This document shows positions 1 to 64,000 of a DNA stretch of 64,000 nucleotides, piece by piece. The translations under genes were made by a program, and so were the position numbers. How positions within the stretch are numbered: position 1 is the first letter of the stretch; the number at the start of each line of letters is the position of its first letter. The notes below the pieces were generated by a model. The model ran no database searches. It was given only the letters and a program-made list of their open reading frames with translations, and was not told where the DNA came from. Source of the DNA: an uncultured Gammaproteobacteria bacterium (GTDB lineage Bacteria > Patescibacteriota > Patescibacteriia > UBA9934 > CAZDDW01); assembly GCA_964504365.1 (NCBI GenBank), contig CAZDDW010000001.1, positions 68,293 to 132,292 on the forward strand, written 5' to 3'.

Positions 1-4
1 AATT

Positions 5-367
5 ATGGATGAGCGCCGAAAGCTGGGAAACAGAGGAGAGGATCTGGCTGCTCGGTTTTTGAAGAAGGTTGGTTATAAAATTTTAGCGCGACAGCATCGA
101 ACAAAATTTGGAGAAATAGATCTCGTGGCCCGTGATGGTCGCGAGATTGTTTTTGTGGAAGTGAAAACGCGACAGACGTTGGAGTTTGGTCATCCAGAAG
201 AGGCAGTGCATTCAATTAAACTAGCTCACATGGCTGCGGCTGGTGAAGCGTATCTTTCTGAGAAGCGACAAGAGGGTGCAGCACATCGTTACGACGTGGT
301 CGCCATCACCTGGCCAGAAGGTCAGGATCCAGAGATTGTGCACCTAAAAGCGGTCGGTCATAGATAG
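5..367 (+). CDS. YraN/UPF0102 family endonuclease
   Basis: 120 aa. The N-terminal KLGNRGEDLAARFLKKVGYKIL...EIDLVARDG...VFVEVKTR signature is typical of the YraN/UPF0102 family. Confidence 0.65.
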   Translation: MDERRKLGNRGEDLAARFLKKVGYKILARQHRTKFGEIDLVARDGREIVFVEVKTRQTLEFGHPEEAVHSIKLAHMAAAGEAYLSEKRQEGAAHRYDVVAITWPEGQDPEIVHLKAVGHR

Positions 368-396
368 TTGACATATTTAGGTTGTTTTGTTAACAT
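368..396 (+). promoter_or_regulatory. sigma70-like promoter upstream of nusA (TTGACA-17-TAACAT)
   Basis: TTGACA at 368-373, a 17-nt spacer, then TAACAT at 391-396. Confidence 0.35.
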
Positions 397-409
397 GTGG
401 CTACTGGAA

Positions 410-436
410 CCTGTCGGAAACGACAGGCCTTTTTAC
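410..436 (+). terminator. intrinsic-terminator-like hairpin in the nusA leader (possible attenuator)
   Basis: CCTGTCG-GAAA-CGACAGG followed by CCTTTTTAC, downstream of the putative promoter and upstream of the nusA ATG at 522. Confidence 0.4.
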
Positions 437-521
437 TAAAATACCCAGGTTTTCCGGTTGTCTAGTTAACTAGTTTCCTAGAAACTAGAGAACCAGATAA
501 CTAGAAAACCAGATAACTTTT

Positions 522-1940
522 ATGGCATCACCAATAGAACAAGCAATACGCCAGATTTGCGAGGAAAAAGGTTTGGCTTATGAAGCTGTGATCGAGACAA
601 TCGAGTCAGCACTAGCCGCGGCCTATCGCAAAGACTTTGGCGAAAAGAATCAAAACATTGAAGCTGAGTTTGACCCGGAAACTGCGGCAACTCGGATTTT
701 TGATGTAAAGACCGTGGTCGAAGATATCGATCTAGAGGTCCTTGAAAAAGCAGAGACTGAGCGACAGGAAAAAGCTGAGGAGCGGATCGCTGAGATCGAG
801 CGTCTTAAAGAGGCTGGTGAAGAAATTCCACCAGAGCTTGAGGAGCCGCTCGAAGATGATGGTCCTACTTTTAATCCAAAAACTGAAATCATGATCACTG
901 AGGCCAAGGCCATTGATTCAGACATTGAACTGGAACAGGTGCTGCGTCAGGAGCTGGAGTTGGCTGGTGAGTTTGGTCGCATGGCTGCCATGACTGCTAA
1001 ACAGGTGATTACTCAGAAGTTGCGCGAGGCTGAGCGCGAAGTGCTTTACAGTGAGTTTAAAGAGCTTGAAGGCGAGGTGCTTACCGGAACTGTTCAGCGA
1101 CGTGAAGGCCGTGTTGTATTGGTTGATCTTGGTCGTACCACTGGTGTGATCCGTCCTGAAGACCAGATTCAGTTTGAGCGTTATAACTCTGGTGATAAAT
1201 TGAAATTCTATGTGCGCCAAGTTTCTTTGACTACTAAGGGTCCTGAGATTCTCTTGTCACGAACAGACGAAGAGTTGGTTCGCCGAATGTTTGAACTAGA
1301 GATTCCTGAGGTTGCTGATGCAGCTGTTGAAATCAAAACTATTGCTCGCGAGGCTGGATCACGATCTAAGATCTCTGTGTCTACTGAAGACGAGAATATT
1401 GATCCAATTGGTGCCTGTATTGGTCAGCGCGGAACTCGTATCCAAACTATTATTGCTGAACTTGGTGGTGAAAAGATTGATATTATTGAATGGAGTGATG
1501 ATATTGAAGAATATATTGCCAATGCTTTGTCACCTGCCAAGATTTTGAATATCGAACTGAACGAGGAGGAGAAGTCAGCTGTCGCTTCTGTTGCTGAAGA
1601 TCAGCTTTCACTGGCCATTGGAAAGAGTGGGCAGAATGTGCGTTTAGCTGCTCGTTTAGTAGGTTGGCGCATTAATGTTGCTGAGGATGGTAAGGAGGGT
1701 GTTGTCGAAGCTGAAGATACTGAAACTGAAGCCGAGTCTGAAGAGGCTGAGAAAGAGGACCAAGTTGAGCCAGTTCCAGAAGCGGTTGAAGGTGAAGACG
1801 TTTCAACCGAAGAGATTGCTGAAGCAGAGGAAGAAGAGCAGGAGGCTAAGGATGATAAAGATGAGAATGATCCATACGCTGAAGGAGTAGAAGAAGGTGC
1901 TGAAAAGGAGCCAAGCGAGGAAACAACTAAGGAGGAATAA
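522..1940 (+). CDS. nusA: transcription termination/antitermination factor NusA with an acidic C-terminal tail
   Basis: 472 aa. S1-like region and tandem KH motifs (IDPIGACIGQRGTRIQTIIAELGGEKIDII; LSLAIGKSGQNVRLAARL). The C-terminus is E/D-rich. Confidence 0.9.
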   Translation: MASPIEQAIRQICEEKGLAYEAVIETIESALAAAYRKDFGEKNQNIEAEFDPETAATRIFDVKTVVEDIDLEVLEKAETERQEKAEERIAEIERLKEAGEEIPPELEEPLEDDGPTFNPKTEIMITEAKAIDSDIELEQVLRQELELAGEFGRMAAMTAKQVITQKLREAEREVLYSEFKELEGEVLTGTVQRREGRVVLVDLGRTTGVIRPEDQIQFERYNSGDKLKFYVRQVSLTTKGPEILLSRTDEELVRRMFELEIPEVADAAVEIKTIAREAGSRSKISVSTEDENIDPIGACIGQRGTRIQTIIAELGGEKIDIIEWSDDIEEYIANALSPAKILNIELNEEEKSAVASVAEDQLSLAIGKSGQNVRLAARLVGWRINVAEDGKEGVVEAEDTETEAESEEAEKEDQVEPVPEAVEGEDVSTEEIAEAEEEEQEAKDDKDENDPYAEGVEEGAEKEPSEETTKEE

Positions 1941-1943
1941 ACT

Positions 1944-2684
1944 ATGATTGAATTATTTAATACGATTTTGGCCGAACCGCTTTATAACTTGCTGGTCGGC
2001 ATCTACGCCATTGTTCCTGGTCAAGACATCGGTGTTGCAATTATTGTTTTGACTATTATCATCAAGGCAATTCTTTGGCCATTACAAGGGAAGTCACTTC
2101 GTTCACAGCGAGCTTTGCAAGAGCTGCAGCCAAAGATCAATCAGTTGAAGAAAGAATACAAGGATGACAAAGAGGGTCTGGCTAAGGCAATGATGGAAAT
2201 GTATTCTAAAGAAAAAGTTAATCCGCTTTCTTCTTGTTTGCCACTATTAGTTCAACTGCCGATCATTATCGCATTGTACCGAGTACTGTTGCGTGGACTA
2301 AATGGTGAGGGTAATTATTACAACCTGTACTCGTTTGTCCCTGATCCAGGTACGATTATTCCAACTTTCATGGGGATTGTTGATCTGTCCACTCCGAACT
2401 TGATCTTGGCAATTCTCGCGGGTATCTTCCAGTTCATCCAAGCCAAGATGATGATCATTAATAAACCTCCAAAGCAGGTGCAAGGGCAGGAAGGTTCAAA
2501 GGACGAAGCCATGATGGCCTCAATGAACAAGTCCATGCTTTACTTTATGCCAGTGATTACAGTTGTTATCGGTGCCTCACTGCCAGGTGGTTTGACCCTG
2601 TATTGGTTAGTTGTTAACATTGTTGCCGTGATTCAGCAGTTGGTTTATCTGCGTCCTAAGAAAAAAGAAGAAAGCGTTGCATGA
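1944..2684 (+). CDS. yidC: membrane protein insertase YidC/Oxa1 (short form)
   Basis: 246 aa with multiple TM segments. Conserved YidC features (LQPKINQLKKEYKDDKE; hydrophobic core PLLVQLPIIIALY). Confidence 0.8.
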   Translation: MIELFNTILAEPLYNLLVGIYAIVPGQDIGVAIIVLTIIIKAILWPLQGKSLRSQRALQELQPKINQLKKEYKDDKEGLAKAMMEMYSKEKVNPLSSCLPLLVQLPIIIALYRVLLRGLNGEGNYYNLYSFVPDPGTIIPTFMGIVDLSTPNLILAILAGIFQFIQAKMMIINKPPKQVQGQEGSKDEAMMASMNKSMLYFMPVITVVIGASLPGGLTLYWLVVNIVAVIQQLVYLRPKKKEESVA

Positions 2685-3583
2685 ATTTAGAACAGGCAAT
2701 TTACAAAACCGTTGCCTACTTCTCATTATTTGATTATCCATTAACCACTTTCGAAATTTGGAAGTGGTTATTTGGTTATGGTGAAAAAGTTTCTTTGGTT
2801 GATTTGCGACGAGAGCTGGCCTCGAATAAGTTTTTGACTGAACGGCTTGATTCACACAATGGTTTTTGGTCGTTGGCTGGCAAGGATATTCCGGTCTTGG
2901 TTCGAACACGTCACGAACGTTTTCTGGATGCGGTGCGCAAGTATAAGCGCTTGCGTCGGGCCACTTGGTATTTGTCGCGCATTCCTTCAGTTCGTGGAGT
3001 TGCTGCCTGTAATACCTTGGCCTGGAATCATACTAAGGCCAGCAGCGATATTGATATTTTTATTATCGTCCGTGAGGGAAGTGTTTGGACTACTCGCTTG
3101 TTGGCTGTTGCCCCATTTAAAATTTTGAAAATGCGTCCAGGCGTGGCTAAGCGCGATCCGCTTTGTTTTACTTTCTTTTTGTCAGACACCAATCTTGATC
3201 TCTCTGTGCTTCGACTTGAAAACAGTGACCCATATTTAACTTACTGGAGCCGATCGATTGTCCCAGTGTTTGATCGCGATGGGGTGTTTGCTGAATTTCA
3301 TCAAGCCAATGGATGGCTTGAACAAGATCTGAGCAATTGTTATCAGCGAGCAATGCACAAAGGTCGTAGCTGTCCAGCCTTTGGTCGTGCCTGCCGCTCA
3401 CCAAGCCTTGTTGAACGGACTTGTGAGAAAATTCAACGTCGCAAGTTTCCGGAGGTGATTCAAAATATGGCTAATCGTGATTCTCGTGTTGTTGTTTCAG
3501 ACGCCATGTTAAAGTTTCATGATAACGATCGTAGAGCAGAATATCGAGATAAGCTAGAAGCCCTAATGATCAATGATCGATAA
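2681..3583 (+). CDS. hypothetical protein, possible nucleotidyltransferase-fold (G-x13-DxD)
   Basis: 300 aa. RGVAACNTLAWNHTKASSDIDIFII resembles the Pol-beta-type NTase motif; otherwise unrecognised. Confidence 0.35.
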   Translation: MNLEQAIYKTVAYFSLFDYPLTTFEIWKWLFGYGEKVSLVDLRRELASNKFLTERLDSHNGFWSLAGKDIPVLVRTRHERFLDAVRKYKRLRRATWYLSRIPSVRGVAACNTLAWNHTKASSDIDIFIIVREGSVWTTRLLAVAPFKILKMRPGVAKRDPLCFTFFLSDTNLDLSVLRLENSDPYLTYWSRSIVPVFDRDGVFAEFHQANGWLEQDLSNCYQRAMHKGRSCPAFGRACRSPSLVERTCEKIQRRKFPEVIQNMANRDSRVVVSDAMLKFHDNDRRAEYRDKLEALMINDR

Positions 3584-3695
3584 TCAATGATCAAGATAAT
3601 AACCAATGATCGAATTTTTGAACATTGGTTTTTTGGTCTTTATCTCGATCATTGGAATTTGGTCATTGGTCATTACGTGATAGAATATTAATACT

Positions 3696-4961
3696 ATGCG
3701 TGCTCGACTAATAAATTTTCTAGTTTACCTGACAGTCTTTCTTCTTCCTTGGCAAACGCGTTGGATTTTTGGGCAAGAGTTTTTGCAAGGTGATTTTTTC
3801 GAGTATGGCGTGCTTAGTATTTTTGCTACTGAGATTTTAGTTGTCTTGGTTGCTGTTTTGCGCCCGCGAATTGTTTCGCATCCAAAGTTTGATTGGCCAC
3901 TGATTTTTGGTGGTCTGTTTTTATTAATTTCTTTGGTCTCAGTACTTTTGGCAGCAAATCCGACCTTGGCTGTGATGGCATGGCTGCACGTACTGGTTGC
4001 TTTCTTTTTCTTTCATAATCTTTTGGACAAGCGAATCAAGATTCAAAAAGTTCTTTATGCTTTTGTTCTTGGGTTAATCATTCCGTCTTTTCTTGGCCTA
4101 TGGCAGTTCTTCACAGGCACCAGTCCTGAGTTGTCTTGGCTTGGTCTGGCTGGGCACGATGCTTTAGTTGCTGGCACTTCCGTTGTCGAAACCATGAGCG
4201 ATAGGCTAATGCGTGCTTACGGATCATTTCAGCATCCGAATTTGTTTGGTGGATATCTAGCCTTTGGTATGGTTTGTTTAATGATGCTACCGCGATGGTA
4301 TCGTAAGCTACGTGATCGACGTTTACTAATGTTGATCTCGATTCTTTTGGCCACTGCTTTCATTTTGACTTTTTCACGATCGGCTTGGCTGGCATTCTTT
4401 GTGGCCATGTTTATTGGTGGTTGGGTGTTGTTGTGGGAACATCGTGTGGCAGTGAAAAAGGCCATGCCGTATTTGACCGTGACTCTGCTAGCAATCGTGA
4501 TTTCTTTACTCGTCTTCTGGGAACCAGTGGCTGCTCGTTTCCACCCGTCCTTCCGACTTGAGGCTCAGTCGATCGCAGAGCGACAGGCTGGATACGAACT
4601 ATATCTGCCAACCATTCAGAACGATCTTTGGTTTGGGGTTGGTATTGGTAACTACACTGTCGAACTTGCTGCAAACCATCTCGGATCTCCGGCTTGGGCT
4701 TACCAGCCAATCCATAACACGATTCTGTTGATTCTTGGTGAGATTGGTATTATTGGTTTGATCTTTTTTATTGCCTGGGTTGCCTCGATTGATCGATTAA
4801 ATTTCAAAGCCTTGCCGCGAGCCACCGCCATCGGCGCGTTAACACTTGGCAACGTTGTCCTGATCATCGCTCTGTTCGATCATTATCTATTCACTCTCTG
4901 GCCCGGCCTAGCCCTAGCCGCTTTGATGTTCGCTTTGACCCTAAGATTGTCAGAACCTTAA
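3696..4961 (+). CDS. O-antigen ligase (Wzy_C/WaaL) family polytopic membrane protein
   Basis: 421 aa, more than 10 TM segments. ILTFSRSAWLAFFVAMFIGG is typical of the O-antigen ligase domain. Confidence 0.55.
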   Translation: MRARLINFLVYLTVFLLPWQTRWIFGQEFLQGDFFEYGVLSIFATEILVVLVAVLRPRIVSHPKFDWPLIFGGLFLLISLVSVLLAANPTLAVMAWLHVLVAFFFFHNLLDKRIKIQKVLYAFVLGLIIPSFLGLWQFFTGTSPELSWLGLAGHDALVAGTSVVETMSDRLMRAYGSFQHPNLFGGYLAFGMVCLMMLPRWYRKLRDRRLLMLISILLATAFILTFSRSAWLAFFVAMFIGGWVLLWEHRVAVKKAMPYLTVTLLAIVISLLVFWEPVAARFHPSFRLEAQSIAERQAGYELYLPTIQNDLWFGVGIGNYTVELAANHLGSPAWAYQPIHNTILLILGEIGIIGLIFFIAWVASIDRLNFKALPRATAIGALTLGNVVLIIALFDHYLFTLWPGLALAALMFALTLRLSEP

Positions 4962-4989
4962 TCTGAAGTTCAGAATTAAATAAAAAAGA

Positions 4990-5020
4990 CCCGGAACGTG
5001 AAGTGTTCCGGGTTTTGGTT
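4990..5020. terminator. bidirectional intrinsic terminator between convergent genes
   Basis: CCCGGAAC-GTGAAGT-GTTCCGGG followed by TTTTGGTTT; A-run on the other side. Confidence 0.6.
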
Positions 5021-5439
5021 TAGGCAACCAGCTTGATTGCCTGGAAGTGGTCAAAGCCGATCATCTCTTCGGTTAGGGACGAAAGTTCCTTGACCTCGAT
5101 CTCGGCCGCATCGCTTCCTGCCTGGCAATCAGCGATCGCCTCATGAGTAGGGAAGTCGATGTGGTAGACCAGGGAGACGTGGCGGCCAGGACGCGGGTCT
5201 CGGTCCTGGGCATCGAGCACGGTCAGCAGCTTGAGCTGATCAGCTCGGATCTGCAGCCCGACCTCTTCTTCGATCTCACGGACGCAAGCGTCGACAAAGC
5301 TTTCACCATCTTCGACATGCCCGCCAGGCAGAACCAAGCGATCCTGGAACGGAGCCTTGGCTCGCTTGATCAAGAGCACGTCACGGCCAGCAATAGTGAT
5401 CAGGGCATCAACAGTCAGTACGATTTGTTCGCTTCTCAT
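5020..5439 (-). CDS. NUDIX hydrolase
   Basis: Nudix box GGHVEDGESFVDACVREIEEEVGL. Start moved to the internal Met (MRSEQIV), which has an AGGAGA RBS. Local GC is about 58%. Confidence 0.75.
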   Translation of the reverse strand: MRSEQIVLTVDALITIAGRDVLLIKRAKAPFQDRLVLPGGHVEDGESFVDACVREIEEEVGLQIRADQLKLLTVLDAQDRDPRPGRHVSLVYHIDFPTHEAIADCQAGSDAAEIEVKELSSLTEEMIGFDHFQAIKLVA

Positions 5440-5449
5440 TTCATTCTCC

Positions 5450-5719
5450 TTAACGGTCGCAACTTCCGTGTTCTCGCTCTCGGATCGAGCTGTAGTCCGG
5501 CCCGTCGTAGTCGATGTCTGTCTGCACGCCACACTCGGCGCAGCGGAAGGTGACGTAGACATCGTGCCCGCCGCCGTAGTCGTAGTTGTGAGTCTTGTAA
5601 AGATCACCTTGTTCAACCAGGAGCACAGCACCACAGCCACCGCCCCCATTACCCTTACCAGAGCAAGTGAATTCCTTTGCCCAACCGCGCTGCGGGCGAC
5701 CCTTTTTGATGACCTGCAT
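5450..5719 (-). CDS. hypothetical small Gly/Cys-containing protein (possible zinc ribbon)
   Basis: 89 aa from the internal Met with a GGAGA RBS. CSGKGNGGGGCG...CAECG motifs. High GC. Immediately upstream of the Nudix gene on the same strand. Confidence 0.35.
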   Translation of the reverse strand: MQVIKKGRPQRGWAKEFTCSGKGNGGGGCGAVLLVEQGDLYKTHNYDYGGGHDVYVTFRCAECGVQTDIDYDGPDYSSIREREHGSCDR

Positions 5720-5919
5720 GGCTATCTCCTTGGTGGTTGTAAGGTTCGTTTGTCGGTTCGATCGGTACTGATCTCCCTGACACAAGCATCATGCCATTAC
5801 TAGAAAAATAACGATATCAAATTTCGTAGTAAAATTGACGATATCGATGAATAGTGCTAATCTTAGAAAAGAAATATAAAAAAAGTACTACGAAAAGTAT
5901 CGTAGTTAAGCTAGATTTT

Positions 5920-6687
5920 ATGGCTACCAAATTACAGCAACAAGAAATTACAGAAGTTTTGACTCGTTTGGGTTTGAATCAAAAAGACCAGGAAGTTTAT
6001 CTGGCTCTGCTTAAATCAGGTCCAGTTACAGTTACTCCGCTAGCAAATGCAATTAATTGTCCAGTAACTACAGCACAATCCGTACTCAATCGTTTGGTTG
6101 ATCGCGGCGTGATTAAAGTTGGTAAACAGAAATCACGACATGTGTTTGAGGCCCATGATCCCGTGGTCTTCCGTCGTTTACTAGAGCGTCAGGTTCAGGA
6201 TGTAGCCAGTGTTATCCCTTTGTTACAAAAAATGCAAACCGGCTCTTCGGTCACGCCAAAGATACGTATCTTCTATCGAGAGCGCATGACAGATATTTTT
6301 CACCAAGCTCTGAAGTGCAAGAGCAAGCTGGTTTACGAGATTGTAGCTGCTCGTGACTTTCAAGATATTATTGGTGAGCGCTTTCACTTCACCCGTCGTC
6401 GAGTCAAAGATGATGTTCGATTAAAAAGCCTGCGTGTTCAAAAACGGGAGATAAAAAAGTATTCCAAGCAATCGCACTTACGTGAATTGCGTGAGGCAAA
6501 GTTTCTTCCACCAGAATTGAATTTTCGTTGCTCAATTATGTTCTGGGATGATACGATCGCTTTTTTCACTACCAAGGAAGAGGGTCTGGCCTGGACTGTG
6601 CAGAGCAAGACCTTGAGAAAAACCATGGAACAGATTTTCGATCTACTCTGGAGCGTCAGCCGGAAAATGGAAACAAAGCAGGAGTGA
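5920..6687 (+). CDS. TrmB-family-like HTH transcriptional regulator
   Basis: N-terminal winged-HTH pattern (EITEVLTRLGLNQKDQEVYLALLKSGPVTVTPLANAINCPVTTAQSVLNRLVDRGVI) resembles the TrmB N-domain. A palindrome lies just upstream. Confidence 0.5.
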   Translation: MATKLQQQEITEVLTRLGLNQKDQEVYLALLKSGPVTVTPLANAINCPVTTAQSVLNRLVDRGVIKVGKQKSRHVFEAHDPVVFRRLLERQVQDVASVIPLLQKMQTGSSVTPKIRIFYRERMTDIFHQALKCKSKLVYEIVAARDFQDIIGERFHFTRRRVKDDVRLKSLRVQKREIKKYSKQSHLRELREAKFLPPELNFRCSIMFWDDTIAFFTTKEEGLAWTVQSKTLRKTMEQIFDLLWSVSRKMETKQE

Positions 6688-6773
6688 GTCCTGTTTGATG
6701 GTTGACATAAGCATAGAATCTGGTCTAAGGTAAGCCCACGCTCTGATAGTGGGGTGGTTCAAAGGACGACAAG

Positions 6774-7376
6774 ATGAGTAAAACTAGTGTTGGTGTTGGA
6801 GAAGCTGCTGTTCAGTTCAGGGATGGACTCAGGAGTGTGACGGCCTACGTCGAACAACGCCTGACCAGCACAGGAGAAACGGAAATACCTCCAGCTGAGA
6901 GTTTCATGGCGCTTTTCTTCACGATGGGCGAGCATGTGTTGAGCCAGGATATGACAGTAGACCTGGTCGCAGCCAAAGCAGCCTACCTACATGCTGCTCT
7001 TGGCAATGTGCCCGACCTGGACGAGACCCACATCGATGAGCATCTCGGAGAAGGTGTGGGCGCCATTTTCCACGCTATCCCCGAAATCGACTTCGGTGAA
7101 GACTTTGGCCAGTATGTGCTACGGTTGTCAGCGCTGGATAGGCCCGCGCTCTGGGCCGCGGCCTGTTGCAACCTGGCCGCCCTGAAAACGATCCTGCAGC
7201 AGATGAGTGAGCAAGGGGCTCTGGCGGTCCTGACCGAGCTGGGGACCGACCTTGGCCACTTCCTTGGTTTTCTTGGTTCGTACAATGGCGTGCTTCAGAG
7301 TCATCTGTGGGACAACACCATCTGCGAAGCGACCGACGAAGTCAGCCAGCAGATCCGAGCTCTCGTGCTTCCGTAG
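6774..7376 (+). CDS. hypothetical protein (high-GC)
   Basis: 200-aa ORF at about 58% GC, atypical for the window. No recognisable motif. Confidence 0.35.
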   Translation: MSKTSVGVGEAAVQFRDGLRSVTAYVEQRLTSTGETEIPPAESFMALFFTMGEHVLSQDMTVDLVAAKAAYLHAALGNVPDLDETHIDEHLGEGVGAIFHAIPEIDFGEDFGQYVLRLSALDRPALWAAACCNLAALKTILQQMSEQGALAVLTELGTDLGHFLGFLGSYNGVLQSHLWDNTICEATDEVSQQIRALVLP

Positions 7377-7466
7377 CACCTCTCAACAACCAGAACTAGA
7401 CCACGCCGTTCAACTCCGAACGGCTTTTTCTTGACAAAAATAAGCTCATCAGGCAATATTATGTTC

Positions 7467-7493
7467 TTAGCAAGCGCTTCTTAAGAGTGCTAA
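7467..7493 (+). promoter_or_regulatory. CIRCE element (HrcA operator) upstream of groES
   Basis: TTAGCAAGC-N9-GAGTGCTAA against the consensus TTAGCACTC-N9-GAGTGCTAA. It lies 16 nt upstream of the groES ATG. Confidence 0.75.
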
Positions 7494-7508
7494 ATATAAG
7501 CTCAAAAT

Positions 7509-7796
7509 ATGATTAAACCATTAAACGATTACATCATTCTTAAACACCTTTCAAAGGAAGAGGTGACTGAGTCTGGGATTATTTTGCCAGACACCGTAGA
7601 TAAGGAGCGGCCTGAACAAGGTGAGGTTGTGGCTGTTGGTCCGGGTAAGATGCTGGAAAACGGTCAGCGCGTTGCCATGGAGGTTGCTGTTGGCAACAAG
7701 GTTATGTTTAAGAAATATGCTCCAGACGAGATCAAGATCGACAAGGTCGAGTACTTGGTAATTCGCATGGATGATGTTGTGGGGATAATAGAATAA
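7509..7796 (+). CDS. groES: co-chaperonin GroES
   Basis: 95 aa. MIKPLNDYIILK...GIILPDT...GEVVAVGPG. Confidence 0.92.
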   Translation: MIKPLNDYIILKHLSKEEVTESGIILPDTVDKERPEQGEVVAVGPGKMLENGQRVAMEVAVGNKVMFKKYAPDEIKIDKVEYLVIRMDDVVGIIE

Positions 7797-7864
7797 AAGT
7801 TATCTAGTTGTCTTGTTGTCTAGTCACCTGGTTTTTGAGAACTAGATAACCAGAAAACTAGTAA

Positions 7865-9514
<1,650 letters not shown>

Positions 9515-9518
9515 AACA

Positions 9519-9546
9519 AAAAAACGGCCACGGCCGTTTTTTTGAA
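9519..9546 (+). terminator. intrinsic terminator after groEL
   Basis: AAAAACGGCCACGGCCGTTTTTTT. Confidence 0.7.
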
Positions 9547-9627
9547 TGATCAAGTTCCAATAATCAATGTTCAAGTACTCAAGAAAATGCTATAATTACC
9601 CTGTTAAACATAAATTAAACATAAAAT

Positions 9628-9975
9628 ATGACTGAAACAAGCACAGCTCCTGACTCAAAGGACATTGAGGACAATAAGGTTATTGCTGCTATTGGCTACC
9701 TTTGGATCCTTTGTCTGATTCCTTTGCTAGCTAAAAAGGATTCCAAGTTTGCTCAGCACCATGGAAAGCAGGGATTGGTTTTGACAGTGGTTTCGATCAT
9801 CATGTGGGTGGTTGGATTCATTCTAGCCTTTATTCCAATCATTGGTTGGTTAATCCTATTTGTGGTTTGGATTGCGATAATCGTTTTGGCAGTAATGGGA
9901 ATCATTAAGGCTTTGAATGGTGAGTATTGGGAAATGCCAATCCTCGGCGAGTACGCGAAGAAGATTAAGTTGTAG
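9628..9975 (+). CDS. small integral membrane protein (DUF4870-like topology)
   Basis: 115 aa, 3 TM segments. The family assignment is tentative. Confidence 0.45.
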   Translation: MTETSTAPDSKDIEDNKVIAAIGYLWILCLIPLLAKKDSKFAQHHGKQGLVLTVVSIIMWVVGFILAFIPIIGWLILFVVWIAIIVLAVMGIIKALNGEYWEMPILGEYAKKIKL

Positions 9976-9988
9976 AAAGTAGTTGAAG

Positions 9989-10020
9989 TAAGGGCACTCC
10001 TTGTGGGTGCCCTTTTGAAT
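9989..10020 (+). terminator. intrinsic terminator
   Basis: GGGCAC-TCCTTGTG-GGTGCCC followed by TTTT. Confidence 0.6.
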
Positions 10021-10082
10021 TTGAAAAAGAAAAAACCACATCTTGCGATGCGGCGCCGCGTTGCGACTTGTCCAGTAGTGGA

Positions 10083-10571
10083 CTAGAAGTTGAGATGGAC
10101 CAGGTAGTCCTTGCGGTCCCCGGACAGTCCGTAGGTAGTCAAGTTGCTGATCAGGTTGTTGACGGCGGGACGAACGGCACTGCCAGCGCCCCAGATTCCG
10201 GGCACATCCCTGATCCGTGCCTTGAATCCCGGACCATGTTCGACCACCTCGATCACCAGCTTGCCGTCGAGTCGTTCGGCGTTGCGCAGTTTGATCTCGG
10301 TCCGGATCGCGTCAGGGATGTCCAGGGTGAGTATTTCCGGGTACTCGAGGCTGAGGAAGTACCCTACGGTGGCGCCGAACTCGGCCCCTTCGTAGGTGAA
10401 GATCAGAAAGCGCGGCCCACCGTTGTGGAACGGATTGTCGGCCAGCCTCAGCTCGTACTGCCCCGGCGGAATCGGAACATGCTCGCCCGGGTCGTCTTCG
10501 TCGTTGCGATCGGCCCGCGGGAACCCCAGTTCCGTGCGCAAGGTCATGGTCATTCGTTCACTGTCACTCAT
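10083..10571 (-). CDS. hypothetical protein, paralog B of the MSD...PxGEYEL...FxYEG...LNF family
   Basis: 163 aa from MSDSERMTMTL with a GGAGA RBS. About 60% GC. Shares N-terminal and C-terminal (YLVHLNF vs YIIMLNF) similarity with the 11341-11832 product. Confidence 0.55.
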   Translation of the reverse strand: MSDSERMTMTLRTELGFPRADRNDEDDPGEHVPIPPGQYELRLADNPFHNGGPRFLIFTYEGAEFGATVGYFLSLEYPEILTLDIPDAIRTEIKLRNAERLDGKLVIEVVEHGPGFKARIRDVPGIWGAGSAVRPAVNNLISNLTTYGLSGDRKDYLVHLNF

Positions 10572-10573
10572 CG

Positions 10574-10870
10574 TCATCTCCACATGTAGATCATGGTCAG
10601 GATGGCAGAAGTTGGGATGGCTGAAAGGATCATTCCCCACATCTGCCATCGGTCTTTGTGCTTGTATCCGTTGGCAGCGTAGATCGTCTGTATGAACAGG
10701 AACATCCACCAGGTGATCGGTTCCATGCTGGACACGTCGTGTTCGAACAATGTCTTCTTGGCCTGAGCAGCAATACCGCCAGCGTTGAGAACGCCAGCAG
10801 TGGCCACGGCCGTGACGAACAGCCAGCTAAGGGCACGCCTCAACCAGTGTTTTTTGGGTTCGGAACCCAT
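10574..10870 (-). CDS. small membrane protein (2-3 TM), co-oriented with paralog B
   Basis: 98 aa, hydrophobic. Its stop abuts the start of the downstream gene. High GC. Confidence 0.45.
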   Translation of the reverse strand: MGSEPKKHWLRRALSWLFVTAVATAGVLNAGGIAAQAKKTLFEHDVSSMEPITWWMFLFIQTIYAANGYKHKDRWQMWGMILSAIPTSAILTMIYMWR

Positions 10871-11009
10871 GTTTGCTCCAATCTGTTGCGAAAGTACTAA
10901 CGTGACAGAATAGCATGAATAAGCTTATCTGTCAAGAGTGTTTGGCTAAAGTTAGCCAAGTTTCTGCTTAAAAGAAAAACCGCATCTGCTGATGCGGATC
11001 CTGAGTAGA

Positions 11010-11309
11010 TCACGCTTGCGAACGCGGCTGAGTTTCAGGCTTTGTGAGCCTGGTAATTTCGGCACGAACCCTTTCCGGGTCGTGTATGGTGTAGAGATCC
11101 GGATCTCCTTCTAATAGGCCGGTGGCAGAGTCACAGTACTTAAGCCCATCGTGGGTGAATACTGCCCAGACAACATCTTTTGTATCCAAGGGACTGGATA
11201 CAATCTCGATTTCATACTCTCCCTTGGGCACATGTCTGCCCTGTAGTGGTCTGCTCATTGGCTCCACGAAGAGAATGAACAGCCACCTCCTAGTGGTCGT
11301 TATCTTCAT
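11010..11309 (-). CDS. hypothetical protein, truncated paralog C (N-terminal domain only)
   Basis: MKITTTRRWLFILF...PKGEYEIEIV...VVWAVFTHDG aligns with the N-terminal ~65 aa of paralogs A and B. Start is uncertain (11309 or 11258). Confidence 0.4.
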   Translation of the reverse strand: MKITTTRRWLFILFVEPMSRPLQGRHVPKGEYEIEIVSSPLDTKDVVWAVFTHDGLKYCDSATGLLEGDPDLYTIHDPERVRAEITRLTKPETQPRSQA

Positions 11310-11340
11310 CGGTGTTTTATCACCCACTGTTCACCCCCCC

Positions 11341-11832
11341 CTAGAAGTTGAGCATGATGATGTAGTTGTTTCGGTCAGCCGGGTGTCCATGTTCTGCCAA
11401 TAGTGCAATCAGTTTGTCGATTGCTCCAAGCAGCTCAGGGTGGCTTACACCTTCAATCTCAGGGGCCTTTGCCAGAGAGGCTGTGTACGTCGCATCCGTA
11501 GCGTCGCCTTCTCGAATCACAACGATCTTGTCTCCAGGGAAGGACATCAGAATCTTCATCCGCAGCACGTCTGGAATTTGCACAACAATGTGGTCGCGTC
11601 CGTCAGTGATCAAGGAGTGACCCTGAGCCCCGTAGATCTTGCCCTCATATCGGAAGCCCAGGAAGGGAGCAGCGTGATTGGGAATTAGTGGATCTGGCAG
11701 TGCTTCCAGTTCATATTCCCCAGCAGGAATCATGTCACCCTTTCCGCCGTACCCCCAATCATCACATTTTTCTGGATACTGCATGAAGGTTTGTTTGTTG
11801 AGAAGGATCAGCCTCATTGTTCTGTCGCTCAT
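11341..11832 (-). CDS. hypothetical protein, paralog A of the same family
   Basis: 164 aa from MSDRTMRLILL. PAGEYELEAL, FLGFRYEG, C-terminal YIIMLNF. Confidence 0.55.
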   Translation of the reverse strand: MSDRTMRLILLNKQTFMQYPEKCDDWGYGGKGDMIPAGEYELEALPDPLIPNHAAPFLGFRYEGKIYGAQGHSLITDGRDHIVVQIPDVLRMKILMSFPGDKIVVIREGDATDATYTASLAKAPEIEGVSHPELLGAIDKLIALLAEHGHPADRNNYIIMLNF

Positions 11833-11936
11833 GTTCAGTCCTCTCTTGTAAGGCGATTGAAAATTAGCACAGGGTCGGTTTGAAGTCAATCAGGAAGGGT
11901 TGAAAATAAAGGTCTATTTTGCTAGTATAAGCCTAC

Positions 11937-13052
11937 ATGAAAGAGCTGATTAAGCAGATAAACGAGCTCAAAGATAAGGCGAGGGAAACCTGGTCGCTTT
12001 TAGATTTAGATACAGTAGAGACGCAGCTGAAAAGTCTGGAAACTGATATGGCAGCTCCAGATTTTTGGTCTGATCAGGAACGGGCTAAACGAGTTGGAAA
12101 GCAGGCCTCGGACTTGCGTGAGGAACTGGATCGATGGCGCGGGTTTTTGAAAGAGGTTGATGATTTGCTGGAACTGGCAAGTTCTGGCGATGATTCGATG
12201 CATGATGACATTGCCTCGAGTCTGGACGAACTGAGCACACGATTTGCTACAATGGAATTTGCCACTTTGTTTTCTGGGGAGCATGACAAGAACGATGCTA
12301 TTTTATCGTTCCATGCTGGGTCTGGTGGAACCGAGGCACAGGACTGGGCAGAGATGTTGATGCGCATGATATTTCGATTTTGTGAAAACAAGGGTTTTGA
12401 AACACAGATTTTATTTGAGTCTCGTGGAACTGAGACTGGGATCAAGTCAGCTACGATCAGAGTGTCCGGGCGTTACGCATTTGGATATTTGAAAAGTGAA
12501 CACGGTGTGCACCGTCTGGTCCGCATCTCTCCGTTCGATGCTGAAAAAATGCGTCACACTTCGTTTGCTTTGATTGAGGTATTGCCAGAGTTGGGCGAGG
12601 AAACAGAAGTCGAGATCGATCCAAAAGATTTACGAATCGATACATTTATGGCAGGTGGTCATGGTGGGCAAGGAGTGAACACGACTTACTCTGCTGTCCG
12701 TATCGTTCATGAGCCAACCAAGATTACGGTATCGTGTCAGAACGAACGATCGCAGCTGCAGAACAAAGAAACAGCAATGAAGATTTTGAAGAGCCGGCTG
12801 CATCAGTTGAAAATGCAAGAGGAAGCGGAAAAGAAAAAAGAGCTACGCGGTGAGTATCAAAGTGCAGAATGGGGAAATCAGATCCGATCCTACGTGTTGC
12901 ATCCATATCACATGGTCAAGGATCATCGCACTGAACACGAGACGCAGGAAACCGATGCGGTTCTTGACGGTGAACTTGAGCCGTTCATGGAATCATATCT
13001 TCGAAAACAACTAGAGTTAAGTGATAGATTCGAGGAAGCGAATAATGAATAA
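11937..13052 (+). CDS. prfB: peptide chain release factor 2, single in-frame ORF (no programmed frameshift)
   Basis: SPF motif (RISPFDA) and GGQ motif (GGHGGQGVN). Full-length N-terminus is present in one frame. Confidence 0.9.
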   Translation: MKELIKQINELKDKARETWSLLDLDTVETQLKSLETDMAAPDFWSDQERAKRVGKQASDLREELDRWRGFLKEVDDLLELASSGDDSMHDDIASSLDELSTRFATMEFATLFSGEHDKNDAILSFHAGSGGTEAQDWAEMLMRMIFRFCENKGFETQILFESRGTETGIKSATIRVSGRYAFGYLKSEHGVHRLVRISPFDAEKMRHTSFALIEVLPELGEETEVEIDPKDLRIDTFMAGGHGGQGVNTTYSAVRIVHEPTKITVSCQNERSQLQNKETAMKILKSRLHQLKMQEEAEKKKELRGEYQSAEWGNQIRSYVLHPYHMVKDHRTEHETQETDAVLDGELEPFMESYLRKQLELSDRFEEANNE

Positions 13053-13118
13053 CGGGACCGACAAGCGTGAGCTTGTCAATTGACAGGCTGACGCCTGTCG
13101 ATCCCGCAAGAAAAAAAT

Positions 13119-14048
13119 ATGCCAAAATACAAAAAAGCCTTAGTCACAGGCGGGGCAGGATTTATTGGATCACACATCGTTGACGCATTGATCAAGCGTC
13201 GGATTCGTGTTTATATCGTTGACGACATGTCTTCTGGTAAGAAAGCCAACATCAATCCGAATGCTCGTTTTTATAAGATGTCCGTTACTAATCCGAATTT
13301 TCCAAAATTAGTTAAGCGATTAAAACCAGATGTTATTTTTCACGTGGCCGCACATCTTGATGTTTCAACTTCCATGAAGAAACCAGAAAAGGATGCCAAG
13401 ATAAATATTATGGGGGCACTTAATGTGATTCGTGGAGCAAGCGAAGCAGGAACAAAAAAGATTATATTTACGTCAACCGGTGGAGCGATGTATCCGGATC
13501 ATGTTCGACCACCTTGGAAAGAAACAGTGCAGCCATATCCGATATGTCCCTACGCTATTGCTAAACGGGCCACAGAATTGTATCTTGAATTTGCTCGCTT
13601 GGAGCACGGAATTTCATATACTGTGTTGCGGTTAGCAAATATTTATGGACCACGTCAGGATTTTTCAAACGAGGGAGGAGTAGTGGCTATTTTTGCTGAC
13701 AAAATGCTGCGCGACCAGCAACCAATGATTTATGGCACTGGGAAGCAGACTCGTGACTATGTATATGTTGGTGACGTGGTCCGAGCAGCAATGGCGGCCA
13801 TGTCGCGATCTGCGGTTGGTGTGTTCAATATCGGAACCGGAAAACAGGTTGATGTGAATACGTTGTTTAAGAAAATCAAAAAGATAACTGGGTCTGATGC
13901 ACTTGAAAAACACAAGCCAGGCAAGCCAGGTGAGGTGGCTGTATCGGCTTTGAGTTATCGATTGGCAGAAAAGAAATTGGGTTGGAAGCCCAAAGTGAAG
14001 TTGGATGAGGGGCTAAAGAAAACTGTAGAGTGGTTTGCAAAAAAGTAA
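13119..14048 (+). CDS. NAD-dependent epimerase/dehydratase (UDP-sugar 4-epimerase-like SDR)
   Basis: VTGGAGFIGSH Rossmann motif, YxxxK (YAIAK), 309 aa. Confidence 0.85.
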   Translation: MPKYKKALVTGGAGFIGSHIVDALIKRRIRVYIVDDMSSGKKANINPNARFYKMSVTNPNFPKLVKRLKPDVIFHVAAHLDVSTSMKKPEKDAKINIMGALNVIRGASEAGTKKIIFTSTGGAMYPDHVRPPWKETVQPYPICPYAIAKRATELYLEFARLEHGISYTVLRLANIYGPRQDFSNEGGVVAIFADKMLRDQQPMIYGTGKQTRDYVYVGDVVRAAMAAMSRSAVGVFNIGTGKQVDVNTLFKKIKKITGSDALEKHKPGKPGEVAVSALSYRLAEKKLGWKPKVKLDEGLKKTVEWFAKK

Positions 14049-14049
14049 T

Positions 14050-14724
14050 ATGAATACCTGGGTTGTTATTCCTGCATACAATGAGGAGACGAAATTAGCT
14101 GAAGTGATTCGTGGGGTTTTTGAGTATGCAGCCAACGTGGTTGTGATCGATGATGGGTCGCGAGATCAGACATATGATGTTGCTCGAGCAACGGGTGCTT
14201 GGGTGCTTCGTCATCGAATTAATCGCGGACAAGGTGCAGCTTTGGCTACGGGGATCGAGTTTGCTCTTCGTCGTGGGGCCGAGGTGATTGTCACCTTTGA
14301 TTCTGATGGGCAAATGAGTGCAGCAGAAATTCCAAAGATGGTAGAACCGATTGAGGCCAGTGAAGCCGAGGTGGTACTAGGATCACGTTTTGTAGAAAAG
14401 ACAGTTCACAACATGCCTTGGTTGCGTCGGTTGGTGGTCAAGGGTGGTATTTGGTTCACACGCGTGTTGTCGCGAATCGATATCACGGATACACACAATG
14501 GTTTTCGTGCGCTGTCTAGATCAGCTGCCTCGCAAATCGAAATTCGACAAGATCGTATGGCCCATGCGTCTGAGATCTTGGATCAGATTTCTAAGAAAAA
14601 AATTAAATTTGTTGAGCGACCAGTGACTGTGACTTACACAGATTATTCGATGTCACGAGATAATAATTCGAACCTGAACGCGATTTATATTGCCGCTCGA
14701 ATGATATTTAGTAAATTATTCTAA
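14050..14724 (+). CDS. family 2 glycosyltransferase (polyprenol-phosphate sugar transferase-like)
   Basis: VVIPAYNEE...VVIDDGSRD...TFDSDGQ motifs. Start set to MNTWVV. Confidence 0.8.
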   Translation: MNTWVVIPAYNEETKLAEVIRGVFEYAANVVVIDDGSRDQTYDVARATGAWVLRHRINRGQGAALATGIEFALRRGAEVIVTFDSDGQMSAAEIPKMVEPIEASEAEVVLGSRFVEKTVHNMPWLRRLVVKGGIWFTRVLSRIDITDTHNGFRALSRSAASQIEIRQDRMAHASEILDQISKKKIKFVERPVTVTYTDYSMSRDNNSNLNAIYIAARMIFSKLF

Positions 14725-14725
14725 T

Positions 14726-15076
14726 ATGACTATTCAAATTCTTGCCACGTTTTTCATTGCTTTCGTTGTTGGGCGCACGGTTGGCCGGTGGAAGCTAAAG
14801 CAGATTAGCACTAGACTTTTTATTTTTTGGGTTTTGTTCTGGGTTGTGGCCCTGCTGTTATTCTGGATGCCGCAGCTTTCAGACCGCGTGGCTAACTTGC
14901 TCCAAGTCGGCCGTGGTGTTGATGCAATTATTTATATCTCACTGGTCGTTATCTTTTATCTGATGTTTAGAATCTTTAATCGTTTTGAACGTATGGAACG
15001 CGAGGTAACAAAATTGGTTCGTGAGATTGCTATTACTAACGCTACAAAAAATGAAGGATCAAAAGAAACAGATTAA
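14726..15076 (+). CDS. small membrane protein (DUF2304-like), GT2-associated
   Basis: 116 aa, 3 TM segments. Position directly after a GT2 gene is typical of DUF2304. Tentative. Confidence 0.4.
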   Translation: MTIQILATFFIAFVVGRTVGRWKLKQISTRLFIFWVLFWVVALLLFWMPQLSDRVANLLQVGRGVDAIIYISLVVIFYLMFRIFNRFERMEREVTKLVREIAITNATKNEGSKETD

Positions 15077-15698
15077 AGAAGCAGTGGCCGTGTTGCGTAA
15101 CAGGGGAGTGGTAGTTTTCCCAACAGAGACTAGTTATGGTTTGGCTGCTGATGCAACTGATCGCCGAGCTGTAGAGCGATTGATCAAGATCAAAGGACGC
15201 GGTTCGAAAACGTTGCCAGTGATTGCTTCGAGTTTGGTCATGGTGAAACAATATGCTCAGATCGAAGGCTTGGCCTTGAGGTTGGCTCGCAAGTTCTGGC
15301 CGGGGCCATTGACTTTGGTGCTAAAGAAAGAAAAAAATAAAAAAATAAAAAAAGAAAAGCTTACACCTCATTGTGTCAAGAATGGCCAAGTGGCCATTCG
15401 TGTCTCCTCGAGTCAGGTCGCGCGCGAGTTATCGCGTCGTTTAGGCAAACCAATCGTGGCCACCTCTGCCAATCGATCTAGACAACCAGACTGTTACAGC
15501 GTCCGGGCGGTACGGCGACAGTACACAGGCTCGAAGCTACAGCCAGATTTCATGCTCGACGTTGGAGCTTTACCAAAACGCAAACCATCAACACTGATTC
15601 GTGTCACTGATAATAATATCGAAGTACTTCGCAAGGGATCAATCAAGATTACCAAGAACCCCCCTTTAATCCCCCCTTGGAAAGGGGGGAGAGCCTGA
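15051..15698 (+). CDS. tsaC: L-threonylcarbamoyladenylate synthase (TsaC/YrdC/Sua5 family)
   Basis: VVVFPTETSYGLAADA...RLIKIKGR...ATSANRS. Unusual Pro-rich C-terminal tail NPPLIPPWKGGRA. Confidence 0.8.
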   Translation: MKDQKKQIKEAVAVLRNRGVVVFPTETSYGLAADATDRRAVERLIKIKGRGSKTLPVIASSLVMVKQYAQIEGLALRLARKFWPGPLTLVLKKEKNKKIKKEKLTPHCVKNGQVAIRVSSSQVARELSRRLGKPIVATSANRSRQPDCYSVRAVRRQYTGSKLQPDFMLDVGALPKRKPSTLIRVTDNNIEVLRKGSIKITKNPPLIPPWKGGRA

Positions 15699-15699
15699 T

Positions 15700-16524
15700 A
15701 TGCCCATATTTCCTAAAAAATCTTTTGGACAGCACTGGCTAAAGAGTCAGGCTATTGTTCGAAAAATTGTTGATGCAGCTGATCTGAAAAAAACAGATTG
15801 TGTTCTTGAGATTGGTCCAGGTAAAGGTGTGCTAACCGAAGCACTACTTGAAAAATCAGACAATGTAACTGCGGTTGAGGCTGATCATGACCTGTATGGT
15901 TTTTTGGAAAAGAAATTTGGTGATCGGATAAAGTTAGTAAAAGGCGACGTAATCAAGAAATCAAATAAAGAACTTGTTGCTTCTTGTTCTTGTTCACTAA
16001 AAAAGACTTGTGAAAAACGATACAAGCTCGTGGCAAATCTGCCATACAACATTACCAGTGCAGTCATGGCCAAGTTTTTGATTGAACAACCAAGGCCAAG
16101 CCGGATGGTGGTAATGATTCAGCGCGAAGTTGCTGATAGGATAACAGCTAAGCCAGGGGATATGGGATTGTTATCGGTCGTGTGCCAATTATTCGCTGAT
16201 ATAAAAAAAGTATGTATTGTAAAACCAGGGTCATTTTCGCCACCACCAAAAGTTCAGTCAACGGTTCTTAGGTTTGATTTAATTCCACCAAGCAAACAAA
16301 AGATCCGTGCTCACGAAGCTGAAGCAATAATCCGTTTAGCCAAGGCTGGTTTTAGTAATCGTCGTAAACAATTACATCGGAACTTAGCTGATGCCCGCGT
16401 GGTCTCATCTGACAAAACTAAGCAGGTTTTAGCCAAATTAAAGCTTTCTGAGATGGCGCGTGCTCAAGAGTTGTCGATAAAAAATTGGGTTCAATTTTAC
16501 AAAGCCATCTCAAACCTGAAATAG
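15700..16524 (+). CDS. rsmA: 16S rRNA (adenine1518/1519-N6)-dimethyltransferase RsmA/KsgA
   Basis: FGQHWLKSQAIVRKIV...VLEIGPGKGVLTEAL...LVANLPYNITS. Confidence 0.88.
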   Translation: MPIFPKKSFGQHWLKSQAIVRKIVDAADLKKTDCVLEIGPGKGVLTEALLEKSDNVTAVEADHDLYGFLEKKFGDRIKLVKGDVIKKSNKELVASCSCSLKKTCEKRYKLVANLPYNITSAVMAKFLIEQPRPSRMVVMIQREVADRITAKPGDMGLLSVVCQLFADIKKVCIVKPGSFSPPPKVQSTVLRFDLIPPSKQKIRAHEAEAIIRLAKAGFSNRRKQLHRNLADARVVSSDKTKQVLAKLKLSEMARAQELSIKNWVQFYKAISNLK

Positions 16525-16572
16525 AGCGCATAAACTTATCCTCAAATAAGCTGGCTGCAGGTCAGTTTTTTT

Positions 16573-16580
16573 GGTATAAT
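16573..16580 (+). promoter_or_regulatory. extended -10 promoter element (TGgTATAAT) immediately 5' of the next gene
   Basis: TGGTATAAT at 16572-16580. Candidate start codons at 16584 and 16599 would give a leaderless or very short-leader mRNA. Confidence 0.35.
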
Positions 16581-16598
16581 TTTATGCGTGTATATATT

Positions 16599-17291
16599 AT
16601 GGTAAGCCCTTCGAAGAACAAGCAGCCAGGGCCAGCCTTCTCGTTAGAGATGAAGGTTGGGATTCTGCTTGTTTTAATTTTGGGAGTCGGAGGCTTGGTC
16701 TTGGGTGTGCGCTACGTTGGGGTACATTTGCAAAAACCTTTTTACAGCGTGCTTTACTATGACGGGCCAGAATATTTGACTTTGAGCGAGCAGGAGCAGC
16801 AAGAGATTGAGTTGCAGAAAAGTAGTGACTCAGATGAGGACGGACTATCAGACTATGACGAGCTGAATATTTATAAGACTAGCCCATATTTGGCTGACTC
16901 AGATTCTGACGGCCAGGATGATATGGCTGAGATTAATTCTGGTCAGAATCCAAATTGTCCAGAAGGTCGAGATTGCGGTTATTATTTTGCGGCTGATAAT
17001 GACACGTCAGATGAATTAGGTGCCGATGATATTATTGATGGTATTCCTGGTTCAACCATTGAAGAACCGGATGCACATTTTCAATCTGAAGAAGATGTGA
17101 TGAGCTATTTGCAAGAAATGAGTGCTGAACAAGTTCGTTTGGCCTTGATCGAAGCTGGGGTGCCAGAAGCAACAGTTAATGCACTTGATGATGAAACGCT
17201 TCTTGAGGTTTTTGGTGAAGCCATTAACGATGCAGGAGAATCAGGACAGCTGTCAGATGTAGTTGATCAATATAACGTTCAATCTGAATAA
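16599..17291 (+). CDS. membrane-anchored acidic protein with thrombospondin-type-3-like Ca-binding repeats
   Basis: N-terminal TM segment (VGILLVLILGVGGLVLGV). DSDEDGLSDYDE and DSDSDGQDDMAE match the DxDxDGxxDxxE motif. Stop is 2 nt before the giant ORF. Confidence 0.5.
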   Translation: MVSPSKNKQPGPAFSLEMKVGILLVLILGVGGLVLGVRYVGVHLQKPFYSVLYYDGPEYLTLSEQEQQEIELQKSSDSDEDGLSDYDELNIYKTSPYLADSDSDGQDDMAEINSGQNPNCPEGRDCGYYFAADNDTSDELGADDIIDGIPGSTIEEPDAHFQSEEDVMSYLQEMSAEQVRLALIEAGVPEATVNALDDETLLEVFGEAINDAGESGQLSDVVDQYNVQSE

Positions 17292-17293
17292 TT

Positions 17294-20200
17294 ATGTTTG
17301 GACTTAGAAAATCAATCAAAAAATTCTTGGTAGCTACAGTTTTATCTTTGTTTTTGTTCCTGAGCACCGCATCAGGATTTTTGCTTTTTGCTGAACAGAC
17401 CAATGCTCAGACAGACGACGCTTTAATTGGGGTTGAGCAAGGTATTCGTGGTGTTGTTTCTCCGCTTTCTGATCCAGCGCAGAACTTAGCCGATATTGTT
17501 AAAACAGTTCGAAAAGAAATAATTAAAACAAAATTAACCATTGCTCTTAAAACAGTTTTGGTAAATTTGTTTAGTTTTGTTTTGAACAGATTGGCTTATG
17601 ACGCGGCCACTTATTTGGCAGCTGGTGCAACAGGACAGGAACCAGGGTTTGAATATAAGAATGCTGGTGAATATTTTGCTGACCTTGGTTTGGACGTTGC
17701 CACCAGTGCTTTCGATTCTTTGGGCGAGGTTTTAGATGAGGCTTTTGAAATCGAGTTTGATATTTGTGATCCAGGAAACCCAATGGTCAAGCTTGGCTTG
17801 CAATTTGGTATTGCTTCAGCATATCAGCGACCTGAACCGCGATGTGACTGGTCAGAGTTTACAAGTAATTGGGAGGCCTCGTTAGCCAGTTTTCAAGATT
17901 ATGCTTTGCTTGGTGAAAACCCAAGCGAATATTTTATAAAAGAATTTAAAAAAGCTTATAGTCCTGGACAGAGTCAGCTTGATGCTTCAATTAAGACAAA
18001 TGTTCGTGTTCATGAAAAAGTTTGGCAAGCAAAAACTAGGGATTTTTCAAAATCATTATCACAAGGCGGATTTAAAGATGTAACTGATTATATTTCCGGA
18101 AATATTAAAACCCCAGGTGTATTATTACAAGAGCAGGTCGAAGAAGAATTGGTTAGGCAAAAGAATGAACCAGACAAAGAAGCTTGGAAAGCCATTATAA
18201 ATGATAAAGAGTGGTTGGCTAATTCCGGTTTATCAATGGGCTCAGTTTTCTTAAATACTTTTCTTTCGAAATTGATGTCAGGAATCTATTCTGGTTTGGT
18301 TGAACCTGATCCAACAGATTTTGATTATTTTGATATGGATGACGTAACTGTTGGTACCGGAGGAAGAGAAGCCGCAGAAGAAGCCTACTCAGATTTGTTA
18401 ACCGCAGAGTTTTTGCCGCTTGATGATTTTAATGCTCTGAATGAATTAGTGGCTTGTCCCGGGTCTGATTCAAGAAATTTGTTTAACTGTGCTGCGGACA
18501 CGTCATTAACAACAGCCTTGAGTCGTGCTGAGTCTGGTGCGCCAATGACAGTGCAAGAAGCACTTGAAGAAGGGTTGTTGCATGGAGAGTGGCCATTGTA
18601 TCCCTCAGATGATTTTGGTAGTAACCAGGATCCGTATTGTTACACATATGGATATTGTTATGGAAACTTGGTTAAGATGAGAAAGTTTAGGATTATTCCT
18701 GTTGGTTGGGAAATTGCTGCAAACTCACCATACAACACAAGCACAAACCCAATTACTTTACAGGAAGTTGTTGATGGGTTTAATGACTGTGGTCCTGATG
18801 GTGCAATCGGTCCAAACTATCCTTGGTGTCACTTGATTGATCCAAACTGGGTTTTGAAAGCACCACAAAGCAGTTGTCCATTTGCTGCTCCGGGTGAACT
18901 TTTGGCCAGCTCAATGACTGGAATTCGTTTACCAAGCTGTGCTGACATGACTACTTGTATTGCTGAAGACCAAGAGGGAAACTGTGTTGGTGGCGAAGCC
19001 TATTGTACGCGCGAGAAAAATACTTGGCGTTTCCGTGGTGATGAGTGCCCTGAAGAGTATGCTAGTTGTTTGAGTTTTACTAACGCCAACACTAACGAGC
19101 TTGGAGATTGGCTCTTGAACACGGTTGATTTTGATTCTTGTACTGCTGATAATGCGGGCTGTCGTTGGTATCGGACCAATAAGTATCTTGATGATGAAAG
19201 TTACGAGTGGTTGCCAGCGGAAACTGAATATATAACATTTGATGAAGATATTGATACAGAAGCCTACCTGGATCGTAGATACTTAAACAATGATGCGCTT
19301 GAGTGTTCTGAAGACAATGCAGGCTGTACTCAGTTGATAGAGAAGGGTGATGATGTGGTGTTGAACGTGGTAGCTAATCCAAGTTTTGAAGATGATGAGA
19401 ATGATGACGGTCTACCAGATGCTTGGAACAACCTGACTGAAGATACTTATCAAGAGGATGAGTCTGGTTCAGTTTACGGATTGGATTATATTACCAGTAC
19501 TGACAACCTGATTTATATTACTCAGGAAAATATTGTTTTATCTGCGAGTCGTTTTTATACATTTAGTTTTTATGCCAACGAGACTGATGCAAGCATTCCT
19601 AATGACACGGTTGTTTGGATCTCGCTTGATGACAAGGATGATCCAACGAACATTGTGAGCCTAGAAGGAACTGCTATACTGGGGGATTGCGAATTAGATC
19701 CAAATGATTTTAGCAATGTTGCTTTAGGGATTGAGGATATTGGCGATGATCCAGAACGATTCGAATGTACCTTTACCACTCCTGCTTTTGATACGTTTGC
19801 CACGATTTGGATTTATACAGCTGAGGGAGAGCACGCCTTTGATGCTTTCCAACTTGAAGAAGGCTCGGTCTTACACGATTATCAAGCTGGTTACGGAGAT
19901 GCAACTTTGGCTTATGAATATTTACTAATGCCACCAGCCTATCTAGGATGCACCGGTGCAGAGACTGATCCGGAAGAGTGTGCGAATTATGCTCAGATGT
20001 GTACTTCACAGGAGGTTGGTTGTGAACTGTATACCCCAGCCGATGGTGATCCATCAGTTCCGGCGATTGTCTCTGAGTTAGATGAGTGTCCTTCTGAATG
20101 TGTTGGTTATGACACCTACAAGCAAGAGGCAACTTTGTACGATGATGAAGATTTTCCACTTTACTTTATTCCTGACACAGCCAATTCATGTACTGAGTCA

Positions 20201-23200
20201 GACGTTGGTTGTGACGAGTTTACAAATTTAGATTCTATAGATCTTGGTGGAGAGGGGTTGGAATACTATACATATTTGCGTGCTTGTACTAGCGCAGATG
20301 ATACAACTGAAGAAGCCACATTCTTTAGCTGGGAAGGCTCAGCTCAAACCGGCTACCAGTTGGTTAGTTGGGATTTGTTGGAATCGGATCTTGGTTCAGC
20401 TACAAAAACATTTGCAGAAAGTGGTGTAGAAGAAGTTAATGTTGGGGCCGCACCATGTATTAATCCAGTTTTATCTGATGAGACAACTTTGGTCTGTGAC
20501 GATGTTAATTATCAGGACGAAGACGGAAATAATGGTTGGACTGCAATTAGTTTGAATTCAGACTGTGATGAGCATGATGATATTTTTGATAATCCTGACT
20601 GCCGTGAATTCTATGACAGTGATGGAAATATCCACTATCGCGAGTTCTCTTTGACAGCCACGATCACTGACCAGTGCCATCCTTACCGAAAGAGCGAGTC
20701 TGCAGAGGAGGACTGTGACGGGTCTGGTGGTTATTGGACTGCTGGTGGCGAGTGTCGTTATCTTGGTTACATTGACGAGAGCACTACTTGTACCGAATCA
20801 GCTAATGGATGCCGATCATATACCGGAGGAGCTGGCCGTAATGCAACCACGATTTTCAGCGATGATGTTGAAGACGATTCTCTTGAAGAATGGTTTGGTA
20901 CAGCTGATGCTGTGATTTCAAACGAATCAGTTGCGGCCGGTGGTCATTCGATTCATGTAACTTCTGGAACCTTGGATCTACTTTACTTGATTGAGGATGA
21001 TGCAACAGATTGTGAAGAAGGCGAGGTTTGTGATCTAGAAGACCCGGCAGGTACTGGGGCCAACTGTGAGATTATTGGATCTGAAGATTTGGATGACTGT
21101 GGTTCATTGGTTGGTGCTTTGGTTCAAGGCAAAACTTACATTTTATCTTTCTGGGCCAAGGGTACAGAAGGAATTGGTGCTCGATTTATTGCTGATGGAG
21201 GTAATGGTGATTTTGAAACTTTTGAAGACGAGCTAGTTGATTTGTCTACTGGCTGGCAGCTTTATGAACTTGGTCCATTAGATACTACAGATTTTGAAGA
21301 TTTTGATGACACGGCCTTGTTGCGTATTCGTGGCACAGGTGAATACTATATTGATAATATTTACCTCAAAGAAGTTGAAGACAGTATCACTTTGATCAAA
21401 GATTCCTGGGTTACTCCATCAACTTGTGACGAAACACCGGAAGGAGTTGAGGCTGAACAGTTCTACCTTGGTTGTGAGGAATATTCTGATGGAGCTGGTG
21501 ATGATTTTTATCTGTACCGTTTCTCAAACATTTGTAGCGAGAGTGCTGTTGGTTGTGAATCATTCTTTACAACTCAGAATTCTGAATCTACTTTTGCTCA
21601 GGCTTATAATGTGACTTGTAGCACTGTTGGAGGAGGAATAGTTAGCACACCAACGGCTTGTGAGATGAGCGGACAGACTGTTTGTACAATTGGTGTTTCA
21701 CAAAGCAGCTGTCAGTTTGACTGGGATGGTGCCTTGCCTAATCCGTTACCGATAGACGGGCATATTTCACTTGGTCCAGAAGCTGTGGTTGTTCCAAATG
21801 ATATTGATGTTTTCTTAATTAACGACAGCTCAGCCACTTGTTCATCAACTTACATGGGTTGTACTGAGTTTGGTCAACCAACGTTTAATCAGGACAAGTC
21901 TGAGGTAACTGAGTTTGAGTCGATTTATTTATACGATTTGCCAGATGAATATGAGACCACGTTGTGTAACCACGAAGCTTTGTTCTGTGAGGCGTGGGAA
22001 ACAACTGCTGATGGAAATTTCTACTTTAAGGATCCGATTGACCAAACGTGTGAATGGAAAGATTCAGCTACTATTAATAATCAAACTTATTATGGTTGGT
22101 TCCGTGCTGGCACAAATGATCCATGTTATTACACAGACGAAAATGACAAGGTTGGTAGTGCATATTTGATTGCTGGGGAAGAGTTTGGTGTTTGGCGCAA
22201 TGGTGATGACGATTTTGCTGGTTGGGCAGCCGAGTGTGGTTCTCAACACGATCGTTGTACTGAATTCCTGGATCCAGTTGATACTTCTGAAGGCGACTTC
22301 CCACAAGGTGTGCCTTACTATTATGTAAATAATGATGAGCTGTCTGAGGAAAGCCTGGCCACATCACAGCAGTGTAGCGGCGAGGTAAGTCAGAACTTTG
22401 GCTGCATTCTATTTGATAACACAACTGACTCAGAGCTGCGTTATAACGCTAGCGCTTCTTACGTCTCCTCGGTCCGGGCTGACTTGCTTTTCGGTGATGC
22501 TCAGTATTCACCACAAACGCCAATCACCTGTGACACTGATTACGGCGGACAGATTGATACACCAGACTTAGGTACAGTTGATCTTTGCTGGAGCCAATGT
22601 CGTTACCCGGATTACACCGGTATCATGAATCGATTTAATCGAGATGATGTCTTTAATTCAAACTATACCTTTACAACTTCTTGTGTTGTTGATTTAGATT
22701 GTCCTCCAACCCAAGATCCTTGGGGCAATGAAGTTTCTGGAGAATGTGTGCTTTTGGATGGTGAACCAACCCCGGCTGCTGATATGCCAACAGATAAGTT
22801 GGTTAATGATACAAATACAATTTTGAAAGTTTACCGCGACCGTGAGTGTGCTGAGTGGTTAGCATGTTCCTCATATTCTTATAACTGGGACGAGAAGTCA
22901 GGAAGTTGGAAAAAGGTTTGTGCGGATTTGCGGTCTTGTAATGATTACAATGGTTATGGTGATAGTGCGACCTGTACAAATTTCCCAGTGCTTGATCCAG
23001 ATCCTTTGACCATGGCTGATTACGCTGCCCGTGACACAACTTGGTTTGGTCATGACTATTCCGGCTTCACTATTCCAGACAGTATTCCGGTTGATTTCTT
23101 GGATCAAGTAAACCTGACCCCGTCTGGGCAGTGTCACAATGGTATTAATTTTACAACACGAACTGGTCACGATGGTGAGCCTTGGCCTAGATCATGTGCG

Positions 23201-26200
23201 GCTGATGACGATTGTTCGACTGGTACTTGTGAGGCAAACTCCGAAAGTGATTATAGATTAGCTTATGTGGCCGGGTCGTGTGATGAAGATAATGGGGAGC
23301 TGTGTACTTTAGGAATTTGTTCTGACACTGGTGAGGCCTGTGCTGAGGATTCTGAGTGTAATAATAACGACTGTGTGGTTGGTTATTGTAAGCGCACATG
23401 GATTGGTTCTAGTTGTCTTGAGAATTCTGATTGTGTTGGCCAAGGTTATGGGCATCTGACTTCTTGTGATAACGGAGTATGTGTAAATGACCCTGATGAC
23501 GAACAGACTGGGACCTGTACAGTTGATGCTAACTGTCAGGGTGAGCTTGATCGTGATGGTGATGGAATAAATGATATTTTTGCCGAGTGTGCTTTGTATG
23601 AAGAGTCACACGTCGGAGCCTGTAGTAATAGTCAGTGTATTATCGATCAATACGGCGATGCCTTTAGTATTAATAATTCTGAAGAGGTTGAGTGCCGTGG
23701 TTACCCAGAAGCTGATGCCCCGTTCCCACATGACTTGGTTACGGAGTGGAAAGGTTTTGTTCGGAACCCGGATCCAGTTGTGAGCTATGACACCTTACAA
23801 AGTTTACTTGAATCGAATAATCATGATCAAAGTAATATTGCTGATGCTGTGCCGTACGATTTAACATATAGCTATTCGAATGTAAACATTTGTGGTCCAA
23901 ACGATGAAGATTGTCTGTGCTCATACAACAAGGCCAGTTTTGGTAACGGTATTTATACACGTTACTTTGAAGCTGGTCGGACATTGAGTGAGGTTCAGGA
24001 TGATGCTGGAGACGGTTTAGGTTTCCAAGGTATTTGTATGGGTGGAACTCAGGAGGGTAAGAAGTGTTCTGATGATTCTGGTTGTGGTGGTGATTTTGCC
24101 ACTTGTCAGATTATTACCAACTATGACACCCACATGGGTTGGGAAGGTTATTGTTTGGAGCGTGATAGTTCGATTAACCGTTGGGGAAATCAAGATGGTC
24201 CAGGGGTATGTCTGACTTGGCTACCAGTTGATCAGCTGGTTGGTTCAACTGATTTGTACGGTAAGTACACTGAAGCCGGCTTCCCGTTGGAGAATGAATA
24301 TTATTGTGTTGAGACCGGGTACTATCGTGACTTCTATACAGCGGGTATTAGTATGGACGAGGATGGTATTCCTCAAACAAGCGTAAATACACAGATTGCT
24401 TGTGCTTCTACGCAATATGGTGAATATCGACGAGATGATGATTGGTGGGATCTTGATCCACAAGATAGGGTTCCAGACAATGCCTTGAATGGCTGTTGGC
24501 AGTATGTCTACTGCCCTGAGGGTTATAAGGGAATTGTTGCTTTTCCAGTAGACCAAGATGATGGTTATCAGGATGGATATAATACCAGGTGTATGGATGA
24601 CGACGATGGTGGTACTAATGACTTCTATGGTGATGATGCTGGAAACGGTTGGCACGATTGTCCATATATTTGTATCCCGAATGACTCTTATACTCCTGCG
24701 GGAGAAAGTTGTGAACAAGAATGGAACACGAGTTTTAACAGAGACTTTGATGCTAGCGGAACTGTGGAAGAAGATGAAGAAGAATCATATTTTGGTACAC
24801 CAGTGAAATGGGCTGTAAAGTTGGGCGATGATGATGGTGTGCTGAATACCTTTAATTGGCATCGTTGTGTGCGCCGAGGTGTGCCAGTTGCTCGAGATGT
24901 AACTGATTATGAAATGGATTGGCATACAGCTTTCTGGGTTGGTGATCCAACTGATCCTGGTGTACAAGTTGGAGGAAAATACGTTGCTGGTCAAACCGAA
25001 GAAGAGTGTTATGATGCTGCCAGTTTGCATGAATTAGATTGTGAGCTTCTGAGTGAAGCGGTTTATCCGGATGATTGGCCAACGCCAGGTATGGGATTAG
25101 ACTTCTCGTGTTTTTACTCAGAGGATGAGTTGGTATGTGATGATAATCGTGAGGGGTTGGCGTTTGGTAGGCTCGCAGCGACAAATCATGTTGGGTTCTG
25201 GGGGCTTGATTACACAAATATAAATGTAAACGCTGGCGATGACACTGGAGCATTCTATGAATATCTTGGTTGTTTTGCCATGGCTCAAGTTGCCACTGAT
25301 GATATGTCATCAAACAACAAGGCTTACACGCAGCGCTTGTTGTATGATGGTGATGACAGTTATGCCACACAAGAACCAGGTGATGGAGTTTATAATAACC
25401 TGTACATTACTAAGGACGATGGTAATCCGTCATATTCACCAGCCGGTGCCCTGCCTTTTGAAGATTATTTTGAACCAAAATCAACTCACCAGGCCGGGAC
25501 CTTATATATCTTTGATAAAGACATGTTCTATAACGACCCTGATTTGGTAGATGATGAAGACGTTGATTCAGGCCCAATTCCTGTTTTGGCCTGTGATGAT
25601 GGAACCGAGGCTCTGGGTGCAATTGGATTGCATACGGTTTATGACGAAGGAACTGATTGTGATGGCGACGACATTGGTTTTTATCCAACGAATTATCAGT
25701 GGTCATTTATTGACAATGATAATCTATTGACTTCACTTGGTTTGTCTTATGAAGTGTTAAGGGGTACAGACGAGGCACAGATTGAAGACCGCGCTCAAGG
25801 AGCGTATGCAAACACTTTTGATGACATCGGGCAAGCTGAGAACATGCAGTCATCGTATGAATTATTGGGGCAGTTCTTCAATAAGGTTTTTGAAATTTTC
25901 TTGTGGGAATGGAAAGTCGAGAATGATAATTTCCAAGACATTGCACCACAGGCTGGCCAAGGAGCATACTTCAGTCTTGATGATTGTGTTGCAGATGATA
26001 ATTGTGAGCTATATTTTCCTGGAAGGCAGCAAGCCTTTGACGGTGAGTTTGACGATGGTACGCCGTTTGATTTTGCTGGAGTGGAAGATCTGATGTTTGG
26101 AAAGAGCTATGCATATGATCAGGATCCGGTGCTAGAAAATCCGCAAGATTATGAAACTGAACCAACTGCGCCGACAACGGTTTCGCTTGGGCAGTGTTGG

Positions 26201-26890
26201 GGAAGTTATTGTCGTGAGGATGAAGAAGACGAGATAACTTTGAATGATCAGGATCATGGAAACTATACGATTGGTGGTGGTGCGGCTCATGTGACCATGG
26301 AATTCTTTATTAAGGCTGATCCAAACCAATTCCCAATCCGTAATATTATTGTTGATTGGGGTGATGAAAGCACTCTGGTTGGAAGCCAAGAGCCTGATAA
26401 TTTCTACAAAGCTTATCGAGGTTTGCAAAGTGGTGAGCAAGAGAACAGTATTTGTAGTGCTGAGGGTGCTTGGGGCGAGACTTCAGAATCATGTATTTCT
26501 GGATACGTGACTTATGTTCATGATTACGTTTGTCCGCAGTGGTGGTTGGATGATGAAGCAAGGGATGAGTGTGAGTATCATGATGCTCCGGATGGTAAAG
26601 AGATTGTTCTGAATGCCCCGTGTAAGGATGCTAGTGGGTCATACTGTGTTTACCAACCACGCGTGCATATTCGTGATAACTGGGGTTATTGTTCTGGTTA
26701 TTGTGAAGGTGGAGATGATTTAGGTGGTGATCTTTGTTATGATGGTCTGAACGCAGGTGCCGGATATAATGAGTGTGATTTAGATTGTCCAAGCGGCAAC
26801 TGTCCTAAGGCGCTATTCTATGGGGATGATGCAGATTATGATAACCCATGGGTCTACTACGATGGTCAAGTAATGGTAAGTCCAAATTAA
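17294..26890 (+). CDS. giant (3198 aa) secreted/surface Cys-rich repeat protein
   Basis: Uninterrupted 9.6-kb ORF with an N-terminal signal/TM segment. Recurring xGC(E/D/R/T)x(F/Y/L)T Cys motif, for example NAGCRWYRT, EVGCELYTP, DVGCDEFTN, ANGCRSYTG, AVGCESFFT, YMGCTEFGQ. Opposite-strand ORFs are short and spurious. Confidence 0.75.
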   Translation: MFGLRKSIKKFLVATVLSLFLFLSTASGFLLFAEQTNAQTDDALIGVEQGIRGVVSPLSDPAQNLADIVKTVRKEIIKTKLTIALKTVLVNLFSFVLNRLAYDAATYLAAGATGQEPGFEYKNAGEYFADLGLDVATSAFDSLGEVLDEAFEIEFDICDPGNPMVKLGLQFGIASAYQRPEPRCDWSEFTSNWEASLASFQDYALLGENPSEYFIKEFKKAYSPGQSQLDASIKTNVRVHEKVWQAKTRDFSKSLSQGGFKDVTDYISGNIKTPGVLLQEQVEEELVRQKNEPDKEAWKAIINDKEWLANSGLSMGSVFLNTFLSKLMSGIYSGLVEPDPTDFDYFDMDDVTVGTGGREAAEEAYSDLLTAEFLPLDDFNALNELVACPGSDSRNLFNCAADTSLTTALSRAESGAPMTVQEALEEGLLHGEWPLYPSDDFGSNQDPYCYTYGYCYGNLVKMRKFRIIPVGWEIAANSPYNTSTNPITLQEVVDGFNDCGPDGAIGPNYPWCHLIDPNWVLKAPQSSCPFAAPGELLASSMTGIRLPSCADMTTCIAEDQEGNCVGGEAYCTREKNTWRFRGDECPEEYASCLSFTNANTNELGDWLLNTVDFDSCTADNAGCRWYRTNKYLDDESYEWLPAETEYITFDEDIDTEAYLDRRYLNNDALECSEDNAGCTQLIEKGDDVVLNVVANPSFEDDENDDGLPDAWNNLTEDTYQEDESGSVYGLDYITSTDNLIYITQENIVLSASRFYTFSFYANETDASIPNDTVVWISLDDKDDPTNIVSLEGTAILGDCELDPNDFSNVALGIEDIGDDPERFECTFTTPAFDTFATIWIYTAEGEHAFDAFQLEEGSVLHDYQAGYGDATLAYEYLLMPPAYLGCTGAETDPEECANYAQMCTSQEVGCELYTPADGDPSVPAIVSELDECPSECVGYDTYKQEATLYDDEDFPLYFIPDTANSCTESDVGCDEFTNLDSIDLGGEGLEYYTYLRACTSADDTTEEATFFSWEGSAQTGYQLVSWDLLESDLGSATKTFAESGVEEVNVGAAPCINPVLSDETTLVCDDVNYQDEDGNNGWTAISLNSDCDEHDDIFDNPDCREFYDSDGNIHYREFSLTATITDQCHPYRKSESAEEDCDGSGGYWTAGGECRYLGYIDESTTCTESANGCRSYTGGAGRNATTIFSDDVEDDSLEEWFGTADAVISNESVAAGGHSIHVTSGTLDLLYLIEDDATDCEEGEVCDLEDPAGTGANCEIIGSEDLDDCGSLVGALVQGKTYILSFWAKGTEGIGARFIADGGNGDFETFEDELVDLSTGWQLYELGPLDTTDFEDFDDTALLRIRGTGEYYIDNIYLKEVEDSITLIKDSWVTPSTCDETPEGVEAEQFYLGCEEYSDGAGDDFYLYRFSNICSESAVGCESFFTTQNSESTFAQAYNVTCSTVGGGIVSTPTACEMSGQTVCTIGVSQSSCQFDWDGALPNPLPIDGHISLGPEAVVVPNDIDVFLINDSSATCSSTYMGCTEFGQPTFNQDKSEVTEFESIYLYDLPDEYETTLCNHEALFCEAWETTADGNFYFKDPIDQTCEWKDSATINNQTYYGWFRAGTNDPCYYTDENDKVGSAYLIAGEEFGVWRNGDDDFAGWAAECGSQHDRCTEFLDPVDTSEGDFPQGVPYYYVNNDELSEESLATSQQCSGEVSQNFGCILFDNTTDSELRYNASASYVSSVRADLLFGDAQYSPQTPITCDTDYGGQIDTPDLGTVDLCWSQCRYPDYTGIMNRFNRDDVFNSNYTFTTSCVVDLDCPPTQDPWGNEVSGECVLLDGEPTPAADMPTDKLVNDTNTILKVYRDRECAEWLACSSYSYNWDEKSGSWKKVCADLRSCNDYNGYGDSATCTNFPVLDPDPLTMADYAARDTTWFGHDYSGFTIPDSIPVDFLDQVNLTPSGQCHNGINFTTRTGHDGEPWPRSCAADDDCSTGTCEANSESDYRLAYVAGSCDEDNGELCTLGICSDTGEACAEDSECNNNDCVVGYCKRTWIGSSCLENSDCVGQGYGHLTSCDNGVCVNDPDDEQTGTCTVDANCQGELDRDGDGINDIFAECALYEESHVGACSNSQCIIDQYGDAFSINNSEEVECRGYPEADAPFPHDLVTEWKGFVRNPDPVVSYDTLQSLLESNNHDQSNIADAVPYDLTYSYSNVNICGPNDEDCLCSYNKASFGNGIYTRYFEAGRTLSEVQDDAGDGLGFQGICMGGTQEGKKCSDDSGCGGDFATCQIITNYDTHMGWEGYCLERDSSINRWGNQDGPGVCLTWLPVDQLVGSTDLYGKYTEAGFPLENEYYCVETGYYRDFYTAGISMDEDGIPQTSVNTQIACASTQYGEYRRDDDWWDLDPQDRVPDNALNGCWQYVYCPEGYKGIVAFPVDQDDGYQDGYNTRCMDDDDGGTNDFYGDDAGNGWHDCPYICIPNDSYTPAGESCEQEWNTSFNRDFDASGTVEEDEEESYFGTPVKWAVKLGDDDGVLNTFNWHRCVRRGVPVARDVTDYEMDWHTAFWVGDPTDPGVQVGGKYVAGQTEEECYDAASLHELDCELLSEAVYPDDWPTPGMGLDFSCFYSEDELVCDDNREGLAFGRLAATNHVGFWGLDYTNINVNAGDDTGAFYEYLGCFAMAQVATDDMSSNNKAYTQRLLYDGDDSYATQEPGDGVYNNLYITKDDGNPSYSPAGALPFEDYFEPKSTHQAGTLYIFDKDMFYNDPDLVDDEDVDSGPIPVLACDDGTEALGAIGLHTVYDEGTDCDGDDIGFYPTNYQWSFIDNDNLLTSLGLSYEVLRGTDEAQIEDRAQGAYANTFDDIGQAENMQSSYELLGQFFNKVFEIFLWEWKVENDNFQDIAPQAGQGAYFSLDDCVADDNCELYFPGRQQAFDGEFDDGTPFDFAGVEDLMFGKSYAYDQDPVLENPQDYETEPTAPTTVSLGQCWGSYCREDEEDEITLNDQDHGNYTIGGGAAHVTMEFFIKADPNQFPIRNIIVDWGDESTLVGSQEPDNFYKAYRGLQSGEQENSICSAEGAWGETSESCISGYVTYVHDYVCPQWWLDDEARDECEYHDAPDGKEIVLNAPCKDASGSYCVYQPRVHIRDNWGYCSGYCEGGDDLGGDLCYDGLNAGAGYNECDLDCPSGNCPKALFYGDDADYDNPWVYYDGQVMVSPN

Positions 26891-26903
26891 AATAAAAAAA
26901 GAA

Positions 26904-26929
26904 GGGGCGACCTTCATGGTCGCCCTTTT
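26904..26929 (+). terminator. intrinsic terminator after the giant gene
   Basis: GGGCGACC-TTCATG-GGTCGCCC followed by TTTT. Confidence 0.7.
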
Positions 26930-26976
26930 ATGTTTGTAATAAACGGGCACCCATGAAGGGTGCCCCTACGTCTATT

Positions 26977-27007
26977 AAAATAAAAAACCCGGCATATTTC
27001 AGCCGGG
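26977..27007 (-). terminator. intrinsic terminator for the minus-strand lipoprotein gene
   Basis: CCCGGC-ATATTTCA-GCCGGG, with a T-run on the minus strand (A-run on the plus strand). Confidence 0.6.
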
Positions 27008-27056
27008 GCCAGGAGGGGCCCATGAGAAGCCCCGCGGAGAATTCGCTCGTTCACCG

Positions 27057-27743
27057 CTACTTGAGGTAGCAATGAGTCACGGTCGGGTAGTCGATCCTGA
27101 ACTCTGACGGGTCGATGTTGATCGTTCCGATGAGCTCGTTGAATGAGGGGCCGAAGTACTCACCGTAGATCGTGTACTCTGCCGAGTCAACAATCGTCAA
27201 GGTGATCTCGTCACCGTTGATGGTGGTCTCGATCTGTTCGGTCGAGACGTAGTCACCAAGCTCGTTGCAGGCGCCGTCGACACCCTCGTACACGTCGTAC
27301 GTGCCGTTCGGGGCCAGACCCCACTCGCCGTCCGGGCCGGACCAGGCAACGGACTCGTACTGTCCGTGCTGGATGATGTTCACGTGCTGATCCAGGAACA
27401 GGGCGTTGTCCGCCTCGAAGGTGATCTCGTGCTCTCCTTGGTGCTCGGTCTGGCAGGTGCAATGGTCCGCGTCGTCACAGGAACCAACCGGCTCACCATT
27501 CTCGAAGGTGAACGCACCCGAGAACCCATCCGGAGCCTCGGCGTAGATGGTGGCCGAGAACGGCGTGGTGTCGTCATCGTCACCGGTGTCGTCGTCGTCC
27601 GTGACGTCGTCGTCATCGTCCGTGTTGGTCACATCGTCGTCATCGTCACCCGGGTTGTCCTCCGGGTCACAGCCGCCGCAGATGATCGTGGTCAGGAACA
27701 GGACCCCCATCAGGAGGGCCAGGATCGTGTGGATCCGAGTCAT
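27057..27743 (-). CDS. lipoprotein with N-terminal poly-Asp linker (high-GC paralog)
   Basis: Signal peptide with Cys (TTIICGGC). DDDDDVTNTDDDDDVTDDDDTGDDDDTT linker. The C-terminal domain is homologous to the 29605-30321 product. About 62% GC. Confidence 0.6.
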   Translation of the reverse strand: MTRIHTILALLMGVLFLTTIICGGCDPEDNPGDDDDDVTNTDDDDDVTDDDDTGDDDDTTPFSATIYAEAPDGFSGAFTFENGEPVGSCDDADHCTCQTEHQGEHEITFEADNALFLDQHVNIIQHGQYESVAWSGPDGEWGLAPNGTYDVYEGVDGACNELGDYVSTEQIETTINGDEITLTIVDSAEYTIYGEYFGPSFNELIGTINIDPSEFRIDYPTVTHCYLK

Positions 27744-27994
27744 GATGTCTTCCTCCGCCCTAGGGGCCGTTTGCCAAAGCGCTCACCATGAGCGAAATGG
27801 AAGGTACTACTTAAAGTTTACCCTAAGTTGACTGAAAATACTAGCATTGATGTTCAATCCTGTCAACCCCTAGCCGCCTTAAATATCCACAGTTTTTCCT
27901 AAGTTAAGCTTAATTTGACACGCGGGATAAATTTATGGTTGACTGGAATAAAGACCTCGCAAGTCCGCGTGGGCTTTTTATTTTGGAGAAAGTC

Positions 27995-28195
27995 ATGAAA
28001 AAGGTAATTTACTTCCTGGTTGTACTGAATTTGGCCCTGTTGGGTTATAGATTGTATCAAGCCCAAGACAGTCGGCAAACGACTGATACCGAAGAAGGTT
28101 TTGGTTACCACGTTGATATAGAGTTGGACGAATTCTCTTTGGCCGGTGCTGCCATGCACACAAGTCTTCTATATGGAGACAACGTATCCGAATAA
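27995..28195 (+). CDS. small hydrophobic/secreted peptide (66 aa) behind a conserved 39-bp leader
   Basis: MKKVIYFLVVLNLALLGYRLY... Preceded by a GGAG RBS inside the repeated leader at 27950-27988. Confidence 0.35.
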   Translation: MKKVIYFLVVLNLALLGYRLYQAQDSRQTTDTEEGFGYHVDIELDEFSLAGAAMHTSLLYGDNVSE

Positions 28196-28265
28196 TTAAT
28201 TTTATTCGGATTTTTATTAAGTACTAAAAATGTGCCACCTGATGGTGACACACAAAAGATCATCG

Positions 28266-28961
28266 TTATTTGATCAGCTCAGTCCATGTGGTAGTGCACG
28301 ATGAATAGATCGGGTTTTGGCTTAGTTTCGTAAACAACTTTCGGTTGAAGGCAGTATCATTTTCTGTGGAAGTACACAGATCACCCAACAAGTAGTCTAC
28401 ATCCAAGGCCAAAGCCAGTTCACATTCGTGGTAATAAGCTTCTCGTTCCGCTTTCCAGTATTCAGTGCAAATAGCTGGATCGACATCTTTCGGCCGGTTA
28501 CCGGCCAAGAAGATACCCCGTTGTTCTTCTGATTCAGCCCGCACCCATTGCTGGTAGTGAGTATATTCGTGAGAAAGCACTAGCCATAACTTGGGATCAG
28601 TAGGCGAGGCATTTGTTAAAGTGACTTGATCAAAGCTGACTACAGGTATTAGTTGATCACGAGTTACTGCAAATACTGCTACTGTCCCGCTGTGATTGCT
28701 GAAATCCAGACCGATTTCACCCATCATGATTTGTTGGTACAAATCTTGACTGATTTCCGGCTCGGGATGACTGGCAATAATTTGACGCAGGTGTTCTGAA
28801 AGGGAAGCGAAGCCCGATCTGCTTTCAGCTACCTGCGATGCGTCAGTGGTTTGTAGCCCGGACCCCCTCGTCATACCGATTAGGAAGATGATCAGAATAA
28901 GCGGCATGGCTAGCGTGAAGAATTTAAAGTTTCTTGCTTTTTGTTTTTGATGGTGTCTCAC
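28266..28961 (-). CDS. secreted protein with an HExxH zincin-like motif (putative metallopeptidase)
   Basis: N-terminal signal peptide. VLSHEYTHYQQW contains HEYTH, with a downstream Glu. The family is unknown. Confidence 0.4.
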   Translation of the reverse strand: MRHHQKQKARNFKFFTLAMPLILIIFLIGMTRGSGLQTTDASQVAESRSGFASLSEHLRQIIASHPEPEISQDLYQQIMMGEIGLDFSNHSGTVAVFAVTRDQLIPVVSFDQVTLTNASPTDPKLWLVLSHEYTHYQQWVRAESEEQRGIFLAGNRPKDVDPAICTEYWKAEREAYYHECELALALDVDYLLGDLCTSTENDTAFNRKLFTKLSQNPIYSSCTTTWTELIK

Positions 28962-29241
28962 CGCATTCTCCTTTTAGATGAGGCTTGCTAAAGACCTAAC
29001 AAGACAAAGTAGTACAAATAAAGGATTCTGTCAAGGTATTTTTAGCTAAGTTTAGTCAAAAAATGTTGTTGGTGGCTGACAGAAATTTTTTCTTCCTCTA
29101 TAAATTAAGCTCATTTTTCTTGTTAAAAAGTTTTGACAAGAAGTAATAAAAAGAATGGTTTCTTGACAGTGCTGTTTATTCATGTTTGAATCAAACAAAG
29201 ACCTCGCAAGTCCGCGTGGGCTTTTTATTTTGGAGTAAGAA

Positions 29242-29505
29242 ATGGCATACAAGATAAGAATGGTTGCAGAGTACTGCAACATTGTCGCAACCCTAGCTCT
29301 GGTGGTCATCATGACCATCTTGCTGGTCAGGGTGCTGCCGCTTTGTGATGTTACAAGCAGCAGCACGGCACTGATCGAACCTGAAGCAAATACAGAGGAA
29401 ATCGACAGCGTGGCATACTTGGCCAATCTGTGCGATTCCGATGGTGACGAGTGTCGGCCGATTCTGTATCATCCAAGCGGTCACGAACCCCTCAGTTTCG
29501 ATTAG
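29242..29505 (+). CDS. small Cys-containing peptide (87 aa) behind the second copy of the 39-bp leader
   Basis: ATG lies 7 nt after the GGAG of the repeat copy at 29197-29235. N-terminal hydrophobic segment. Overlapping minus-strand ORFs are judged spurious. Confidence 0.35.
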   Translation: MAYKIRMVAEYCNIVATLALVVIMTILLVRVLPLCDVTSSSTALIEPEANTEEIDSVAYLANLCDSDGDECRPILYHPSGHEPLSFD

Positions 29506-29604
29506 TGTAAAAAAATTCAGATCAGTCTTGGTCCATAGATACACCTATGGACTTTTTAATTTGTAAATAAAAAAATCCCAAGCTTGGTTCACTTGGGAAA
29601 GTTG

Positions 29605-30321
29605 TCACTCTTGGAGATATCCGCAATTGTCATCCAGATAGTCGCCAATTTCAGTCAGGTCTGTTGAGATCAGCCCCAGAACGTTATCCAGGTCGTCGTC
29701 GTTGTAGTAGCCTGATCCGATGATCGTATACGAAGGTTCTCCGTTCACAGTCATCTTGACCTGATTGTCGATGATCACGGTTCCGACTTCGAATGTGCCA
29801 ATGTAGTTTCCACCCATTCCACACGGCTCGCTGTAAAGGTCAAACAAACCTTCAGGTGCCAGTCCGCATAGGAAGTGGAAGTTCTGGTCCTCGGTGATCC
29901 AGTAATCGTAGTAGGTTGCAATTAGAGCAATCTCGCTATAGGCCTGGAACAGATAATGGCCTTCGATTACATCTGTGGTTATTGGAGAATGTCCAACCTG
30001 TATTTCACCAATGAAAACGATCGGATTATCAATGGACTGGTCTATCCCATCACAATCTGTGGTCAGGTGGACTGAGAATGTGTCGAACTCAGCATCGTTA
30101 TCATCATCGTCCGTGATGTCGTCGTCCGTGACGTCATCATCAGTGGCTGTGATGTCATCATCGTCGCCCTGGGTAACATCATCGTCGTCATCCTGTACAG
30201 CGTCATCATCACTGATCATATCGAGAATAATCGTGCCAGAGCTTGGTTCGCAGCCAGAGAATCCAAAGATGGTAAAGAGCGCTCCTAAGAATAAGTTAGT
30301 CAAAGCATGATGTCGAGCCAT
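29605..30321 (-). CDS. lipoprotein with poly-Asp linker (low-GC paralog of the 27057-27743 product)
   Basis: Lipobox-like FSGC. DDDDDVTQGDDDDITATDDDVTDDDITDDDD linker. Shares CGLAPEGLFDLY and MTVNGEPSYTIIG blocks with the paralog. Confidence 0.6.
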   Translation of the reverse strand: MARHHALTNLFLGALFTIFGFSGCEPSSGTIILDMISDDDAVQDDDDDVTQGDDDDITATDDDVTDDDITDDDDNDAEFDTFSVHLTTDCDGIDQSIDNPIVFIGEIQVGHSPITTDVIEGHYLFQAYSEIALIATYYDYWITEDQNFHFLCGLAPEGLFDLYSEPCGMGGNYIGTFEVGTVIIDNQVKMTVNGEPSYTIIGSGYYNDDDLDNVLGLISTDLTEIGDYLDDNCGYLQE

Positions 30322-30925
30322 GTCATTCTCCTCAAAGTTGTAACTATTTGACCTATGCCAGACTTCAGACTGAGAAAAAACCTTATCATTTTAGTCATGT
30401 CAAGTCAATCCGGATGTTAAAAAACCCTGACATAGAAAATAAACTTGAAATAGGAATTATGATTTTGTTAGTGTCTGGCGTACATGACAAAAATTTGGCT
30501 AAGTTATGCACAATTTCGATTTGACAGTGCTTTTTTGCCATGATGAACTGAGAGTAGGAATTCCAAACACATTCATATTTGAACCTTTCAATCTAGGGTT
30601 AGGCAAAAGACTTGCGAGGTCTTTGCCACGGGCGATTCTTAAAACGAGATCTTGTTTACCCGGGCATTCTGTTCTTGGTAGGAAACTTTTATGACCCTCA
30701 GGTCATGCTAAGACAGGGTAATCGACAAACAGGAAAACGTTTACACACTTGGATTGTTTAATAGTATGCGGGTTGGGGGGAGCCAACTGTAGCTATTAGA
30801 TGATCAACAAGTGGGGCTCCCACGCCCCCGAGACCAGCTGTTCAATTACGGCTCCCATGGTCCCGGAGGCGACCGATCTATTCCAGATCGGCCCGTCTCT
30901 TGTTTTTCCAAACAAGGGATTTGTA

Positions 30926-32920
30926 ATGCGTCTGTTTTACCTGTGTGTTTCTTCTGTCTTGGTGGTGCTGCTTGGTGCACTGGCCTGTAATAACATCGTG
31001 CCCATGGGTGGGTCAGATGATCCGCCGACCAGCGATGGTGGGTTGGGCGGTGATGTCCAGCCACTGCCCGAAGGTGTTTTCCAACTACCTTTTGCGTCTG
31101 GTGAAATCCATCTTTGTACTCAAGGGGTTGGTGGCAGTTACTCTCATGATGCGGCTTCAACCTGGTGTGGTTTGGATCTGGATTCTTCAAACAGTGCTTA
31201 CGAGGAGTTGTACGCTCCAGCAAGCGGCATTGCTTACGTGCACTACGACAACTCGGATACTGGGTTTGGTTACCACATCAACATCGACCTTGGTGATGGG
31301 ACTTACTTTGTTCTTGGGCACATGGCTGAGATTTTTCTTGAGGACGCCAGTGAGGTGGTTGTTGGGATGTTGCTTGGTTACGAGGGGTGCACTGGTAGTT
31401 GCACCGGTGATCATGTGCATTTCGACTTGCATGAGGGCGATGCTACCATGATGGCCCAACACGGCACTTCAATACCAACTAGTTACTACGTGACCGATGC
31501 AACCAGTGGCAGTGAGTACATGCATCTGCCCAGTGATCAGTTTGTCTGCGATCTGTACTCTGGCCATTACTACGAGTCACACCTGACCGTAAATACCTGG
31601 CATCCAGATGGCACGCTTCTAATCTACCCGTCCAGCGGGGAAGTCTTCGTGGTTGACCGTGGTCAGTTGCACTGGATCGAGAACGAGGAAGTGTTTTGGA
31701 GCTATGGCTTTGACTTTGCTGATGCGGTGGCTATTTCTGAGCGTGAGTTGTGGTGTTGGGAAGAGTCTGGTCAGAGTATTTCTGAGCCAACTGAATATCG
31801 CTCTGTTGAAGACGAAGATGGAGTGACTTGGTTGGTTTATGAACTTGCTGACAACCCTGGTCGTTATCGACAGGTTGTTCCTGACGAGGTGTATCCGGAG
31901 ATCTTGAATAGCTGGGGTGTGAGTATCACCACGACTTACGCGCACGAAGATGGAGCGGCCATGCTATCTGACTATCCAGTGGCCACTGGTTGGGCCCGTT
32001 TGCGTGACGGTACCCTGGTTCAGGAGATCGGATCAAGCACGATCTATGTCGTGCACGAGGGCTATGCCTTGCCGATCAAGGATTGGGAAACCTATCTGAT
32101 GCTCGGCTTTGGTGATCGCTTTGTGTTCGAGGTACCAAGTGGCACACTTGGTTATGCTGTTTCTGAGATCGGAAGCTGTGATGCCAATGTTGGCTGTATC
32201 GGAATAGAGACGGTCACTGGTTGTGGTGGGGATCTGTCGATTGACTTTGTTGACGACGATCCGGTGTTCGAAGATGATGACGACGTGGTAGATGATGATG
32301 ATTCTGAATCGTCTGCTGACGATGACGATGACTCAGATACGACCGGGGACGACGATGACACAGTCGATCTCGGGGACGACGATGACATCGTTGATGATGA
32401 CGATGACACAACCGAGCTCAGCGATGACGACGACAGCTTTGGTGATGACGACATCGCCGACGATGATACAACAGAGATCACGGATGATGATGACGACACC
32501 GAGCCCTTGGGGGATGACGATGACACGACTGAGGAAGAGGTGGTCGAACCAGATCCGGATTGGCTGTTGTTAGAGATCGAGGCCACGCTCTCTGGAGCGC
32601 CGGCTGATTACGTCGAACTTTCAGGCGAGCTGCTCGATCAGCACGACACTCCTGCTGGGGGTGGCTTCTGGTGGGCAGCGCTCGAGACCGTGTATGACGA
32701 AAACACAGTTTACTGGTCTGCCTATGTCCAGAATGAGTGGAGCTTTCGCTACTCTGTCGAATACGAACGCTACGGCGTGACTTCATGGAGCTGTTTGGCC
32801 CCGTTCCCTCCAGGTACAATCACCATGACGGTTGATGCCCGGCTTGAAGGTCAGACCATCACGACCGAAGCTATTGATAACCACCTGGGTGGTTGTGAAC
32901 TATATGTTCCAGTGCCATGA
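30926..32920 (+). CDS. M23 (LytM-type) peptidase-domain protein with a long poly-Asp linker and C-terminal domain
   Basis: HxxxD (GYHINID) and HxH (GDHVHFDLH) M23 motifs. Signal peptide with Cys. About 100 aa of D-rich repeats (DDDDTVDLGDDDDIVDDDDDTTE...). Start set to MRLFYL at 30926. Confidence 0.65.
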   Translation: MRLFYLCVSSVLVVLLGALACNNIVPMGGSDDPPTSDGGLGGDVQPLPEGVFQLPFASGEIHLCTQGVGGSYSHDAASTWCGLDLDSSNSAYEELYAPASGIAYVHYDNSDTGFGYHINIDLGDGTYFVLGHMAEIFLEDASEVVVGMLLGYEGCTGSCTGDHVHFDLHEGDATMMAQHGTSIPTSYYVTDATSGSEYMHLPSDQFVCDLYSGHYYESHLTVNTWHPDGTLLIYPSSGEVFVVDRGQLHWIENEEVFWSYGFDFADAVAISERELWCWEESGQSISEPTEYRSVEDEDGVTWLVYELADNPGRYRQVVPDEVYPEILNSWGVSITTTYAHEDGAAMLSDYPVATGWARLRDGTLVQEIGSSTIYVVHEGYALPIKDWETYLMLGFGDRFVFEVPSGTLGYAVSEIGSCDANVGCIGIETVTGCGGDLSIDFVDDDPVFEDDDDVVDDDDSESSADDDDDSDTTGDDDDTVDLGDDDDIVDDDDDTTELSDDDDSFGDDDIADDDTTEITDDDDDTEPLGDDDDTTEEEVVEPDPDWLLLEIEATLSGAPADYVELSGELLDQHDTPAGGGFWWAALETVYDENTVYWSAYVQNEWSFRYSVEYERYGVTSWSCLAPFPPGTITMTVDARLEGQTITTEAIDNHLGGCELYVPVP

Positions 32921-32950
32921 GGTGTGGTTATACGGAAGACAACTCACTTC

Positions 32951-32977
32951 GACCCGATTAACCATCGGGTCTTTTTA
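32951..32977 (+). terminator. intrinsic terminator after the M23 peptidase gene
   Basis: GACCCGAT-TAACC-ATCGGGTC followed by TTTTTAC. Confidence 0.7.
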
Positions 32978-32990
32978 CTCTCTAACCTAC

Positions 32991-33011
32991 AACCAAAAGA
33001 TAACCGATCGG
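32991..33011 (+). repeat. left 21-bp inverted repeat flanking the 33041-33571 gene
   Basis: AACCAAAAGATAACCGATCGG. Its reverse complement matches 33588-33608 at 20 of 21 positions. Confidence 0.8.
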
Positions 33012-33040
33012 ATATATTTTGGTTGTAGTAGTGTAAAGAA

Positions 33041-33571
33041 ATGCAAAATAAATCGTATACAAAAAAAGAATTAGATCGACTTGTAAAAGAAATGCAATTG
33101 CTTGAGCGGCCGCTGTCTCAATGGGACTCCAATGCTTTAAAAGGTCATATTAGTCATCGAGCAAAGGTTGCGGCCCAAAAAAGGCTGAATCGACGGATTG
33201 AACAATATGATCGGTTGCGTGCACAGAAAAATCTGGTTGAACAAGGTTTGTTGAACCTTGAAAGGATAGGTAATCGAGTATATGCATCTCTGACCTTTAA
33301 TGGTCATATTGAGGCCTTAAAGGGGAGAATAATGAGTTCAGATAATAAATTGCCAGATGGTAGAGAATGTCTGGTTAGCTTTGATGTTCCGGAACATGTC
33401 AGGAATGTGCGCTGGCATATTCGTAGATTACTAAAGAATGCTGGATTTGAAATGGTTCATAAAAGCCTTTGGAAAAGCAAAAGTGATGTAGTTAAAGATT
33501 TTGTTGAGCTTATCGGATATCTTGGTATACAAGACTGGATTAAGGTTTACGTGGCAGAGCAAAAAACTTGA
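33041..33571 (+). CDS. hypothetical protein with a C-terminal Cas2/VapD-like fold signature and an N-terminal coiled-coil extension
   Basis: C-terminal ~80 aa (LVSFDVPEHVRNVRWHIRRLLKNAGFEMVHKSLWKS...IQDWIKVYVAE) follows the Cas2 pattern (hhhYDV...RR.R..hh...G.RhQ.SVF...h.hY). No CRISPR array is nearby. Confidence 0.4.
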   Translation: MQNKSYTKKELDRLVKEMQLLERPLSQWDSNALKGHISHRAKVAAQKRLNRRIEQYDRLRAQKNLVEQGLLNLERIGNRVYASLTFNGHIEALKGRIMSSDNKLPDGRECLVSFDVPEHVRNVRWHIRRLLKNAGFEMVHKSLWKSKSDVVKDFVELIGYLGIQDWIKVYVAEQKT

Positions 33572-33587
33572 TGTTACCAAAAAATTG

Positions 33588-33608
33588 CCGGTCGGTTATC
33601 TTTTGGTT
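33588..33608 (+). repeat. right 21-bp inverted repeat
   Basis: CCGGTCGGTTATCTTTTGGTT. Confidence 0.8.
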
Positions 33609-33711
33609 GCACATGTTTTGTGTGAGGTGTTGTAAGGATATAAATTAAGCTTAAAATGATCCACATTTAAGCAAGCAAAGCTGGTAAAATTATGCTATAC
33701 TAAGAACACGT

Positions 33712-36552
33712 ATGAAGCGCTTAATTATAAGGGCAACATCCTTCTTGTTAAGGTTAAAAGAAAGCAAAACAAAACCGTGGTTGGTTTTGGTCGGATTTGG
33801 TGTTGTTTTAACAGCCATTTTTTTGTTGCCTGAAGTTGTGTTTGCAACAGGTGAAGTAGGAGGAGAACCATCCGTAGTTGGTTTCATGGAGATGGCTATT
33901 GCCTGGATTGCGGGGTTCTTGGTTACTGTGGCCAAGATTCTTGGTTTAGGAATCGTTACTTTAATCAGTTTGATCATTGTACCGGTAATGCAGTACAACA
34001 ACTTTGCTAACTCAGCTGTGGTTGGTACAGGTTGGGCTGTTGTTCGTGACACAATGAACATTGGTTTTGTTATCGTGTTGCTCGTGATTGCTTTTGGAAC
34101 AATTATCGCTGGTGAATCAGGGTTTGGCGGACGTTTTAATTGGAAACAGAATTTACCGCGATTATTAATTTTTGCCATCTTGATCAACTTCAGCAGAATG
34201 CTTTGTGGACTAATGATTGATTTTGGTCAGGTGGTCATGCTGACTTTTGTAAATGCTATTCGTGATGTGGCTGGTGGAAACTTTATTCAACTGTTTGGTC
34301 TCCAAGATATAATTTCGATTAGCTCTAGTACGGTTGAGGACATGATTAATCAGGGTGAAGGACTAGACTCTTTTTGGTTGTTAGCATCGGCATTTGCTGC
34401 TGCTTTTATGATGGGTGTTGTTTTCCTAACCCTGATCTTCCTTTGCGTAATCTTGGTAATCCGCATCGTGACTCTTTGGATTTTGGTCGTGCTTTCACCA
34501 ATAGCATTTTTCCTAGGTGGTGCTGAAAAAACTTTAGGTAGTCAAGCTGGGGGAATGTACGCCGAGTGGTGGAAAAATTTTACGTCAATGGTTTTGATCG
34601 GTCCAGTTCTGGTTTTCTTCTTATGGTTAGCTTTGGCTGTGGCCGGAAGCGGGAGCATTGCCGCTTCAGAAGGTTTTACAACAACTAACTCTGGTGAAGC
34701 GGCTGGTTCGGCCGGTATTCCATTAGCAATTTTCGAAATGGATAAACTGATCAGCTTTGTTATTGGTATTGGTTTGCTTTGGGCTGGTTTTGATGCTGCT
34801 GGACGTATTGCTGGTGGCATGCCTGGTCAAGTTAAAGGAATTGTTAGTAGTTTGATTAAACCACAAGACGCTTTGCGCATGACTCAACGTTTGGCCATGA
34901 AAGGAGTTGGTGCTGTTGCCCCTGTGGCTGGTTTAGCTGCCGGGGGAGTTGGTTTGGCTGCTAGGGGAACAGGAAAAGTTGTTGCCGCACCGATCAAAGC
35001 AGGTGTGGCCGTAGGTAAGGCTGGTGTTGGTGTTGCAAAATGGGGTGCAAAAACAGGATACGCCGGTGCCAAGTGGGGTGCAAAAACAGGATACGCCGGT
35101 GCCAAGTGGGGTGCTAAGAAAGCAAAACCGTATGCGACCCAGATTCCAATTGGTAAAGGTAAAAAAGTTCAAGATATTGATAAAGTAGTTTCTGGCGAGG
35201 TGGCTAAGGCTGGAGACTGGTTGAAAACAAAAGGTGTTGCTGGTCGTTTTGCTGGTCGATATGTTAAGTCCAAGGCAACAACTCGAGTGCAGTCTCAGTA
35301 CAAAAAAGAACGTGAAGACGCTCAGGCACAGATGGGAAATTTTGCCGGTATGACCAAGGACGAAGTTTTGGAAGAAGCTCGCCGTGTTGCGGTTACACCT
35401 GAGGGACGAGCCCGTCAGCGCGCTGCTCGTTTGTATGCCAGGACAAATGGAAATATTCGCCGAAAGATGAGCACTGATGAGTATGCAGAGATGGTTGAAA
35501 GGGATAAAAAAGATGGGGCTGATAAGATGTGGAAAGGTGACAAGGCTACTAACAAGGAACTCAAAGATGCAGACTTGGCACGTATTGATGCGATTAAGGA
35601 CCCAGACCGAAGGAAGAAGGTAATGAAAGGGAAAACAGATGCAGAGGTCGTCAAAGGTTTGGACTCAACAGCTATTTCTGACGATGATACAGGGGAAGTA
35701 TGGAAGATGCTTGATGATCCAAAAAAGAAAATACGGCACGCAAACAAGGATTACACCGGAGCTGAATATCTTGAAAAATTTGGTACGTCTGCCCAGAAGG
35801 CAGCCGTTAAGAAGGTGAAAGGTATCGATGCCGATGCACAAGCCAAACTAGTTAGTGATCATGGACACTCAGCAACCACGGCTAGTGGAAAAGTTGCAGG
35901 TGCAAACCATGCCACAAAGCGATACTGGGCTGAAAATAATCCAGAGAAAATGTCATCTTCCGGATTGGCGGCTGATGGTGGTCAGTTAGCAGCTGAAATT
36001 GCCAAAGATACCAATAATCCAAAAAAGGCTGCGTTCTTGCGGGAGATTGAGGGTGATAAACAAAAGAAGGCTGCGTTCTTGGCTGGAACAGCTGGTAAGG
36101 GAACCACAAGTGCTGAGACGGCAAATATCCAGGCCAGCAGCTATGTAGTTAGTGGCGGGAACTTAAGTCAGTTGGGAAGCAACAGTGCAGAACGTCGAGG
36201 AGCGATTGATGCTTTGAAAGGAATTGATGCAGCCGCAATTGGTCAGCTAGCTGCGCAATCAGCAAACAAAACAATGCGGGCTCGCAACCCTGCTGATGGT
36301 GCTGCAGCATCAGCAGTATTTACAGATTTATTCAGTCAGATTGATAGTGCATATGTTTCTGGGCTAGATACCACTCACGGTTCTGCTGGTACATCGGATG
36401 AGGACAAGGCGGCTCTTGAAGGCACGGTCAGACAGTTGCTAACCACAATCACCCAGGCACAGAAAAAACGCATGGCTCCTGCTTCAGCCCCTGCGATGAC
36501 CACGCTTCAGAGTCAGTTACAAACAACCTTGAGCGCAATGAAGGCTCGATAA
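33712..36552 (+). CDS. VirB6/TrbL-like polytopic T4SS channel protein with a long K/A/G-rich C-terminal extension
   Basis: N-terminal ~450 aa with a signal peptide and multiple TM segments in TrbL-like arrangement. C-terminal ~500 aa hydrophilic, with a tandem KWGAKTGYAGA repeat. Confidence 0.55.
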   Translation: MKRLIIRATSFLLRLKESKTKPWLVLVGFGVVLTAIFLLPEVVFATGEVGGEPSVVGFMEMAIAWIAGFLVTVAKILGLGIVTLISLIIVPVMQYNNFANSAVVGTGWAVVRDTMNIGFVIVLLVIAFGTIIAGESGFGGRFNWKQNLPRLLIFAILINFSRMLCGLMIDFGQVVMLTFVNAIRDVAGGNFIQLFGLQDIISISSSTVEDMINQGEGLDSFWLLASAFAAAFMMGVVFLTLIFLCVILVIRIVTLWILVVLSPIAFFLGGAEKTLGSQAGGMYAEWWKNFTSMVLIGPVLVFFLWLALAVAGSGSIAASEGFTTTNSGEAAGSAGIPLAIFEMDKLISFVIGIGLLWAGFDAAGRIAGGMPGQVKGIVSSLIKPQDALRMTQRLAMKGVGAVAPVAGLAAGGVGLAARGTGKVVAAPIKAGVAVGKAGVGVAKWGAKTGYAGAKWGAKTGYAGAKWGAKKAKPYATQIPIGKGKKVQDIDKVVSGEVAKAGDWLKTKGVAGRFAGRYVKSKATTRVQSQYKKEREDAQAQMGNFAGMTKDEVLEEARRVAVTPEGRARQRAARLYARTNGNIRRKMSTDEYAEMVERDKKDGADKMWKGDKATNKELKDADLARIDAIKDPDRRKKVMKGKTDAEVVKGLDSTAISDDDTGEVWKMLDDPKKKIRHANKDYTGAEYLEKFGTSAQKAAVKKVKGIDADAQAKLVSDHGHSATTASGKVAGANHATKRYWAENNPEKMSSSGLAADGGQLAAEIAKDTNNPKKAAFLREIEGDKQKKAAFLAGTAGKGTTSAETANIQASSYVVSGGNLSQLGSNSAERRGAIDALKGIDAAAIGQLAAQSANKTMRARNPADGAAASAVFTDLFSQIDSAYVSGLDTTHGSAGTSDEDKAALEGTVRQLLTTITQAQKKRMAPASAPAMTTLQSQLQTTLSAMKAR

Positions 36553-36562
36553 ACATATTTCT

Positions 36563-38119
36563 ATGGCCCTTAAAAGGGAGGAATTACCAGCCAAAGTACA
36601 AAGCTTTTTGGAAAGCCCAGATTTAACCCAAAAAGCTTTTGATATTATTGAGAAGTATCAGGTGCCAGATGAGCAAAGTGGAGAAGTGGCATATATTATT
36701 GAGTGTGAGAATGAACAGGGTCAAATTCTTGATAAGAATTTACTGGCAAAGATCCCGCAAAGACTGCAAAAACTTACTGGATTAGATCCAGCTAAAGCAC
36801 AACAAATGGCAGTGGATTTGGTTGGAGCTTGGTTGTTGCCAATTGAAGATCAGGTTGGTGGAGTATCAGAGCTATTGAGTCAGTGGGGAGGTAAGCCTGG
36901 AGAGCATTCTGTAAAACAGGTTTCTAGAACAAATGTTACTGCTGATGAATTAGTTCGTGGTGTGGTGGAGGAGATGGGAATAAAATTTGAAGAGCCGGCA
37001 ATGGACAAACGACTGATCTTTATCTTGACTACCATGGCGCGCGGTGTTCGAACTGATTTGGATGTAATCAAGGCCTTGTCACGAAATAAAAAAGTAGGTG
37101 GTTTAGAAATGGAAGAAGGGCAGGCTAAGGAGATAGTTCAAAAGATAAAGTCGCATATTAGTGGATCTAAATTAGAAGAAGATAAGCCGGTGAGTGCTGA
37201 GGTAAAGCTTCCACCAAAGCGTGAAGTGCCCCCACCTCCAAAGTTTGATGCAACTGTAATTTCAAAACAGGACGAACAAGAGGCAGCCGCATTGGTAAAG
37301 AAGGTTACAAAAGTAGCCCAATCAATTTCAATCGAAGATGGGGTTAAGAGAGTAATCGAAGAGGTTGGTGGGCGTTTTAAAGATGAAAAAAGTAAAAAGC
37401 GTTTTGAAAAAATTGTTGATAGTCGATTGCGTGAAGTGCGTGATGCTTTTACAACGCGCACAGCACTTGAAGATCCAGTAGCCAAAGGTGGTTTGAATTT
37501 GAAAGGGAAAGAGCTGGTTGAGATCTTGCAGTCAATCGAAAAAGCCTTTGACGATTCACATCGAGTCATTGCTGAAAAGGCTGTTAAAGAAAAACAGAAG
37601 TTTGAGAAAAAGCAGGTGGAGAAAAAGCAGCAAGCAGAAGCTGATAAAGCAGAGGCCCTTGATCGACGCTATGCCAAGATGACTGGTCGACCAGCCAAGC
37701 AGCCACCAGCTGCAGTGCAGACCGAGATGTCACCGGCCAGTGTTCCGCCAAAGGGAACTAAACCAGCAGTTCAGGACATTGCTCCAGCTAGAAAGTTGGC
37801 TGGTCCAGTGCAAGAACTGGAGAATATGGATTTGGTTGGTTTCCGTCGCTTGGCTCAAGATCCAAACGAAGCCATCTTGAAAATAAAGGATAAGATTGAG
37901 CTGCTAGAATCAGAATCATATGCCAAGCGGATCGCTGGTGTTAAGGGTTGGCAAAGTAGTCCAGTAAATAAAATGTACGTTGATTTAACTCGTCAGGCCT
38001 TGGTCACGGGTAAACCTATTGAACAAGTGGCAGCTGCTAAACAAAAAGGCGGCAGTGACTCATTAAGCAAAGAAGAGATTCAAGCAATCATGAAACTGAA
38101 CAATCAGCTCAGATTCTGA
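36563..38119 (+). CDS. hypothetical hydrophilic K/E-rich protein within the T4SS-like cluster
   Basis: 518 aa, no TM segment. Assigned by operon context only. Confidence 0.4.
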   Translation: MALKREELPAKVQSFLESPDLTQKAFDIIEKYQVPDEQSGEVAYIIECENEQGQILDKNLLAKIPQRLQKLTGLDPAKAQQMAVDLVGAWLLPIEDQVGGVSELLSQWGGKPGEHSVKQVSRTNVTADELVRGVVEEMGIKFEEPAMDKRLIFILTTMARGVRTDLDVIKALSRNKKVGGLEMEEGQAKEIVQKIKSHISGSKLEEDKPVSAEVKLPPKREVPPPPKFDATVISKQDEQEAAALVKKVTKVAQSISIEDGVKRVIEEVGGRFKDEKSKKRFEKIVDSRLREVRDAFTTRTALEDPVAKGGLNLKGKELVEILQSIEKAFDDSHRVIAEKAVKEKQKFEKKQVEKKQQAEADKAEALDRRYAKMTGRPAKQPPAAVQTEMSPASVPPKGTKPAVQDIAPARKLAGPVQELENMDLVGFRRLAQDPNEAILKIKDKIELLESESYAKRIAGVKGWQSSPVNKMYVDLTRQALVTGKPIEQVAAAKQKGGSDSLSKEEIQAIMKLNNQLRF

Positions 38120-38131
38120 TAGTATATAAGT

Positions 38132-38563
38132 ATGGAACGATTTGTAGTACCACAATTTATTGATGTAGAAGACAAGATTATTGGTCCTGTAACAACACGC
38201 CAGTTTGTTTTAATGTTGTTTCCAGCCCTGACCGGAGGACTGTTTTTCAAGATTTTTGATTTCTCCTTGTTCCTTCTGGTTACAATCCCAATGGTAATCG
38301 CTTTTGGCTTACTTGCTTTTTTCAAAGTCAACGGCATGCCTTTACATTTTTTCTTATTAAATTTGTTGCAGAGCTTGCGTAAACCGACTTTAAGAGTGTG
38401 GGACAAAAATTTACAGGACGATGAGATTCGGCTGAGGCTTAAAGTTGAAAAAGTTGCACCTCCACCCTCACCCCCACGCAAAGCCCCAATTTCACGCAGC
38501 CGCTTACACGAGCTGACCTTAGTAGTAAATACTGGTGGCGTTTATCAACCAGAGGAAGAATAG
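38132..38563 (+). CDS. PrgI/VirB3-like small membrane protein
   Basis: 143 aa with two TM segments after TTRQFVLMLFPALTGGLFF. It sits directly upstream of the VirB4 homolog, as in Gram-positive T4SS. Confidence 0.5.
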   Translation: MERFVVPQFIDVEDKIIGPVTTRQFVLMLFPALTGGLFFKIFDFSLFLLVTIPMVIAFGLLAFFKVNGMPLHFFLLNLLQSLRKPTLRVWDKNLQDDEIRLRLKVEKVAPPPSPPRKAPISRSRLHELTLVVNTGGVYQPEEE

Positions 38564-38564
38564 T

Positions 38565-39245
38565 ATGCAATCAAAAAAATTAGCTAAAGCCAAACCAGGA
38601 CCAGCCACGCAGCGCTATCTTGATATTGCTGAGATCCGTGAGGATGTGGTCGTTCTTAAGGATGGGACCATGCGAGCTGTGATTATGGTTTCAAGTCTCA
38701 ACTTTGCCCTAAAGTCGGAAGATGAACAAACGGCCCTTATTCAATCTTACATGTCTTTTCTCAACGGTCTTGAGTTTCCGCTTCAGATAGTTATTCAGTC
38801 ACGTCGGATGAATATTGATTCTTATATAACTTCTTTAAAAACACAGGGTAAGAAAACAGAGAATGATGCTTTGCGAGCTCAGATTGGTGATTATTTAAGC
38901 TTTATTCAGGAGCTGGTTACTTTGGGCGAGATTATGCAAAAACGGTTCTATGTAGTTGTTCCTTATGACCCTAAGAGAAATAAGGCCAAGAGTTTTTGGC
39001 AACGTTTGGCCTCCGCTGTTTCACCAATTGCCAGATTGAAGTTAAAAGGTAAAGAGTTTGACGAGCGAAAAGATGAGTTGGTTAGTCGAGCTCAGCTGAT
39101 ACTTGGTCAGCTGAACAGCATGGGTCTACAAGCGGTTCCTTTGGATACTCAAGGTTTGATTGAATTGTACTATACTGTATACAACCCTGATATTTTTGAC
39201 ACAGAAAAGTTAGAGGATATAAGTAAGATAAGAGTTGACGAGTAA
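38565..39245 (+). CDS. VirB4/TraE-like ATPase, N-terminal domain, encoded as a separate ORF
   Basis: YLDIAEIREDVVVLKDGTMRAVIMVSSLNFALKSEDEQTALIQSYMSFLNGLEFPLQIVIQSRRMNIDSY matches the conserved VirB4 N-terminal domain. The ORF ends at a TAA 1 nt before the next ATG. Confidence 0.6.
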   Translation: MQSKKLAKAKPGPATQRYLDIAEIREDVVVLKDGTMRAVIMVSSLNFALKSEDEQTALIQSYMSFLNGLEFPLQIVIQSRRMNIDSYITSLKTQGKKTENDALRAQIGDYLSFIQELVTLGEIMQKRFYVVVPYDPKRNKAKSFWQRLASAVSPIARLKLKGKEFDERKDELVSRAQLILGQLNSMGLQAVPLDTQGLIELYYTVYNPDIFDTEKLEDISKIRVDE

Positions 39246-39246
39246 T

Positions 39247-41193
39247 ATGGCTATTGAAGTTGGAAAATTATCAAAAGCAACTCCGGCACCACCGGAAAAG
39301 CCAAAAGCTGTTAAACCGGAAAAGGCCAAGGTGGAGGCAGAGCGTGTTGCTCTTTCAGAAGAGCGTGAATATGTTAAAGGTGTGGTTTCTGTTCGCGACC
39401 TGATTGCCCCGGCTTCTTTTCAGGTTTTTCCAAAACATTTGCAGCTTGGTAGTAAGTTGGCCCGAACCTTCTTTATTATCGCTTATCCGCGTTATATTGG
39501 TGTTGGTTGGAGCTCGCCGGTCATTAATTTGAACTATACAATGGATGTGTCCATGTTCTTTTATCCTGTAAAAAGTGCTGTTATTTTGAAACAGATGCGT
39601 AAGAAAGTTGGAGTGCTTGAATCACAGATTGTGGCTGATTCAGAAAAGGGTAAGCCACGTGATCCAATTCGTGAAACAGCGTTACGTGATATTGAAAAGT
39701 TGCGTGATGATTTAACTCAAGGCGTAGAACATTTTTTCCAGTTTGCTTTTTACGTTACTATTTATGCTGATAACGAAGACGAGTTAGATAAAAGGAGTGA
39801 AGAGATTGAATCGATTTTTGGTTCGAAATTGATTTATTCACGCAAAGGTTTGTATCAGGCCGAGCAAGGCTTTAATTCGACCATGCCACTTGGTAATGAC
39901 GAGCTGATGATCACCTTTAACATGAATACTTCTCCGATTGCTTCCAGTTTTCCATTTATTTCTTCTGACCTGACTTCTGATGACGGCATCTTGTACGGCA
40001 TTAATCGACATAACAACAGCTTGATTTTGTTTGATCGTTTCAGTTTGCAAAATGCAAACTATGTTGTTTTTGCGACATCAGGCGCTGGAAAAAGCTACAC
40101 GATTAAATTAGAAATTATCAGGAGCATGATGCTAGGAACAGATATAATAGTTATTGATCCGGAAATGGAATACAAACGTTTATCAGATGCGGTCGGTGGA
40201 ACTTATATCAATATTTCACTCGCCTCAGAATCAAAAGTCAATCCGTTTGATTTGCCACGGCCAACTGGAGCAGCGGTGAAGGTTGATGATATTATTCGTT
40301 CCGCTGTGATTGTTCTTAAGGGTCTGCTACGGATCATGATCGGCCGTCCTGTCGGTGAAAAAGGTTCACTTGGTTTTACTCCAGAAGAAGATTCGTTACT
40401 TGATCGAGCATTGATTGAAACATATGCAAAGAAAGATATCACTCCAGCCACAGTTGATCTGACAGATATTGATCCACCAACCATGCAAGATTTACAAGAT
40501 ATTCTAGAGGGCATGGAAGGGACAGAAAATTTGGTTGCTCGTTTAAAGAAATATACTGAAGGAACATTTTCCGGTTTACTAAATTCACCAACGACTGTTG
40601 AGATGAATAATCAGTTAGTAGTTTTCTCTGTTCGTGATCTTGAAGATGAGCTGCGTCCTATTGCTCTGTACACGATCGTTAATTACATTTGGAACGTGGT
40701 TCGTTCAGAAAGCAAGAAACGAGTTCTGGCTATTGATGAGGCCTGGTGGTTAATGCAGCACGAAGATTCGGCTAAATTTATCTTTGCTTTAGTCAAGCGT
40801 GCTCGAAAGTACTATCTTGGAGTGACAACGATTACTCAGGACGTGAATGACTTCTTGCGCTCACCTTATGGTCAGGCGATCGTTACCAACTCGGCTATTC
40901 AGTTGTTAATGAAACAGTCACCAACCGCAGCTGATTTAGTGCAAAAGACTTTTGCTTTAACAGATTCTGAAAAATATTTATTAATGGAATCTGGGATTGG
41001 TGAAGGAATTTTCTTTGCTGGCAACAAGCACGCTGCAATTAAAGTGGTCGCTTCCTATACTGAGGACCAAATAATTACCACTGATCCAAAGCAACTCTTA
41101 GAGATCGAGCGACAGAAGAAAGAGTTTGCTGAGCAAATGAAAGCAGAAGCAGGAGAAGATGAAACAACAGAAGAAGTAAAAGAACAGAAATAA
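39247..41193 (+). CDS. VirB4/TraE-like T4SS ATPase (C-terminal ATPase domain)
   Basis: Walker A (FATSGAGKSYTIK), Walker B (VLAIDEAWWLM), and a CagE/TrbE-type C-terminal region. Confidence 0.8.
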   Translation: MAIEVGKLSKATPAPPEKPKAVKPEKAKVEAERVALSEEREYVKGVVSVRDLIAPASFQVFPKHLQLGSKLARTFFIIAYPRYIGVGWSSPVINLNYTMDVSMFFYPVKSAVILKQMRKKVGVLESQIVADSEKGKPRDPIRETALRDIEKLRDDLTQGVEHFFQFAFYVTIYADNEDELDKRSEEIESIFGSKLIYSRKGLYQAEQGFNSTMPLGNDELMITFNMNTSPIASSFPFISSDLTSDDGILYGINRHNNSLILFDRFSLQNANYVVFATSGAGKSYTIKLEIIRSMMLGTDIIVIDPEMEYKRLSDAVGGTYINISLASESKVNPFDLPRPTGAAVKVDDIIRSAVIVLKGLLRIMIGRPVGEKGSLGFTPEEDSLLDRALIETYAKKDITPATVDLTDIDPPTMQDLQDILEGMEGTENLVARLKKYTEGTFSGLLNSPTTVEMNNQLVVFSVRDLEDELRPIALYTIVNYIWNVVRSESKKRVLAIDEAWWLMQHEDSAKFIFALVKRARKYYLGVTTITQDVNDFLRSPYGQAIVTNSAIQLLMKQSPTAADLVQKTFALTDSEKYLLMESGIGEGIFFAGNKHAAIKVVASYTEDQIITTDPKQLLEIERQKKEFAEQMKAEAGEDETTEEVKEQK

Positions 41194-41194
41194 T

Positions 41195-41761
41195 ATGAGC
41201 AGACGAAATAAAATTATAATTGTTGTAGTTGCAGTACTGTTAATTCTGTTGGCTTTGTGGTTGCTTTGGTCAAGGTTTTTTAGAGTTGCACCTGAGACAA
41301 TAATAGTAATTCCTGAAGATGAGTTGGTGGCCGATATCGAGGAAACAGGTCCGGTTGAAATGATTGACGCTGAAGAATCATCTCGAGCACCGGTTGAAGT
41401 GTCTGTTGATTCCTTGGCAAGGACATTTGCTGAGCGTTATGCCAGCTATTCAAACGAGAGCGACTTTGCTAATTTGCACGACCTAGAACCACTGATGACT
41501 GAGTCAATGTGGGCTGAAACAGAAGTTTTAATTGATTCATTGGAGGTAGAAGATATATATCATGGTGTTACCTCGCGTGCGATTACGATCACTGTTCCTG
41601 CAATGGATGACAATGATTTAATGGTATCAGTTGAGGTGGTGATGCAGCGTGAAGATGCGCTAGGCAGTCCGCAGAATATTGAGATTAAGTATGAGACCTT
41701 GGTTTTGGATATGGTTAAGGAGTCTGGTACATGGAAGGTTGATGGAGCAACATGGCAATAG
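41195..41761 (+). CDS. membrane-anchored protein (N-terminal TM + periplasmic domain; VirB8-like position)
   Basis: 188 aa with N-terminal TM (IIIVVVAVLLILLALWLLW). Assigned by context only. Confidence 0.35.
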   Translation: MSRRNKIIIVVVAVLLILLALWLLWSRFFRVAPETIIVIPEDELVADIEETGPVEMIDAEESSRAPVEVSVDSLARTFAERYASYSNESDFANLHDLEPLMTESMWAETEVLIDSLEVEDIYHGVTSRAITITVPAMDDNDLMVSVEVVMQREDALGSPQNIEIKYETLVLDMVKESGTWKVDGATWQ

Positions 41762-42462
41762 ATTTTAGTAAAATTAGAAATACTTGGAGGACCGCATTAA
41801 ACGCGGTCTTTCCTGTTTTTTGTACTCGTTGTGGGCTAGAAGGAGAGTTGTTGTGTGTTGATTGCCGTGGGGCGACCCGGATCGAGACCTTGGCACACAA
41901 ATGTCCGTTTTGTGATCGGGAAACTGCTTCTGGGGCAACTTGTCGGCGTTGTGCACGATCGAGCCAGCTTGATGGTTGCATTGCCTTGTCCCACTATGCT
42001 GAACCTGCGGTTAAAGGCGTGGTCAAGTCTTGGAAGTATGATAGTAATAAAAAAAGCGAGGCCATCATCCAGACCTGGCTTCGTCGATCGAATATCGCTA
42101 ATATGTTACAGGATTTGCCTTGGACTTTAGTGCCGATCAGTTTGCATCCAGCACGAGATCGTGAACGTGGATTTGATCAAGCAGTGATTTTGTCGCATCT
42201 TATCGCAGGTGAACTATCGCTACCGGTTGCCTCTGCTCTACGTCGCAGAAAACGAACCACGCCACAAGCTAGCCTTGGAGACCGCCGCCGCAGAGTCGGA
42301 GAAATGCGTGGATCGTTTGTACTCGCTGCAGACCCACCATCGCACGTGCTTCTGGTCGATGATGTGCTTACCTCTGGAACTACTCTCGACGCTGCAGCAC
42401 ACACTTTAAAACAATCTGGCTCCGAATTAGTCTGGGGCCTGGTCCTAGCACGGGGGAAATAA
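41752..42462 (+). CDS. comFC: competence protein ComF (ComFC-type phosphoribosyltransferase with double zinc ribbon)
   Basis: N-terminal CTRCG...CVDC...CPFC...CRRC zinc ribbons. C-terminal PRTase motif LLVDDVLTSGTTL. Confidence 0.8.
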   Translation: MAIDFSKIRNTWRTALNAVFPVFCTRCGLEGELLCVDCRGATRIETLAHKCPFCDRETASGATCRRCARSSQLDGCIALSHYAEPAVKGVVKSWKYDSNKKSEAIIQTWLRRSNIANMLQDLPWTLVPISLHPARDRERGFDQAVILSHLIAGELSLPVASALRRRKRTTPQASLGDRRRRVGEMRGSFVLAADPPSHVLLVDDVLTSGTTLDAAAHTLKQSGSELVWGLVLARGK

Positions 42463-42463
42463 A

Positions 42464-42488
42464 GAACGCGGCCAGTTGGTCGCGTTTT
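42464..42488. terminator. bidirectional terminator between convergent genes
   Basis: ACGCGGCC-AGTT-GGTCGCGT followed by TTTT. Confidence 0.55.
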
Positions 42489-43284
42489 AGAATCCATCTG
42501 CCCGAGCTAATTCGTAGAGCTTAGCCAGGCCCATGAGTAGAGTCAGTAGATGAATGGAAGAGTCAGTATTGTCAGGAACCAGGTGGTAGCCTTCATCTGT
42601 GTCTTCATCGCTGAAAGACTTGGTACCAATTCCAGCCGAATTACCAATAGTATCCAGGAAGATCCACTTTGGTGGCCTGGTCCAACAGCGACACTCGCTG
42701 ATCGAGCTGTCTCCCAGATCTGTCCAGATGTGACGCACGCTGGATTTGATTACCTCTGTAATCTGATCGGTTCTGCTCTGGTCTTCTTGCTGAGCAATCC
42801 AGGCAACCAATTGTTTGGAGACCATGGCAGAGATGGCTTTGGCCCCGATCTCATCGCTGTACACAGCCATGTGGTCAATCACCAAAAGCTGTGATTTGTC
42901 ATTGTCGATTTCCCCATCAAATCCATACAGCGCCAGAAAGAGAGTCCAGAGAGACCCAGTCAAAGCCCGCATGGCTTTCCAAGCATCAGGATCAGGTTTG
43001 CTGGCTTGGGGTAAGGTGCACTGCCAACAGATCCAGTCGTCTTCTGAGTCAACGACCGAGATAATTGGCCCGAACCCCCATCGCTGCTCGGTTGAATCAA
43101 TGAATGCTGGTAACTCTGGTCTAGATTCGAGCAGGTCTGTTACTTCAAGGAAATCAGCTTTTACATACTGCCGGACAAAAGCAGCAGCTAGTGGATGAAC
43201 GCGAATGGTCAGAGTTGGGCCGTCAGCTGATAGTTCATACCAGGCCGGGACATTGCTGTCCAAGATTTCAAAAGGCCGCATCAT
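42487..43284 (-). CDS. hypothetical protein
   Basis: About 265 aa from MMRPFEIL. No recognisable motif. Confidence 0.4.
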   Translation of the reverse strand: MMRPFEILDSNVPAWYELSADGPTLTIRVHPLAAAFVRQYVKADFLEVTDLLESRPELPAFIDSTEQRWGFGPIISVVDSEDDWICWQCTLPQASKPDPDAWKAMRALTGSLWTLFLALYGFDGEIDNDKSQLLVIDHMAVYSDEIGAKAISAMVSKQLVAWIAQQEDQSRTDQITEVIKSSVRHIWTDLGDSSISECRCWTRPPKWIFLDTIGNSAGIGTKSFSDEDTDEGYHLVPDNTDSSIHLLTLLMGLAKLYELARADGF

Positions 43285-43352
43285 TCCTCCGTGAACTGAC
43301 CTTAACAAAAAAACCAACCCTGAGCAAGGTTGGTTTTGTTTGTTCGATTGTA

Positions 43353-43826
43353 TTACGGTCGGTAAATTATCTTGTCGATATAGTTCTGAGCGATCTTGGT
43401 GCTAGGGAAGAACATCTTCTCTGGCAAGGCTTCAAGGTCAAACCATTGCCACTCAGTGATTTCGTCTGGTTCCATAACCTTTACTTCGCCTTCGAACTCA
43501 GTACATAGGAATCCGATAGTAACAAACTGAGCATCTGGAACTTGATCATTGGCCAAGCTAATGAATTCAAGCGAATCTTCATTGATTGTTAGATCTGTTT
43601 CTTCTAGCACTTCACGTGCTGCAGCTCTTTCAAACGATTCACCAAACTCGATCTTGCCCCCAGGCATGGTCCAGGTGCCTTCACCATGTAATTCTGAATC
43701 AGCTTTTTCAGGATCCTCATGTCGACGACCAAGCAGGACCTGCCCGTCTTTGAACATCATCACCCCAAAGCCAACCCCTACTTTATATTGTCCACTCATA
43801 GTTTTTTCAATTAATACTATAAACAA
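43353..43826 (-). CDS. NUDIX hydrolase (MutT-like)
   Basis: Nudix box GGKIEFGESFERAAAREVLEETDL. Confidence 0.8.
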   Translation of the reverse strand: MFIVLIEKTMSGQYKVGVGFGVMMFKDGQVLLGRRHEDPEKADSELHGEGTWTMPGGKIEFGESFERAAAREVLEETDLTINEDSLEFISLANDQVPDAQFVTIGFLCTEFEGEVKVMEPDEITEWQWFDLEALPEKMFFPSTKIAQNYIDKIIYRP

Positions 43827-43903
43827 AATACCACGCTTTCACGTGACATTTCAAATCCTTCTGGCCCTGCCGGCCGAAGCTCTTCTGCTTCGAATGCGAA
43901 GGC

Positions 43904-43980
43904 TGGTGCACCCGGCACGGCTCGAACGTGCGACCTTCGGCTCCGCAAGCCGACGCTCTATCCAACTGAGCTACGGGTGC
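43904..43980 (-). tRNA. tRNA-Arg (anticodon read as GCG)
   Basis: Reverse complement GCACCCGTAGCTCAGTTGGATAGAGCGTCGGCTTGCGGAGCCGAAGGTCGCACGTTCGAGCCGTGCCGGGTGCACCA folds as a cloverleaf with encoded CCA. Closely resembles bacterial tRNA-Arg(ACG). Confidence 0.8.
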
Positions 43981-43998
43981 ATAATTTGTACCTTCTGG

Positions 43999-44508
43999 TT
44001 ACAATTTATACATCCTAGTGAGCATGTCTGTCAAGGTCTCGTCGTTTCGTTTCAAATCTTCGGTCACATATGGCAATAAAGCCTCACGCACCACATTTGG
44101 GTCTGTTTCTTCAAGCGACACAGACATAAACGGTCGCCAACCACTGTGAAAATCAATATATAAAGTCTTAACCTCAGGCGGCTCATAGACAATGGAAAAA
44201 TTTCGCAGGTCTTTGAACGGATAAAAAGTCGGACCAATAAGAGCGCCCATATTAGTGATAACAACTTCAATCCGTTGAGGTTCACGCATTCCAGAAAGAA
44301 AGCTGATTATGCCAAACATGAGAATAATTACCGCAAATAAGAAGTTTGCTGTCATCAATGCATAGATAATTAAACCAACACCGATTATCGTAATCGCGAT
44401 ATACCAAAATACAGATCGCTGGTGGCGGGTGTATTCATCAACCTCCCAGCCAATGATAGTTTGGCCATATGGGTTTATTTCTTGTGTAATAGGCTCGTTC
44501 TCTGGCAT
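43999..44508 (-). CDS. membrane protein (2 TM, bPH/YdbS-like topology)
   Basis: 169 aa from MPENEPI. The longer ORF in the track runs over the tRNA genes and is rejected upstream of this Met. Confidence 0.45.
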   Translation of the reverse strand: MPENEPITQEINPYGQTIIGWEVDEYTRHQRSVFWYIAITIIGVGLIIYALMTANFLFAVIILMFGIISFLSGMREPQRIEVVITNMGALIGPTFYPFKDLRNFSIVYEPPEVKTLYIDFHSGWRPFMSVSLEETDPNVVREALLPYVTEDLKRNDETLTDMLTRMYKL

Positions 44509-44577
44509 ACTAGGTATATTATACTTGATTTTTTTGTTTATATCTAGTATTATATCCGCACTCAACCCGCTGATTGT

Positions 44578-44667
44578 GGAGAGGTGCCTGAGTGGTTGAA
44601 AGGGGCACCCTGCTAAGGTGTTAGCTGCGTAAGTGGCTCGAGGGTTCGAATCCCTCCCTCTCCGCCA
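44578..44667 (+). tRNA. tRNA-Ser (anticodon GCU)
   Basis: GGAGAGG...long variable arm...GGTTCGAATCC...CCTCTCCGCCA. Anticodon loop CTGCTAA. Confidence 0.85.
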
Positions 44668-44694
44668 TGAGCGGGCTGAGTGACAATTTAATAC

Positions 44695-44782
<88 letters not shown>

Positions 44783-44912
44783 CGTAAAAACACCAGCTGG
44801 TCTGGTGTTTTTACGTGCCCCGTGATTGATGACGAAGTCATCGATTTTACGGGGCTTAGTGGTTGGATCCGCTGGTGTTCACGTGGCAAGCCTTTTGATA
44901 TACTAAGATTAT

Positions 44913-45170
44913 ATGTTTTATGTTTATGTGCTTGAAAGTGGACTAACTAAAGAATGGTATATTGGTTTTTCAAGAGATCTGCGAGCTAGAATAAAAAGAC
45001 ACAATCAACAAGGGAACAGATCTACAGCATATAAAGGGCCTTGGAAATTGATATATTACGAGGCTTATCAGAATCAAGGTGATGCATTGGGTCGAGAGAG
45101 GTTTTTGAAAAGTGGCTCAGGAAGGAGATTCTTGAAAAAACAGATGAGGCATTATTTGAAGTTGGTATAA
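44913..45170 (+). CDS. GIY-YIG nuclease family small protein
   Basis: 85 aa. FYVYVLESGLTKEWYIGFSRDLRARIKRH is a GIY-YIG signature, found next to tRNA genes. Confidence 0.7.
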   Translation: MFYVYVLESGLTKEWYIGFSRDLRARIKRHNQQGNRSTAYKGPWKLIYYEAYQNQGDALGRERFLKSGSGRRFLKKQMRHYLKLV

Positions 45171-45448
45171 AGGATCGTCTTGTTTACCCAAGGCGATTTT
45201 TTGTTTGTGGGTTGACAGAACGGCCGATTTAATCTATCCTACCTATCACTATGAATAATAGAAATTACCACAACGGGAAAGTCTTTACGGACGGCATTTA
45301 TATGCCGGAGCTTTTTGCTTCTTTTTCATTCCCGAGTGGTAAGGCGCTGATGTTCTAAATTTAACATCAACTCCTAGTCGGCTCGGGAATATCCCGAGTT
45401 TTTTGATTTACCACGTCGTTCGCGAACGAAGTGGTTTAGGAGACAGAA

Positions 45449-46618
45449 ATGAAACCAGCGACCGTCTACTACATCTTCATTGCTCTTTTACATCTTGGCA
45501 TGGGCGTAATCGTGACTGGTTATGTGCCTTTCTTGCTCTCAATCGGAATCAGTCTTGGTCAGGTAGCCTTAACCAACGCCTTATATTGGACAGGAATAGT
45601 CTTACTTGAATTGCCAACCGGCATGTTGGCTGATGGCCGTAGTAGAGCATGGACACTTAGGGTCGGGGCCTTGGCCCTTGCTGCATCTGCGCTCATATAT
45701 GCCTGTGCTAATGGTTTGCATATGGCAATTTTGGCTGAGTTATTTGGTGCTTTGTCAATTGCTTTTCAGTCCGGTGCTCTACAGGCTTGGATTACAGATG
45801 CCTTGGATCGTAATGGGCAAGGCCAGGAAAGACGAAAGGTCTTTGCAACCGGAGCTATTGTTAGAGGCAGCTCAGCGTTAATTGGTGGTGTTCTTGGAGC
45901 AGGCCTTGCTTGTCTGCATTATCGGCTGATCTGGATACCACTGATCGTTCTGTCCCTTTTTGCTTACGTTTTTGCCAAGTATCAGATGAACGGGCAAGGT
46001 GAGCCGCTGGAGCGAGTGTCCGAGATCAAGGCCCTGAAACAAAGCCTGACGTTGCTTCGAACTAATCGTTCTGTCCGTTGGGTCATCCTTGCCTTCATCT
46101 TGTTCGGCACAATTGTCTGCTTTAACATCTACTGGTCACCCTTTTTCAAGGAATACGTGGGACAGCTCAACCTTGGTTGGGTTTGGTTGGTCATGTATTT
46201 TCCTTGTGTCTTTGGTGGTTGGATAGTTCGGCGATTAACAGTGCCGCAAGGGCAAGAAGGGGGTTACTTGGTTCTGTCTTTGATTGGCACAGGTGCGGGG
46301 ATGATGATTTTGGCTTTTGCTGGACCTTTGTATACTGCCTTAGCTGCGGTGGTGGTTCACGAGATCAGTCGAGGATTGTTTGAGCCCTTGAATGATTCGT
46401 TTGTCCAGCATCGGGTTAGTAGTTCATATCGAGCAACATTTGGTTCCTTGCAATCCTTGATCGGCCGCTTAGGGTTTGCTTTGGTGCCATTGGCGACCTG
46501 GATCTGCTTACCTGACTTTCCTGATTCAACAGCCACAATCAGATTGATTTGGTTGGTAGCCGGATCTGTCTTGGTTATCGGTACCCTGCCCCTTTGGTTA
46601 ATTCGCCCTCGAACTTAG
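45449..46618 (+). CDS. MFS transporter
   Basis: 389 aa with about 12 TM segments. MLADGRSRAW-type loop motif. Confidence 0.65.
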   Translation: MKPATVYYIFIALLHLGMGVIVTGYVPFLLSIGISLGQVALTNALYWTGIVLLELPTGMLADGRSRAWTLRVGALALAASALIYACANGLHMAILAELFGALSIAFQSGALQAWITDALDRNGQGQERRKVFATGAIVRGSSALIGGVLGAGLACLHYRLIWIPLIVLSLFAYVFAKYQMNGQGEPLERVSEIKALKQSLTLLRTNRSVRWVILAFILFGTIVCFNIYWSPFFKEYVGQLNLGWVWLVMYFPCVFGGWIVRRLTVPQGQEGGYLVLSLIGTGAGMMILAFAGPLYTALAAVVVHEISRGLFEPLNDSFVQHRVSSSYRATFGSLQSLIGRLGFALVPLATWICLPDFPDSTATIRLIWLVAGSVLVIGTLPLWLIRPRT

Positions 46619-46659
46619 CCACTTCCATACCACGCCCAGGCGTGGTATTTTATTTAGGT

Positions 46660-48033
46660 ATGGAAACATTGATTATTATCATCGCTATTCTTTTTTGTGT
46701 TTTTTTAGCTATTCGTCCGGTGCGTTGGTTGAATATGGCCACCGGACCTTTGCTGATCCTGGCTTTGCTTTTTATTTTTCAGGTTATTGATCTAGGAACG
46801 ATTTGGCAGGGAATTATTGATAATGGTCAAATGCAACCATGGAAGATTTTAGTTATTTTCTTTTCCGTTGCCTATGTCAGTATTAGTACTGACATGACCG
46901 GAATTTTTGATTATATTGCCTATCGTGTTATTCGGGCAGCCAACGGTAGTGGGTTTAGATTGTTTGTCTTCTTTTACATTTTTGCTTGTCTTTTGACTAC
47001 GGTTACATCGAATGACATAGTTATTCTAACTTTGACACCAATTATTTTTTATCTTGGACGACACGCTAAGTTGAACGTTGTTCCGTTGTTGTTTGCTGAA
47101 TTTTTTGGAGCAAATGCAGCCAGTATGCTGCTTTTTATAAGTAGTCCAACCAATATTATTATTGGGACATCTTTAGGTATTGGTTTCTCTGAGTATTTAA
47201 GCAACATGTGGTTACCAACTCTTGTGGCCATTGTGATCAACTTAGTGTTGCTGGTTGTGGTTTTTCGAAAAAAGATTACTCAGAAATATACTGTTAAAAA
47301 AAGTTCGAATTATCATGTGCGAAATTGGTTTGATGCTTTGATGAGTTCCGGGATGTTGCTTTTGATGTTGGTGTTATTGATTCTGTCCGACAAGTTTGAT
47401 CTAAGTATTTGGATTATTACTCTCACTTTTGCCGCGATCTTCATTGTCCAGGATCTTGTTTTCGGGCTGTACTATCATATTAAAGAATCACGACTTTCTC
47501 CTGCTCAGCTAAAGAAAGGCAAAGATGTTTATGGGATTCCTGAAAATAAGAATGAATTTTGGATGGCCTGGCAACGTGTCCCTTGGAAGATCTTGCCTTT
47601 TATTGCTGTAATTTTTGTTTTGGTTCAGGGGTTAAATGATTATGGGTTTATCGACATCTTGGCCACGGTTTTATCTAATGTGTCGACCACGGTTTTCTCT
47701 GGAATTTTTATTATGGGGTCTGCAGCTTTTGTTTTGGCCAACATGATCATTGATCAGCCCATGACGATTTTAATGAGCAACGTTTTGACCAGTGACAACT
47801 TCTTGGTTAGTGAATCAGTAAGAAATGCTAGTGCCTACGCGATTTTGATCGCCAGCAACCTAGCTACGAATTTGACTATTATTGGAGCCCTGGCTGGATT
47901 AATGTGGAAACAAATATTAAGAACTAAAGGAATTAAGATTAGTTATCGCGACTTTTTGATCAAAGGCCTACAGATTACACCAATCGTTTTTGTGGTAACA
48001 TGTTTGACACTATGGTTCAGCTTTCTGATTTAG
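46660..48033 (+). CDS. ArsB/NhaD-superfamily anion permease (CitMHS-like)
   Basis: Polytopic, with TSNDIVILTLTPI and SSPTNIIIG motifs. Start set to METLIII. Confidence 0.5.
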   Translation: METLIIIIAILFCVFLAIRPVRWLNMATGPLLILALLFIFQVIDLGTIWQGIIDNGQMQPWKILVIFFSVAYVSISTDMTGIFDYIAYRVIRAANGSGFRLFVFFYIFACLLTTVTSNDIVILTLTPIIFYLGRHAKLNVVPLLFAEFFGANAASMLLFISSPTNIIIGTSLGIGFSEYLSNMWLPTLVAIVINLVLLVVVFRKKITQKYTVKKSSNYHVRNWFDALMSSGMLLLMLVLLILSDKFDLSIWIITLTFAAIFIVQDLVFGLYYHIKESRLSPAQLKKGKDVYGIPENKNEFWMAWQRVPWKILPFIAVIFVLVQGLNDYGFIDILATVLSNVSTTVFSGIFIMGSAAFVLANMIIDQPMTILMSNVLTSDNFLVSESVRNASAYAILIASNLATNLTIIGALAGLMWKQILRTKGIKISYRDFLIKGLQITPIVFVVTCLTLWFSFLI

Positions 48034-50087
48034 TAACAACTTTACCTGGTATCGGTGAAGTGGTGGCCAGGGATTTGAAGAAGATGGGGGTCGAGACTAT
48101 TAACGACCTGCTTTTTTATTTCCCTTTTCGATATGATGATTTATCTAAGGTTTGTTTGATCTCGGAATTGGCTCCTGGAGAGGTTGCCACGATACAAGGT
48201 CGGGTGAGCACGATAAAGTCTCGTCGATCTCCTCGCAAGCGAATGATGCTGACTGAAGGCGTGGTTGAGGACGAGACTGGGCGGATTAAAGTGATCTGGT
48301 TTAACCAGCCTTATTTGGCTAAGTCTTTGAAACCAGGGACAGTGGTGTCATTATCTGGTCAGGTTGATGATAAGTATGGTTTGGCTATGGCTAATCCGAT
48401 ATATGAGATTGTTAGCGGTAGCGAGACTAAACACACTGGGCGGATTGTACCGATCTATTCTTTGACCGGATCGTTAACACAGAAGCGGATCAGGGCTGCG
48501 ATCCATTATGCACTTGAGGCTGTGAACCAGATCGAAGATTGGTTACCAGAGCAGGTAGTTGAAGAAGAACAATTTTCAGATATTGCCACAGCGATCATGC
48601 AGATCCATTATCCAGATGATTGGCCGCGTTGTGAACAGGCGATTGATCGGAATAAGTTTGATGAGTTGTTTTTGCACCAGTTGATGTTTGCTCGTTCACG
48701 GGCTGATGTGGTCAAACGTCCGGCGTATTCGATCGAGCGTGACAAAAAAGCTGAAACTGCATTTGCTAGTTCGTTCCCATTTGAACTGACTAAGGCACAG
48801 AAGCGATCGGTTGACGAGATCTTGTCTGGTATGTCCGAGGAGCATCCAATGAACCGTTTGTTAGAGGGAGATGTTGGGTCTGGAAAAAGTGCTGTTGCAG
48901 CCGCGGCGATCAAGGCTTGTCTGCGGTTAGGACATCAGGCTGCGTACCTGGCCCCGACTGAGATATTGGCTCGACAGCAATGGCAAGAGTTAGGTGTTTT
49001 GTTTCCTGATCAAGAGGTCGTCCTTCTGACTCGAAACGTAGCGGAACCCTTTAGGGTTCCAGCGTCGTCAGATGGAAGGCTAAAGCCTTCCGCTACGTTA
49101 CAAAAGAGCGAAGTAAAAAAAGCACTTCGTTCTGGCGAGATTCAGTTCGTGGTCGCAACCCACGCTTTACTTCAAGAAGGGTATGAATTCGACAAGCTTG
49201 GTTTGTTGGTGATTGATGAACAGCATCGTTTTGGTGTTCGGCAGCGGCAAGAGCTGATGAGTCGTGCTGGCAAGATTGCCCCACACTTGTTATCCATGTC
49301 AGCTACACCGATCCCGCGATCCTTGGCGTTAAGCATTTACGGCGATCTAGATATTTCGATCTTGGATGAATTGCCAGTTGGTCGTAAGCCGATTAAGACT
49401 CATTTGGTCAGCGATAAGAATATGAGTAGTGCAATTAATTTGATCGAACGTGAGATCGAGTCTAAACACCAGGTTTACGCGGTCTGTCCACTAATTGATC
49501 CGTCAGATAAACTTGGTGCTAAGTCAGTGACCGAGTTCTCGGACGAGCTGCGATCTGGTCCGTTAGGGAAATATCGAATCGAGATCCTGCACGGAAAGTT
49601 AAAGTCAGCAGATAAGTCTGAAGTGATTAAACGATTCGTTGCCGGTCAGATTGATATTCTTGTTTCGACTACTGTTGTTGAGGTTGGGGTTAATGTTCCG
49701 AACGCAACGGTTATGTTTATTGAAGGGGCAGAGCGGTTTGGTTTGGCTCAGTTGCACCAGTTGCGCGGTCGAGTTGGACGAGCTGATATTGAGTCGTATT
49801 GTGTTTTGCACCCGAATTCTGTGTCAGATATATCGCGAGAGCGACTGGTAGCCATGACTGAATCGAATGATGGTTTTGCTTTGGCTGAGAAAGATTTGGA
49901 ACTTCGCGGGTCAGGCAACTTATTCGGCACAGCTCAGTCTGGTTTTATTGACTTCAAACTAGCCACTCTAGCCGATGTTGATCTAATGAAAAAAGCCCGT
50001 GATTGGGCCGGGAAAATTAATGTTGAAGATTATCCGGATCTAGAAGATAAGGTAGAACAGCAGTACGAGCAAGTACATTTTGAGTAA
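48000..50087 (+). CDS. recG: ATP-dependent DNA helicase RecG
   Basis: Wedge domain, then helicase motifs (GDVGSGKS, DEQHRFG, QLRGRVGR). Confidence 0.92.
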   Translation: MFDTMVQLSDLVTTLPGIGEVVARDLKKMGVETINDLLFYFPFRYDDLSKVCLISELAPGEVATIQGRVSTIKSRRSPRKRMMLTEGVVEDETGRIKVIWFNQPYLAKSLKPGTVVSLSGQVDDKYGLAMANPIYEIVSGSETKHTGRIVPIYSLTGSLTQKRIRAAIHYALEAVNQIEDWLPEQVVEEEQFSDIATAIMQIHYPDDWPRCEQAIDRNKFDELFLHQLMFARSRADVVKRPAYSIERDKKAETAFASSFPFELTKAQKRSVDEILSGMSEEHPMNRLLEGDVGSGKSAVAAAAIKACLRLGHQAAYLAPTEILARQQWQELGVLFPDQEVVLLTRNVAEPFRVPASSDGRLKPSATLQKSEVKKALRSGEIQFVVATHALLQEGYEFDKLGLLVIDEQHRFGVRQRQELMSRAGKIAPHLLSMSATPIPRSLALSIYGDLDISILDELPVGRKPIKTHLVSDKNMSSAINLIEREIESKHQVYAVCPLIDPSDKLGAKSVTEFSDELRSGPLGKYRIEILHGKLKSADKSEVIKRFVAGQIDILVSTTVVEVGVNVPNATVMFIEGAERFGLAQLHQLRGRVGRADIESYCVLHPNSVSDISRERLVAMTESNDGFALAEKDLELRGSGNLFGTAQSGFIDFKLATLADVDLMKKARDWAGKINVEDYPDLEDKVEQQYEQVHFE

Positions 50088-50141
50088 GTTTGCTATAATA
50101 GAAAAGAACATTATTTAACATAAACATAAATCATTATATTT

Positions 50142-51320
50142 ATGCGTGCACTTGCTTCTTTTGTTGCCGCTTCCATGCTGTTTGGTTTAGTCGGATTTGT
50201 TTCGATTCCTCAAGCCAAGGCTGCTGAAGCCGGTGATTTAATCTCATGTCCTGATTTTAGTTCGATCTACTATCTGGCTGATGATAATACCCGCTGGGTG
50301 TTCCCTAATGAAAAAACTTATTTCACTTGGTACGAAGATTTTGACGATGTGGTCGAGATCACTTGTGAAGAATTAGCTTCGTACAGCATTGGTCAGATTG
50401 TGACCTATCGTCCAGGGACCAGGTTGGTAAAAATCCAATCAATTAATAAAGTATATGCTGTTGAGCCTGGAGGTGTTTTGCGTTGGATTGGAAGCGAAAC
50501 ACAGATCGATGATCTTTATGGTTTTGATTGGGCCATGAGAATTGATGATGTGCCTGATGGTTTCTGGTCTAGTTATACTGAGGGAAATGCGTTGGCTCTT
50601 GATGAATATCCAGCAGGTTCAGTATTGCAGAGGAGTACCTCGCTTTTTTATTTAGTCAGAGCTGATGATAGTATATTTTGGCTCAATCCCAATTATGTTA
50701 GCACCCTATTAGACAGCCATGCTGTTTGGACAACAGATGAGTATTTAGAGTTAGCTGAGGCGGATACTAAAAACTCTACATTAAAAAGTGAATTTGATGC
50801 CCTGCATAAGATAGATGCCGAGGTGGTCATCGAGGAGCTGACAGCAGGTGAGGAGGTGCGATTATCTGAAGGAAATCTTGATTGTGGCACTAATTATTTT
50901 TGCCTAGTTGCCGCTGCATCTGGTTGTTATAACAAGTCGCTTGTCTATAATTATATGGTTGATAGTGCTCCGTACACTTATTACGACACGATGTATATGT
51001 TTTTTGAGCCAGGTGGAGATGAGTGTGTATTTCATATAGAACACATAGAGACAACTGCTGAGATGATGGATGAATATTATGACTCGTCGCTTGCTGCTCT
51101 TGGTGGAGATGTGAGTCTATTGGAACAAGGTGTGGAAAGTGCCGCTCAGGGCCGTTCGAATAGTTTGGATGATATCTCTCTTGAATATACTTTTGATGAA
51201 GAAAATGATGGTAATGTCCAGGCCGCTTTGACTGTCTGGTACAACGAAGGTGAAGTGGACTTATCACAGTTCCAGTATATATCAGATTATACGATTGTTG
51301 ATTCTAAATACGATTATTAA
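50142..51320 (+). CDS. secreted hypothetical protein
   Basis: Signal peptide (ASMLFGLVGFVSIPQAKAAEA). 392 aa. Confidence 0.4.
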   Translation: MRALASFVAASMLFGLVGFVSIPQAKAAEAGDLISCPDFSSIYYLADDNTRWVFPNEKTYFTWYEDFDDVVEITCEELASYSIGQIVTYRPGTRLVKIQSINKVYAVEPGGVLRWIGSETQIDDLYGFDWAMRIDDVPDGFWSSYTEGNALALDEYPAGSVLQRSTSLFYLVRADDSIFWLNPNYVSTLLDSHAVWTTDEYLELAEADTKNSTLKSEFDALHKIDAEVVIEELTAGEEVRLSEGNLDCGTNYFCLVAAASGCYNKSLVYNYMVDSAPYTYYDTMYMFFEPGGDECVFHIEHIETTAEMMDEYYDSSLAALGGDVSLLEQGVESAAQGRSNSLDDISLEYTFDEENDGNVQAALTVWYNEGEVDLSQFQYISDYTIVDSKYDY

Positions 51321-51325
51321 AAATT

Positions 51326-52459
51326 ATGTCAGATATATACAAGAAAACAACAACAACTTCTTACGGTGGCCGTCTAAAAAATTCGCTTGTTGCTGTGTTA
51401 ATTGGTATCGCACTTTTTGTAGGTTCGTTCTTTGTTCTTTTTTGGAACGAGGGTCGAGTTGATTTATCAAAAATTGCCAAGACCGCTGTACCAATTGAAT
51501 CATCAGTAGTTAGTGATAATCCTGAGTTGCAAAAAGAACTTGTTGTTACCCAGGGCTTAGTGACTAGTCCAGAACAACTGGGTGATAGTATGTTTTTTAA
51601 GAAAGGAGATTATTTGGTTGTTGAACGAGTGAGTGAGATGTATTCCTGGGTGGAAAAGGAGACTTCAACTAAGAAAAAGAACATGGGTGGATCAGAAACA
51701 AAAGAGACCACTTATGAATATACAAAGGAATGGATTGAAGATGTTCCAGATTCAGAGAGGTTCTATCAATCACAGTCTTACTATAATCCAGTTAAGGAAA
51801 TTGATAGCCAAACAATGACTGTGTCTAAAGCTGGCCTGGGTCAGTATCAACTGGTCCCGTCTCAAGTTGATTTTCCAGAAACAAATCAAATTAGTGTGTC
51901 CGCAATGAATATTGATTTACCATCGGACATGACTTTTATTGGCGATGACTACTTGTACAGAGGCAGTGACTATAACAATCTGGAAGTGGGGGATTTACGA
52001 GTGTCCTACCAAGTGGTCATGGCTGATCAGGAAATGACCGTGTTTGGTGCACTTAACGGACAGAATATTTCAGTTTATACAAATGACAACGGTGATAGTT
52101 TGTATCGCTTGTTCTATCAAGACGCTGAGGGCGCGGTGGCTTTAATGCATCAAGAGTATGCTCGATCAGTTTGGCTGCTTCGATTAATTGGCTTCCTGAT
52201 GATGTGGGTGGGCATGTTAGCTATGTTGCGTCCAATTACGGTTTTCTTGGATGTGGTACCGATCATGGGATCAATTAGTGCTTTTAGTTTCTTGATCCTG
52301 ACTTTGCCAGTAGCTCTAGTCTTGTCCTTGTTGACCATAGTTCTATCAATTTTGTTTCATAACATTGTGGTGGTCATGATTGCCGGTATTGTGGCACTGG
52401 TCATTGCTTTCTGGTTCATGACCAAACGAAACAAAAAAGCAGCCCCAAGTGCTGTATAA
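51326..52459 (+). CDS. membrane protein (N-terminal TM, large extracytoplasmic domain, C-terminal TM cluster; TMEM43/DUF1625-like topology)
   Basis: 377 aa. Hydropathy pattern only. Confidence 0.35.
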   Translation: MSDIYKKTTTTSYGGRLKNSLVAVLIGIALFVGSFFVLFWNEGRVDLSKIAKTAVPIESSVVSDNPELQKELVVTQGLVTSPEQLGDSMFFKKGDYLVVERVSEMYSWVEKETSTKKKNMGGSETKETTYEYTKEWIEDVPDSERFYQSQSYYNPVKEIDSQTMTVSKAGLGQYQLVPSQVDFPETNQISVSAMNIDLPSDMTFIGDDYLYRGSDYNNLEVGDLRVSYQVVMADQEMTVFGALNGQNISVYTNDNGDSLYRLFYQDAEGAVALMHQEYARSVWLLRLIGFLMMWVGMLAMLRPITVFLDVVPIMGSISAFSFLILTLPVALVLSLLTIVLSILFHNIVVVMIAGIVALVIAFWFMTKRNKKAAPSAV

Positions 52460-52472
52460 TTGATGTTCCAGA

Positions 52473-53795
52473 TTATAATTCGGAAACCGATTTGATTCCT
52501 CGTAGAGTCAGATCGGTTTTTGTTTTGCTGGCTCTTGCTGGAACCCAGGCTGTGCTCATACCCAAGCGGGCGATCTCGTTTAGCCGACGCTCGATGAACG
52601 ATATTGATCGAACTTCACCACCAAGTCCAACTTCACCAAATACAACCACTCCTTCTTCGATCGGCTCGTTTTTTACAGCTGAGACTATAGCTGCAGCAAC
52701 AGCAAGATCAGCCGCTGGTTCATTCAGAGACAGGCCGCCGATCACGTTTACAAAAATGTCAGATTCGCCTAGTTTCAAACCAGCACGTTTAGACAAGATC
52801 GCAGCTAGCATTTGTAAGCGATTAGCGTCAAATCCACTAGCCCGTCGGACAGGTGTGCCATAAAAGGATTTATCAACCAGTGCTTGAACCTCGACTAAGA
52901 ATACACGCGAGCCTTCGACGGTTGCTGTGATCGCAGATCCAGGTGATTGGGTTCGTTCAGCCAAGAAGCGTGATGATGGATTTTCAATTGCGACCAAACC
53001 GTTCTCTTTCATCTCAAACACACCAACCTCGTCAGCAGACCCAAAACGATTTTTTGAAGCACGAAGTAGCCGTGTTGCATGTACCGGATCTCCTTCGAGA
53101 TTCAAAACAACGTCGACCAAGTGTTCTAATGTTTTTGGTCCAGCAACAGATCCATCCTTAGTTACTTGTCCTACCAAGATGATTGGCAGATCAGTTCGTT
53201 TAGCAAGTTCAACCAGCATGGCTGTTGCAGCTCGGACTAAGTTGGGAGAACCAGCAGCGCTTTCTATTTGCATTGAACTTAATGTTTGAACGGAATCCAC
53301 AATCAGTAGTGCTGGCTTAGCTTTCTCAACTGTGGCTATGATTGTGCCAATGTCGGTCGCTCCTAGATAGCTAACATTTTTTCCAGCGATGTCGAGTCGT
53401 TTAAATCGACCAGACAACTGACCAGCAGACTCTTCGCCAGATGCATAAATAATTTTTTCAGAACCGATTGATCCAGCGACCTGGGCAACAAGAGTTGATT
53501 TTCCAATCCCAGGTTCGCCAGCAATCAAAACAACTGATCCAGGGACAATCCCTCCACCAAGCACTCGGTCGACTTCAGAAATACCGGTGCCAGAACGCAC
53601 GGCCTCAAAAGATCCAGAACCGAGATTTTCAAGTTCGGTTGGTGCAGAGCGAGCAACCATTTTTTTGCCAGCAGAAACAGGAGGCCCTTCGACCTCCTCC
53701 TTGACCGTGCCCCAGGCACCACACTCAGTACAACGCCCGGTCCACTTAGTATATTGTGAATCACATTTAGAACAATGGAACATAGTAATTAACAA
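52473..53795 (-). CDS. radA: DNA repair protein RadA/Sms
   Basis: N-terminal C4 zinc finger (CSKCDSQ...CTECG), Walker A GEPGIGKST, KNRFG motif, Lon-like C-terminus. Confidence 0.92.
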   Translation of the reverse strand: MLITMFHCSKCDSQYTKWTGRCTECGAWGTVKEEVEGPPVSAGKKMVARSAPTELENLGSGSFEAVRSGTGISEVDRVLGGGIVPGSVVLIAGEPGIGKSTLVAQVAGSIGSEKIIYASGEESAGQLSGRFKRLDIAGKNVSYLGATDIGTIIATVEKAKPALLIVDSVQTLSSMQIESAAGSPNLVRAATAMLVELAKRTDLPIILVGQVTKDGSVAGPKTLEHLVDVVLNLEGDPVHATRLLRASKNRFGSADEVGVFEMKENGLVAIENPSSRFLAERTQSPGSAITATVEGSRVFLVEVQALVDKSFYGTPVRRASGFDANRLQMLAAILSKRAGLKLGESDIFVNVIGGLSLNEPAADLAVAAAIVSAVKNEPIEEGVVVFGEVGLGGEVRSISFIERRLNEIARLGMSTAWVPARASKTKTDLTLRGIKSVSEL

Positions 53796-55207
53796 CTAGA
53801 GGAATATGTTTTAATTGTGTTTGTGGTACAACCCCCTTCATACAGTTGAAAGTGCCAAATTTCTTTTGTATAGCGGTACCATCCTGCAGCATACATGATT
53901 TCAGCTAAGGTGCCAATTTTACTTGAATCAACCGTAGATTGGGATTTGTAGTTGACGTTCCAAGCCTCCTTGCCATCAGACGTCTTATATTTTAGATCAA
54001 CTGCACCACCAGTTCCATGCGGTGAGCTACCTGGCCAAGCCACGGCGCTAGGAATATTAGGAGTACGTCCTTCAGATTTAGCTTCCTTGATTTCATCACA
54101 AGCCAACTCAAGCTGTGTATGTAATGGACGCAGAGCACTTACAATAAACAACGTAAGATTACGCGACTGTGCTTGATCTCCAGCCCGCTTTAAAGCCTCG
54201 ACTGCTCCGGGTCCGATTCTCAAATAAGAATATTTACCTTCGATTGCTGGGTGAGAAGGGAGAGGAACCGCGTCTTCTGGAGCGAGGACACCTAATGTGG
54301 TTGGATCGACTTCATCGTATAGGGCGTCACGATCAGAACCATCGCCGGTTTTTTTACACCAGGCCTCACAATCGGCATGTGTTCCACAAAGCTTACCAAG
54401 AGCTGGGTCAAAAGATGCATCGTATCTATCCTCTGGAACATATGATCGTGTTACATACTTGAGTTGCAGCGGTTCAAACAAAGTCAGATTAGGATTAACA
54501 GTAAACAGAATTATATAACTTCCGATAAGTAATATCATCCCAGTGATTGCACCTCGGATTCGTGTTAGCCCTTTGTCTGGCTGTCCGATCATGTACTGGA
54601 CGCCACCAACCATGACCATTACTGTGGCAACAATTATCGCTGTGCTAAGCATCCATTTATAAAGAGCAATAACATATTCAGCCAAAAAGTTAACTTCCAA
54701 AATATCACCACGTTGTGCTATTGGCGAAAAACTAAGATTAGGAATATCAACGCTTAGATTGGGGATGATTGGATCGCTAGGCTCTTCAGCACCGAATGCG
54801 GCGTGCGTATCTTCGCAAGCATATAAAGAGGTTGCATACTCTGAGTCAGTTGGTTCAAAATATTCATACCGTTCTGAGCATTCGAGTTCGCATTCTGTCT
54901 CATCGTAGATGCCCAAGACTTGACAGTCCTCACCTTCATAACAAAAACAATTTCCACCAGCTGCTCGTCCGGCTTCTGTTAGACAGTCATTTACATAGTC
55001 GGTGTAATTTGGATCACTGGCTTCAACGACTGAACCGTTACCGTTGGTGTAGTCGGCAAGACAAGTATCTTGGCAATCAACCTCATCAACAATACCCAAC
55101 TCGACACACCCGTTATCATCGTTGTAACAAACACAGGTATCCCCAGCTGCCAATAGGGCGGTTGGCCAGAGTAAGATTGTTAGTGCAAGAATAAGAAAGT
55201 ACCGCAT
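53789..55207 (-). CDS. secreted Cys-rich / 2-TM pilin-like / M15 (VanY-type) peptidase fusion protein
   Basis: Signal peptide and two CxCY...GC...C modules. Two adjacent TM helices (STAIIVATVMVMVGGVQYM; GMILLIGSYIILFTV). C-terminal SxHxxGxAxD (SPHGTGGAVD) and ExxH (EIWH) M15 motifs. Confidence 0.6.
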   Translation of the reverse strand: MRYFLILALTILLWPTALLAAGDTCVCYNDDNGCVELGIVDEVDCQDTCLADYTNGNGSVVEASDPNYTDYVNDCLTEAGRAAGGNCFCYEGEDCQVLGIYDETECELECSERYEYFEPTDSEYATSLYACEDTHAAFGAEEPSDPIIPNLSVDIPNLSFSPIAQRGDILEVNFLAEYVIALYKWMLSTAIIVATVMVMVGGVQYMIGQPDKGLTRIRGAITGMILLIGSYIILFTVNPNLTLFEPLQLKYVTRSYVPEDRYDASFDPALGKLCGTHADCEAWCKKTGDGSDRDALYDEVDPTTLGVLAPEDAVPLPSHPAIEGKYSYLRIGPGAVEALKRAGDQAQSRNLTLFIVSALRPLHTQLELACDEIKEAKSEGRTPNIPSAVAWPGSSPHGTGGAVDLKYKTSDGKEAWNVNYKSQSTVDSSKIGTLAEIMYAAGWYRYTKEIWHFQLYEGGCTTNTIKTYSSSC

Positions 55208-55209
55208 AA

Positions 55210-56484
55210 TTATATATAACAAGCGCCACGATAATGGAAATGCATGTAGTCGTAGACCCCTTTCCAACGACCACCCCAATCAAAGTTATTTATTTGGAAA
55301 GCCTCTATAACCTCAGGAGGTAAATCATGCTGCCCGTTACTGATTCTTTCAAGTTCACTTTCACCGTGTAGGCCATTCTGACAAATAGTTACACAGTTTT
55401 CATGGCTACCACCACCGATACAGTACTGACAGCTCCCGCCTTCACGGCAGCTTCGTGGGCAGTTGATGTTTGTGTCTGGATTAACATCAATGGCTACCCC
55501 AAAAGCATGTGGACTGAGCTTGCCAGGTGAGTTTTTATTACAGCGCCAGTTATATGTTCCGCCAGCAGTTGAGCGAGTCGTATCGTAAGTAGTTGTTGTT
55601 GAAATTTGAGTAAAAGCTTTTTCAAAGGACTCAAGGGCCAGTTTATGGACTTTATAGCTTTGGCCGTTATGAGTTATGGTAACCAGATTGCGTTCGACCT
55701 CAGACTTGCTATTGCCATACGTGCTAAGCATGCAATCCTGCCATTTACTAACCCCCCATAAATCAGCCGCACATTCTCCTCCTTCTCCATAAGCCATACC
55801 AGCAATGTCTTCTGGAATTCCACCAATGTATTTAATCCGCAGTGGTTCAAATAAAGTTAGTTGAGGATTTACGGTATATAAAATAACATAGCTACCAAAG
55901 AGCAAAATTAAACCAGTTACCGCACTTCTAATTCTGGCCTTTCCTTTTTCAGGATCTTCGACCATGTATTGCACACCCCCGACCATGATCATTACAGTGG
56001 CAACAATTATTGCTGTGCTAAGCAACCATTTGTACAGTGCAACAACGTATTCACCTAACCAGTTTACTGTTAGGTAATCACCATCTTCTAAGAGTGGTGT
56101 GAAAGTTAGGTTTGGAATTTCAACCGCCAGATAAGGAACAACCGGTTTCCGTTTTTCAATCACAGGAGGACCAACTAATGCAGCTGCATGAGGACCAACT
56201 AATGCAGCTGCATCAAGACAATCATCTAAGGCATCTGTGTAATCTGCATCTGTTGTTTCAGAAAAGACAGCTCGAACAACACCCAGATCTTCTTCCATGT
56301 AGTCCTCATAAATTTGGTCACAATCAATTCGACATTGTTCAAGTGTGGTTGGATCATAAATGCCTGGACGATCACAACCGTCAATCGTGTTATAACAAAA
56401 ACATCGGTCGCCCTCTTCTGCTGCCAAAAGAGTTAGCGGCCATGAAAACAGTATTAATAGCGATATGGCTGCTATTTTTTTCAT
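55210..56484 (-). CDS. paralog of the upstream fusion protein (Cys-rich / 2-TM / M15 peptidase)
   Basis: The same architecture: CFCYNTIDGC, STAIIVATVMIMVGGVQYMV, SPHAFGVAID and DYMHFH. Confidence 0.6.
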   Translation of the reverse strand: MKKIAAISLLILFSWPLTLLAAEEGDRCFCYNTIDGCDRPGIYDPTTLEQCRIDCDQIYEDYMEEDLGVVRAVFSETTDADYTDALDDCLDAAALVGPHAAALVGPPVIEKRKPVVPYLAVEIPNLTFTPLLEDGDYLTVNWLGEYVVALYKWLLSTAIIVATVMIMVGGVQYMVEDPEKGKARIRSAVTGLILLFGSYVILYTVNPQLTLFEPLRIKYIGGIPEDIAGMAYGEGGECAADLWGVSKWQDCMLSTYGNSKSEVERNLVTITHNGQSYKVHKLALESFEKAFTQISTTTTYDTTRSTAGGTYNWRCNKNSPGKLSPHAFGVAIDVNPDTNINCPRSCREGGSCQYCIGGGSHENCVTICQNGLHGESELERISNGQHDLPPEVIEAFQINNFDWGGRWKGVYDYMHFHYRGACYI

Positions 56485-56488
56485 GCGT

Positions 56489-57145
56489 TTATTCTTGTTC
56501 TAGAAGCTTTTCACGTACAGCCTTTTCCAAGGTGTCGTAAGAGACGGCTCCAACGTAACGGTCTTCGCCAATAAATAAAGTAGGTAAGGCAGTTAAGGAC
56601 AGCGCATTTGCTTCTTCAAGGTTTTTTTCAATCTGCGGTAGAGTTTCTTGTTCTTCCCAACATTCAACAAAAGATTCAATATCTAATTCTATATTTGTTG
56701 CAATTGCTAAAATTGTTTGCTCGTTTAAGAGGGCCTGATTAGCTAAAACTGAATCATGAAATTCCCAAAAACGCCCTTGTTCATGAGCACATAGTCCAGC
56801 AACAGCCGAAGTAACAGCCATAATATCTGCCCCTTCGTTTGGGGTTAGTTTGACAACATGTTGAACATCATTAGGTAGCTCATTCTGTAGACGAACAATG
56901 TTGGTGGCCATGTCTGCACAAGCTGTGCAAGTTAAATCACTTAGCTCAACCAAAACAATGCTTGGTTCATCAGTTCCGCGGACCGGATCAATAAAAGTCA
57001 CAGTTGGTTCAGTAATTGTTACAACTGTTTCCGTCGTTTCTGTTTGTGTTCGAGTTGGTGGCTTGCTAGAGATATAAAAAACGATTAGCACCACAGCTGC
57101 CATGAATAGCACGCCAAGCCAAGAAAGAGTTCGGTGATGTTGCAT
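56489..57145 (-). CDS. DsbA-like thiol:disulfide oxidoreductase (thioredoxin fold, CxxC)
   Basis: N-terminal TM anchor, CTAC active-site motif, and a second Cys pair. Confidence 0.6.
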   Translation of the reverse strand: MQHHRTLSWLGVLFMAAVVLIVFYISSKPPTRTQTETTETVVTITEPTVTFIDPVRGTDEPSIVLVELSDLTCTACADMATNIVRLQNELPNDVQHVVKLTPNEGADIMAVTSAVAGLCAHEQGRFWEFHDSVLANQALLNEQTILAIATNIELDIESFVECWEEQETLPQIEKNLEEANALSLTALPTLFIGEDRYVGAVSYDTLEKAVREKLLEQE

Positions 57146-57147
57146 AG

Positions 57148-58359
57148 TTATTGGAGTTTTATCATTTGCAAAATACCAGAGTCAGCATCAGTAAAAAACA
57201 AAGTAGATCCGTCGTCAGAAAGAGTTAAGCTTTCCATGGACACATCGTCATCTGGGATGGCTAGTAAACTAGAAACACCAGAACTTAAGTCCACCTCGTA
57301 AACATAGTCGAAGGTGTCATCAGCCAAAGCTCGTTGTATTCCTGAGTTACTAGGCAGGTTCTGTGGTACTGCACAGAGAATAGAACTAGCACTAGAAAAA
57401 GTGCATTTATCAACCCAAGTTTCTATGCCGAGATTGCGTCGATTGTCGCCCATGTCATCTCCTGATCCATCGACCAACCAAAGTGTTGGTTTATAATCAT
57501 TGGTCTGCCCAGACACAGAGTAGAGGATTTGGTCTCCGCGAGGTGACCATTGAGCCTCAAAACCAAATCCTTCAACAACCAAACCTTTAAAGTTTTCCTC
57601 ACTTTTCCCAATCGGTAAAATCATCTTGCGACCAAAACCAGTTTGGGCTGGGCCGGTGTCAGAAAAAGCAATCACCTGATCGTTTGGCGACCAATTCACT
57701 TGCACCTGGTCTTCATTGTTACCCAAAGCAGCCATTCCTTGTGTTCTGGTACCGTCATCGCTAGTAATCACTAGCCAGCGATTGTTTGGATCAACACCTA
57801 AACTTTTTGTCACAATCTCACTGCCGCTTGGCGAAAAGTCAAAATCCTCCCAGTGACTTGGTAATGTCACCTGTACCTCTGTTTCAAAATTATAAACAAC
57901 GTTTGAGCCATCTGGAAATTCGATTACAGCCTTGTCTCCTTGATTGGCCCAGGCAACACTATCTACATCTGGAAATTTTTGATCTGACAATTGGGTCGCT
58001 GTACCGTCCTCATTGATTCTATAAAAATGATCGTCACTTGGGTCATAGTAGTTCATGCTTGATCCATCAGGGTTGATGCTAGTAGAACCGACACGGCCAG
58101 TAGTAAGGGAGGTGACAGCAGTTAAACCACCTCGGGCTATTTCTGATGCAACAAGTTCGTCAGCTTCTTCGGGAATAATTGTTGTTGGCAGGCCTTCTTC
58201 AGCTGTGGGGAGTCCGGTAACGACTCCATCCTCAATGATAACTTCTTCCTCGACCAATGCGGCTGGTCTAAAGAAAACCAAATATAGGGCAACTGCAATA
58301 CCAACAGTAACAACGATAAAGGCAGTGACTAGCAGTATTTTTTTAACTCGTTCTGACAT
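57148..58359 (-). CDS. membrane-anchored beta-propeller-like (TolB/PD40-like) protein
   Basis: N-terminal TM. Repeated D/W/G-containing blade-like segments. Tentative. Confidence 0.35.
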   Translation of the reverse strand: MSERVKKILLVTAFIVVTVGIAVALYLVFFRPAALVEEEVIIEDGVVTGLPTAEEGLPTTIIPEEADELVASEIARGGLTAVTSLTTGRVGSTSINPDGSSMNYYDPSDDHFYRINEDGTATQLSDQKFPDVDSVAWANQGDKAVIEFPDGSNVVYNFETEVQVTLPSHWEDFDFSPSGSEIVTKSLGVDPNNRWLVITSDDGTRTQGMAALGNNEDQVQVNWSPNDQVIAFSDTGPAQTGFGRKMILPIGKSEENFKGLVVEGFGFEAQWSPRGDQILYSVSGQTNDYKPTLWLVDGSGDDMGDNRRNLGIETWVDKCTFSSASSILCAVPQNLPSNSGIQRALADDTFDYVYEVDLSSGVSSLLAIPDDDVSMESLTLSDDGSTLFFTDADSGILQMIKLQ

Positions 58360-58368
58360 ATTTTTATT

Positions 58369-59511
58369 TTATTTTGAAAAAGCGAATCCTTGAATTACGC
58401 CAATAACAACAGACGGTACCGTTGTTACGGCTTCAACTGGATTCATCATTACGTATCCAATGATAAAGAAAAGTAGCCCAGCAAAACCAAGCAAGGGAAG
58501 GGCTATAACCGCTGTAGCTATTGCTCCCAAGACAACAACATAATCTTCTTTTCGACGACTTGGTTTGTAGCCTGGTGATAATTCGTTCATGAAAGGGACG
58601 GATTTTCCAACACCCTCAAACTTACTGTTAATTCCTCGTACAACTGTTTGTAAGGTGTTGCCCCCAGGGATGGACCCTAAAAGAATTCCAAACCATTGCA
58701 GCACTGTAGCTACCATTTGAACTAGCCACCAAATCCGAGCTGTTTGATCTTCTTTTTTTAGTTTCGCGGTCTTTTGATTTTGTGCCGCTTGCTGTTCAGC
58801 CGCCGCCGCCTGCTGCTGCTGTTCTTGTTCCTGCTGTATTGCAATAAACCCAGCCTGGCTAAGTTGGGCTTGAGCTGTTTGTTGTTGAATGATCATTAAT
58901 CTGTTTTTTCTGGCCAAAGCTTGTCGTTGTATTAAATTGCTTGGCAGGCCACCTGTGTCAGTGGGGGGGGGCAGGCTTGCACCAACAGGGGGAGCCGAGA
59001 CACCTTTACCTGCAATTTGTGTGTCAGGTGCTGTGGTTTGTTCGGCTCTTTCGGCTTGGCGAGAATAAGAGGCGGCTTGGCGAGAAAGATCCCCTGCTTC
59101 TTTTTTAGATTCTTCAGCTTTTTTATCTTCGGTTTTTGCTAAATTTTCTTTTGCCTTCTGCCACTCCCCCAATGTCTGTCCCTTTTCCTGCATTTCTTTT
59201 TCGCGTTCTTTTTGGACTTTTTCCCAGCGCTTTTCACTTACCAGATTTTCCCGCGCTTCACCCTTCTTCATTTTTGATAACCTCACAGCGTCACGAGCTT
59301 TTTTTGACGCCTCTTTGCTCTGGTCGGCTTCTCTTCTTTGGGCTCTGCCTTTGCCGCGAAGATCTTTCGCCTTTTGATCTAATTGGCGACTCTGGGCATT
59401 TGGTCTGTAGGCAACCTGTTTCCCTCCGGGACGATGAATTTGGCCCTGTATTTTTCGGGATCGTGCTAAGTTCTCTGCCCGCCTTTGTTCTTTTAAAGAA
59501 AGAGTAGCCAT
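58369..59511 (-). CDS. charged coiled-coil protein with C-terminal TM segments
   Basis: N-terminal ~230 aa is K/E/R/Q-rich. The C-terminal half contains 3 TM segments. Confidence 0.35.
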   Translation of the reverse strand: MATLSLKEQRRAENLARSRKIQGQIHRPGGKQVAYRPNAQSRQLDQKAKDLRGKGRAQRREADQSKEASKKARDAVRLSKMKKGEARENLVSEKRWEKVQKEREKEMQEKGQTLGEWQKAKENLAKTEDKKAEESKKEAGDLSRQAASYSRQAERAEQTTAPDTQIAGKGVSAPPVGASLPPPTDTGGLPSNLIQRQALARKNRLMIIQQQTAQAQLSQAGFIAIQQEQEQQQQAAAAEQQAAQNQKTAKLKKEDQTARIWWLVQMVATVLQWFGILLGSIPGGNTLQTVVRGINSKFEGVGKSVPFMNELSPGYKPSRRKEDYVVVLGAIATAVIALPLLGFAGLLFFIIGYVMMNPVEAVTTVPSVVIGVIQGFAFSK

Positions 59512-59512
59512 A

Positions 59513-62023
59513 TTAAGTTTTCATCGCCTGAACTGCAATTTTATTTTTTATGACCAAGATTTTCAATGTTTTGGCCTCTGGTCGTTTAAGCAGGCGATCA
59601 GCGATTGCTGCCTCAACGTCCCTGCTAATTATTTGTCGAATTGAGCGAGCGCCAGTTTTACTGTCTTTAATCTGGTATACAATATAATCAACTACTTTAC
59701 TATTATAACTTATTTTAACATTATTTTTATCCAGACGTGCGGTTAGCTCGTTTAATTGTTTTTCAGTGATTGCTTTTAAGGTTGTTTGGTCCAGTGTTTT
59801 AAACAGACACACGTTATCAATTCGGTTTAACATCTCTGGTCTAAAACGTTCTTCGAGTTCACTGCGCACGTCATCAAGTAGTTGTTCTGAACGATCAGAG
59901 TCATTGCCGGCAAAACCAATTCCACCATTCATAAATTTTTCTAAACCAACATTAGACGTCATAACAACAATCGTGTTGCGGAAGTTTATGGGTCGACCAG
60001 TAGCATCACTAAGCTCACCATTTTCAAGTATTTGTAACAGCAGATTCTGAACATCTGAATGTGCTTTTTCTAGTTCATCAAACAATACTACACAGTATGG
60101 TCGCTGCTTTACACGATCAGTTAATTTGGCATTTTCACGATAACCAACATATCCAGCAGGCGCACCTATTAATTTAGAAACAGTGAAACCTTCTGCGTAC
60201 TCGGACATGTCTAAACGAATTAAATCATCTGATCCACCAAAAAGTTCTTTGGCTATTGTGTGTGCCAACTCTGTTTTACCAACTCCTGAGGGTCCGATGA
60301 ACAAGAAGGAAGCCAAAGGTCGTTCTGGATGATTGATCCCTGCCTTGGCTCTGCGCATAGCATCAGCCACGGTCTGAATGGTTGTTTCTTGACCAAGTAC
60401 ATGTTTGGATAGTGTTTTCTCAAGTCCGAGCAGTTTCTTAGAAGCCCCTTGCGAAAGATCGTCCAGTGGCACGCCGGTCATGCGAGAAACCACGCGAGCC
60501 ACATCTGCCTCTTCAACTGTTCCAATTAAACCTTGGGCTCGTTCTTCTTGGTGCAGCTTGGTCAGGAGTTTGGCTTTCTTTTCTTCCACCTCTTTTATTT
60601 TAATAGCGTCTTTGAACCGTTCTTCAACAATTGCCTGGCGTTTGTCTTGTTGAACACGTTTAATTTCACGCTCTAACTCGAGCAGCCGTGATGTAATTTC
60701 TGAACTTGTATCAGCGACTCGATGAGCAGCTGCGGCTTCATCGATTAAGTCGATCGCTTTGTCTGGGAGATATTTATCTGGAATGTATCGGATCGATAAG
60801 TCTACAGCAGCCTGGATAGCCGCTTCACTTATCTCAACATTATGAAAGCGTTCATAGTTTTTACAAATACCTTGAAGGATGGCCTGCGTGTCTTCGGCTG
60901 AAGGCTCTTTGATAATCACTGGCTGAAAGCGACGTTCTAACGCGGCATCAGATTCAATGTTCTTTTTAAATTCTGCAGTAGTTGTAGCTCCGATGCAGCG
61001 GATATCACCGCGAGCCAAAGATGGTTTTAAAATATTGGCTGCATCAAGCGATCCGGCGCTGGCTCCTGTGCCCATGATTGTGTGCAGCTCATCAATAAAT
61101 AAAATAATGTTTGCGTTGCCACGCACCTCTTCGATGACCTGTCGTAATCGTTCTTCGAACTCACCACGATACATTGTTCCAGCAATAACTAATGACATGT
61201 CCAAGGCCATGATTCGTTTACCTTGCAAAATCGGCGGCACATCATCTTCAAGAATCCGCTTGGCCAAACCTTCAGCAATAGCAGTCTTACCGACTCCTGG
61301 TTCGCCAAGTAAAACTGGATTATTCTTTGTTCGACGACATAAAATTTCCATAACTCGCTGGATTTCATCATCACGAGCAATAACAGGATCAATATTTTGT
61401 TGAACCTCTTCAGAAGTCAGGTCACGAGCAAAGTAGTCAAGAGCTGGTGTTTTGTTGCTGGTTTCTTTGAGTACAGAAGGCTCAGGTGTATCTTTGATTG
61501 TTACACCCAGCGGCAGCTCTTCCTCGAGCTCATCAATAGTATCTGTGAACTCTGGAAATTTAGAAGTACTTTTTAAAACAACAGCTATCTGTTCATTTAA
61601 TTGTTTGGTATCAATTTTTTCTTTTGCAAAAAAATCCTTAATAGGACGATTTTTAACCTGAAGCAACCCTGAGAGTAAATGTTCAGTACCCACGTACCTG
61701 TGTTCGTAAATATTAGCTGTGAGCACAGCTTTTTCAATTACTCGCTTAGCATCATCAGATAGCACAGGGACAGTCAGGGTGTCTTGGTCAGGACTTGGTT
61801 TAACACCAGTACTACTTTTTTCAATTAGTGTTCGTAAACGATCTGATTTAATTTTACTCTTACTCATTATCTCAGCTCCGATACAGCCTTTTTGTGTTGC
61901 CAGAGCCCAAAGCAAATGTTCAGGCATGATCTGATCCTGGTTAGTTTCCGCGGCAAAAGACAAAGCCTTTGTCAGTACGTTCTTCAGGTGAGTAGTAAAT
62001 TTTTCTACAATATCTGACTGCAT
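59513..62023 (-). CDS. clpC: ClpC/ClpA-type AAA+ chaperone (Clp protease ATP-binding subunit)
   Basis: Clp_N repeats and two AAA modules (GEPGVGKTAIAEGLA; GPSGVGKTELAHTIA). Confidence 0.9.
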   Translation of the reverse strand: MQSDIVEKFTTHLKNVLTKALSFAAETNQDQIMPEHLLWALATQKGCIGAEIMSKSKIKSDRLRTLIEKSSTGVKPSPDQDTLTVPVLSDDAKRVIEKAVLTANIYEHRYVGTEHLLSGLLQVKNRPIKDFFAKEKIDTKQLNEQIAVVLKSTSKFPEFTDTIDELEEELPLGVTIKDTPEPSVLKETSNKTPALDYFARDLTSEEVQQNIDPVIARDDEIQRVMEILCRRTKNNPVLLGEPGVGKTAIAEGLAKRILEDDVPPILQGKRIMALDMSLVIAGTMYRGEFEERLRQVIEEVRGNANIILFIDELHTIMGTGASAGSLDAANILKPSLARGDIRCIGATTTAEFKKNIESDAALERRFQPVIIKEPSAEDTQAILQGICKNYERFHNVEISEAAIQAAVDLSIRYIPDKYLPDKAIDLIDEAAAAHRVADTSSEITSRLLELEREIKRVQQDKRQAIVEERFKDAIKIKEVEEKKAKLLTKLHQEERAQGLIGTVEEADVARVVSRMTGVPLDDLSQGASKKLLGLEKTLSKHVLGQETTIQTVADAMRRAKAGINHPERPLASFLFIGPSGVGKTELAHTIAKELFGGSDDLIRLDMSEYAEGFTVSKLIGAPAGYVGYRENAKLTDRVKQRPYCVVLFDELEKAHSDVQNLLLQILENGELSDATGRPINFRNTIVVMTSNVGLEKFMNGGIGFAGNDSDRSEQLLDDVRSELEERFRPEMLNRIDNVCLFKTLDQTTLKAITEKQLNELTARLDKNNVKISYNSKVVDYIVYQIKDSKTGARSIRQIISRDVEAAIADRLLKRPEAKTLKILVIKNKIAVQAMKT

Positions 62024-62024
62024 A

Positions 62025-62918
62025 TTAAATCATGTCACGCAGTTTTTTAATTCGTTCTTCAATTGGTGGATGGGTTGAAAATAATTTCGAGAATTTCTTC
62101 TTTTTGTGTGGATCAAACGGATTAGCTATGAATAGGTGTGCTGTGGCATGGTTAGCTTTTTTCAGCGGACGATCAATAGCTGCAATTTTTTCTAATGCCT
62201 TGGCCAGACCTTCTGGATATCGAGTAAGTAGTGCAGCTGAAGCATCGGCCAGGTGTTCACGAGATCGAGACACGGCTAATTTGATCAGCTCAGCAAACAG
62301 TGGTGATAAGATGGCCAGAACAATTCCGACAACCATAAGTACGGCAGCAACTTGACCTCCTCGATCAGATGATGAGTCACGACGGCCAAAGAAAAAACTG
62401 CGCATCATCAAATCTGAAAGCAAAATTATCACTCCAACCAGAACAACAACAAGGGTCATCACTCGAATGTCAAAGTTTTTAATATGTGAAAGCTCGTGAG
62501 CCAGCACGCCTTCGAGTTCAGTTCGTTCAAGTACTTTAAGCAATCCTGTGGTCACGGCGATCGAGGCGTGTTCAGGATCACGTCCAGTAGCAAAAGCGTT
62601 CGGTGATGTATCATCAATGATGTAAACCTTTGGCATTGGAACTCCAGCAGCAATGCTTAGGTTTTCAACGTAAGTGTAAAGCTCAAAATTGTCTTCGCGT
62701 GTGGCTTTCTTAGCCCCAGCAGTGAGTAGGCTAACTTTGTCGCCTTTGTAATATCCAATCAAGACCATTATCGTTGCCACTATCGTTGCTATGACAATCC
62801 CTATATTGGGATCACCCCAATACATACCAAAAGCCCAGCCAAGTAAAATAATCACCACCGCGAAGATGGCGATTAACAAAACAGTCTTGCGTTTGTTTTT
62901 AGTAATTTCGTTATACAT
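62025..62918 (-). CDS. htpX: M48 zinc metalloprotease HtpX
   Basis: HELSHIKN HExxH motif. 4 TM segments. Confidence 0.85.
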   Translation of the reverse strand: MYNEITKNKRKTVLLIAIFAVVIILLGWAFGMYWGDPNIGIVIATIVATIMVLIGYYKGDKVSLLTAGAKKATREDNFELYTYVENLSIAAGVPMPKVYIIDDTSPNAFATGRDPEHASIAVTTGLLKVLERTELEGVLAHELSHIKNFDIRVMTLVVVLVGVIILLSDLMMRSFFFGRRDSSSDRGGQVAAVLMVVGIVLAILSPLFAELIKLAVSRSREHLADASAALLTRYPEGLAKALEKIAAIDRPLKKANHATAHLFIANPFDPHKKKKFSKLFSTHPPIEERIKKLRDMI

Positions 62919-62921
62919 GAT

Positions 62922-63479
62922 CTAGAACTTTACGTTCGGGGTTTCATGTACTTCGTCTGGTGCGTCAAAGAATTCTGCAGCTTTGAATCCAAGCATGCCA
63001 GCAATAACGTTAGTTGGGAAGACTTCGATCTTGGTGTTAAAGTCGCGGACAATACCGTTGTAAAAACGGCGTGAGGCCTGAATTTTGTTTTCTGTATCAG
63101 CCAGCTCCTTTTGTAATTGCAAGAAGTTCTGTGACGCTTTTAGGTCTGGATAGTTCTCAGCAACAGCAAACAATGATTTCAGTGTCTCGGACAACATATT
63201 CTCAGTTTTTGCGTGTTCCGCAGGAGTTTTGGCTTGCATTGCTGCAGCGCGTGCTTCTGTTACTTTAGTAAAAACACCTTCCTCGTGTTTGGTAATACCT
63301 TTAACGGTATTAACCAAGTTTGGAATTAGGTCATAGCGTCGCTTGAGCTGTACTTCGATATCGCTCCAAGCTTCTTTTACGCGATTACGTAAAGTGATCA
63401 GGCCGTTATAAGTTAGAATTAGCCAAAAAACAACAGCAACAATGATCACTATAGGGATCCAAATTAACCACATCGGCAT
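62922..63479 (-). CDS. lemA: LemA family protein
   Basis: N-terminal TM followed by the LemA domain (RRYDLIPNLVNTVKG...ENYPDLKASQNF). Confidence 0.8.
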   Translation of the reverse strand: MPMWLIWIPIVIIVAVVFWLILTYNGLITLRNRVKEAWSDIEVQLKRRYDLIPNLVNTVKGITKHEEGVFTKVTEARAAAMQAKTPAEHAKTENMLSETLKSLFAVAENYPDLKASQNFLQLQKELADTENKIQASRRFYNGIVRDFNTKIEVFPTNVIAGMLGFKAAEFFDAPDEVHETPNVKF

Positions 63480-63551
63480 ATATAAAATTTGTTAATTTTA
63501 AGTTTAAAGTCTATAATAAGAGTACTTTATTTAAGCTTAAGTGTCAAAAAC

Positions 63552-64000
63552 ATGAAAAGTTTTCCTGAGGAGATTTTTAAACCTTATGATATTCGAGGTA
63601 CCAATGATCAATTGTCAGAAGAATTAGCACACAAAGCCGGAGCTAGTCTTGTTCATTTAACTAAAGCCAAAACCGTGTTAGTTGGACACGATATACGTGA
63701 TTCAAGCCCTGGGTTACACAAGGCTGCAATTGAAGGAATTATTAGTCAGGGGGCTGATGTGGTTGATATGGGTTTGGCTAGTACACCAACATTTAAGTTT
63801 GCTGTATCTAATTTTGTTGAACATGAAGCCGGCTTGATGATCACAGCTTCTCATAATCCGGCTGAATATAATGGGATTAAGTTTACAGATAGCACGGGAT
63901 ATCCTGTTACAGGTGAAGACATTAAAGAAACCATACTTAATAAGGATTTACCTCAAGTGGAAAAAAGAGGTCAGGTTACGGAACACGATTTCATTGAAGA
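63552..64000 (+). CDS. phosphohexomutase (phosphoglucosamine/phosphomannomutase family), 5' partial at window edge
   Basis: FGTDGIRG-like N-terminus (KPYDIRGT) and the active-site Ser motif TASHNP. Continues beyond the window. Confidence 0.75.
   Translation, partial: MKSFPEEIFKPYDIRGTNDQLSEELAHKAGASLVHLTKAKTVLVGHDIRDSSPGLHKAAIEGIISQGADVVDMGLASTPTFKFAVSNFVEHEAGLMITASHNPAEYNGIKFTDSTGYPVTGEDIKETILNKDLPQVEKRGQVTEHDFIE

Follow-up and report, generated by a model that had tools for sequence, protein, structure and literature searches.

SemiSWEETs such as those of E. coli (4X5M) and Vibrio (4QND) are sugar uniporters of the PQ-loop/MtN3 superfamily, membrane proteins of about 90-100 residues with three transmembrane (TM) segments that transport as parallel homodimers. 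In the E. coli protein (EcSemiSWEET), roles have been described for residues T15, Q22, W50 and N66, the last two in the sugar pocket, and the P21A exchange abolishes sucrose uptake (PMC4309421). Gene contexts listed for SemiSWEETs include sugar-metabolism genes (PMC5972207). The HicB_N/UPF0150 fold, for which 3K6Q, TTHA1013 (1WV8), 6G1C and 6U0I are available as structures, follows the order beta-beta-beta-alpha-beta, and hicB comes after hicA, a small gene to which it is coupled. Here we examine a locus at which a putative, very divergent relative of the SemiSWEETs is encoded directly upstream of a protein predicted to end in a HicB_N-like domain.

The locus is contained in a window of 64,000 nucleotides, the whole stretch of DNA that was analysed. 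Its contig belongs to a Candidatus Uhrbacteria (Patescibacteria) chromosome, and the flanking RF2 is 85% identical to RF2 of a Ca. Uhrbacteria MAG. Four minus-strand genes, here called A, C, Mem and B, occupy an insert of 1.9 kb that separates the DUF4870 gene from prfB; they are co-oriented and lie where the initial annotation had placed them (Table 1). The order groEL-DUF4870-prfB is kept in about 19 Patescibacteria loci among those fetched, and the DUF4870-prfB gap in related Patescibacteria is about 50-700 bp, mostly below 300 bp; the junction is otherwise compact and conserved. The gap measures 460 bp in the closest species, 1961 bp in the window and 4855 bp in the related locus L087, and left-hand synteny with L007 and L087 stops at 9974-9976. 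No other 1.86-kb stretch of the window is as rich in GC as positions 10030-11890 (53.3%, against a mean of 44.5% with a standard deviation of 2.8%), and GC3 is 0.54-0.79 in the islet genes, compared to 0.37-0.50 in the five host genes that were measured on its flanks. The islet is therefore a compositionally foreign insert, and its earlier description as an HGT-like island is supported by composition and position alike. The GC content of about 60% given at that time applies to B (61%), but not to the islet as a whole, in which Mem has 53.5% and A and C have 51%. A search for direct repeats or att-like sites on either side of the islet found none, and no mobility gene is present.

Intrinsic-terminator-like hairpins follow both B and C, and the DUF4870 gene has one of its own, indicating that the islet consists of two transcription units, A-C and Mem-B, and not one. 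The initial annotation had also set the genes between terminators. Within the Mem-B unit, the TGA stop of Mem (10576-10574) lies 2 nt ahead of the B ATG (10571), which has a GGAG 6 nt upstream. The start of C is more likely the GTG at 11327 than the ATG at 11309, because a G-run Shine-Dalgarno sequence lies 6 nt upstream of the GTG and the resulting N-terminus, MGDKTPM, fits the family pattern MSDxxxM; the NCBI call for C also has 105 aa. Each of the four genes has an uninterrupted reading frame and a Shine-Dalgarno site, and promoters and terminators are present.

Table 1. Genes and candidate transcription signals of the islet (window coordinates).
Feature	Position	Strand	Remarks
DUF4870 gene terminator-like hairpin	9990..10014	+	convergent gene; left edge of insert
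Mem-B unit terminator-like hairpin and T-run	10035..10054	-	
gene B, 162 aa	10083..10571	-	GC 61%, GC3 0.79
gene Mem, 98 aa, three TM segments	10574..10870	-	putatively SemiSWEET/PQ-loop-like, divergent
Mem-B sigma-70-type promoter TTGACA-N17-(TGc)TATTCT	10907..10935	-	kept in L087 and L090
palindrome GGCTAA-N2-TTAGCC, just upstream of -35	10944..10957	.	candidate operator
A-C unit terminator-like hairpin and T-run	10980..10997	-	
gene C, 105 aa from GTG 11327 (99 aa from ATG 11309)	11010..11327	-	truncated paralog
gene A, 163 aa	11341..11832	-	divergent full-length paralog of B; no membrane gene adjoins
A Shine-Dalgarno GAGAGGA	11845-11839	-	
A upstream promoter-like TTGACT-N17-(TGc)TAATTT	11861..11889	-	by eye; under the scan's -10 threshold

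A and B are true paralogs, as had been proposed: BLASTP aligns them with E 1e-12 and 30% identity over 135 aa, including the shared C-terminal end ...Y(I/L)xxLNF. C matches the N-terminal domains only (E 1e-5 with A, E 5e-8 with B); it holds this domain and the following helix, without the C-terminal domain, in line with its description as an N-domain-only copy. An exhaustive search of 1.84 billion representative proteins returned only two other full-length homologs, P0004 and P0005, and the clusters of full-length or near-full-length members number five in that collection. A is 28-33% identical to B, P0004 and P0005. A word-indexed homolog search with A alone retrieved only A itself, and neither the GTDB representative genomes nor IMG/VR yielded a relative in scans with A/B/C alignment patterns. 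No member received a Pfam, NCBIfam, PHROG or PADLOC assignment. The codon-position GC of B (0.63/0.41/0.79) agrees with the minus frame. This, together with the homologs in other genomes and the AlphaFold2 (AF2) model of B (pLDDT 90.9), indicates that the islet genes are not chance reading frames. A plus-strand ORF of 173 aa over B, annotated in the ENA calls, was rejected as the antisense of a conserved gene with mirror-image codon-position GC. Thus A, B and C are a real three-member paralogous family, previously undescribed and very rare, conserved in other genomes and matching no housekeeping family, the two points on which the initial annotation had staked its case. Any function assigned to it here is inferred.

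The exhaustive search also brought up surface proteins of giant size (P0006-P0014, E 1e-12 to 8e-4), which were discarded as homologs, since their E values sum weak repeats of at most 9.4 bits each. Short unannotated proteins of about 92 aa with a 'WLVLKGT' motif (P0021-P0031; 21 metagenome loci) share the A/B/C N-terminal domain (hhalign probability 98%, E 2.4e-13, 70 columns). Neither the helix nor the C-terminal domain that A and B possess is present in them, and they stand alone in varied contexts, without Mem, on GC backgrounds of 31-67%; in L087 and L090 a member comes after the full-length gene. Gene C was rejected as a member of this short family, being a truncated full-length paralog. 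A multi-TM ORF after P0029 (L100) was likewise rejected as PQ-loop-like (hhalign probability 1.3%, no PDB match).

The coupling of the family to a small membrane protein was confirmed for B. Mem has three hydrophobic segments in 98 aa, with hydropathy peaks at about 14-35, 51-65 and 78-97. P0004 and P0005 are each encoded directly after a Mem ortholog (gaps of 3 and 1 nt) and followed by a short N-domain protein, and one of the two other Mem-B loci sits at the same chromosomal junction as the islet. A TTGACA-N17-TGCTA promoter and a GCTAA-N3-TTAGC palindrome are common to all three Mem-B loci. The palindrome takes this form in L087 and L090, and is still present in L007, which has no cassette. 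Whether the cassette occupies this one junction differs among three sibling species: it is missing from the closest species, and L007 retains a decayed promoter remnant. Identity across loci is 40-44% for the soluble partner, 55-75% for Mem and 82-92% for the flanking genes. The islet is 100% identical in six metagenome contigs.

The initial annotation could not place these proteins in any known fold, a statement now superseded for both Mem and the C-terminal domain of A and B. A six-sequence Mem profile, run against all PDB sequences, matched SemiSWEETs only, near full length and in register (4x5m, E 0.0031; 4qnd, 0.011; 9kon, 0.022; then 4rng and 4qnc; E range 0.0031-1.2). The Mem ortholog of L087 matched NCBIfam SemiSWEET_3 with E 0.01 and 16 bits, where the cutoff is 100 bits, and Pfam PQ-loop was matched in one Mem relative only (E 0.046, under cutoff). 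Judged from these alignments, Mem appears to be a very divergent SemiSWEET/PQ-loop relative. The equivalents of EcSemiSWEET T15/Q22/W50/N66 are N29/Q36/Y64/M80, all invariant in the family. Mem thus keeps the glutamine of the PQ motif and an aromatic residue, tyrosine, at the Trp50 position, but has methionine for Asn66 and an invariant asparagine for Thr15. The hinge Pro21-Gln22 has become Ala35-Gln36; the glutamine is invariant, the proline is missing in all six members, and the alanine is preceded by an invariant N-A-G-G. The invariance of the four positions implies that the pocket is specific and conserved, and not a nonspecific pore. Unlike the SemiSWEETs of sugar-metabolism contexts, Mem is coupled to a non-metabolic cytosolic protein.

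Remote Mem relatives occur in other settings. One, 47% identical, stands alone by EamA transporter genes with no partner gene adjoining; another precedes a second small membrane ORF; a third has a 4-nt overlap with an unrelated gene of 134 aa. None of their partners is related to the A/B family. The JGI name for one Mem relative is 'PQ loop repeat'. Mem profile scans of JGI metagenomes and IMG/VR gave no relatives. These contexts suggest a benign membrane function for which cytosolic partners may be optional.

The AF2 model of B (pTM 0.71) has a beta-rich N-terminal domain of approximately residues 1-100, which is novel, and a C-terminal domain of approximately residues 104-162 with the order beta-beta-beta-alpha-beta. 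In the model, the latter is HicB_N/UPF0150-like at the fold level, and the same holds for A; the B motif GFKARIRDVPGIWGAG...AVNNLI is in register with HicB 'GGY..s..D(I/L)PG...G.T..EA'. Pfam UPF0150-like matched only B (E 0.03-0.19), scoring 12-15 bits where the cutoff is 27.3. At the sequence level, B against E. coli HicB gave an hhalign probability of 0.4%, and profiles of the C-terminal domain and of the short family gave only chance matches among PDB sequences (of the TMV coat protein and P450 BM-3 type). A Foldseek search of BFVD gave nothing at E<=0.001. B differs from HicB in its additional N-terminal domain of about 100 aa and in having a partner gene that encodes a membrane protein. 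No catalytic family was detected in B (Pfam, NCBIfam) and no RHH or HTH DNA-binding domain (Pfam), the chain ending on the last strand of the HicB_N-like domain. No HicA adjoins B by Pfam or NCBIfam match, the upstream gene being the SemiSWEET-like Mem.

We tentatively favour the view that the islet is a lineage-restricted accessory cassette that entered the conserved DUF4870-prfB junction by horizontal transfer, with a core, Mem-B, made up of a membrane conduit and a dedicated cytoplasmic partner. Mem would dimerise like SemiSWEETs to form a small alternating-access conduit, for a solute probably other than the canonical sugars, since the pocket is remodelled but strictly conserved. B would be made in fixed proportion to Mem from one mRNA, given the stop-start spacing of 2 nt, and would act at the cytoplasmic face of Mem, either gating the conduit or capturing the incoming solute. 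A candidate contact site for B is the cytoplasmic loop KHKDR(W/M)Q of Mem, whose conservation is restricted to the B-coupled Mems. Its N-terminal and HicB_N-like domains would then be binding modules, not enzymes. The A-C unit may be a spare or modulating partner set, or a decaying duplicate.

Several observations count against a conduit: the SemiSWEET scores fall under every curated threshold, the hinge proline is alanine and the pocket asparagine is methionine, and no substrate-related enzyme or kinase lies near the islet. Moreover, presence and absence among siblings and very fast divergence of the soluble partner are seen more often in conflict genes than in transporters; the same goes for orphan or truncated paralogs and for an antitoxin-type fold like that of the B C-terminal domain. 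The main rival is a toxin-antidote or abortive-infection-type module, which we consider somewhat unlikely. As to the novel defence, toxin or structural module suggested in the initial annotation, the observations favour neither side. In it, Mem would be a permeabilising effector, B its HicB_N-like antidote or sensor, and A and C orphan or decaying antidote copies. Besides the features just listed, the foreign composition, the promoter remnant in L007 and the weak UPF0150-like match speak for such a module, as does the arrangement of a small protein followed by a tightly coupled HicB-like gene, reminiscent of hicA-hicB. The resemblance to HicB is at the fold level only, however, with neither a HicA nor a HicB DNA-binding domain, and the known partners of HicB_N are soluble RNases, not membrane proteins. 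The invariant, transporter-like pocket also disagrees with a permeabilising effector, and the Mem relative that stands alone argues against intrinsic Mem toxicity. Finally, the islet proteins matched no defence models, phages or plasmids, and nothing in PHROG; in PADLOC-DB v2, 0 families were matched at E<=1 by A, B, C, Mem, P0004, P0005, P0025 and P0017. A related proposal, an undescribed two- or three-gene CPR conflict system with a SemiSWEET-fold effector, a HicB-fold checker bearing a new N-terminal sensor, and N-domain-only decoys or modulators, we regard as unlikely.

It is very unlikely that the islet is a selfish or decaying hitch-hiker, that is, fast-evolving ORFs kept transiently at a recombination hot spot with no current role. 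The extreme rarity of the family, the loss of the cassette in the closest species, the truncation of C and the identity of the six metagenome contigs, which show no population variation, would fit this explanation. They have to be set against four intact and fully equipped reading frames, a confident B fold, a promoter and palindrome conserved over three loci, and a Mem that held at 55-75% identity where its partners fell to 40-44%. A phage lysis-cassette remnant, with a holin-like small membrane protein ahead of a cell-wall-binding protein, is largely refuted: a small three-TM gene does abut the next gene as in holin-endolysin pairs, but there is no peptidoglycan-hydrolase catalytic domain, no phage gene nearby, no match in PHROGs, BFVD, IMG/VR or GenBank phages, and no signal peptide in B.

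The accessory genes of Patescibacteria, whose genomes are tiny, mostly lack annotation, and one such cassette can here be resolved into recognisable parts: Mem, a likely member of the SemiSWEET superfamily with a remodelled but conserved pocket, and B, which joins a new domain family to a predicted antitoxin-type fold. Should Mem-B prove to be a gated conduit, the SemiSWEET family would gain roles beyond sugars and regulation by a partner protein; should it prove to be a toxin-antidote module, it would represent a new effector class. On either reading, a testable three-locus cassette is at hand, along with a new small 'WLVLKGT' domain found across diverse bacteria. Pnu-type facilitators (PnuC-NadR), which have 7-8 TM helices, also work with cytoplasmic trapping partners. 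B carries no kinase or other enzyme signature, in contrast to the partner in PnuC-NadR. The analogy is one of concept only: in both cases a membrane protein of the same broad superfamily would be served by a dedicated cytoplasmic protein that gives it direction or control.

All four minus-strand genes proposed in the initial annotation are present as ORFs, and spurious ORFs are excluded as an explanation for them. The NCBI gene calls give 105 aa for C, the copy with the N-domain only, and 162 aa for B, one of the two full-length paralogs; for C, the GTG start at 11327 is favoured, since it has a Shine-Dalgarno site and gives the N-terminus MGDKTPM. The TGA stop of the membrane protein gene Mem and the ATG of B are spaced by 2 nt, with a GGAG 6 nt upstream of the latter. 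Since C and B are each followed by a terminator-like hairpin, Mem is preceded by a promoter and A by a promoter-like sequence, the islet consists of two transcription units, A-C and Mem-B.

Features of the islet, with positions in the window unless another locus is named
Feature	Position	Strand	Remark
Gene A	11341-11832	minus	ORF, 163 aa
Gene C	11010-11309/11327	minus	ORF, 99 or 105 aa
Gene Mem	10574-10870	minus	ORF, 98 aa
Gene B	10083-10571	minus	ORF, 162 aa
Terminator-like hairpin 3' of C	10997-10980	minus	
Terminator-like hairpin 3' of B	10054-10035	minus	
Promoter	10935-10907	minus	TTGACA-N17-TATTCT
Promoter-like sequence 5' of A		minus	TTGACT-N17-TGcTAATTT, read by eye
Antisense ORF in ENA calls in place of B	10068-10589; L002 3344-3838; L003 2096-2590	plus (window)	
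Palindrome GCTAA-N3-TTAGC	10944-10957; L087 ~1425-1440; L090 ~105-120; L007 3197-3216		directly 5' of the Mem promoter in cassette loci

The islet is the GC-richest 1.86-kb stretch within the window (mean 44.5%, sd 2.8%); the figure of about 60% GC first given for it holds for B (61%) but not overall (53.3%; Mem 53.5%, A and C 51%). GC3 is 0.79 in B, 0.70 in Mem, 0.56 in A and 0.54 in C, the five measured flanking host genes having 0.37-0.50. An antisense ORF of 173 aa (elsewhere 164 aa) called over B by ENA was rejected as coding, the codon-position GC pattern marking the minus frame of B instead. This call is a high-GC overprinting artefact, which would conceal the family in those assemblies.

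A and B are indeed paralogs (BLASTP E 1e-12, 30% identity across 135 aa, reaching the common ...LNF C-terminus), and C, as originally described, resembles only the N-terminal halves of A and B (E 1e-5 and 5e-8, respectively). The AF2 model of B, computed from a 13-sequence input, is confident (pLDDT 90.9, pTM 0.71), with six strands and two helices in the N-domain (~1-100) and a beta-beta-beta-alpha-beta order in the C-domain (~104-162). The latter is likened at the fold level to HicB_N/UPF0150, with weak backing from sequence comparison: the Pfam UPF0150-like match is to B only (E 0.03-0.19), hhalign with an E. coli HicB sequence gave the right register at a probability of 0.4%, and the C-domain profile found nothing among PDB sequences. 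Neither a HicA gene nor a DNA-binding domain is present. An unannotated ~92-aa family with the motif WLVLKGT(L/K)IG is homologous to the N-domain (hhalign probability 98%, E 2.4e-13); it was found at 21 metagenome loci of 31% to 67% GC with varied neighbours, never together with Mem or the C-domain. C itself does not belong to that short family; it is a truncated full-length paralog keeping the helix P(E/D)xxRxEI. In locus L100 (8001-9419), the family member P0029 has the short N-domain at its C-terminus, and ~220 nt 3' of it there is a multi-TM ORF of 206 aa (8799-9419), read in another frame than the Arg-rich JGI call. A relationship of this ORF to PQ-loop proteins was not supported (hhalign probability 1.3%).

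Mem has three hydrophobic segments, and no curated model matched it at threshold. Against all PDB sequences, its family profile matched SemiSWEET structures only, in register over nearly the whole length (4x5m, E 0.0031; 4qnd, 0.011; 9kon, 0.022; 4rng, 0.53; 4qnc, 1.2), and a 3-sequence profile returned the identical top three. The Mem ortholog of locus L087 matches NCBIfam SemiSWEET_3 (E 0.01), and one relative is labelled 'PQ loop repeat' by JGI. In EcSemiSWEET, Pro21 is the hinge, Gln22 belongs to the PQ motif, and Thr15, Trp50 and Asn66 are pocket residues (PMC4309421); in the HMMER alignment their respective equivalents in Mem are Ala35, Gln36, Asn29, Tyr64 and Met80. The six-member Mem family is invariant at N29, Q36, Y64 and M80, and in an N-A-G-G motif upstream of the hinge position. 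Mem is thus a superfamily relative whose pocket, though conserved, is a different one, and not a canonical sugar SemiSWEET.

On one side of the islet lie groES/groEL and a gene for a DUF4870 membrane protein, and on the other prfB and an epimerase gene, all of them housekeeping genes. The groEL-DUF4870-prfB order is kept in ~19 of the Patescibacteria loci fetched, with a DUF4870-prfB gap of ~50-700 bp, mostly <300 bp; the cassette-less sibling L007, a Ca. Uhrbacteria MAG with 85% identical RF2, has a gap of 460 bp, the window one of 1961 bp and L087 one of 4855 bp. Homology of the window to L007 and L087 ends at 9974-9976 on one side and at 11915 on the other. Neither direct repeats flanking the islet nor mobility genes were found, and 0/80 species-representative prfB loci encode a relative of any islet protein. 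The prfB gene (11937-13052, plus strand) is one continuous 371-aa ORF and seems to lack the programmed +1 frameshift site that many bacteria have. Between its prfB promoter and start codon, L007 has ~130 nt (3289-3421) that the window lacks, with a long inverted repeat at its ends (CCTGCCCGGCAGTACAACTTTGAA ... TTCAAAGTTGTCCTGCCGGG); this stretch could represent a leader structure or a MITE-like insertion.

The word-indexed search with A found nothing beyond A itself. When 1.84 billion representatives were searched exhaustively with an A/B/C HMM profile, only two more full-length proteins came up, P0004 (163 aa, L087) and P0005 (157 aa, L090), besides the 61-aa P0011; the other matches, giant repeat proteins, were rejected as homologs, their individual repeats scoring <=9.4 bits. 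The family is thus very rare, and the distribution of the cassette is narrow. In L092 (5261-5754), P0011 is an A-type C-domain only (...HGHPGDRSNYLIIYK) and follows an unannotated 91-aa gene by 33 nt, amid glycosyltransferase genes; the pair could represent a minimal relative, of two genes, of the A/B system.

A sibling genome (GroEL 92%, RF2 82% identical) has P0004 at the same prfB/DUF4870 junction, which acts like a hot spot whose cargo varies. In the larger L087 island (2900-5516) there are two paralogous 2-TM proteins of 257 and 183 aa, whose TM segments are N-terminal and which have no Pfam match, and another short N-domain gene (P0021, 97 aa). In L087 and L090 the Mem ortholog is followed, after 3 nt and 1 nt, by the full-length gene and then by a short N-domain-only protein of ~92-97 aa. 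The region 5' of Mem is common to both loci and the window: the palindrome, a candidate operator, then TTGACA-N17-TGCTAxxxT. L007 retains the palindrome beside a decayed promoter, which suggests that the cassette was deleted there. The A-C unit looks like a secondary insertion or duplication, because it is placed between the palindrome and the prfB promoter.

Elsewhere in the window, two paralogous putative lipoproteins are encoded on the minus strand at 27057-27743 (228 aa) and 29605-30321 (238 aa). Both contain long, acidic low-complexity linkers rich in Asp and Thr and have no Pfam match, the first lying within another high-GC patch (56%). A giant 3198-aa ORF (17294-26890, plus strand), whose sole Pfam signal is a marginal CBM_4_9 match, is probably a large surface protein of the type typical for Patescibacteria.

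The analysis establishes the anatomy, the paralogy, the insertion, the assignments to a superfamily and a fold, and the conservation of the cassette (Mem, then the full-length gene) together with its promoter. As to function, we tentatively favour a SemiSWEET-like dimeric conduit, in which Mem would carry a non-canonical solute and B would be the stoichiometric partner on the cytoplasmic side, serving as gate or trap. We lean to this reading because Mem belongs to a superfamily of transporters, the pocket positions do not vary within the Mem family, and Mem relatives without any partner exist. More distant relatives stand alone adjoining EamA genes, precede another small membrane ORF, or share a 4-nt overlap with an unrelated 134-aa gene.

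The main rival, a toxin-antidote or abortive-infection-type module, strikes us as rather unlikely. It draws support from the antitoxin-type fold and gene order, the presence or absence of the cassette at one junction, its foreign composition, the orphan and truncated paralogs, and a soluble partner that diverges fast (B is 40-44% identical to its counterparts and 28-33% to A; for Mem, identity to the two orthologs is 75% and 55%, and flanking proteins are 82-92% identical). However, a standalone Mem relative exists and there is no defence, phage or plasmid signal; BFVD, PHROGs, PADLOC, NCBIfam, GenBank phages and PLSDB plasmids had no match to the soluble proteins. That the cassette is a non-functional hitch-hiker is improbable, and a lysis-cassette remnant hardly credible. 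The islet is a genuine, very rare accessory cassette, which combines a divergent protein from a known membrane superfamily with a new soluble family containing a known small fold.

What the first reader, a model, noticed from the sequence alone, without database searches (positions are those of the whole stretch)
27950..27988. 39-bp perfect direct repeat forming the 5' leader/RBS of two small-peptide genes, with a partial inverted third copy
AAAGACCTCGCAAGTCCGCGTGGGCTTTTTATTTTGGAG occurs identically at 27950-27988 and 29197-29235. Each copy ends 6-7 nt before the ATG of a small ORF (66 and 87 aa, each with an N-terminal hydrophobic segment and acidic tail). A 16-nt core (GACTTGCGAGGTCTTT) recurs inverted inside a hairpin at 30602-30627 in the leader of the M23 peptidase gene. 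The 29242 locus and the M23 peptidase leader also share a promoter-like element (TTGACAGTGCT). This indicates a co-regulated module of secreted peptides and peptidases, bacteriocin-like or cell-envelope-remodelling, with a conserved RNA leader.
Basis: seen in the sequence. Interest (0 to 1): 0.6.

Follow-up and report, generated by a model that had tools for sequence, protein, structure and literature searches.

The report
Duplicated hairpin leader before small genes
The 39-base repeat is the whole 5' untranslated leader (a terminator-like RNA hairpin, a run of U, and a ribosome-binding site) of a small membrane-protein gene conserved in Uhrbacteria; this strain carries it twice, around a 1.25-kb insert of orphan genes, which makes it a modest new example of a familiar kind of gene-control element.

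Summary
The 39-mer is exact at 27950-27988 and 29197-29235, with 0 matches expected by chance. The similarity extends to 67 nt at 87% identity. The 16-nt core recurs inverted at 30609-30624.

The organism is a Candidatus Uhrbacteria-like (CPR) bacterium. Each copy follows a TTGACA-N17/18-TGnTTGAxT promoter by 5 nt and ends in a GGAG Shine-Dalgarno sequence 6 nt before the ATG. The 39-mer is therefore the predicted 5' UTR from +1 to the SD.

ORF2 (87 aa) belongs to a conserved family with 11 homologs. Their leaders keep the same layout while the stem sequence changes by compensation. A covariance model built only from relatives recovers both window copies and nothing else, so the element is gene-specific and not dispersed. 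It matches no Rfam family.

ORF1 (66 aa) and the adjacent 231-aa gene are orphans. A relative at about 86% identity lacks exactly the 1247 bp bounded by the two copies.

The in-frame "coding" reading used by gene callers (86 and 107 aa) is rejected. The bacteriocin reading has no support.

The function is inferred, not shown. It is most likely a promoter-proximal terminator (attenuator); a 5' stabilising stem-loop is the close rival.

The inverted copy lies in a variable hairpin of the M23 leader. Its antisense match is lineage-specific and unexplained.

The parts
27915..27944 (+). Predicted promoter of ORF1: -35 TTGACA (27915-27920), 18-nt spacer, extended -10-like TGgTTGACT (27936-27944). 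The predicted transcription start is about 27950-27952.
   Evidence: TTGACA is enriched in intergenic DNA, 16 of 28 occurrences in 11% of the window. The same layout is conserved upstream of all orthologous leaders. The start site is not measured.
27931..27997 (+). Extended repeat, copy 1 (67 nt, 87% identical to 29178-29244).
   Evidence: family D5. There are 9 differences, all outside the 39-mer.
27950..27988 (+). Leader copy 1, the predicted full 5' UTR: hairpin 27950-27977, U-tract 27975-27984, SD GGAG 27985-27988.
   Evidence: Covariance model R1, built from relatives only, hits 27946-27997 with E 4e-5.
27995..28195 (+). ORF1, 66 aa, with an N-terminal hydrophobic segment. It is an orphan. 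The 86-aa gene call from ATG 27935 is an over-extension through the leader.
   Evidence: only itself in 1.84e9 representatives. ATG 27935 lies in the promoter spacer.
28186..28211 (+). Terminator-like hairpin ending the ORF1 transcription unit.
   Evidence: 10-bp stem followed by TTTTATT.
28266..28961 (-). 231-aa orphan protein with an HEYTH (HExxH) motif. It lies in the strain-specific 1247-bp segment.
   Evidence: only itself in 5.8e9 proteins. Absent from relative L025.
29163..29191 (+). Predicted promoter of ORF2: -35 TTGACA (29163-29168), 17-nt spacer, TGtTTGAAT (29183-29191). The first 11 nt, TTGACAGTGCT, are shared with the M23 promoter.
29197..29235 (+). Leader copy 2: hairpin 29197-29224, U-tract 29222-29231, SD 29232-29235.
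   Evidence: R1 hits 29192-29244 with E 1.2e-5.
29242..29505 (+). ORF2, 87 aa. It belongs to a conserved small membrane-protein family with the C-terminal motif LCDxxGxECRPxLYHPxG...FD.
29530..29553 (+). Terminator-like hairpin ending the ORF2 unit.
30521..30549 (+). Predicted M23 promoter: TTGACA, 17-nt spacer, TGaTGAACT. The predicted start is about 30556.
   Evidence: The promoter and its upstream 49 nt are conserved in relatives.
30602..30627 (+). Hairpin in the variable 5' part of the M23 leader. It contains the inverted 16-nt core (30609-30624), which is antisense to bases 1-16 of the ORF1/ORF2 leaders.
   Evidence: An orthologous hairpin with a compensatory outer stem occurs in L033.
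30926..32920 (+). M23 family peptidase with a D-rich C-terminal region, preceded by a leader of about 370 nt.

Best explanation
Shown or strongly supported. The 39-mer is the complete 5' untranslated leader of two stand-alone small-gene transcription units. A sigma-70-type promoter (TTGACA, 17-18 nt, TGnTTGAxT) lies 5 nt upstream, so transcription should start at the first A's of the 39-mer. Bases 1-28 form an RNA hairpin on the sense strand. A U5AU4 tract follows it directly, then GGAG, then the ATG 6 nt later. This leader belongs ancestrally to the ORF2 gene family of Uhrbacteria-like CPR bacteria. In this strain it is present twice because a 1247-bp segment (orphan ORF1, an orphan HExxH protein and a second promoter-leader) lies between two copies. 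ORF1 uses the resident leader and ORF2 uses the second one. The 39 nt have been kept or homogenised to identity while the flanks differ.

Inferred mechanism. The hairpin plus U-tract is built like this genome's genuine intrinsic terminators. I propose it acts as a promoter-proximal terminator (attenuator): most transcripts would stop after about 30-37 nt, and read-through would set the level of the small membrane proteins. No alternative antiterminator fold is possible, because the stem begins at about +1. Any regulation would have to come from a trans factor or from the intrinsic efficiency of the terminator.
For: The repeat is exact and non-random.

Promoter. TTGACA is enriched in intergenic DNA. 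The arrangement TTGACA-N17/18-TTnnnT, then 5 nt, then the stem base is conserved in all eight orthologous leaders.

Hairpin. It is conserved by covariation. Model R1, built from L024, L027 and L030 only, finds both window copies (E 1e-5 and 4e-5) and L025 (3e-8). On the significant matches 95% of cells are paired and 5 of 11 pairs show double changes. The covariation score is 0.58 against 0.30+-0.06 in shuffles (0/500) and at most 0.19 in slid controls. G.U pairs occur, and the sense strand folds better than the antisense strand in 5 of 6 leaders. Relatives' hairpins have z -2.8 to -3.7. The three substitutions in close relative L025 are U.G to C-G, a bulge base, and A.C to A-U.

Terminator likeness. 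The U-tract abuts the stem in every ortholog, including L033, where a second hairpin separates it from the SD. Consensus scans flag it. Its T5-(A/C)-T4 tail resembles the tails at real gene ends at 10035, 10980 and 26988. These two are the only terminator-like hairpins within 80 nt upstream of a same-strand start codon in 64 kb, apart from the M23 gene's own 3' terminator, which lies 70 nt before the next gene.

Duplication. L025 matches ig1 plus leader and leader plus ORF2 contiguously, and lacks the 1247 bp. All 9 differences in the 67-nt repeat lie outside the 39-mer (P about 2e-4 if uniform).
Against: No transcript data exist. The start site, termination and read-through are all predictions. 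The -10-like hexamers lack the canonical A at position 2.

The window's own hairpin is weak (-8.3 kcal/mol, z about -1).

There is no antiterminator or sensor, so 'attenuator' may only mean constitutive damping.

The constant 5-nt distance from the -10 to the stem base is better explained by a need for a 5'-terminal stem-loop, which is the stabiliser rival.

The covariation rests on 5-6 distinct sequences, aligned to the model's own structure.
Confidence: 0.45

Rival explanations
1. The anatomy is the same, but the hairpin works as a 5'-terminal stabilising stem-loop. It would protect the mRNA from 5'-end-dependent decay (RNase J, Y or E; RppH). The U-rich tract would serve as a single-stranded ribosome landing or enhancer region before a strong SD. 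On this reading it is an expression-boosting leader, not an attenuator.
For: The stem base lies a constant 5 nt after the -10-like hexamer in all orthologs, so the hairpin begins at about +1. That is the defining geometry of 5' stabilisers (Emory 1992; Hambraeus 2002; Sharp & Bechhofer 2005, as summarised in PMC7509114). The promoter has a perfect -35 and the SD is GGAG at optimal spacing. UUUUNUUUUGGAG is nearly invariant, which suggests a sequence role beyond a terminator tail.
Against: Stabilisers do not need a U-tract abutting the stem. In L033 the U-tract stays with the hairpin and not with the SD. The window's hairpin is weak. No half-life data exist.
Confidence: 0.35
2. The leader, or a short terminated leader RNA made from both identical copies, pairs in trans through its first 16 nt with the hairpin at 30602-30627 in the M23 5' UTR. 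This would couple expression of the small-protein genes to M23 peptidase expression. Selection for that pairing would keep the three copies identical.
For: There is perfect 16-nt sense/antisense complementarity (0/1000 shuffles). It covers exactly +1 to +16 of the leader and the whole inner hairpin of the M23 leader. L033 has a 10-nt inverted match in the orthologous hairpin (19/1000). All three copies are identical within this genome, whereas L025 differs at core position 8.
Against: Complementarity is not significant in L024, L027 or L021. In L033 only about 5 nt are orientation-informative, because the hairpin arms are self-complementary. Both partner regions are locked in their own hairpins. 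No expression data exist.
Confidence: 0.1
3. The core is a DNA operator for a dimeric transcription factor. It would overlap the transcription start of ORF1 and ORF2, and occur as the palindrome AAAGAC-N7-GTCTTT downstream of the M23 promoter.
For: The core occurs in either orientation in three promoter-proximal regions. Copy 3 is an extended palindrome. HTH-type proteins exist in the window: a TrmB-like protein at 5854-6687 and a PaaX_M-like protein at 33041-33571.
Against: Orthologs keep pairing and not sequence: compensatory changes, G.U pairs and sense-strand asymmetry. That is an RNA signature, not an operator signature. The second half-site in copies 1 and 2 is GTCCGC. No core is found in relatives at up to 3 mismatches.
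Confidence: 0.05
4. The repeat has no function of its own. It is a recombination product or scar (gene conversion, or an insertion bounded by homology), or a hairpin related to the IS200/RAYT-type Y1 transposases that neighbour ORF2 in relatives.
For: The two copies bound a strain-specific 1247-bp segment. Y1_Tnp genes flank ORF2 and M23 in L024, L027, L033 and L022. The ig2 promoter looks chimeric with the M23 promoter.
Against: The hairpin, U-tract and SD are conserved at a fixed place relative to the promoter and ATG in single-copy relatives. No Y1_Tnp gene was found among the window ORFs scanned. There are no further copies in 64 kb. The block of identity coincides with the predicted +1-to-SD boundaries.
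Confidence: 0.04
5. The 39-mer is coding: an N-terminal extension of ORF1 (the 86-aa call) and an 18-codon upstream ORF before ORF2, encoding ...KDLASPRGLFILE.
For: An in-frame ATG exists at 27935 and 29182. Gene callers made 86-aa and 107-aa calls.
Against: That ATG is the cATGg of the extended -10, inside the promoter spacer. In orthologs the frame gives 3, 8, 8 or 18 codons, or a fusion, with no conserved peptide. Two of the three substitutions in L025 are non-synonymous, including L to P. There is no SD before it in copy 2.
Confidence: 0.01

Closest known systems
Intrinsic (Rho-independent) terminators used as 5'-leader attenuators (e.g. the trp, pyr, T-box and riboswitch expression platforms)
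   Same: A GC-rich stem-loop is followed at once by a U-tract. It lies on the sense strand between the promoter and the SD, and is conserved by covariation.
   Different: The leader is only about 45 nt and the stem starts at about +1. There is no room for an antiterminator, leader peptide, tRNA-binding or ligand-binding domain. Termination is not demonstrated.
5'-terminal stem-loop mRNA stabilisers (E. coli ompA 5' UTR, B. subtilis aprE leader; PMC7509114)
   Same: The hairpin lies at the extreme predicted 5' end, followed by a strong SD in a short leader.
   Different: Those elements do not carry a conserved U-tract abutting the stem. No decay data exist here. No sequence relationship is implied.
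IS200 left-end stem-loop / REP-RAYT hairpins (from my own knowledge: IS200 carries a terminator-like hairpin upstream of its gene, and RAYTs are Y1 transposases associated with REP hairpins)
   Same: A terminator-like hairpin lies just upstream of a small gene. Y1_Tnp genes are adjacent in several relatives.
   Different: No Y1_Tnp gene was found among the window ORFs scanned. The element is not dispersed and sits at a fixed distance from a promoter. The downstream gene is a membrane protein, not a transposase.
cis/trans antisense RNA pairs and 5'-UTR-derived small RNAs (e.g. Listeria SreA acting on prfA, mentioned in PMC7509114)
   Same: There is a 16-nt perfect complementarity between the leader's 5' end and a hairpin in a neighbouring gene's 5' UTR.
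   Different: The complementarity is not conserved in most relatives. There is no expression evidence.

Membership tests
Intrinsic terminator / leader attenuator | A stable GC-rich stem-loop followed within 0-2 nt by a U-rich tract on the transcribed strand | tested here: met
   The feature is present in all orthologs. The window's version is the weakest (-8.3 kcal/mol).
Intrinsic terminator / leader attenuator | Located downstream of the transcription start and upstream of the regulated ORF | tested here: inconclusive
   The promoter is predicted and conserved, but no start site has been measured.
Intrinsic terminator / leader attenuator | A mutually exclusive antiterminator structure or sensor domain | tested here: not met
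   The stem begins about 5 nt after the -10 hexamer. There is no upstream transcribed sequence and no alternative fold.
Intrinsic terminator / leader attenuator | Transcripts actually end at the U-tract | not testable with these tools
   This needs Term-seq or in vitro transcription.
5'-terminal stem-loop stabiliser | A stem-loop within a few nt of the mRNA 5' end | tested here: inconclusive
   There is a constant 5-nt gap between the -10 and the stem base in 8 leaders. The 5' end is predicted only.
5'-terminal stem-loop stabiliser | Increases mRNA half-life | not testable with these tools
   No RNA data are available.
Any described RNA family (Rfam 15) | A match to a covariance model | tested here: not met
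   At gathering thresholds only 3 tRNAs match in the window. At E<=5 over 27700-31000 there are only two sub-threshold chance hits.
Dispersed repeats (REP/BIME/MITE) | Many copies scattered through intergenic DNA | tested here: not met
   There are only 2 copies plus 1 partial copy, all within 2.7 kb of the 64-kb window. The rest of the source genome could not be searched, because it is not in the scanned collections.
Dispersed repeats (REP/BIME/MITE) | An associated Y1 (RAYT/IS200) transposase | tested here: not met
   None was found among the window ORFs scanned. Y1_Tnp genes are present next to ORF2 and M23 in relatives.
Leader-peptide / uORF control | A conserved short ORF in the leader | tested here: not met
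   The frame and length are not conserved: 3, 8, 8 or 18 codons, or a fusion.
Bacteriocin / RiPP precursor locus | Precursor homology, or adjacent modification, export or immunity genes | tested here: not met
   No Pfam, NCBIfam or PADLOC hits for ORF1, ORF2 or their neighbours. The neighbours are lipoproteins, an HExxH orphan and M23.
Antisense RNA-mRNA pair | Extended complementarity between two transcripts | tested here: met
   A 16/16 match in the window.
Antisense RNA-mRNA pair | Complementarity maintained across relatives | tested here: inconclusive
   L033 is marginal (19/1000). L024, L027 and L021 are not significant. The M23 leader of the informative close strain (L025) is not available.

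The most novel reading that the evidence does not exclude
The promoter plus 39-mer is a self-contained tiny RNA gene present in two identical copies. Most transcripts would terminate at the U-tract, giving an RNA of about 30-35 nt. Its first 16 nt would pair with, and open, the hairpin at 30602-30627 in the long structured 5' UTR of the M23 peptidase mRNA. Read-through would additionally express the small membrane proteins. This would make it a dual-output leader that links envelope small proteins to peptidoglycan-hydrolase expression in an ultra-small CPR bacterium. Selection for this pairing would explain why all three copies are identical within this genome although the close relative differs.
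Probability: 0.1. Interest if true: 0.6.

Novelty: new member of a known kind. Interest (0 to 1): 0.3.

Why it matters
Almost nothing is known about gene regulation in uncultivated CPR/Patescibacteria. This locus gives three things. First, it gives a concrete promoter-plus-leader architecture conserved by covariation: a perfect -35, an extended but non-canonical -10, and a terminator-like stem-loop at +1. Second, it identifies a new conserved family of small membrane proteins syntenic with an M23 peptidoglycan hydrolase and a type-IV-secretion-like cluster, in a strain-variable cell-surface region. Third, it shows how a promoter-leader cassette is reused when orphan genes are inserted. It also corrects gene calls in public collections, where the 86-aa and 107-aa products read through the leader. 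In kind it remains an ordinary cis-acting leader. The only unusual element is the lineage-specific antisense match to the M23 leader.

Tried and rejected
1. Anchoring synteny on the 231-aa HExxH protein failed. It has no homolog among 5.8e9 proteins.

2. Exact-pattern scans of genome contigs and metagenome contigs with AAAGACCTCGCAAGTCN{0,10}TTTT returned only unrelated chance hits. Five of them were a coding gene encoding ...FKDLASPEF....

3. Nine contigs carrying ORF2 were all the same strain (>=99.8% identical), colinear and without inversion. They gave no comparative or phase-variation signal.

4. Rfam gave nothing, at gathering thresholds or at E<=5.

5. The MAFFT alignment of leaders was not structure-consistent. 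I replaced it with a covariance-model alignment.

6. RNAduplex of whole leaders was noisy. It showed no consistent trans-pairing in relatives.

7. I considered an invertible-switch or site-specific recombination reading of the inverted copies. No recombinase is found among the scanned ORFs of the window and no alternative arrangement appears in the contigs.

8. I considered the RAYT/IS200 idea. No Y1_Tnp gene is found among the window ORFs scanned, and the element is not dispersed.

9. The window's 176-aa PaaX_M-like protein is unrelated to the Y1_Tnp-like gene at the same position in L024.

10. Two literature searches failed on syntax. A search on Patescibacteria promoters and start sites found nothing relevant.

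11. I skipped structure prediction of ORF2 as unlikely to bear on the leader.

Full report
OBSERVATION. The 39-mer is present exactly twice, at 27950-27988 and 29197-29235 on the + strand. No other copy exists at up to 3 mismatches, and none is expected by chance. Its first 16 nt recur as a reverse complement at 30609-30624. Against shuffled leaders this match is never reached (0/1000). The similarity between the two direct copies is wider than reported: 67 nt at 87% identity, 27931-27997 vs 29178-29244. Both copies stop 6 nt before an ATG (27995 and 29242), opening ORFs of 66 and 87 aa. TTGACAGTGCT is exact at 29163 and 30521, with 0.09 expected.

CONTEXT. The window is ordinary chromosome of a small-genome bacterium. 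It carries NusA, YidC, GroES/EL, RF, KsgA, Sua5, RecG, RadA, ClpB and three tRNAs, plus a VirB4/TraG-PrgI type-IV-secretion-like cluster and a 3198-aa secreted protein. The M23 peptidase has more than 150 homologs, and those that carry a name are Candidatus Uhrbacteria or Patescibacteria.

The local order is:
- D-rich lipoprotein A1 (27057-27743, -)
- leader 1, ORF1 and a terminator (28186-28211)
- a 231-aa HExxH protein (28266-28961, -)
- leader 2, ORF2 and a terminator (29530-29553)
- D-rich lipoprotein A2 (29605-30321, -), a paralog of A1
- a leader of about 370 nt, then M23 (30926-32920)
Relatives keep the frame 'giant protein, variable block of ~230-aa (-) genes and small (+) ORFs, M23, T4SS-like genes'.

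PROMOTER AND 5' END (predicted). TTGACA is strongly enriched in intergenic DNA: 16 of 28 occurrences fall in 11% of the window. Both copies have TTGACA, a 17-18-nt spacer ending in ATGn, then TTGACT or TTGAAT, then 5 nt, then the 39-mer. The start site should therefore fall on the first A's of the 39-mer. The identical block then runs exactly from +1 to the SD. The -10-like hexamers lack the canonical A at position 2, and no start site has been measured.

RELATIVES.
- The 231-aa protein has no homolog.
- ORF1 has no homolog (1.84e9 representatives).
- ORF2 belongs to a family with 11 further members. They share a variable N-terminal hydrophobic helix and a conserved C-terminal motif, LCDxxGxECRPxLYHPxG...FD. 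They have no Pfam, NCBIfam or PADLOC match.

I recovered DNA upstream of eight distinct family members. Six share the layout of TTGACA, N17/18, TTnnnT, 5 nt, GC-rich hairpin, U4-6(C/A)U4, GGAG, 6 nt, ATG. The stem sequences differ among them: the window has CGC/GCG, L024 and L027 have CCTG/CAGG, and L030 has CCTT/AAGG. L033 keeps the hairpin and U-tract but inserts a second hairpin before the SD. L021 has a shorter leader.

RNA STRUCTURE. A covariance model built only from L024, L027 and L030 finds both window copies (E 1.2e-5 and 4e-5) and L025/L026 (3e-8). It finds nothing else significant in 140 kb, including the rest of the window and copy 3.

On the six significant matches:
- 95% of cells pair.
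- 5 of 11 pairs show changes on both sides.
- The covariation score is 0.58, against 0.30+-0.06 in shuffles (0/500) and at most 0.19 when partners are slid.
The caveats are that there are few sequences and the alignment is fitted to the model.

G.U pairs occur, and the sense strand folds better than the antisense strand in 5 of 6 leaders. Relatives' hairpins are significantly stable (z -2.8 to -3.7), but the window's is not (z -1.2).

The close relative L025/L026 (ORF2 93% identical, DNA about 86% identical) differs from the 39-mer at three positions. These turn U.G into C-G, change a bulged base, and turn A.C into A-U. This is the signature of a sense-strand RNA hairpin. It is not the signature of a protein-coding sequence or a protein-binding palindrome.

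CODING READING REJECTED. Gene callers extended ORF1 to 86 aa, and the L025 ORF2 ortholog to 107 aa, through the leader. In copy 2 the same frame is an 18-codon upstream ORF. However, the ATG concerned is the cATGg of the extended -10, inside the promoter spacer. In orthologs the frame yields 3, 8, 8 or 18 codons, or a fusion. Two of the three L025 substitutions would be non-synonymous, including Leu to Pro.

NOT A DISPERSED REPEAT. There are no other copies in the window. Scans of two large collections returned only chance hits, but the source genome itself is not in them, so the rest of that genome remains unsearched. No recombinase or Y1 transposase was found among the window ORFs scanned. 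Y1_Tnp genes do sit beside ORF2 and M23 in several relatives.

ORIGIN OF THE DUPLICATION. L025 aligns to window 27807-27997 (ig1 plus leader) and, overlapping by exactly the 67-nt repeat, to 29178-29503 (leader plus ORF2). The relative therefore has A1, ig1, leader and ORF2 in sequence. The window has an extra 1247 bp that holds only orphan genes and a second promoter-leader.

Copy 1, with both its flanks, is the ortholog of L025's leader. Copy 2 has different flanks, and its promoter begins like the M23 promoter. All 9 differences in the 67-nt repeat lie outside the 39-mer (P about 2e-4 if uniform). The 39 nt have therefore been kept identical, either by selection on the 5' UTR or by a short gene-conversion patch. 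I cannot tell whether the window gained the segment or L025 lost it.

MECHANISM (inferred). The hairpin plus abutting U-tract is indistinguishable in design from this genome's terminators at real gene ends. In 64 kb, the two leader copies are the only such sites lying just before a same-strand start codon; the M23 3' terminator, 70 nt upstream of the next gene, is the one other site inside the 80-nt limit. In L033 the U-tract stays with the hairpin and not with the SD.

I therefore favour a promoter-proximal terminator that damps or gates expression (0.45). No antiterminator can exist, because the stem begins at about +1.

The constant 5-nt gap between the -10 and the stem base fits a 5'-terminal stabilising stem-loop equally well (0.35; for background on such elements see PMC7509114). 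The two are not mutually exclusive, and only RNA-end mapping can separate them.

COPY 3. The inverted core lies in a stable hairpin (-11.8 kcal/mol, z -3.55) at about +47 to +72 of the M23 leader. It is in that leader's variable 5' part. L033 has an orthologous hairpin with a compensatory outer stem and a 10-nt inverted match to its own ORF2-family leader (19/1000). Only about 5 of those 10 nt are orientation-informative. L024, L027 and L021 show nothing significant.

The 16-nt antisense relationship is therefore real in this genome but lineage-specific. Candidate explanations are trans RNA pairing, concerted evolution or local recombination, and none is established.

COMPARISON AND VERDICT. 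In kind this is a short cis-acting 5' leader, either attenuator-like or stabiliser-like. It matches no Rfam family. It is a new member of a known kind, of modest interest.

Noticed in passing
window 30557-30925 (also L021 9663-10003, L022 9625-10003, L024 2551-2882, L027 9162-9493): The ~370-nt 5' leader of the M23 peptidase gene is conserved and apparently structured across Uhrbacteria whose M23 proteins are only 54-62% identical. RNAalifold predicts 71 pairs, 25 of them with compensatory double changes. The core stems are GGGGGAG(U/C)C:(G)ACUCCC and CGCCCC......GGAGGCG, and the 5' end pairs with the SD region. No Rfam match is found even at E<=5. It is a candidate new cis-regulatory RNA of peptidoglycan hydrolase genes in CPR, and probably more interesting than the assigned finding.
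   Followed up: partly
window 30480-30527: About 49 nt immediately upstream of the M23 -35 (AAATTTGGCTAAGTTATGCACAATTT..TTGACA) are about 88% conserved in L022, L023, L024, L033, L035 and L036. This is far more than the coding sequence. It is a likely regulator-binding site or UP-type element.
   Followed up: partly
window 32990-33023 and 33576-33609, flanking 33041-33571: The 176-aa PaaX_M/Cas2-like protein gene just after M23 is bracketed by a 34-nt inverted repeat that is 88% complementary. In relatives this position holds Y1_Tnp (IS200-like) genes, which are unrelated in sequence. It may be a small mobile or swapped cassette.
   Followed up: partly
window promoters, e.g. 7431, 10935(-), 27900-27915, 29105-29115, 63547(-); L021 8300-8370; L022 8215-8230: A recurrent TAAGCTYA / TTAGCTAA-like motif occurs next to, or within the spacer of, many TTGACA promoters in this genome and its relatives. 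It may be a lineage-specific promoter element or a common regulator site.
   Followed up: no
window 27935-28195; P0124 (L025 2038-2361): Public gene calls over-extend these small genes through the leader: 86 aa instead of 66, and 107 aa instead of 87. This creates a spurious shared N-terminus, MVDWNKD(L/P)ASPRG(L/F)FILEKV.
   Followed up: yes
window 27057-27743, 29605-30321, 32290-32600: Two paralogous lipoprotein-like proteins and the M23 C-terminus carry long Asp-rich (DDDD-V/T) tracts. These make local GC peaks of 0.52-0.56 and account for most of the other repeats in the region.
   Followed up: partly
L022 5268-6776: In one relative, the same variable block between the giant protein and M23 holds a radical-SAM/SPASM enzyme followed by a 56-aa ORF, a RiPP-like pair. 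Nothing equivalent exists in the window.
   Followed up: no
window 13053-13106: A 54-nt near-perfect palindrome (88%) sits between the release-factor and epimerase genes and contains back-to-back TTGACA hexamers on both strands. It may be a bidirectional terminator/promoter or an operator.
   Followed up: no
window 54466-54751 and 55839-56124: A 286-nt direct repeat at 71% identity, 1373 nt apart, lies in and next to the VanY-like carboxypeptidase gene. It suggests tandem paralogs.
   Followed up: no

Follow-up and report, generated by a model that had tools for sequence, protein, structure and literature searches.

The gene cluster at positions 33712-42462 of the window (the whole 64-kb stretch of DNA that was analysed) probably encodes a chromosomal, vertically inherited T4SS of a Patescibacteria (CPR) bacterium of the class ABY1, closest to Candidatus Uhrbacteria, and belongs to a clade of such systems that arose from the monoderm (MPF-FATA) conjugation machinery. 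The operon is typical of the ultrasmall Patescibacteria, and its arrangement has already been described (Quinonero-Coronel et al., 2025; PMC12102498). By analogy with its Saccharibacterial homologue, the system most likely moves macromolecules at the site of contact with a host cell; we propose this role because it is the one for which that homologue is essential, namely epibiotic growth (Wang et al., 2023; PMC10633639). Together, these two studies indicate that systems of this kind are less obscure than the original prediction, which called them functionally uncharacterised, had supposed.

Operon structure and lineage

The cluster comprises seven ORFs, one fewer than originally counted, and inspection of these bore out their common orientation (all on the plus strand) and their coordinates. 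They are tightly packed: neighbouring ORFs of the window lie -10 to +12 nt apart, and the median gaps across related loci are ≤19 nt. The full order reads M23 hydrolase, VirB6-like protein, 518-aa protein, PrgI, TrsD, VirB4, VirB8-like protein and ComFC, followed by RecG/RadA. As relatives of the VirB4 occur at at least 567 genomic places, and the order is kept in the 80 loci that we examined, the clustering of these genes is, on sequence comparison, far above chance.

The synteny counts given below are drawn from the best 80 of these VirB4 loci and their fetched flanks. The best 80 come mostly from Uhrbacteria, with some from Falkowbacteria and Magasanikbacteria, and display 70-83% identity in VirB4; gene order, including that of the flanks, is conserved across the MAGs of all three groups. 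Hence, the comparison with CPR genomes supports the earlier view of a compact CPR T4SS-like cluster, but the VirB4 relatives point to an ABY1/Uhrbacteria-like lineage and not to the Saccharibacteria.

Subunits and proposed mechanism

The 648-aa product of 39247..41193 is, by its sequence matches, a bona fide VirB4 ATPase of the short, CD1110/MPF-FATA type. It is recovered by NCBIfam conju_CD1110 (1.6e-101; 340.8 bits, cut-off 325) and matches the VirB4 C-terminal domain in the PDB (4AG5, 1.3e-53), and its Walker A (GAGKS) and Walker B (DE) motifs are invariant in 40 orthologs. The preceding ORF (38565..39245) encodes a 226-aa TrsD/TraD-family protein homologous to the VirB4 N-terminal domain, which aligns with positions 91-247 of the 894 positions of NCBIfam VirB4_plasma (5e-11) and, below the cut-off, with TrsD (NF041427; 5e-8, 32.9 bits versus 200). 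Pfam TraC_F_IV matches 29 of its 61 orthologs, and PF26593 (TraC-like) is precomputed on its public gene call. The two ORFs tile the 752-position CD1110 VirB4 model, the TrsD-like protein covering positions 2-140 and the 648-aa VirB4 positions 180-730; the former does not resemble the latter's own N-terminus. The ATG codons at 38565 and 39247 are the likely starts, matching both the public gene calls and the ortholog consensus.

Among the membrane components, the PrgI/VirB3-like identity of the 143-aa product of 38132..38563 was correctly anticipated: Pfam PrgI matches it above the cut-off (3.8e-9, 37.4 bits versus 27), its gene is present in 79 of the 80 loci, and a hydrophobic stretch at aa 24-70 leaves room for about two TM helices. 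The 946-aa polytopic membrane protein (33712..36552) is a candidate extended VirB6-like channel. It has 7-8 hydrophobic segments at aa 25-417, with a conserved core at about aa 50-400, and the A/K/G-rich extension of ~500 aa originally described, which is C-terminal, carries a net charge of +28 and varies between loci. Its TrbL/VirB6 identity is less firm: Pfam TrbL matches four of 57 orthologs (best 9.7e-6), NCBIfam CD3337/EF1877 three and pLS20_p028 one, and the window copy itself yields no significant match to Pfam or NCBIfam HMMs. As the matches are weak and come from a few orthologs, we treat this protein as weakly VirB6-like.

The 188-aa product of 41195..41761, previously noted as a TM-anchored protein at the VirB8 position, is VirB8-like according to its predicted structure. 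The AF2 model (pLDDT 90.4) comprises an N-terminal TM helix, a linker and an NTF2-like domain, and Foldseek retrieves the VirB8 domain of PrgL (7AED; 1.2e-4, 20% identity) along with CagV, TraM, DotI, TrwG in 8RTD and TcpC. Pfam VirB8 matches three of 61 orthologs (best 6e-5), and PF04335 is precomputed on three homologs.

Between the VirB6-like and PrgI genes, 36563..38119 encodes a soluble, modular all-alpha protein of 518 aa, whose gene holds the same position in 77 of the 80 loci. Entered originally as an unknown, it belongs to a large unannotated family (2,580 representatives at 50% identity). The hydrophobicity of its sequence indicates no TM segment, its AF2 model (mean pLDDT 72.8) displays helical domains and disordered linkers, and neither Pfam and PDB sequence searches nor Foldseek with the predicted structure returned a match.

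Components that may act outside the membrane are also encoded nearby. A secreted 706-aa protein (30800..32920, plus strand) has an Asp-rich tract and a Peptidase_M23 domain (Pfam 7e-10). In 38 related loci, its gene immediately precedes the VirB6-like gene, and VirB4 likewise has an M23 hydrolase as a neighbour in a look-alike cluster from Pontibacillus; we consider the 706-aa protein a candidate cell-wall hydrolase in the VirB1 role. Further downstream, on the minus strand, lie two genes for secreted, Cys-rich proteins in which a T4SS-pilin-like hairpin is fused to a peptidase. The product of 55210..56484, syntenic in 16 loci, couples the hairpin (Pfam T4SS_pilin 1.6e-4, below the cut-off; 31% identity to a Pontibacillus T4SS_pilin protein, E 0.001) to a Peptidase_M15_4 domain (Pfam 8.7e-15). 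In its neighbouring paralog (53789..55279), a VirB2/T4SS-pilin-like two-TM hairpin is fused to a VanY (M15) peptidase (Pfam), and the N-terminal 210 aa of the two products are 49% identical. As these pilin-like proteins are peptidase fusions with scores below the Pfam cut-off, a pilus is conjectural. A DsbA-like thioredoxin (56489..57145, minus strand; Pfam Thioredoxin_4 and DSBA), syntenic in seven loci within the fetched flanks, may oxidise these Cys-rich fusions.

What the sequence analysis itself establishes is the identity of the genes, the tiling of the VirB4 domains, the VirB8 fold, the synteny and the chromosomal setting. Component roles are taken from homologous systems, and assembly, transport direction and cargo are inferred. 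The cytoplasmic VirB4 ATPase would work with the separately encoded N-terminal-domain protein TrsD, the two docking on a membrane platform formed by PrgI/VirB3, the polytopic VirB6-like protein with its long variable hydrophilic tail, and the bitopic VirB8-like NTF2 protein. The secreted M23 peptidase would open the cell wall, the pilin-like proteins encoded ~12 kb away may form an extracellular part, and the lineage-wide 518-aa soluble helical protein may be an additional subunit or a substrate adaptor. Such a machine would most likely carry macromolecules across the single membrane and the wall where the cell touches its host.

Mobility, decay and DNA import

The descent of the components from Gram-positive conjugation machinery, together with tRNA genes 1.4 kb downstream, might suggest a conventional conjugative system (an ICE or an integrated plasmid) with its relaxase and VirD4 beyond the window, the possibility that the original prediction named as its own refutation. 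We consider this very improbable. In agreement with the original prediction, Pfam scans of the window ORFs returned no relaxase or VirD4-type (T4CP) domain in the 64 kb, nor any integrase; the ~8-10 kb beyond either end, checked for the same three functions, likewise has none of them and contains housekeeping genes. GC content is even across the window, and no att-like repeats were found. Furthermore, synteny of the locus and of its chromosomal neighbours extends across ABY1 orders at the VirB4 identities given above, and only 15 of 2,474 Patescibacteria VirB4 homologues have a relaxase nearby (PMC12102498). The conserved gene order and the missing mobility genes thus favour a vertically inherited chromosomal system over a mobile one. 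The missing VirD4 says little about the genome as a whole, since virB4 and the genes for VirD4-like proteins usually lie far apart in Patescibacteria (PMC12102498), and a coupling protein is likely to be encoded elsewhere. Even more remote is the view that the cluster is a non-functional, decaying remnant with a frameshifted VirB4, as the abutment of the two VirB4-related ORFs within 1 nt and in different frames, originally described as a split VirB4, might imply. Instead of a broken gene, we find a conserved pair: all 80 related loci have distinct ORFs for TrsD and VirB4, with relative frames of 0, 1 and 2 in 16, 34 and 30 of these loci, and this conservation suffices to reject the frameshift. 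Both products are also highly conserved (mean column identities of 62% for TrsD and 72% for VirB4), the ATPase motifs are intact, and Firmicute conjugative plasmids share the two-gene arrangement.

A less remote alternative, plausible but in our estimate distinctly the minority reading, is a competence-like machine importing DNA from the host cell or the environment. Single strands would enter through the VirB4-powered channel, be received by ComFC and be processed by RadA/RecG for recombination or nucleotide salvage, much as a bacterial counterpart to the archaeal Ced/Ted or H. pylori ComB systems would do. The idea, already raised as a hypothesis in 2025 (PMC12102498), draws on the last gene of the operon (41752..42462), whose 236-aa product was rightly identified as ComFC, with ComF-family zinc-ribbon and phosphoribosyltransferase-like regions (TIGR00201 6.4e-20; GntX 1e-17; Pfam Pribosyltran and the double zinc ribbon DZR_2). 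The close linkage that had been noted holds across the lineage: comFC is co-transcribed with the operon, in the window it shares 10 nt with the end of the VirB8-like gene, and it adjoins the VirB8-like gene in 74 of the 80 loci (median gap -10 nt; ≤20 nt in 53 of 67). Downstream lie the genes for the RecG helicase (48000..50087, plus strand; Pfam RecG_wedge, DEAD and Helicase_C; after ComFC in 28 loci within the fetched flanks) and RadA/Sms (52473..53795, minus strand; Pfam KaiC-type ATPase, Lon_C and zinc ribbon; in the flanks of 21 loci). The missing relaxase and T4CP, the precedent of relaxase-less importing T4SSs (ComB, Ced/Ted) and literature placing nucleotide synthesis beyond CPR bacteria point the same way, and the tight, conserved coupling of comFC lacks an explanation if DNA is not the substrate. 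However, the step from ComFC to import, as originally argued, is weak. In Southlakia epibionticum, the T4SS is essential whereas comEC, comF and dprA are not, and transformation needs ComEC (PMC10633639); ABY1 genomes also encode ComEC and type IV pili, with which ComFC is usually partnered. The comF/recG/radA linkage is reported to be specific to ABY1 (PMC12102498), while T4SSs of this clade occur throughout the phylum; recG and radA both serve housekeeping functions in small genomes with strongly conserved gene order; and the likeness to CedB does not extend past the P-loop region (45 bits versus a cut-off of 700). The position of comFC, with recG and radA next, therefore indicates co-regulation with single-stranded-DNA handling and does not imply DNA as the cargo, and we retain transport at the host contact site as the preferred reading.

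Comparison with known systems

H. pylori ComB and the archaeal Ced/Ted systems resemble this one as relaxase-less T4SS derivatives, theirs serving DNA uptake. The ComFC of H. pylori works at a step after uptake. ComB differs in being a diderm VirB2-10 system that passes DNA to ComEC, and the archaeal Ced proteins are unrelated past the VirB4/HerA P-loop.

The pGO1/pSK41/pIP501-type systems (TrsC-TrsD-TrsE; MPF-FATA) are closer, sharing the order VirB3-like, TrsD and short VirB4, bitopic NTF2/VirB8-like proteins and a dedicated peptidoglycan hydrolase. However, they export DNA and are carried by plasmids or ICEs that also possess a relaxase, oriT and coupling protein, and the window TrsD scores far under the TrsD cut-off, as noted above. 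Firmicute replicons display the order VirB6-like, VirB3-like, TrsD-like, short VirB4 and M23 hydrolase, and the TrsD plus short-VirB4 arrangement is inherited from Gram-positive conjugation systems. One such case is the 898-kb replicon of Pontibacillus sp. ALD_SL1 (NZ_CP062975, 351.8-361.4 kb), typed as non-mobilizable, with two T4SS_pilin genes, TrbL-like, TraL/PrgI-like, TrsD-like (31% identity to the window protein, 8e-26), VirB4 of the CD1110 family and M23 hydrolase. This Firmicute cluster differs in placing the hydrolase after VirB4, and not before the VirB6-like gene, and in having no ComFC, 518-aa homologue or VirB8-like gene at the corresponding positions.

Within the Patescibacteria, the T4SS of S. 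epibionticum (SEML1_0006-0019; Wang et al., 2023; PMC10633639), the sole clade member with functional data, has the same Gram-positive-like subunit set in a cluster where no relaxase or coupling protein can be recognised. It belongs to the class Saccharimonadia, and differs in the stand-alone VirB2-like pilin array inside its cluster and in its unlinked comF; a structural VirB8 homologue, such as the window encodes, was not identified in it. The closest counterpart is the ABY1 T4SS described with the Patescibacteria VirB4 clade (Quinonero-Coronel et al., 2025; PMC12102498). Neither the 518-aa family nor the pilin-M15 peptidase fusions are named in the main text of that study. Its VirB4 is likewise nested in the MPF-FATA class, and is adjoined by TrsD, the commonest partner across the clade, with PrgI/VirB3 and a VirB6-like protein; VirB8 homologues are almost solely from ABY1, the locus is chromosomal with no relaxase nearby, and comF, recG and radA, along with KsgA, lie in the neighbourhood. 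In all these respects, the system in the window is substantively the same.

Layout and setting of the operon

The best-supported reading of the region at 33712-42462 is that it encodes a chromosomal Patescibacteria-type T4SS. It holds seven co-oriented ORFs, of 946, 518, 143, 236, 652, 188 and 236 aa, spaced by +10, +12, about +1, +1, +1 and -10 nt; the original prediction had counted eight genes here, and its observation of a cluster is otherwise sound and its gene annotation largely right. Better starts are the ATG at 38565 for the TrsD-like protein (226 aa) and the ATG at 39247 for VirB4 (648 aa), both of which agree with the public gene calls of identical proteins and with the ortholog consensus. 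In the window the operon ends at comFC, since the next gene lies on the opposite strand.

A scan for VirB4 relatives, with one genome per species, yielded at least 567 genomic places, the best 80 of which have a VirB4 with 70-83% identity. The gene order in these 80 loci is M23 peptidase, VirB6-like protein, 518-aa protein, PrgI, TrsD, VirB4, VirB8-like protein and ComFC, followed, where the flanks suffice, by RecG, RadA (-), two pilin-like M15 peptidases (-) and DsbA (-). Most of the titled relatives are Candidatus Uhrbacteria, and loci of Falkowbacteria and Magasanikbacteria share the order; we take all three to be orders of the class ABY1 in the GTDB taxonomy. Many metagenome-assembled records titled 'uncultured Gammaproteobacteria bacterium' (L002, L003, L006-L009 and others among the numbered related loci) also carry the Uhrbacteria-type operon, with VirB4 proteins 70-83% identical, and one of them, OZ246408.1, is a complete chromosome of 1.0 Mb. 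On such loci these titles look like mislabels.

The 64 kb around the operon are ordinary chromosome. Upstream lie genes for NusA, YidC, GroEL, RF2, Sua5, KsgA, a giant ORF and the M23 peptidase, and downstream three tRNAs, transporters, RecG, RadA, two M15 peptidases, DsbA and a Clp-family AAA+ ATPase (Clp_N/AAA_2/ClpB_D2-small), with an even GC content over the whole window. Starting from NusA and LemA, it was possible to read about 8-10 kb past each end, and these outer flanks are likewise housekeeping in character: one carries genes for ArgRS, PyrF and a methyltransferase, the opposite one for PGM, RseP and PheRS.

The giant ORF (17294-26890, +; 3198 aa), a few kb upstream of the operon, has only a weak match to a carbohydrate-binding module, and in three related loci fragments of a homologue precede the VirB6-like gene. 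Two lipoprotein-like paralogs (27057-27743, -, and 29605-30321, -), neither of which is conserved in related loci, have long Asp-rich tracts with DDDDxVT repeats in common with the M23 peptidase (30800-32920, +), and near them a 67-nt repeat, 87% identical, occurs at 27931-27997 and 29178-29244. The 231-aa secreted protein at 28266-28961 (-) matches no family, but it has an HEYTH motif of the HExxH type and may be a metalloprotease. A PaaX-like gene (33041-33571, +; 176 aa; PaaX_M, 3e-11) separates the M23 peptidase gene from that of the VirB6-like protein. Its candidacy as the operon's regulator was dismissed, as its presence in just 2 of the 80 loci means that it is no conserved part of the operon.

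The two-gene VirB4 and the membrane components

The identity of the VirB4 ATPase is secure: the 648-aa protein scores 340.8 bits against the NCBIfam conju_CD1110 model (cut-off 325), matches the solved VirB4 C-terminal domain (PDB 4AG5; 1.3e-53), and retains Walker A (GAGKS) and Walker B (DE) motifs that are invariant across 40 orthologs. Its best NCBIfam families are the Gram-positive conjugative CD1110 and the Mycoplasma ICE versions. The preceding TrsD-like protein, named after the VirB4 partner in Quinonero-Coronel et al. (PMC12102498) and in Guglielmini-type profiles, had no match in a Pfam scan; NCBIfam aligns it with positions 91-247 of 894 of the Mycoplasma-ICE VirB4 model (5e-11) and, under the curated cut-off, with the TrsD/TraD family NF041427 (5e-8). 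Further, 29 of its 61 orthologs match Pfam TraC_F_IV, the N-terminal domain of F-type VirB4, and its public gene call carries PF26593 (TraC-like). On the 752-position CD1110 model the TrsD-like protein covers 2-140 and the 648-aa VirB4 180-730; fitting successive parts of the same model, the two ORFs tile one full-length VirB4. The alternative that the TrsD-like protein is a tandem duplicate of the VirB4 N-terminus was rejected, given that hhalign finds no similarity between the two (probability 0.4%).

The 'split VirB4' of the original prediction is thus apt insofar as two ORFs tile one model, but it is no lesion. The two are separate ORFs in all 80 loci, in relative frames 0, 1 and 2 in 16, 34 and 30 of them, a spread beyond what a recent frameshift explains, and both proteins are strongly conserved among orthologs. 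That the split is a true domain tiling, conserved as two genes, is one of the new points of this analysis. A tblastn search with the TrsD-like protein recovered 142 plasmid records, mainly Firmicute replicons and a few archaeal (haloarchaeal) ones. On a Bacillus cereus conjugative plasmid the TrsD-like gene is followed by ORFs annotated as hypothetical, which we take to be VirB4, with an interrupting group II intron. These Firmicute plasmid matches and gene orders indicate that the TrsD/VirB4 arrangement descends from pGO1/pIP501-type conjugation systems of monoderms. From lineage and architecture, we infer that the T4SS belongs to the MPF-FATA-derived clade of Patescibacteria.

Beside this pair, the 143-aa protein is confirmed as PrgI/VirB3-like (Pfam PrgI, 37.4 bits against a cut-off of 27) and is present in 79 of the 80 loci. 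Profile searches of PDB sequences gave nothing significant for the TrsD-like, 188-aa, 518-aa and ComFC proteins or the VirB6-like core.

The 946-aa protein is likely VirB6-like, as judged from its operon position and topology: seven to eight hydrophobic segments span aa 25-417, with a conserved core at about 50-400, and the C-terminal half is rich in A (17%), K (12%) and G (10%), with a net charge of +28 and a 33-nt tandem repeat. Every VirB6-like ortholog (total lengths 737-1540 aa) has such an A/K/G-rich tail, the sequence of which is not conserved; large hydrophilic domains also mark a recognised class of 'extended VirB6' proteins (2025 review). The window protein itself has no significant Pfam or NCBIfam match. 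Among 57 orthologs, four match Pfam TrbL (best 9.7e-6) and four the NCBIfam Gram-positive VirB6-analogue families CD3337/EF1877 and pLS20_p028. The core found no match among plasmids by tblastn, and its hhalign comparison with a 779-aa TrbL-like protein of Pontibacillus was not significant.

For the 188-aa protein, which the original prediction called VirB8-positioned, structure prediction supports the VirB8 assignment. Profile searches recover 175 homologs, and an AlphaFold2 model from an alignment of 121 sequences has a mean pLDDT of 90.4, with a predicted TM helix (3-28), a linker, three helices and a four-stranded curved sheet, that is, a bitopic NTF2-fold protein. In Foldseek searches of the PDB this model matches the VirB8 domain of PrgL from pCF10 (1.2e-4, 20% identity) and also CagV, TraM (R64), DotI, an IcmL-like protein, TrwG in the R388 machine and TcpC; values for PrgL, CagV, TraM, DotI and TrwG range from 1e-4 to 2e-3, and generic NTF2 proteins (ARC6/PARC6, Tim44) score about as well. 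Pfam VirB8 is matched by 3 of 61 orthologs and is precomputed on three homologs. Modeled fold, bitopic topology and the slot right after virB4 jointly identify the protein as a predicted VirB8-like subunit, and the confident model is new here.

The 518-aa protein (36563-38119, +), which has no TM segment and is all-alpha in its model, occupies the same operon slot in 77 of the 80 loci. Its family numbers 2,580 representatives at 50% identity (1,524 at E <= 1e-30), so that a large unannotated family emerges as a fixed member of the ABY1 T4SS operon, again a new observation. Because the word-indexed homolog search returned five sequences, the AlphaFold2 alignment was shallow, and the resulting model (mean pLDDT 72.8) predicts helical domains at 1-110, 127-200, 257-374 and 412-518, the third of them with a helix of 60 residues, separated by disordered Pro-rich linkers. 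The C-terminal domain of about 110 aa is strongly conserved (FRRL..DP..A..KI.DK..LLE...W..SP). Foldseek against the PDB gave nothing better than E = 1.7, and Pfam searches of 56 orthologs returned no recurrent family. Our guess is a cytoplasmic scaffold or adaptor.

ComFC linkage and the question of cargo

The final gene encodes ComFC, with an N-terminal Cys4 zinc ribbon (Pfam DZR_2, aa 15-68) and a C-terminal phosphoribosyltransferase-like domain (Pribosyltran); its best families are TIGR00201 and GntX, the former at 6.4e-20 and 71.9 bits, under the curated cut-off of 233.55. It adjoins the VirB8-like gene in 74 of the 80 loci, with a median distance of -10 nt between start and preceding stop and 20 nt or less in 53 of 67. 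The strongest terminator-like hairpin of the region (41786-41812, +; 10 bp, 6 GC pairs, T-run) falls within the first 60 nt of comFC. Similar hairpin-plus-T-run patterns occur in 19 of 67 loci, and RNAalifold found no consensus structure. As the T-run encodes the ComF motif F-P-x-F-C, which is conserved, we do not regard the hairpin as a conserved, functional terminator.

Farther downstream, 53789-55279 (-) and 55210-56484 (-) encode paralogous secreted proteins, 49% identical over about 210 aa. Both combine a signal peptide and a Cys-rich region with a two-TM hairpin of the VirB2/T4SS_pilin-like type, and they are fused to different M15 domains (VanY versus M15_4). A DsbA-like thioredoxin (56489-57145, -) adjoins the pair, and related loci show this block in synteny with RadA. 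The fusion of a pilin hairpin to a peptidoglycan peptidase is unusual, and its occurrence within the syntenic block of the T4SS operon is newly reported here. Our analysis shows the identities, fold, tiling, synteny and context, and the proposed steps of assembly are drawn from homologous systems: by analogy, a membrane platform of VirB3, VirB6 and VirB8 would be powered by VirB4 and TrsD, the cell wall would be opened by the M23 peptidase, the pilin-like proteins might supply an extracellular element, and the machine would act at the site of host contact.

The original prediction's statement that the window lacks a relaxase and VirD4 holds: domain scans of the ORFs in the 64 kb found no relaxase, VirD4/TraG-coupling, FtsK or integrase domain. 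Nor did the 8-10 kb or so of housekeeping sequence past each end yield the relaxase or coupling protein that would have made this a conventional conjugative system. An ICE or plasmid is further disfavored by the synteny of locus and flanks over ABY1 orders and by the lack of att-like repeats bracketing the cluster (none convincing joined the downstream tRNA genes to the upstream flank), and we regard it as highly improbable. That the operon is a decaying remnant is scarcely credible either.

DNA import, to which the original prediction was led by the ComFC linkage, has more in its favor: comFC is indeed within the operon, recG and radA are nearby, and a relaxase is absent. However, in the only genetic data from the clade the essential function of the T4SS is separate from the Com proteins. 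Epibiotic growth of S. epibionticum requires the T4SS cluster, which is essential for it, but does not require ComEC, ComF or DprA, and transformation is lost when comEC is deleted (PMC10633639; repeated in a 2025 review). Transformation is thus ComEC-dependent and the essential T4SS role ComF-independent. Moreover, the comF linkage is limited to one class, in which ComEC, the usual partner of ComFC, is present, the ABY1 type genus encoding both ComEC and a type IV pilus uptake apparatus. We rate import as the function as rather unlikely.

A specific form of this idea, which we also rate as improbable, is that the ABY1 T4SS and co-translated ComFC form a ComEC-independent conduit drawing ssDNA directly from the attached host into the epibiont, where it would supply RadA/RecG-dependent recombination or the salvage of nucleotides; here the 518-aa protein might stand in for a coupling protein. 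If it exists, such a conduit would be the bacterial equivalent of the archaeal Ced system. The junction of comFC to the ABY1 operon is the best genomic hint that the substrate could be DNA, one already in the literature.

Relationship to known systems

The chromosomal T4SS described here has the arrangement published in a survey of 3,035 Patescibacteria genomes (Quinonero-Coronel et al., 2025; PMC12102498). In that work, most Patescibacteria VirB4s fall into a single clade within MPF-FATA, the commonest T4SS partner is TrsD, which usually lies beside VirB4, PrgI/VirB3 and VirB6 are frequent, and VirB8 HMM matches are almost limited to ABY1; relaxases are scarce, with 109 in 103 genomes, and VirD4-like genes are common, mostly far from virB4. 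With both the system and its comF linkage already in print, the novelty is low and what our analysis adds is modest. The Patescibacteria T4SS belongs to a small number of machines whose essential role in epibiotic life is known for this vast and largely uncultured bacterial radiation, and the remaining interest lies in its cargo and in the unannotated 518-aa family.

By NCBIfam searches the cluster shows no ComB or Ced family membership, scoring 45 bits for CedB against a cut-off of 700 and 18.6 for CedD against 600. A parallel is found in Pontibacillus sp. ALD_SL1 (NZ_CP062975, 351.8-361.4 kb), on an 898-kb Firmicute replicon typed as non-mobilizable, where two T4SS_pilin genes are followed by genes for a TrbL-like protein, a TraL/PrgI-like protein, a TrsD-like protein, a CD1110 VirB4 and an M23 hydrolase (M23+NlpC/P60), with chemotaxis and flagellar genes as flanks. 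This cluster is a look-alike of the CPR system down to its VirB2-like pilins, components that Gram-positive T4SSs are said to lack.
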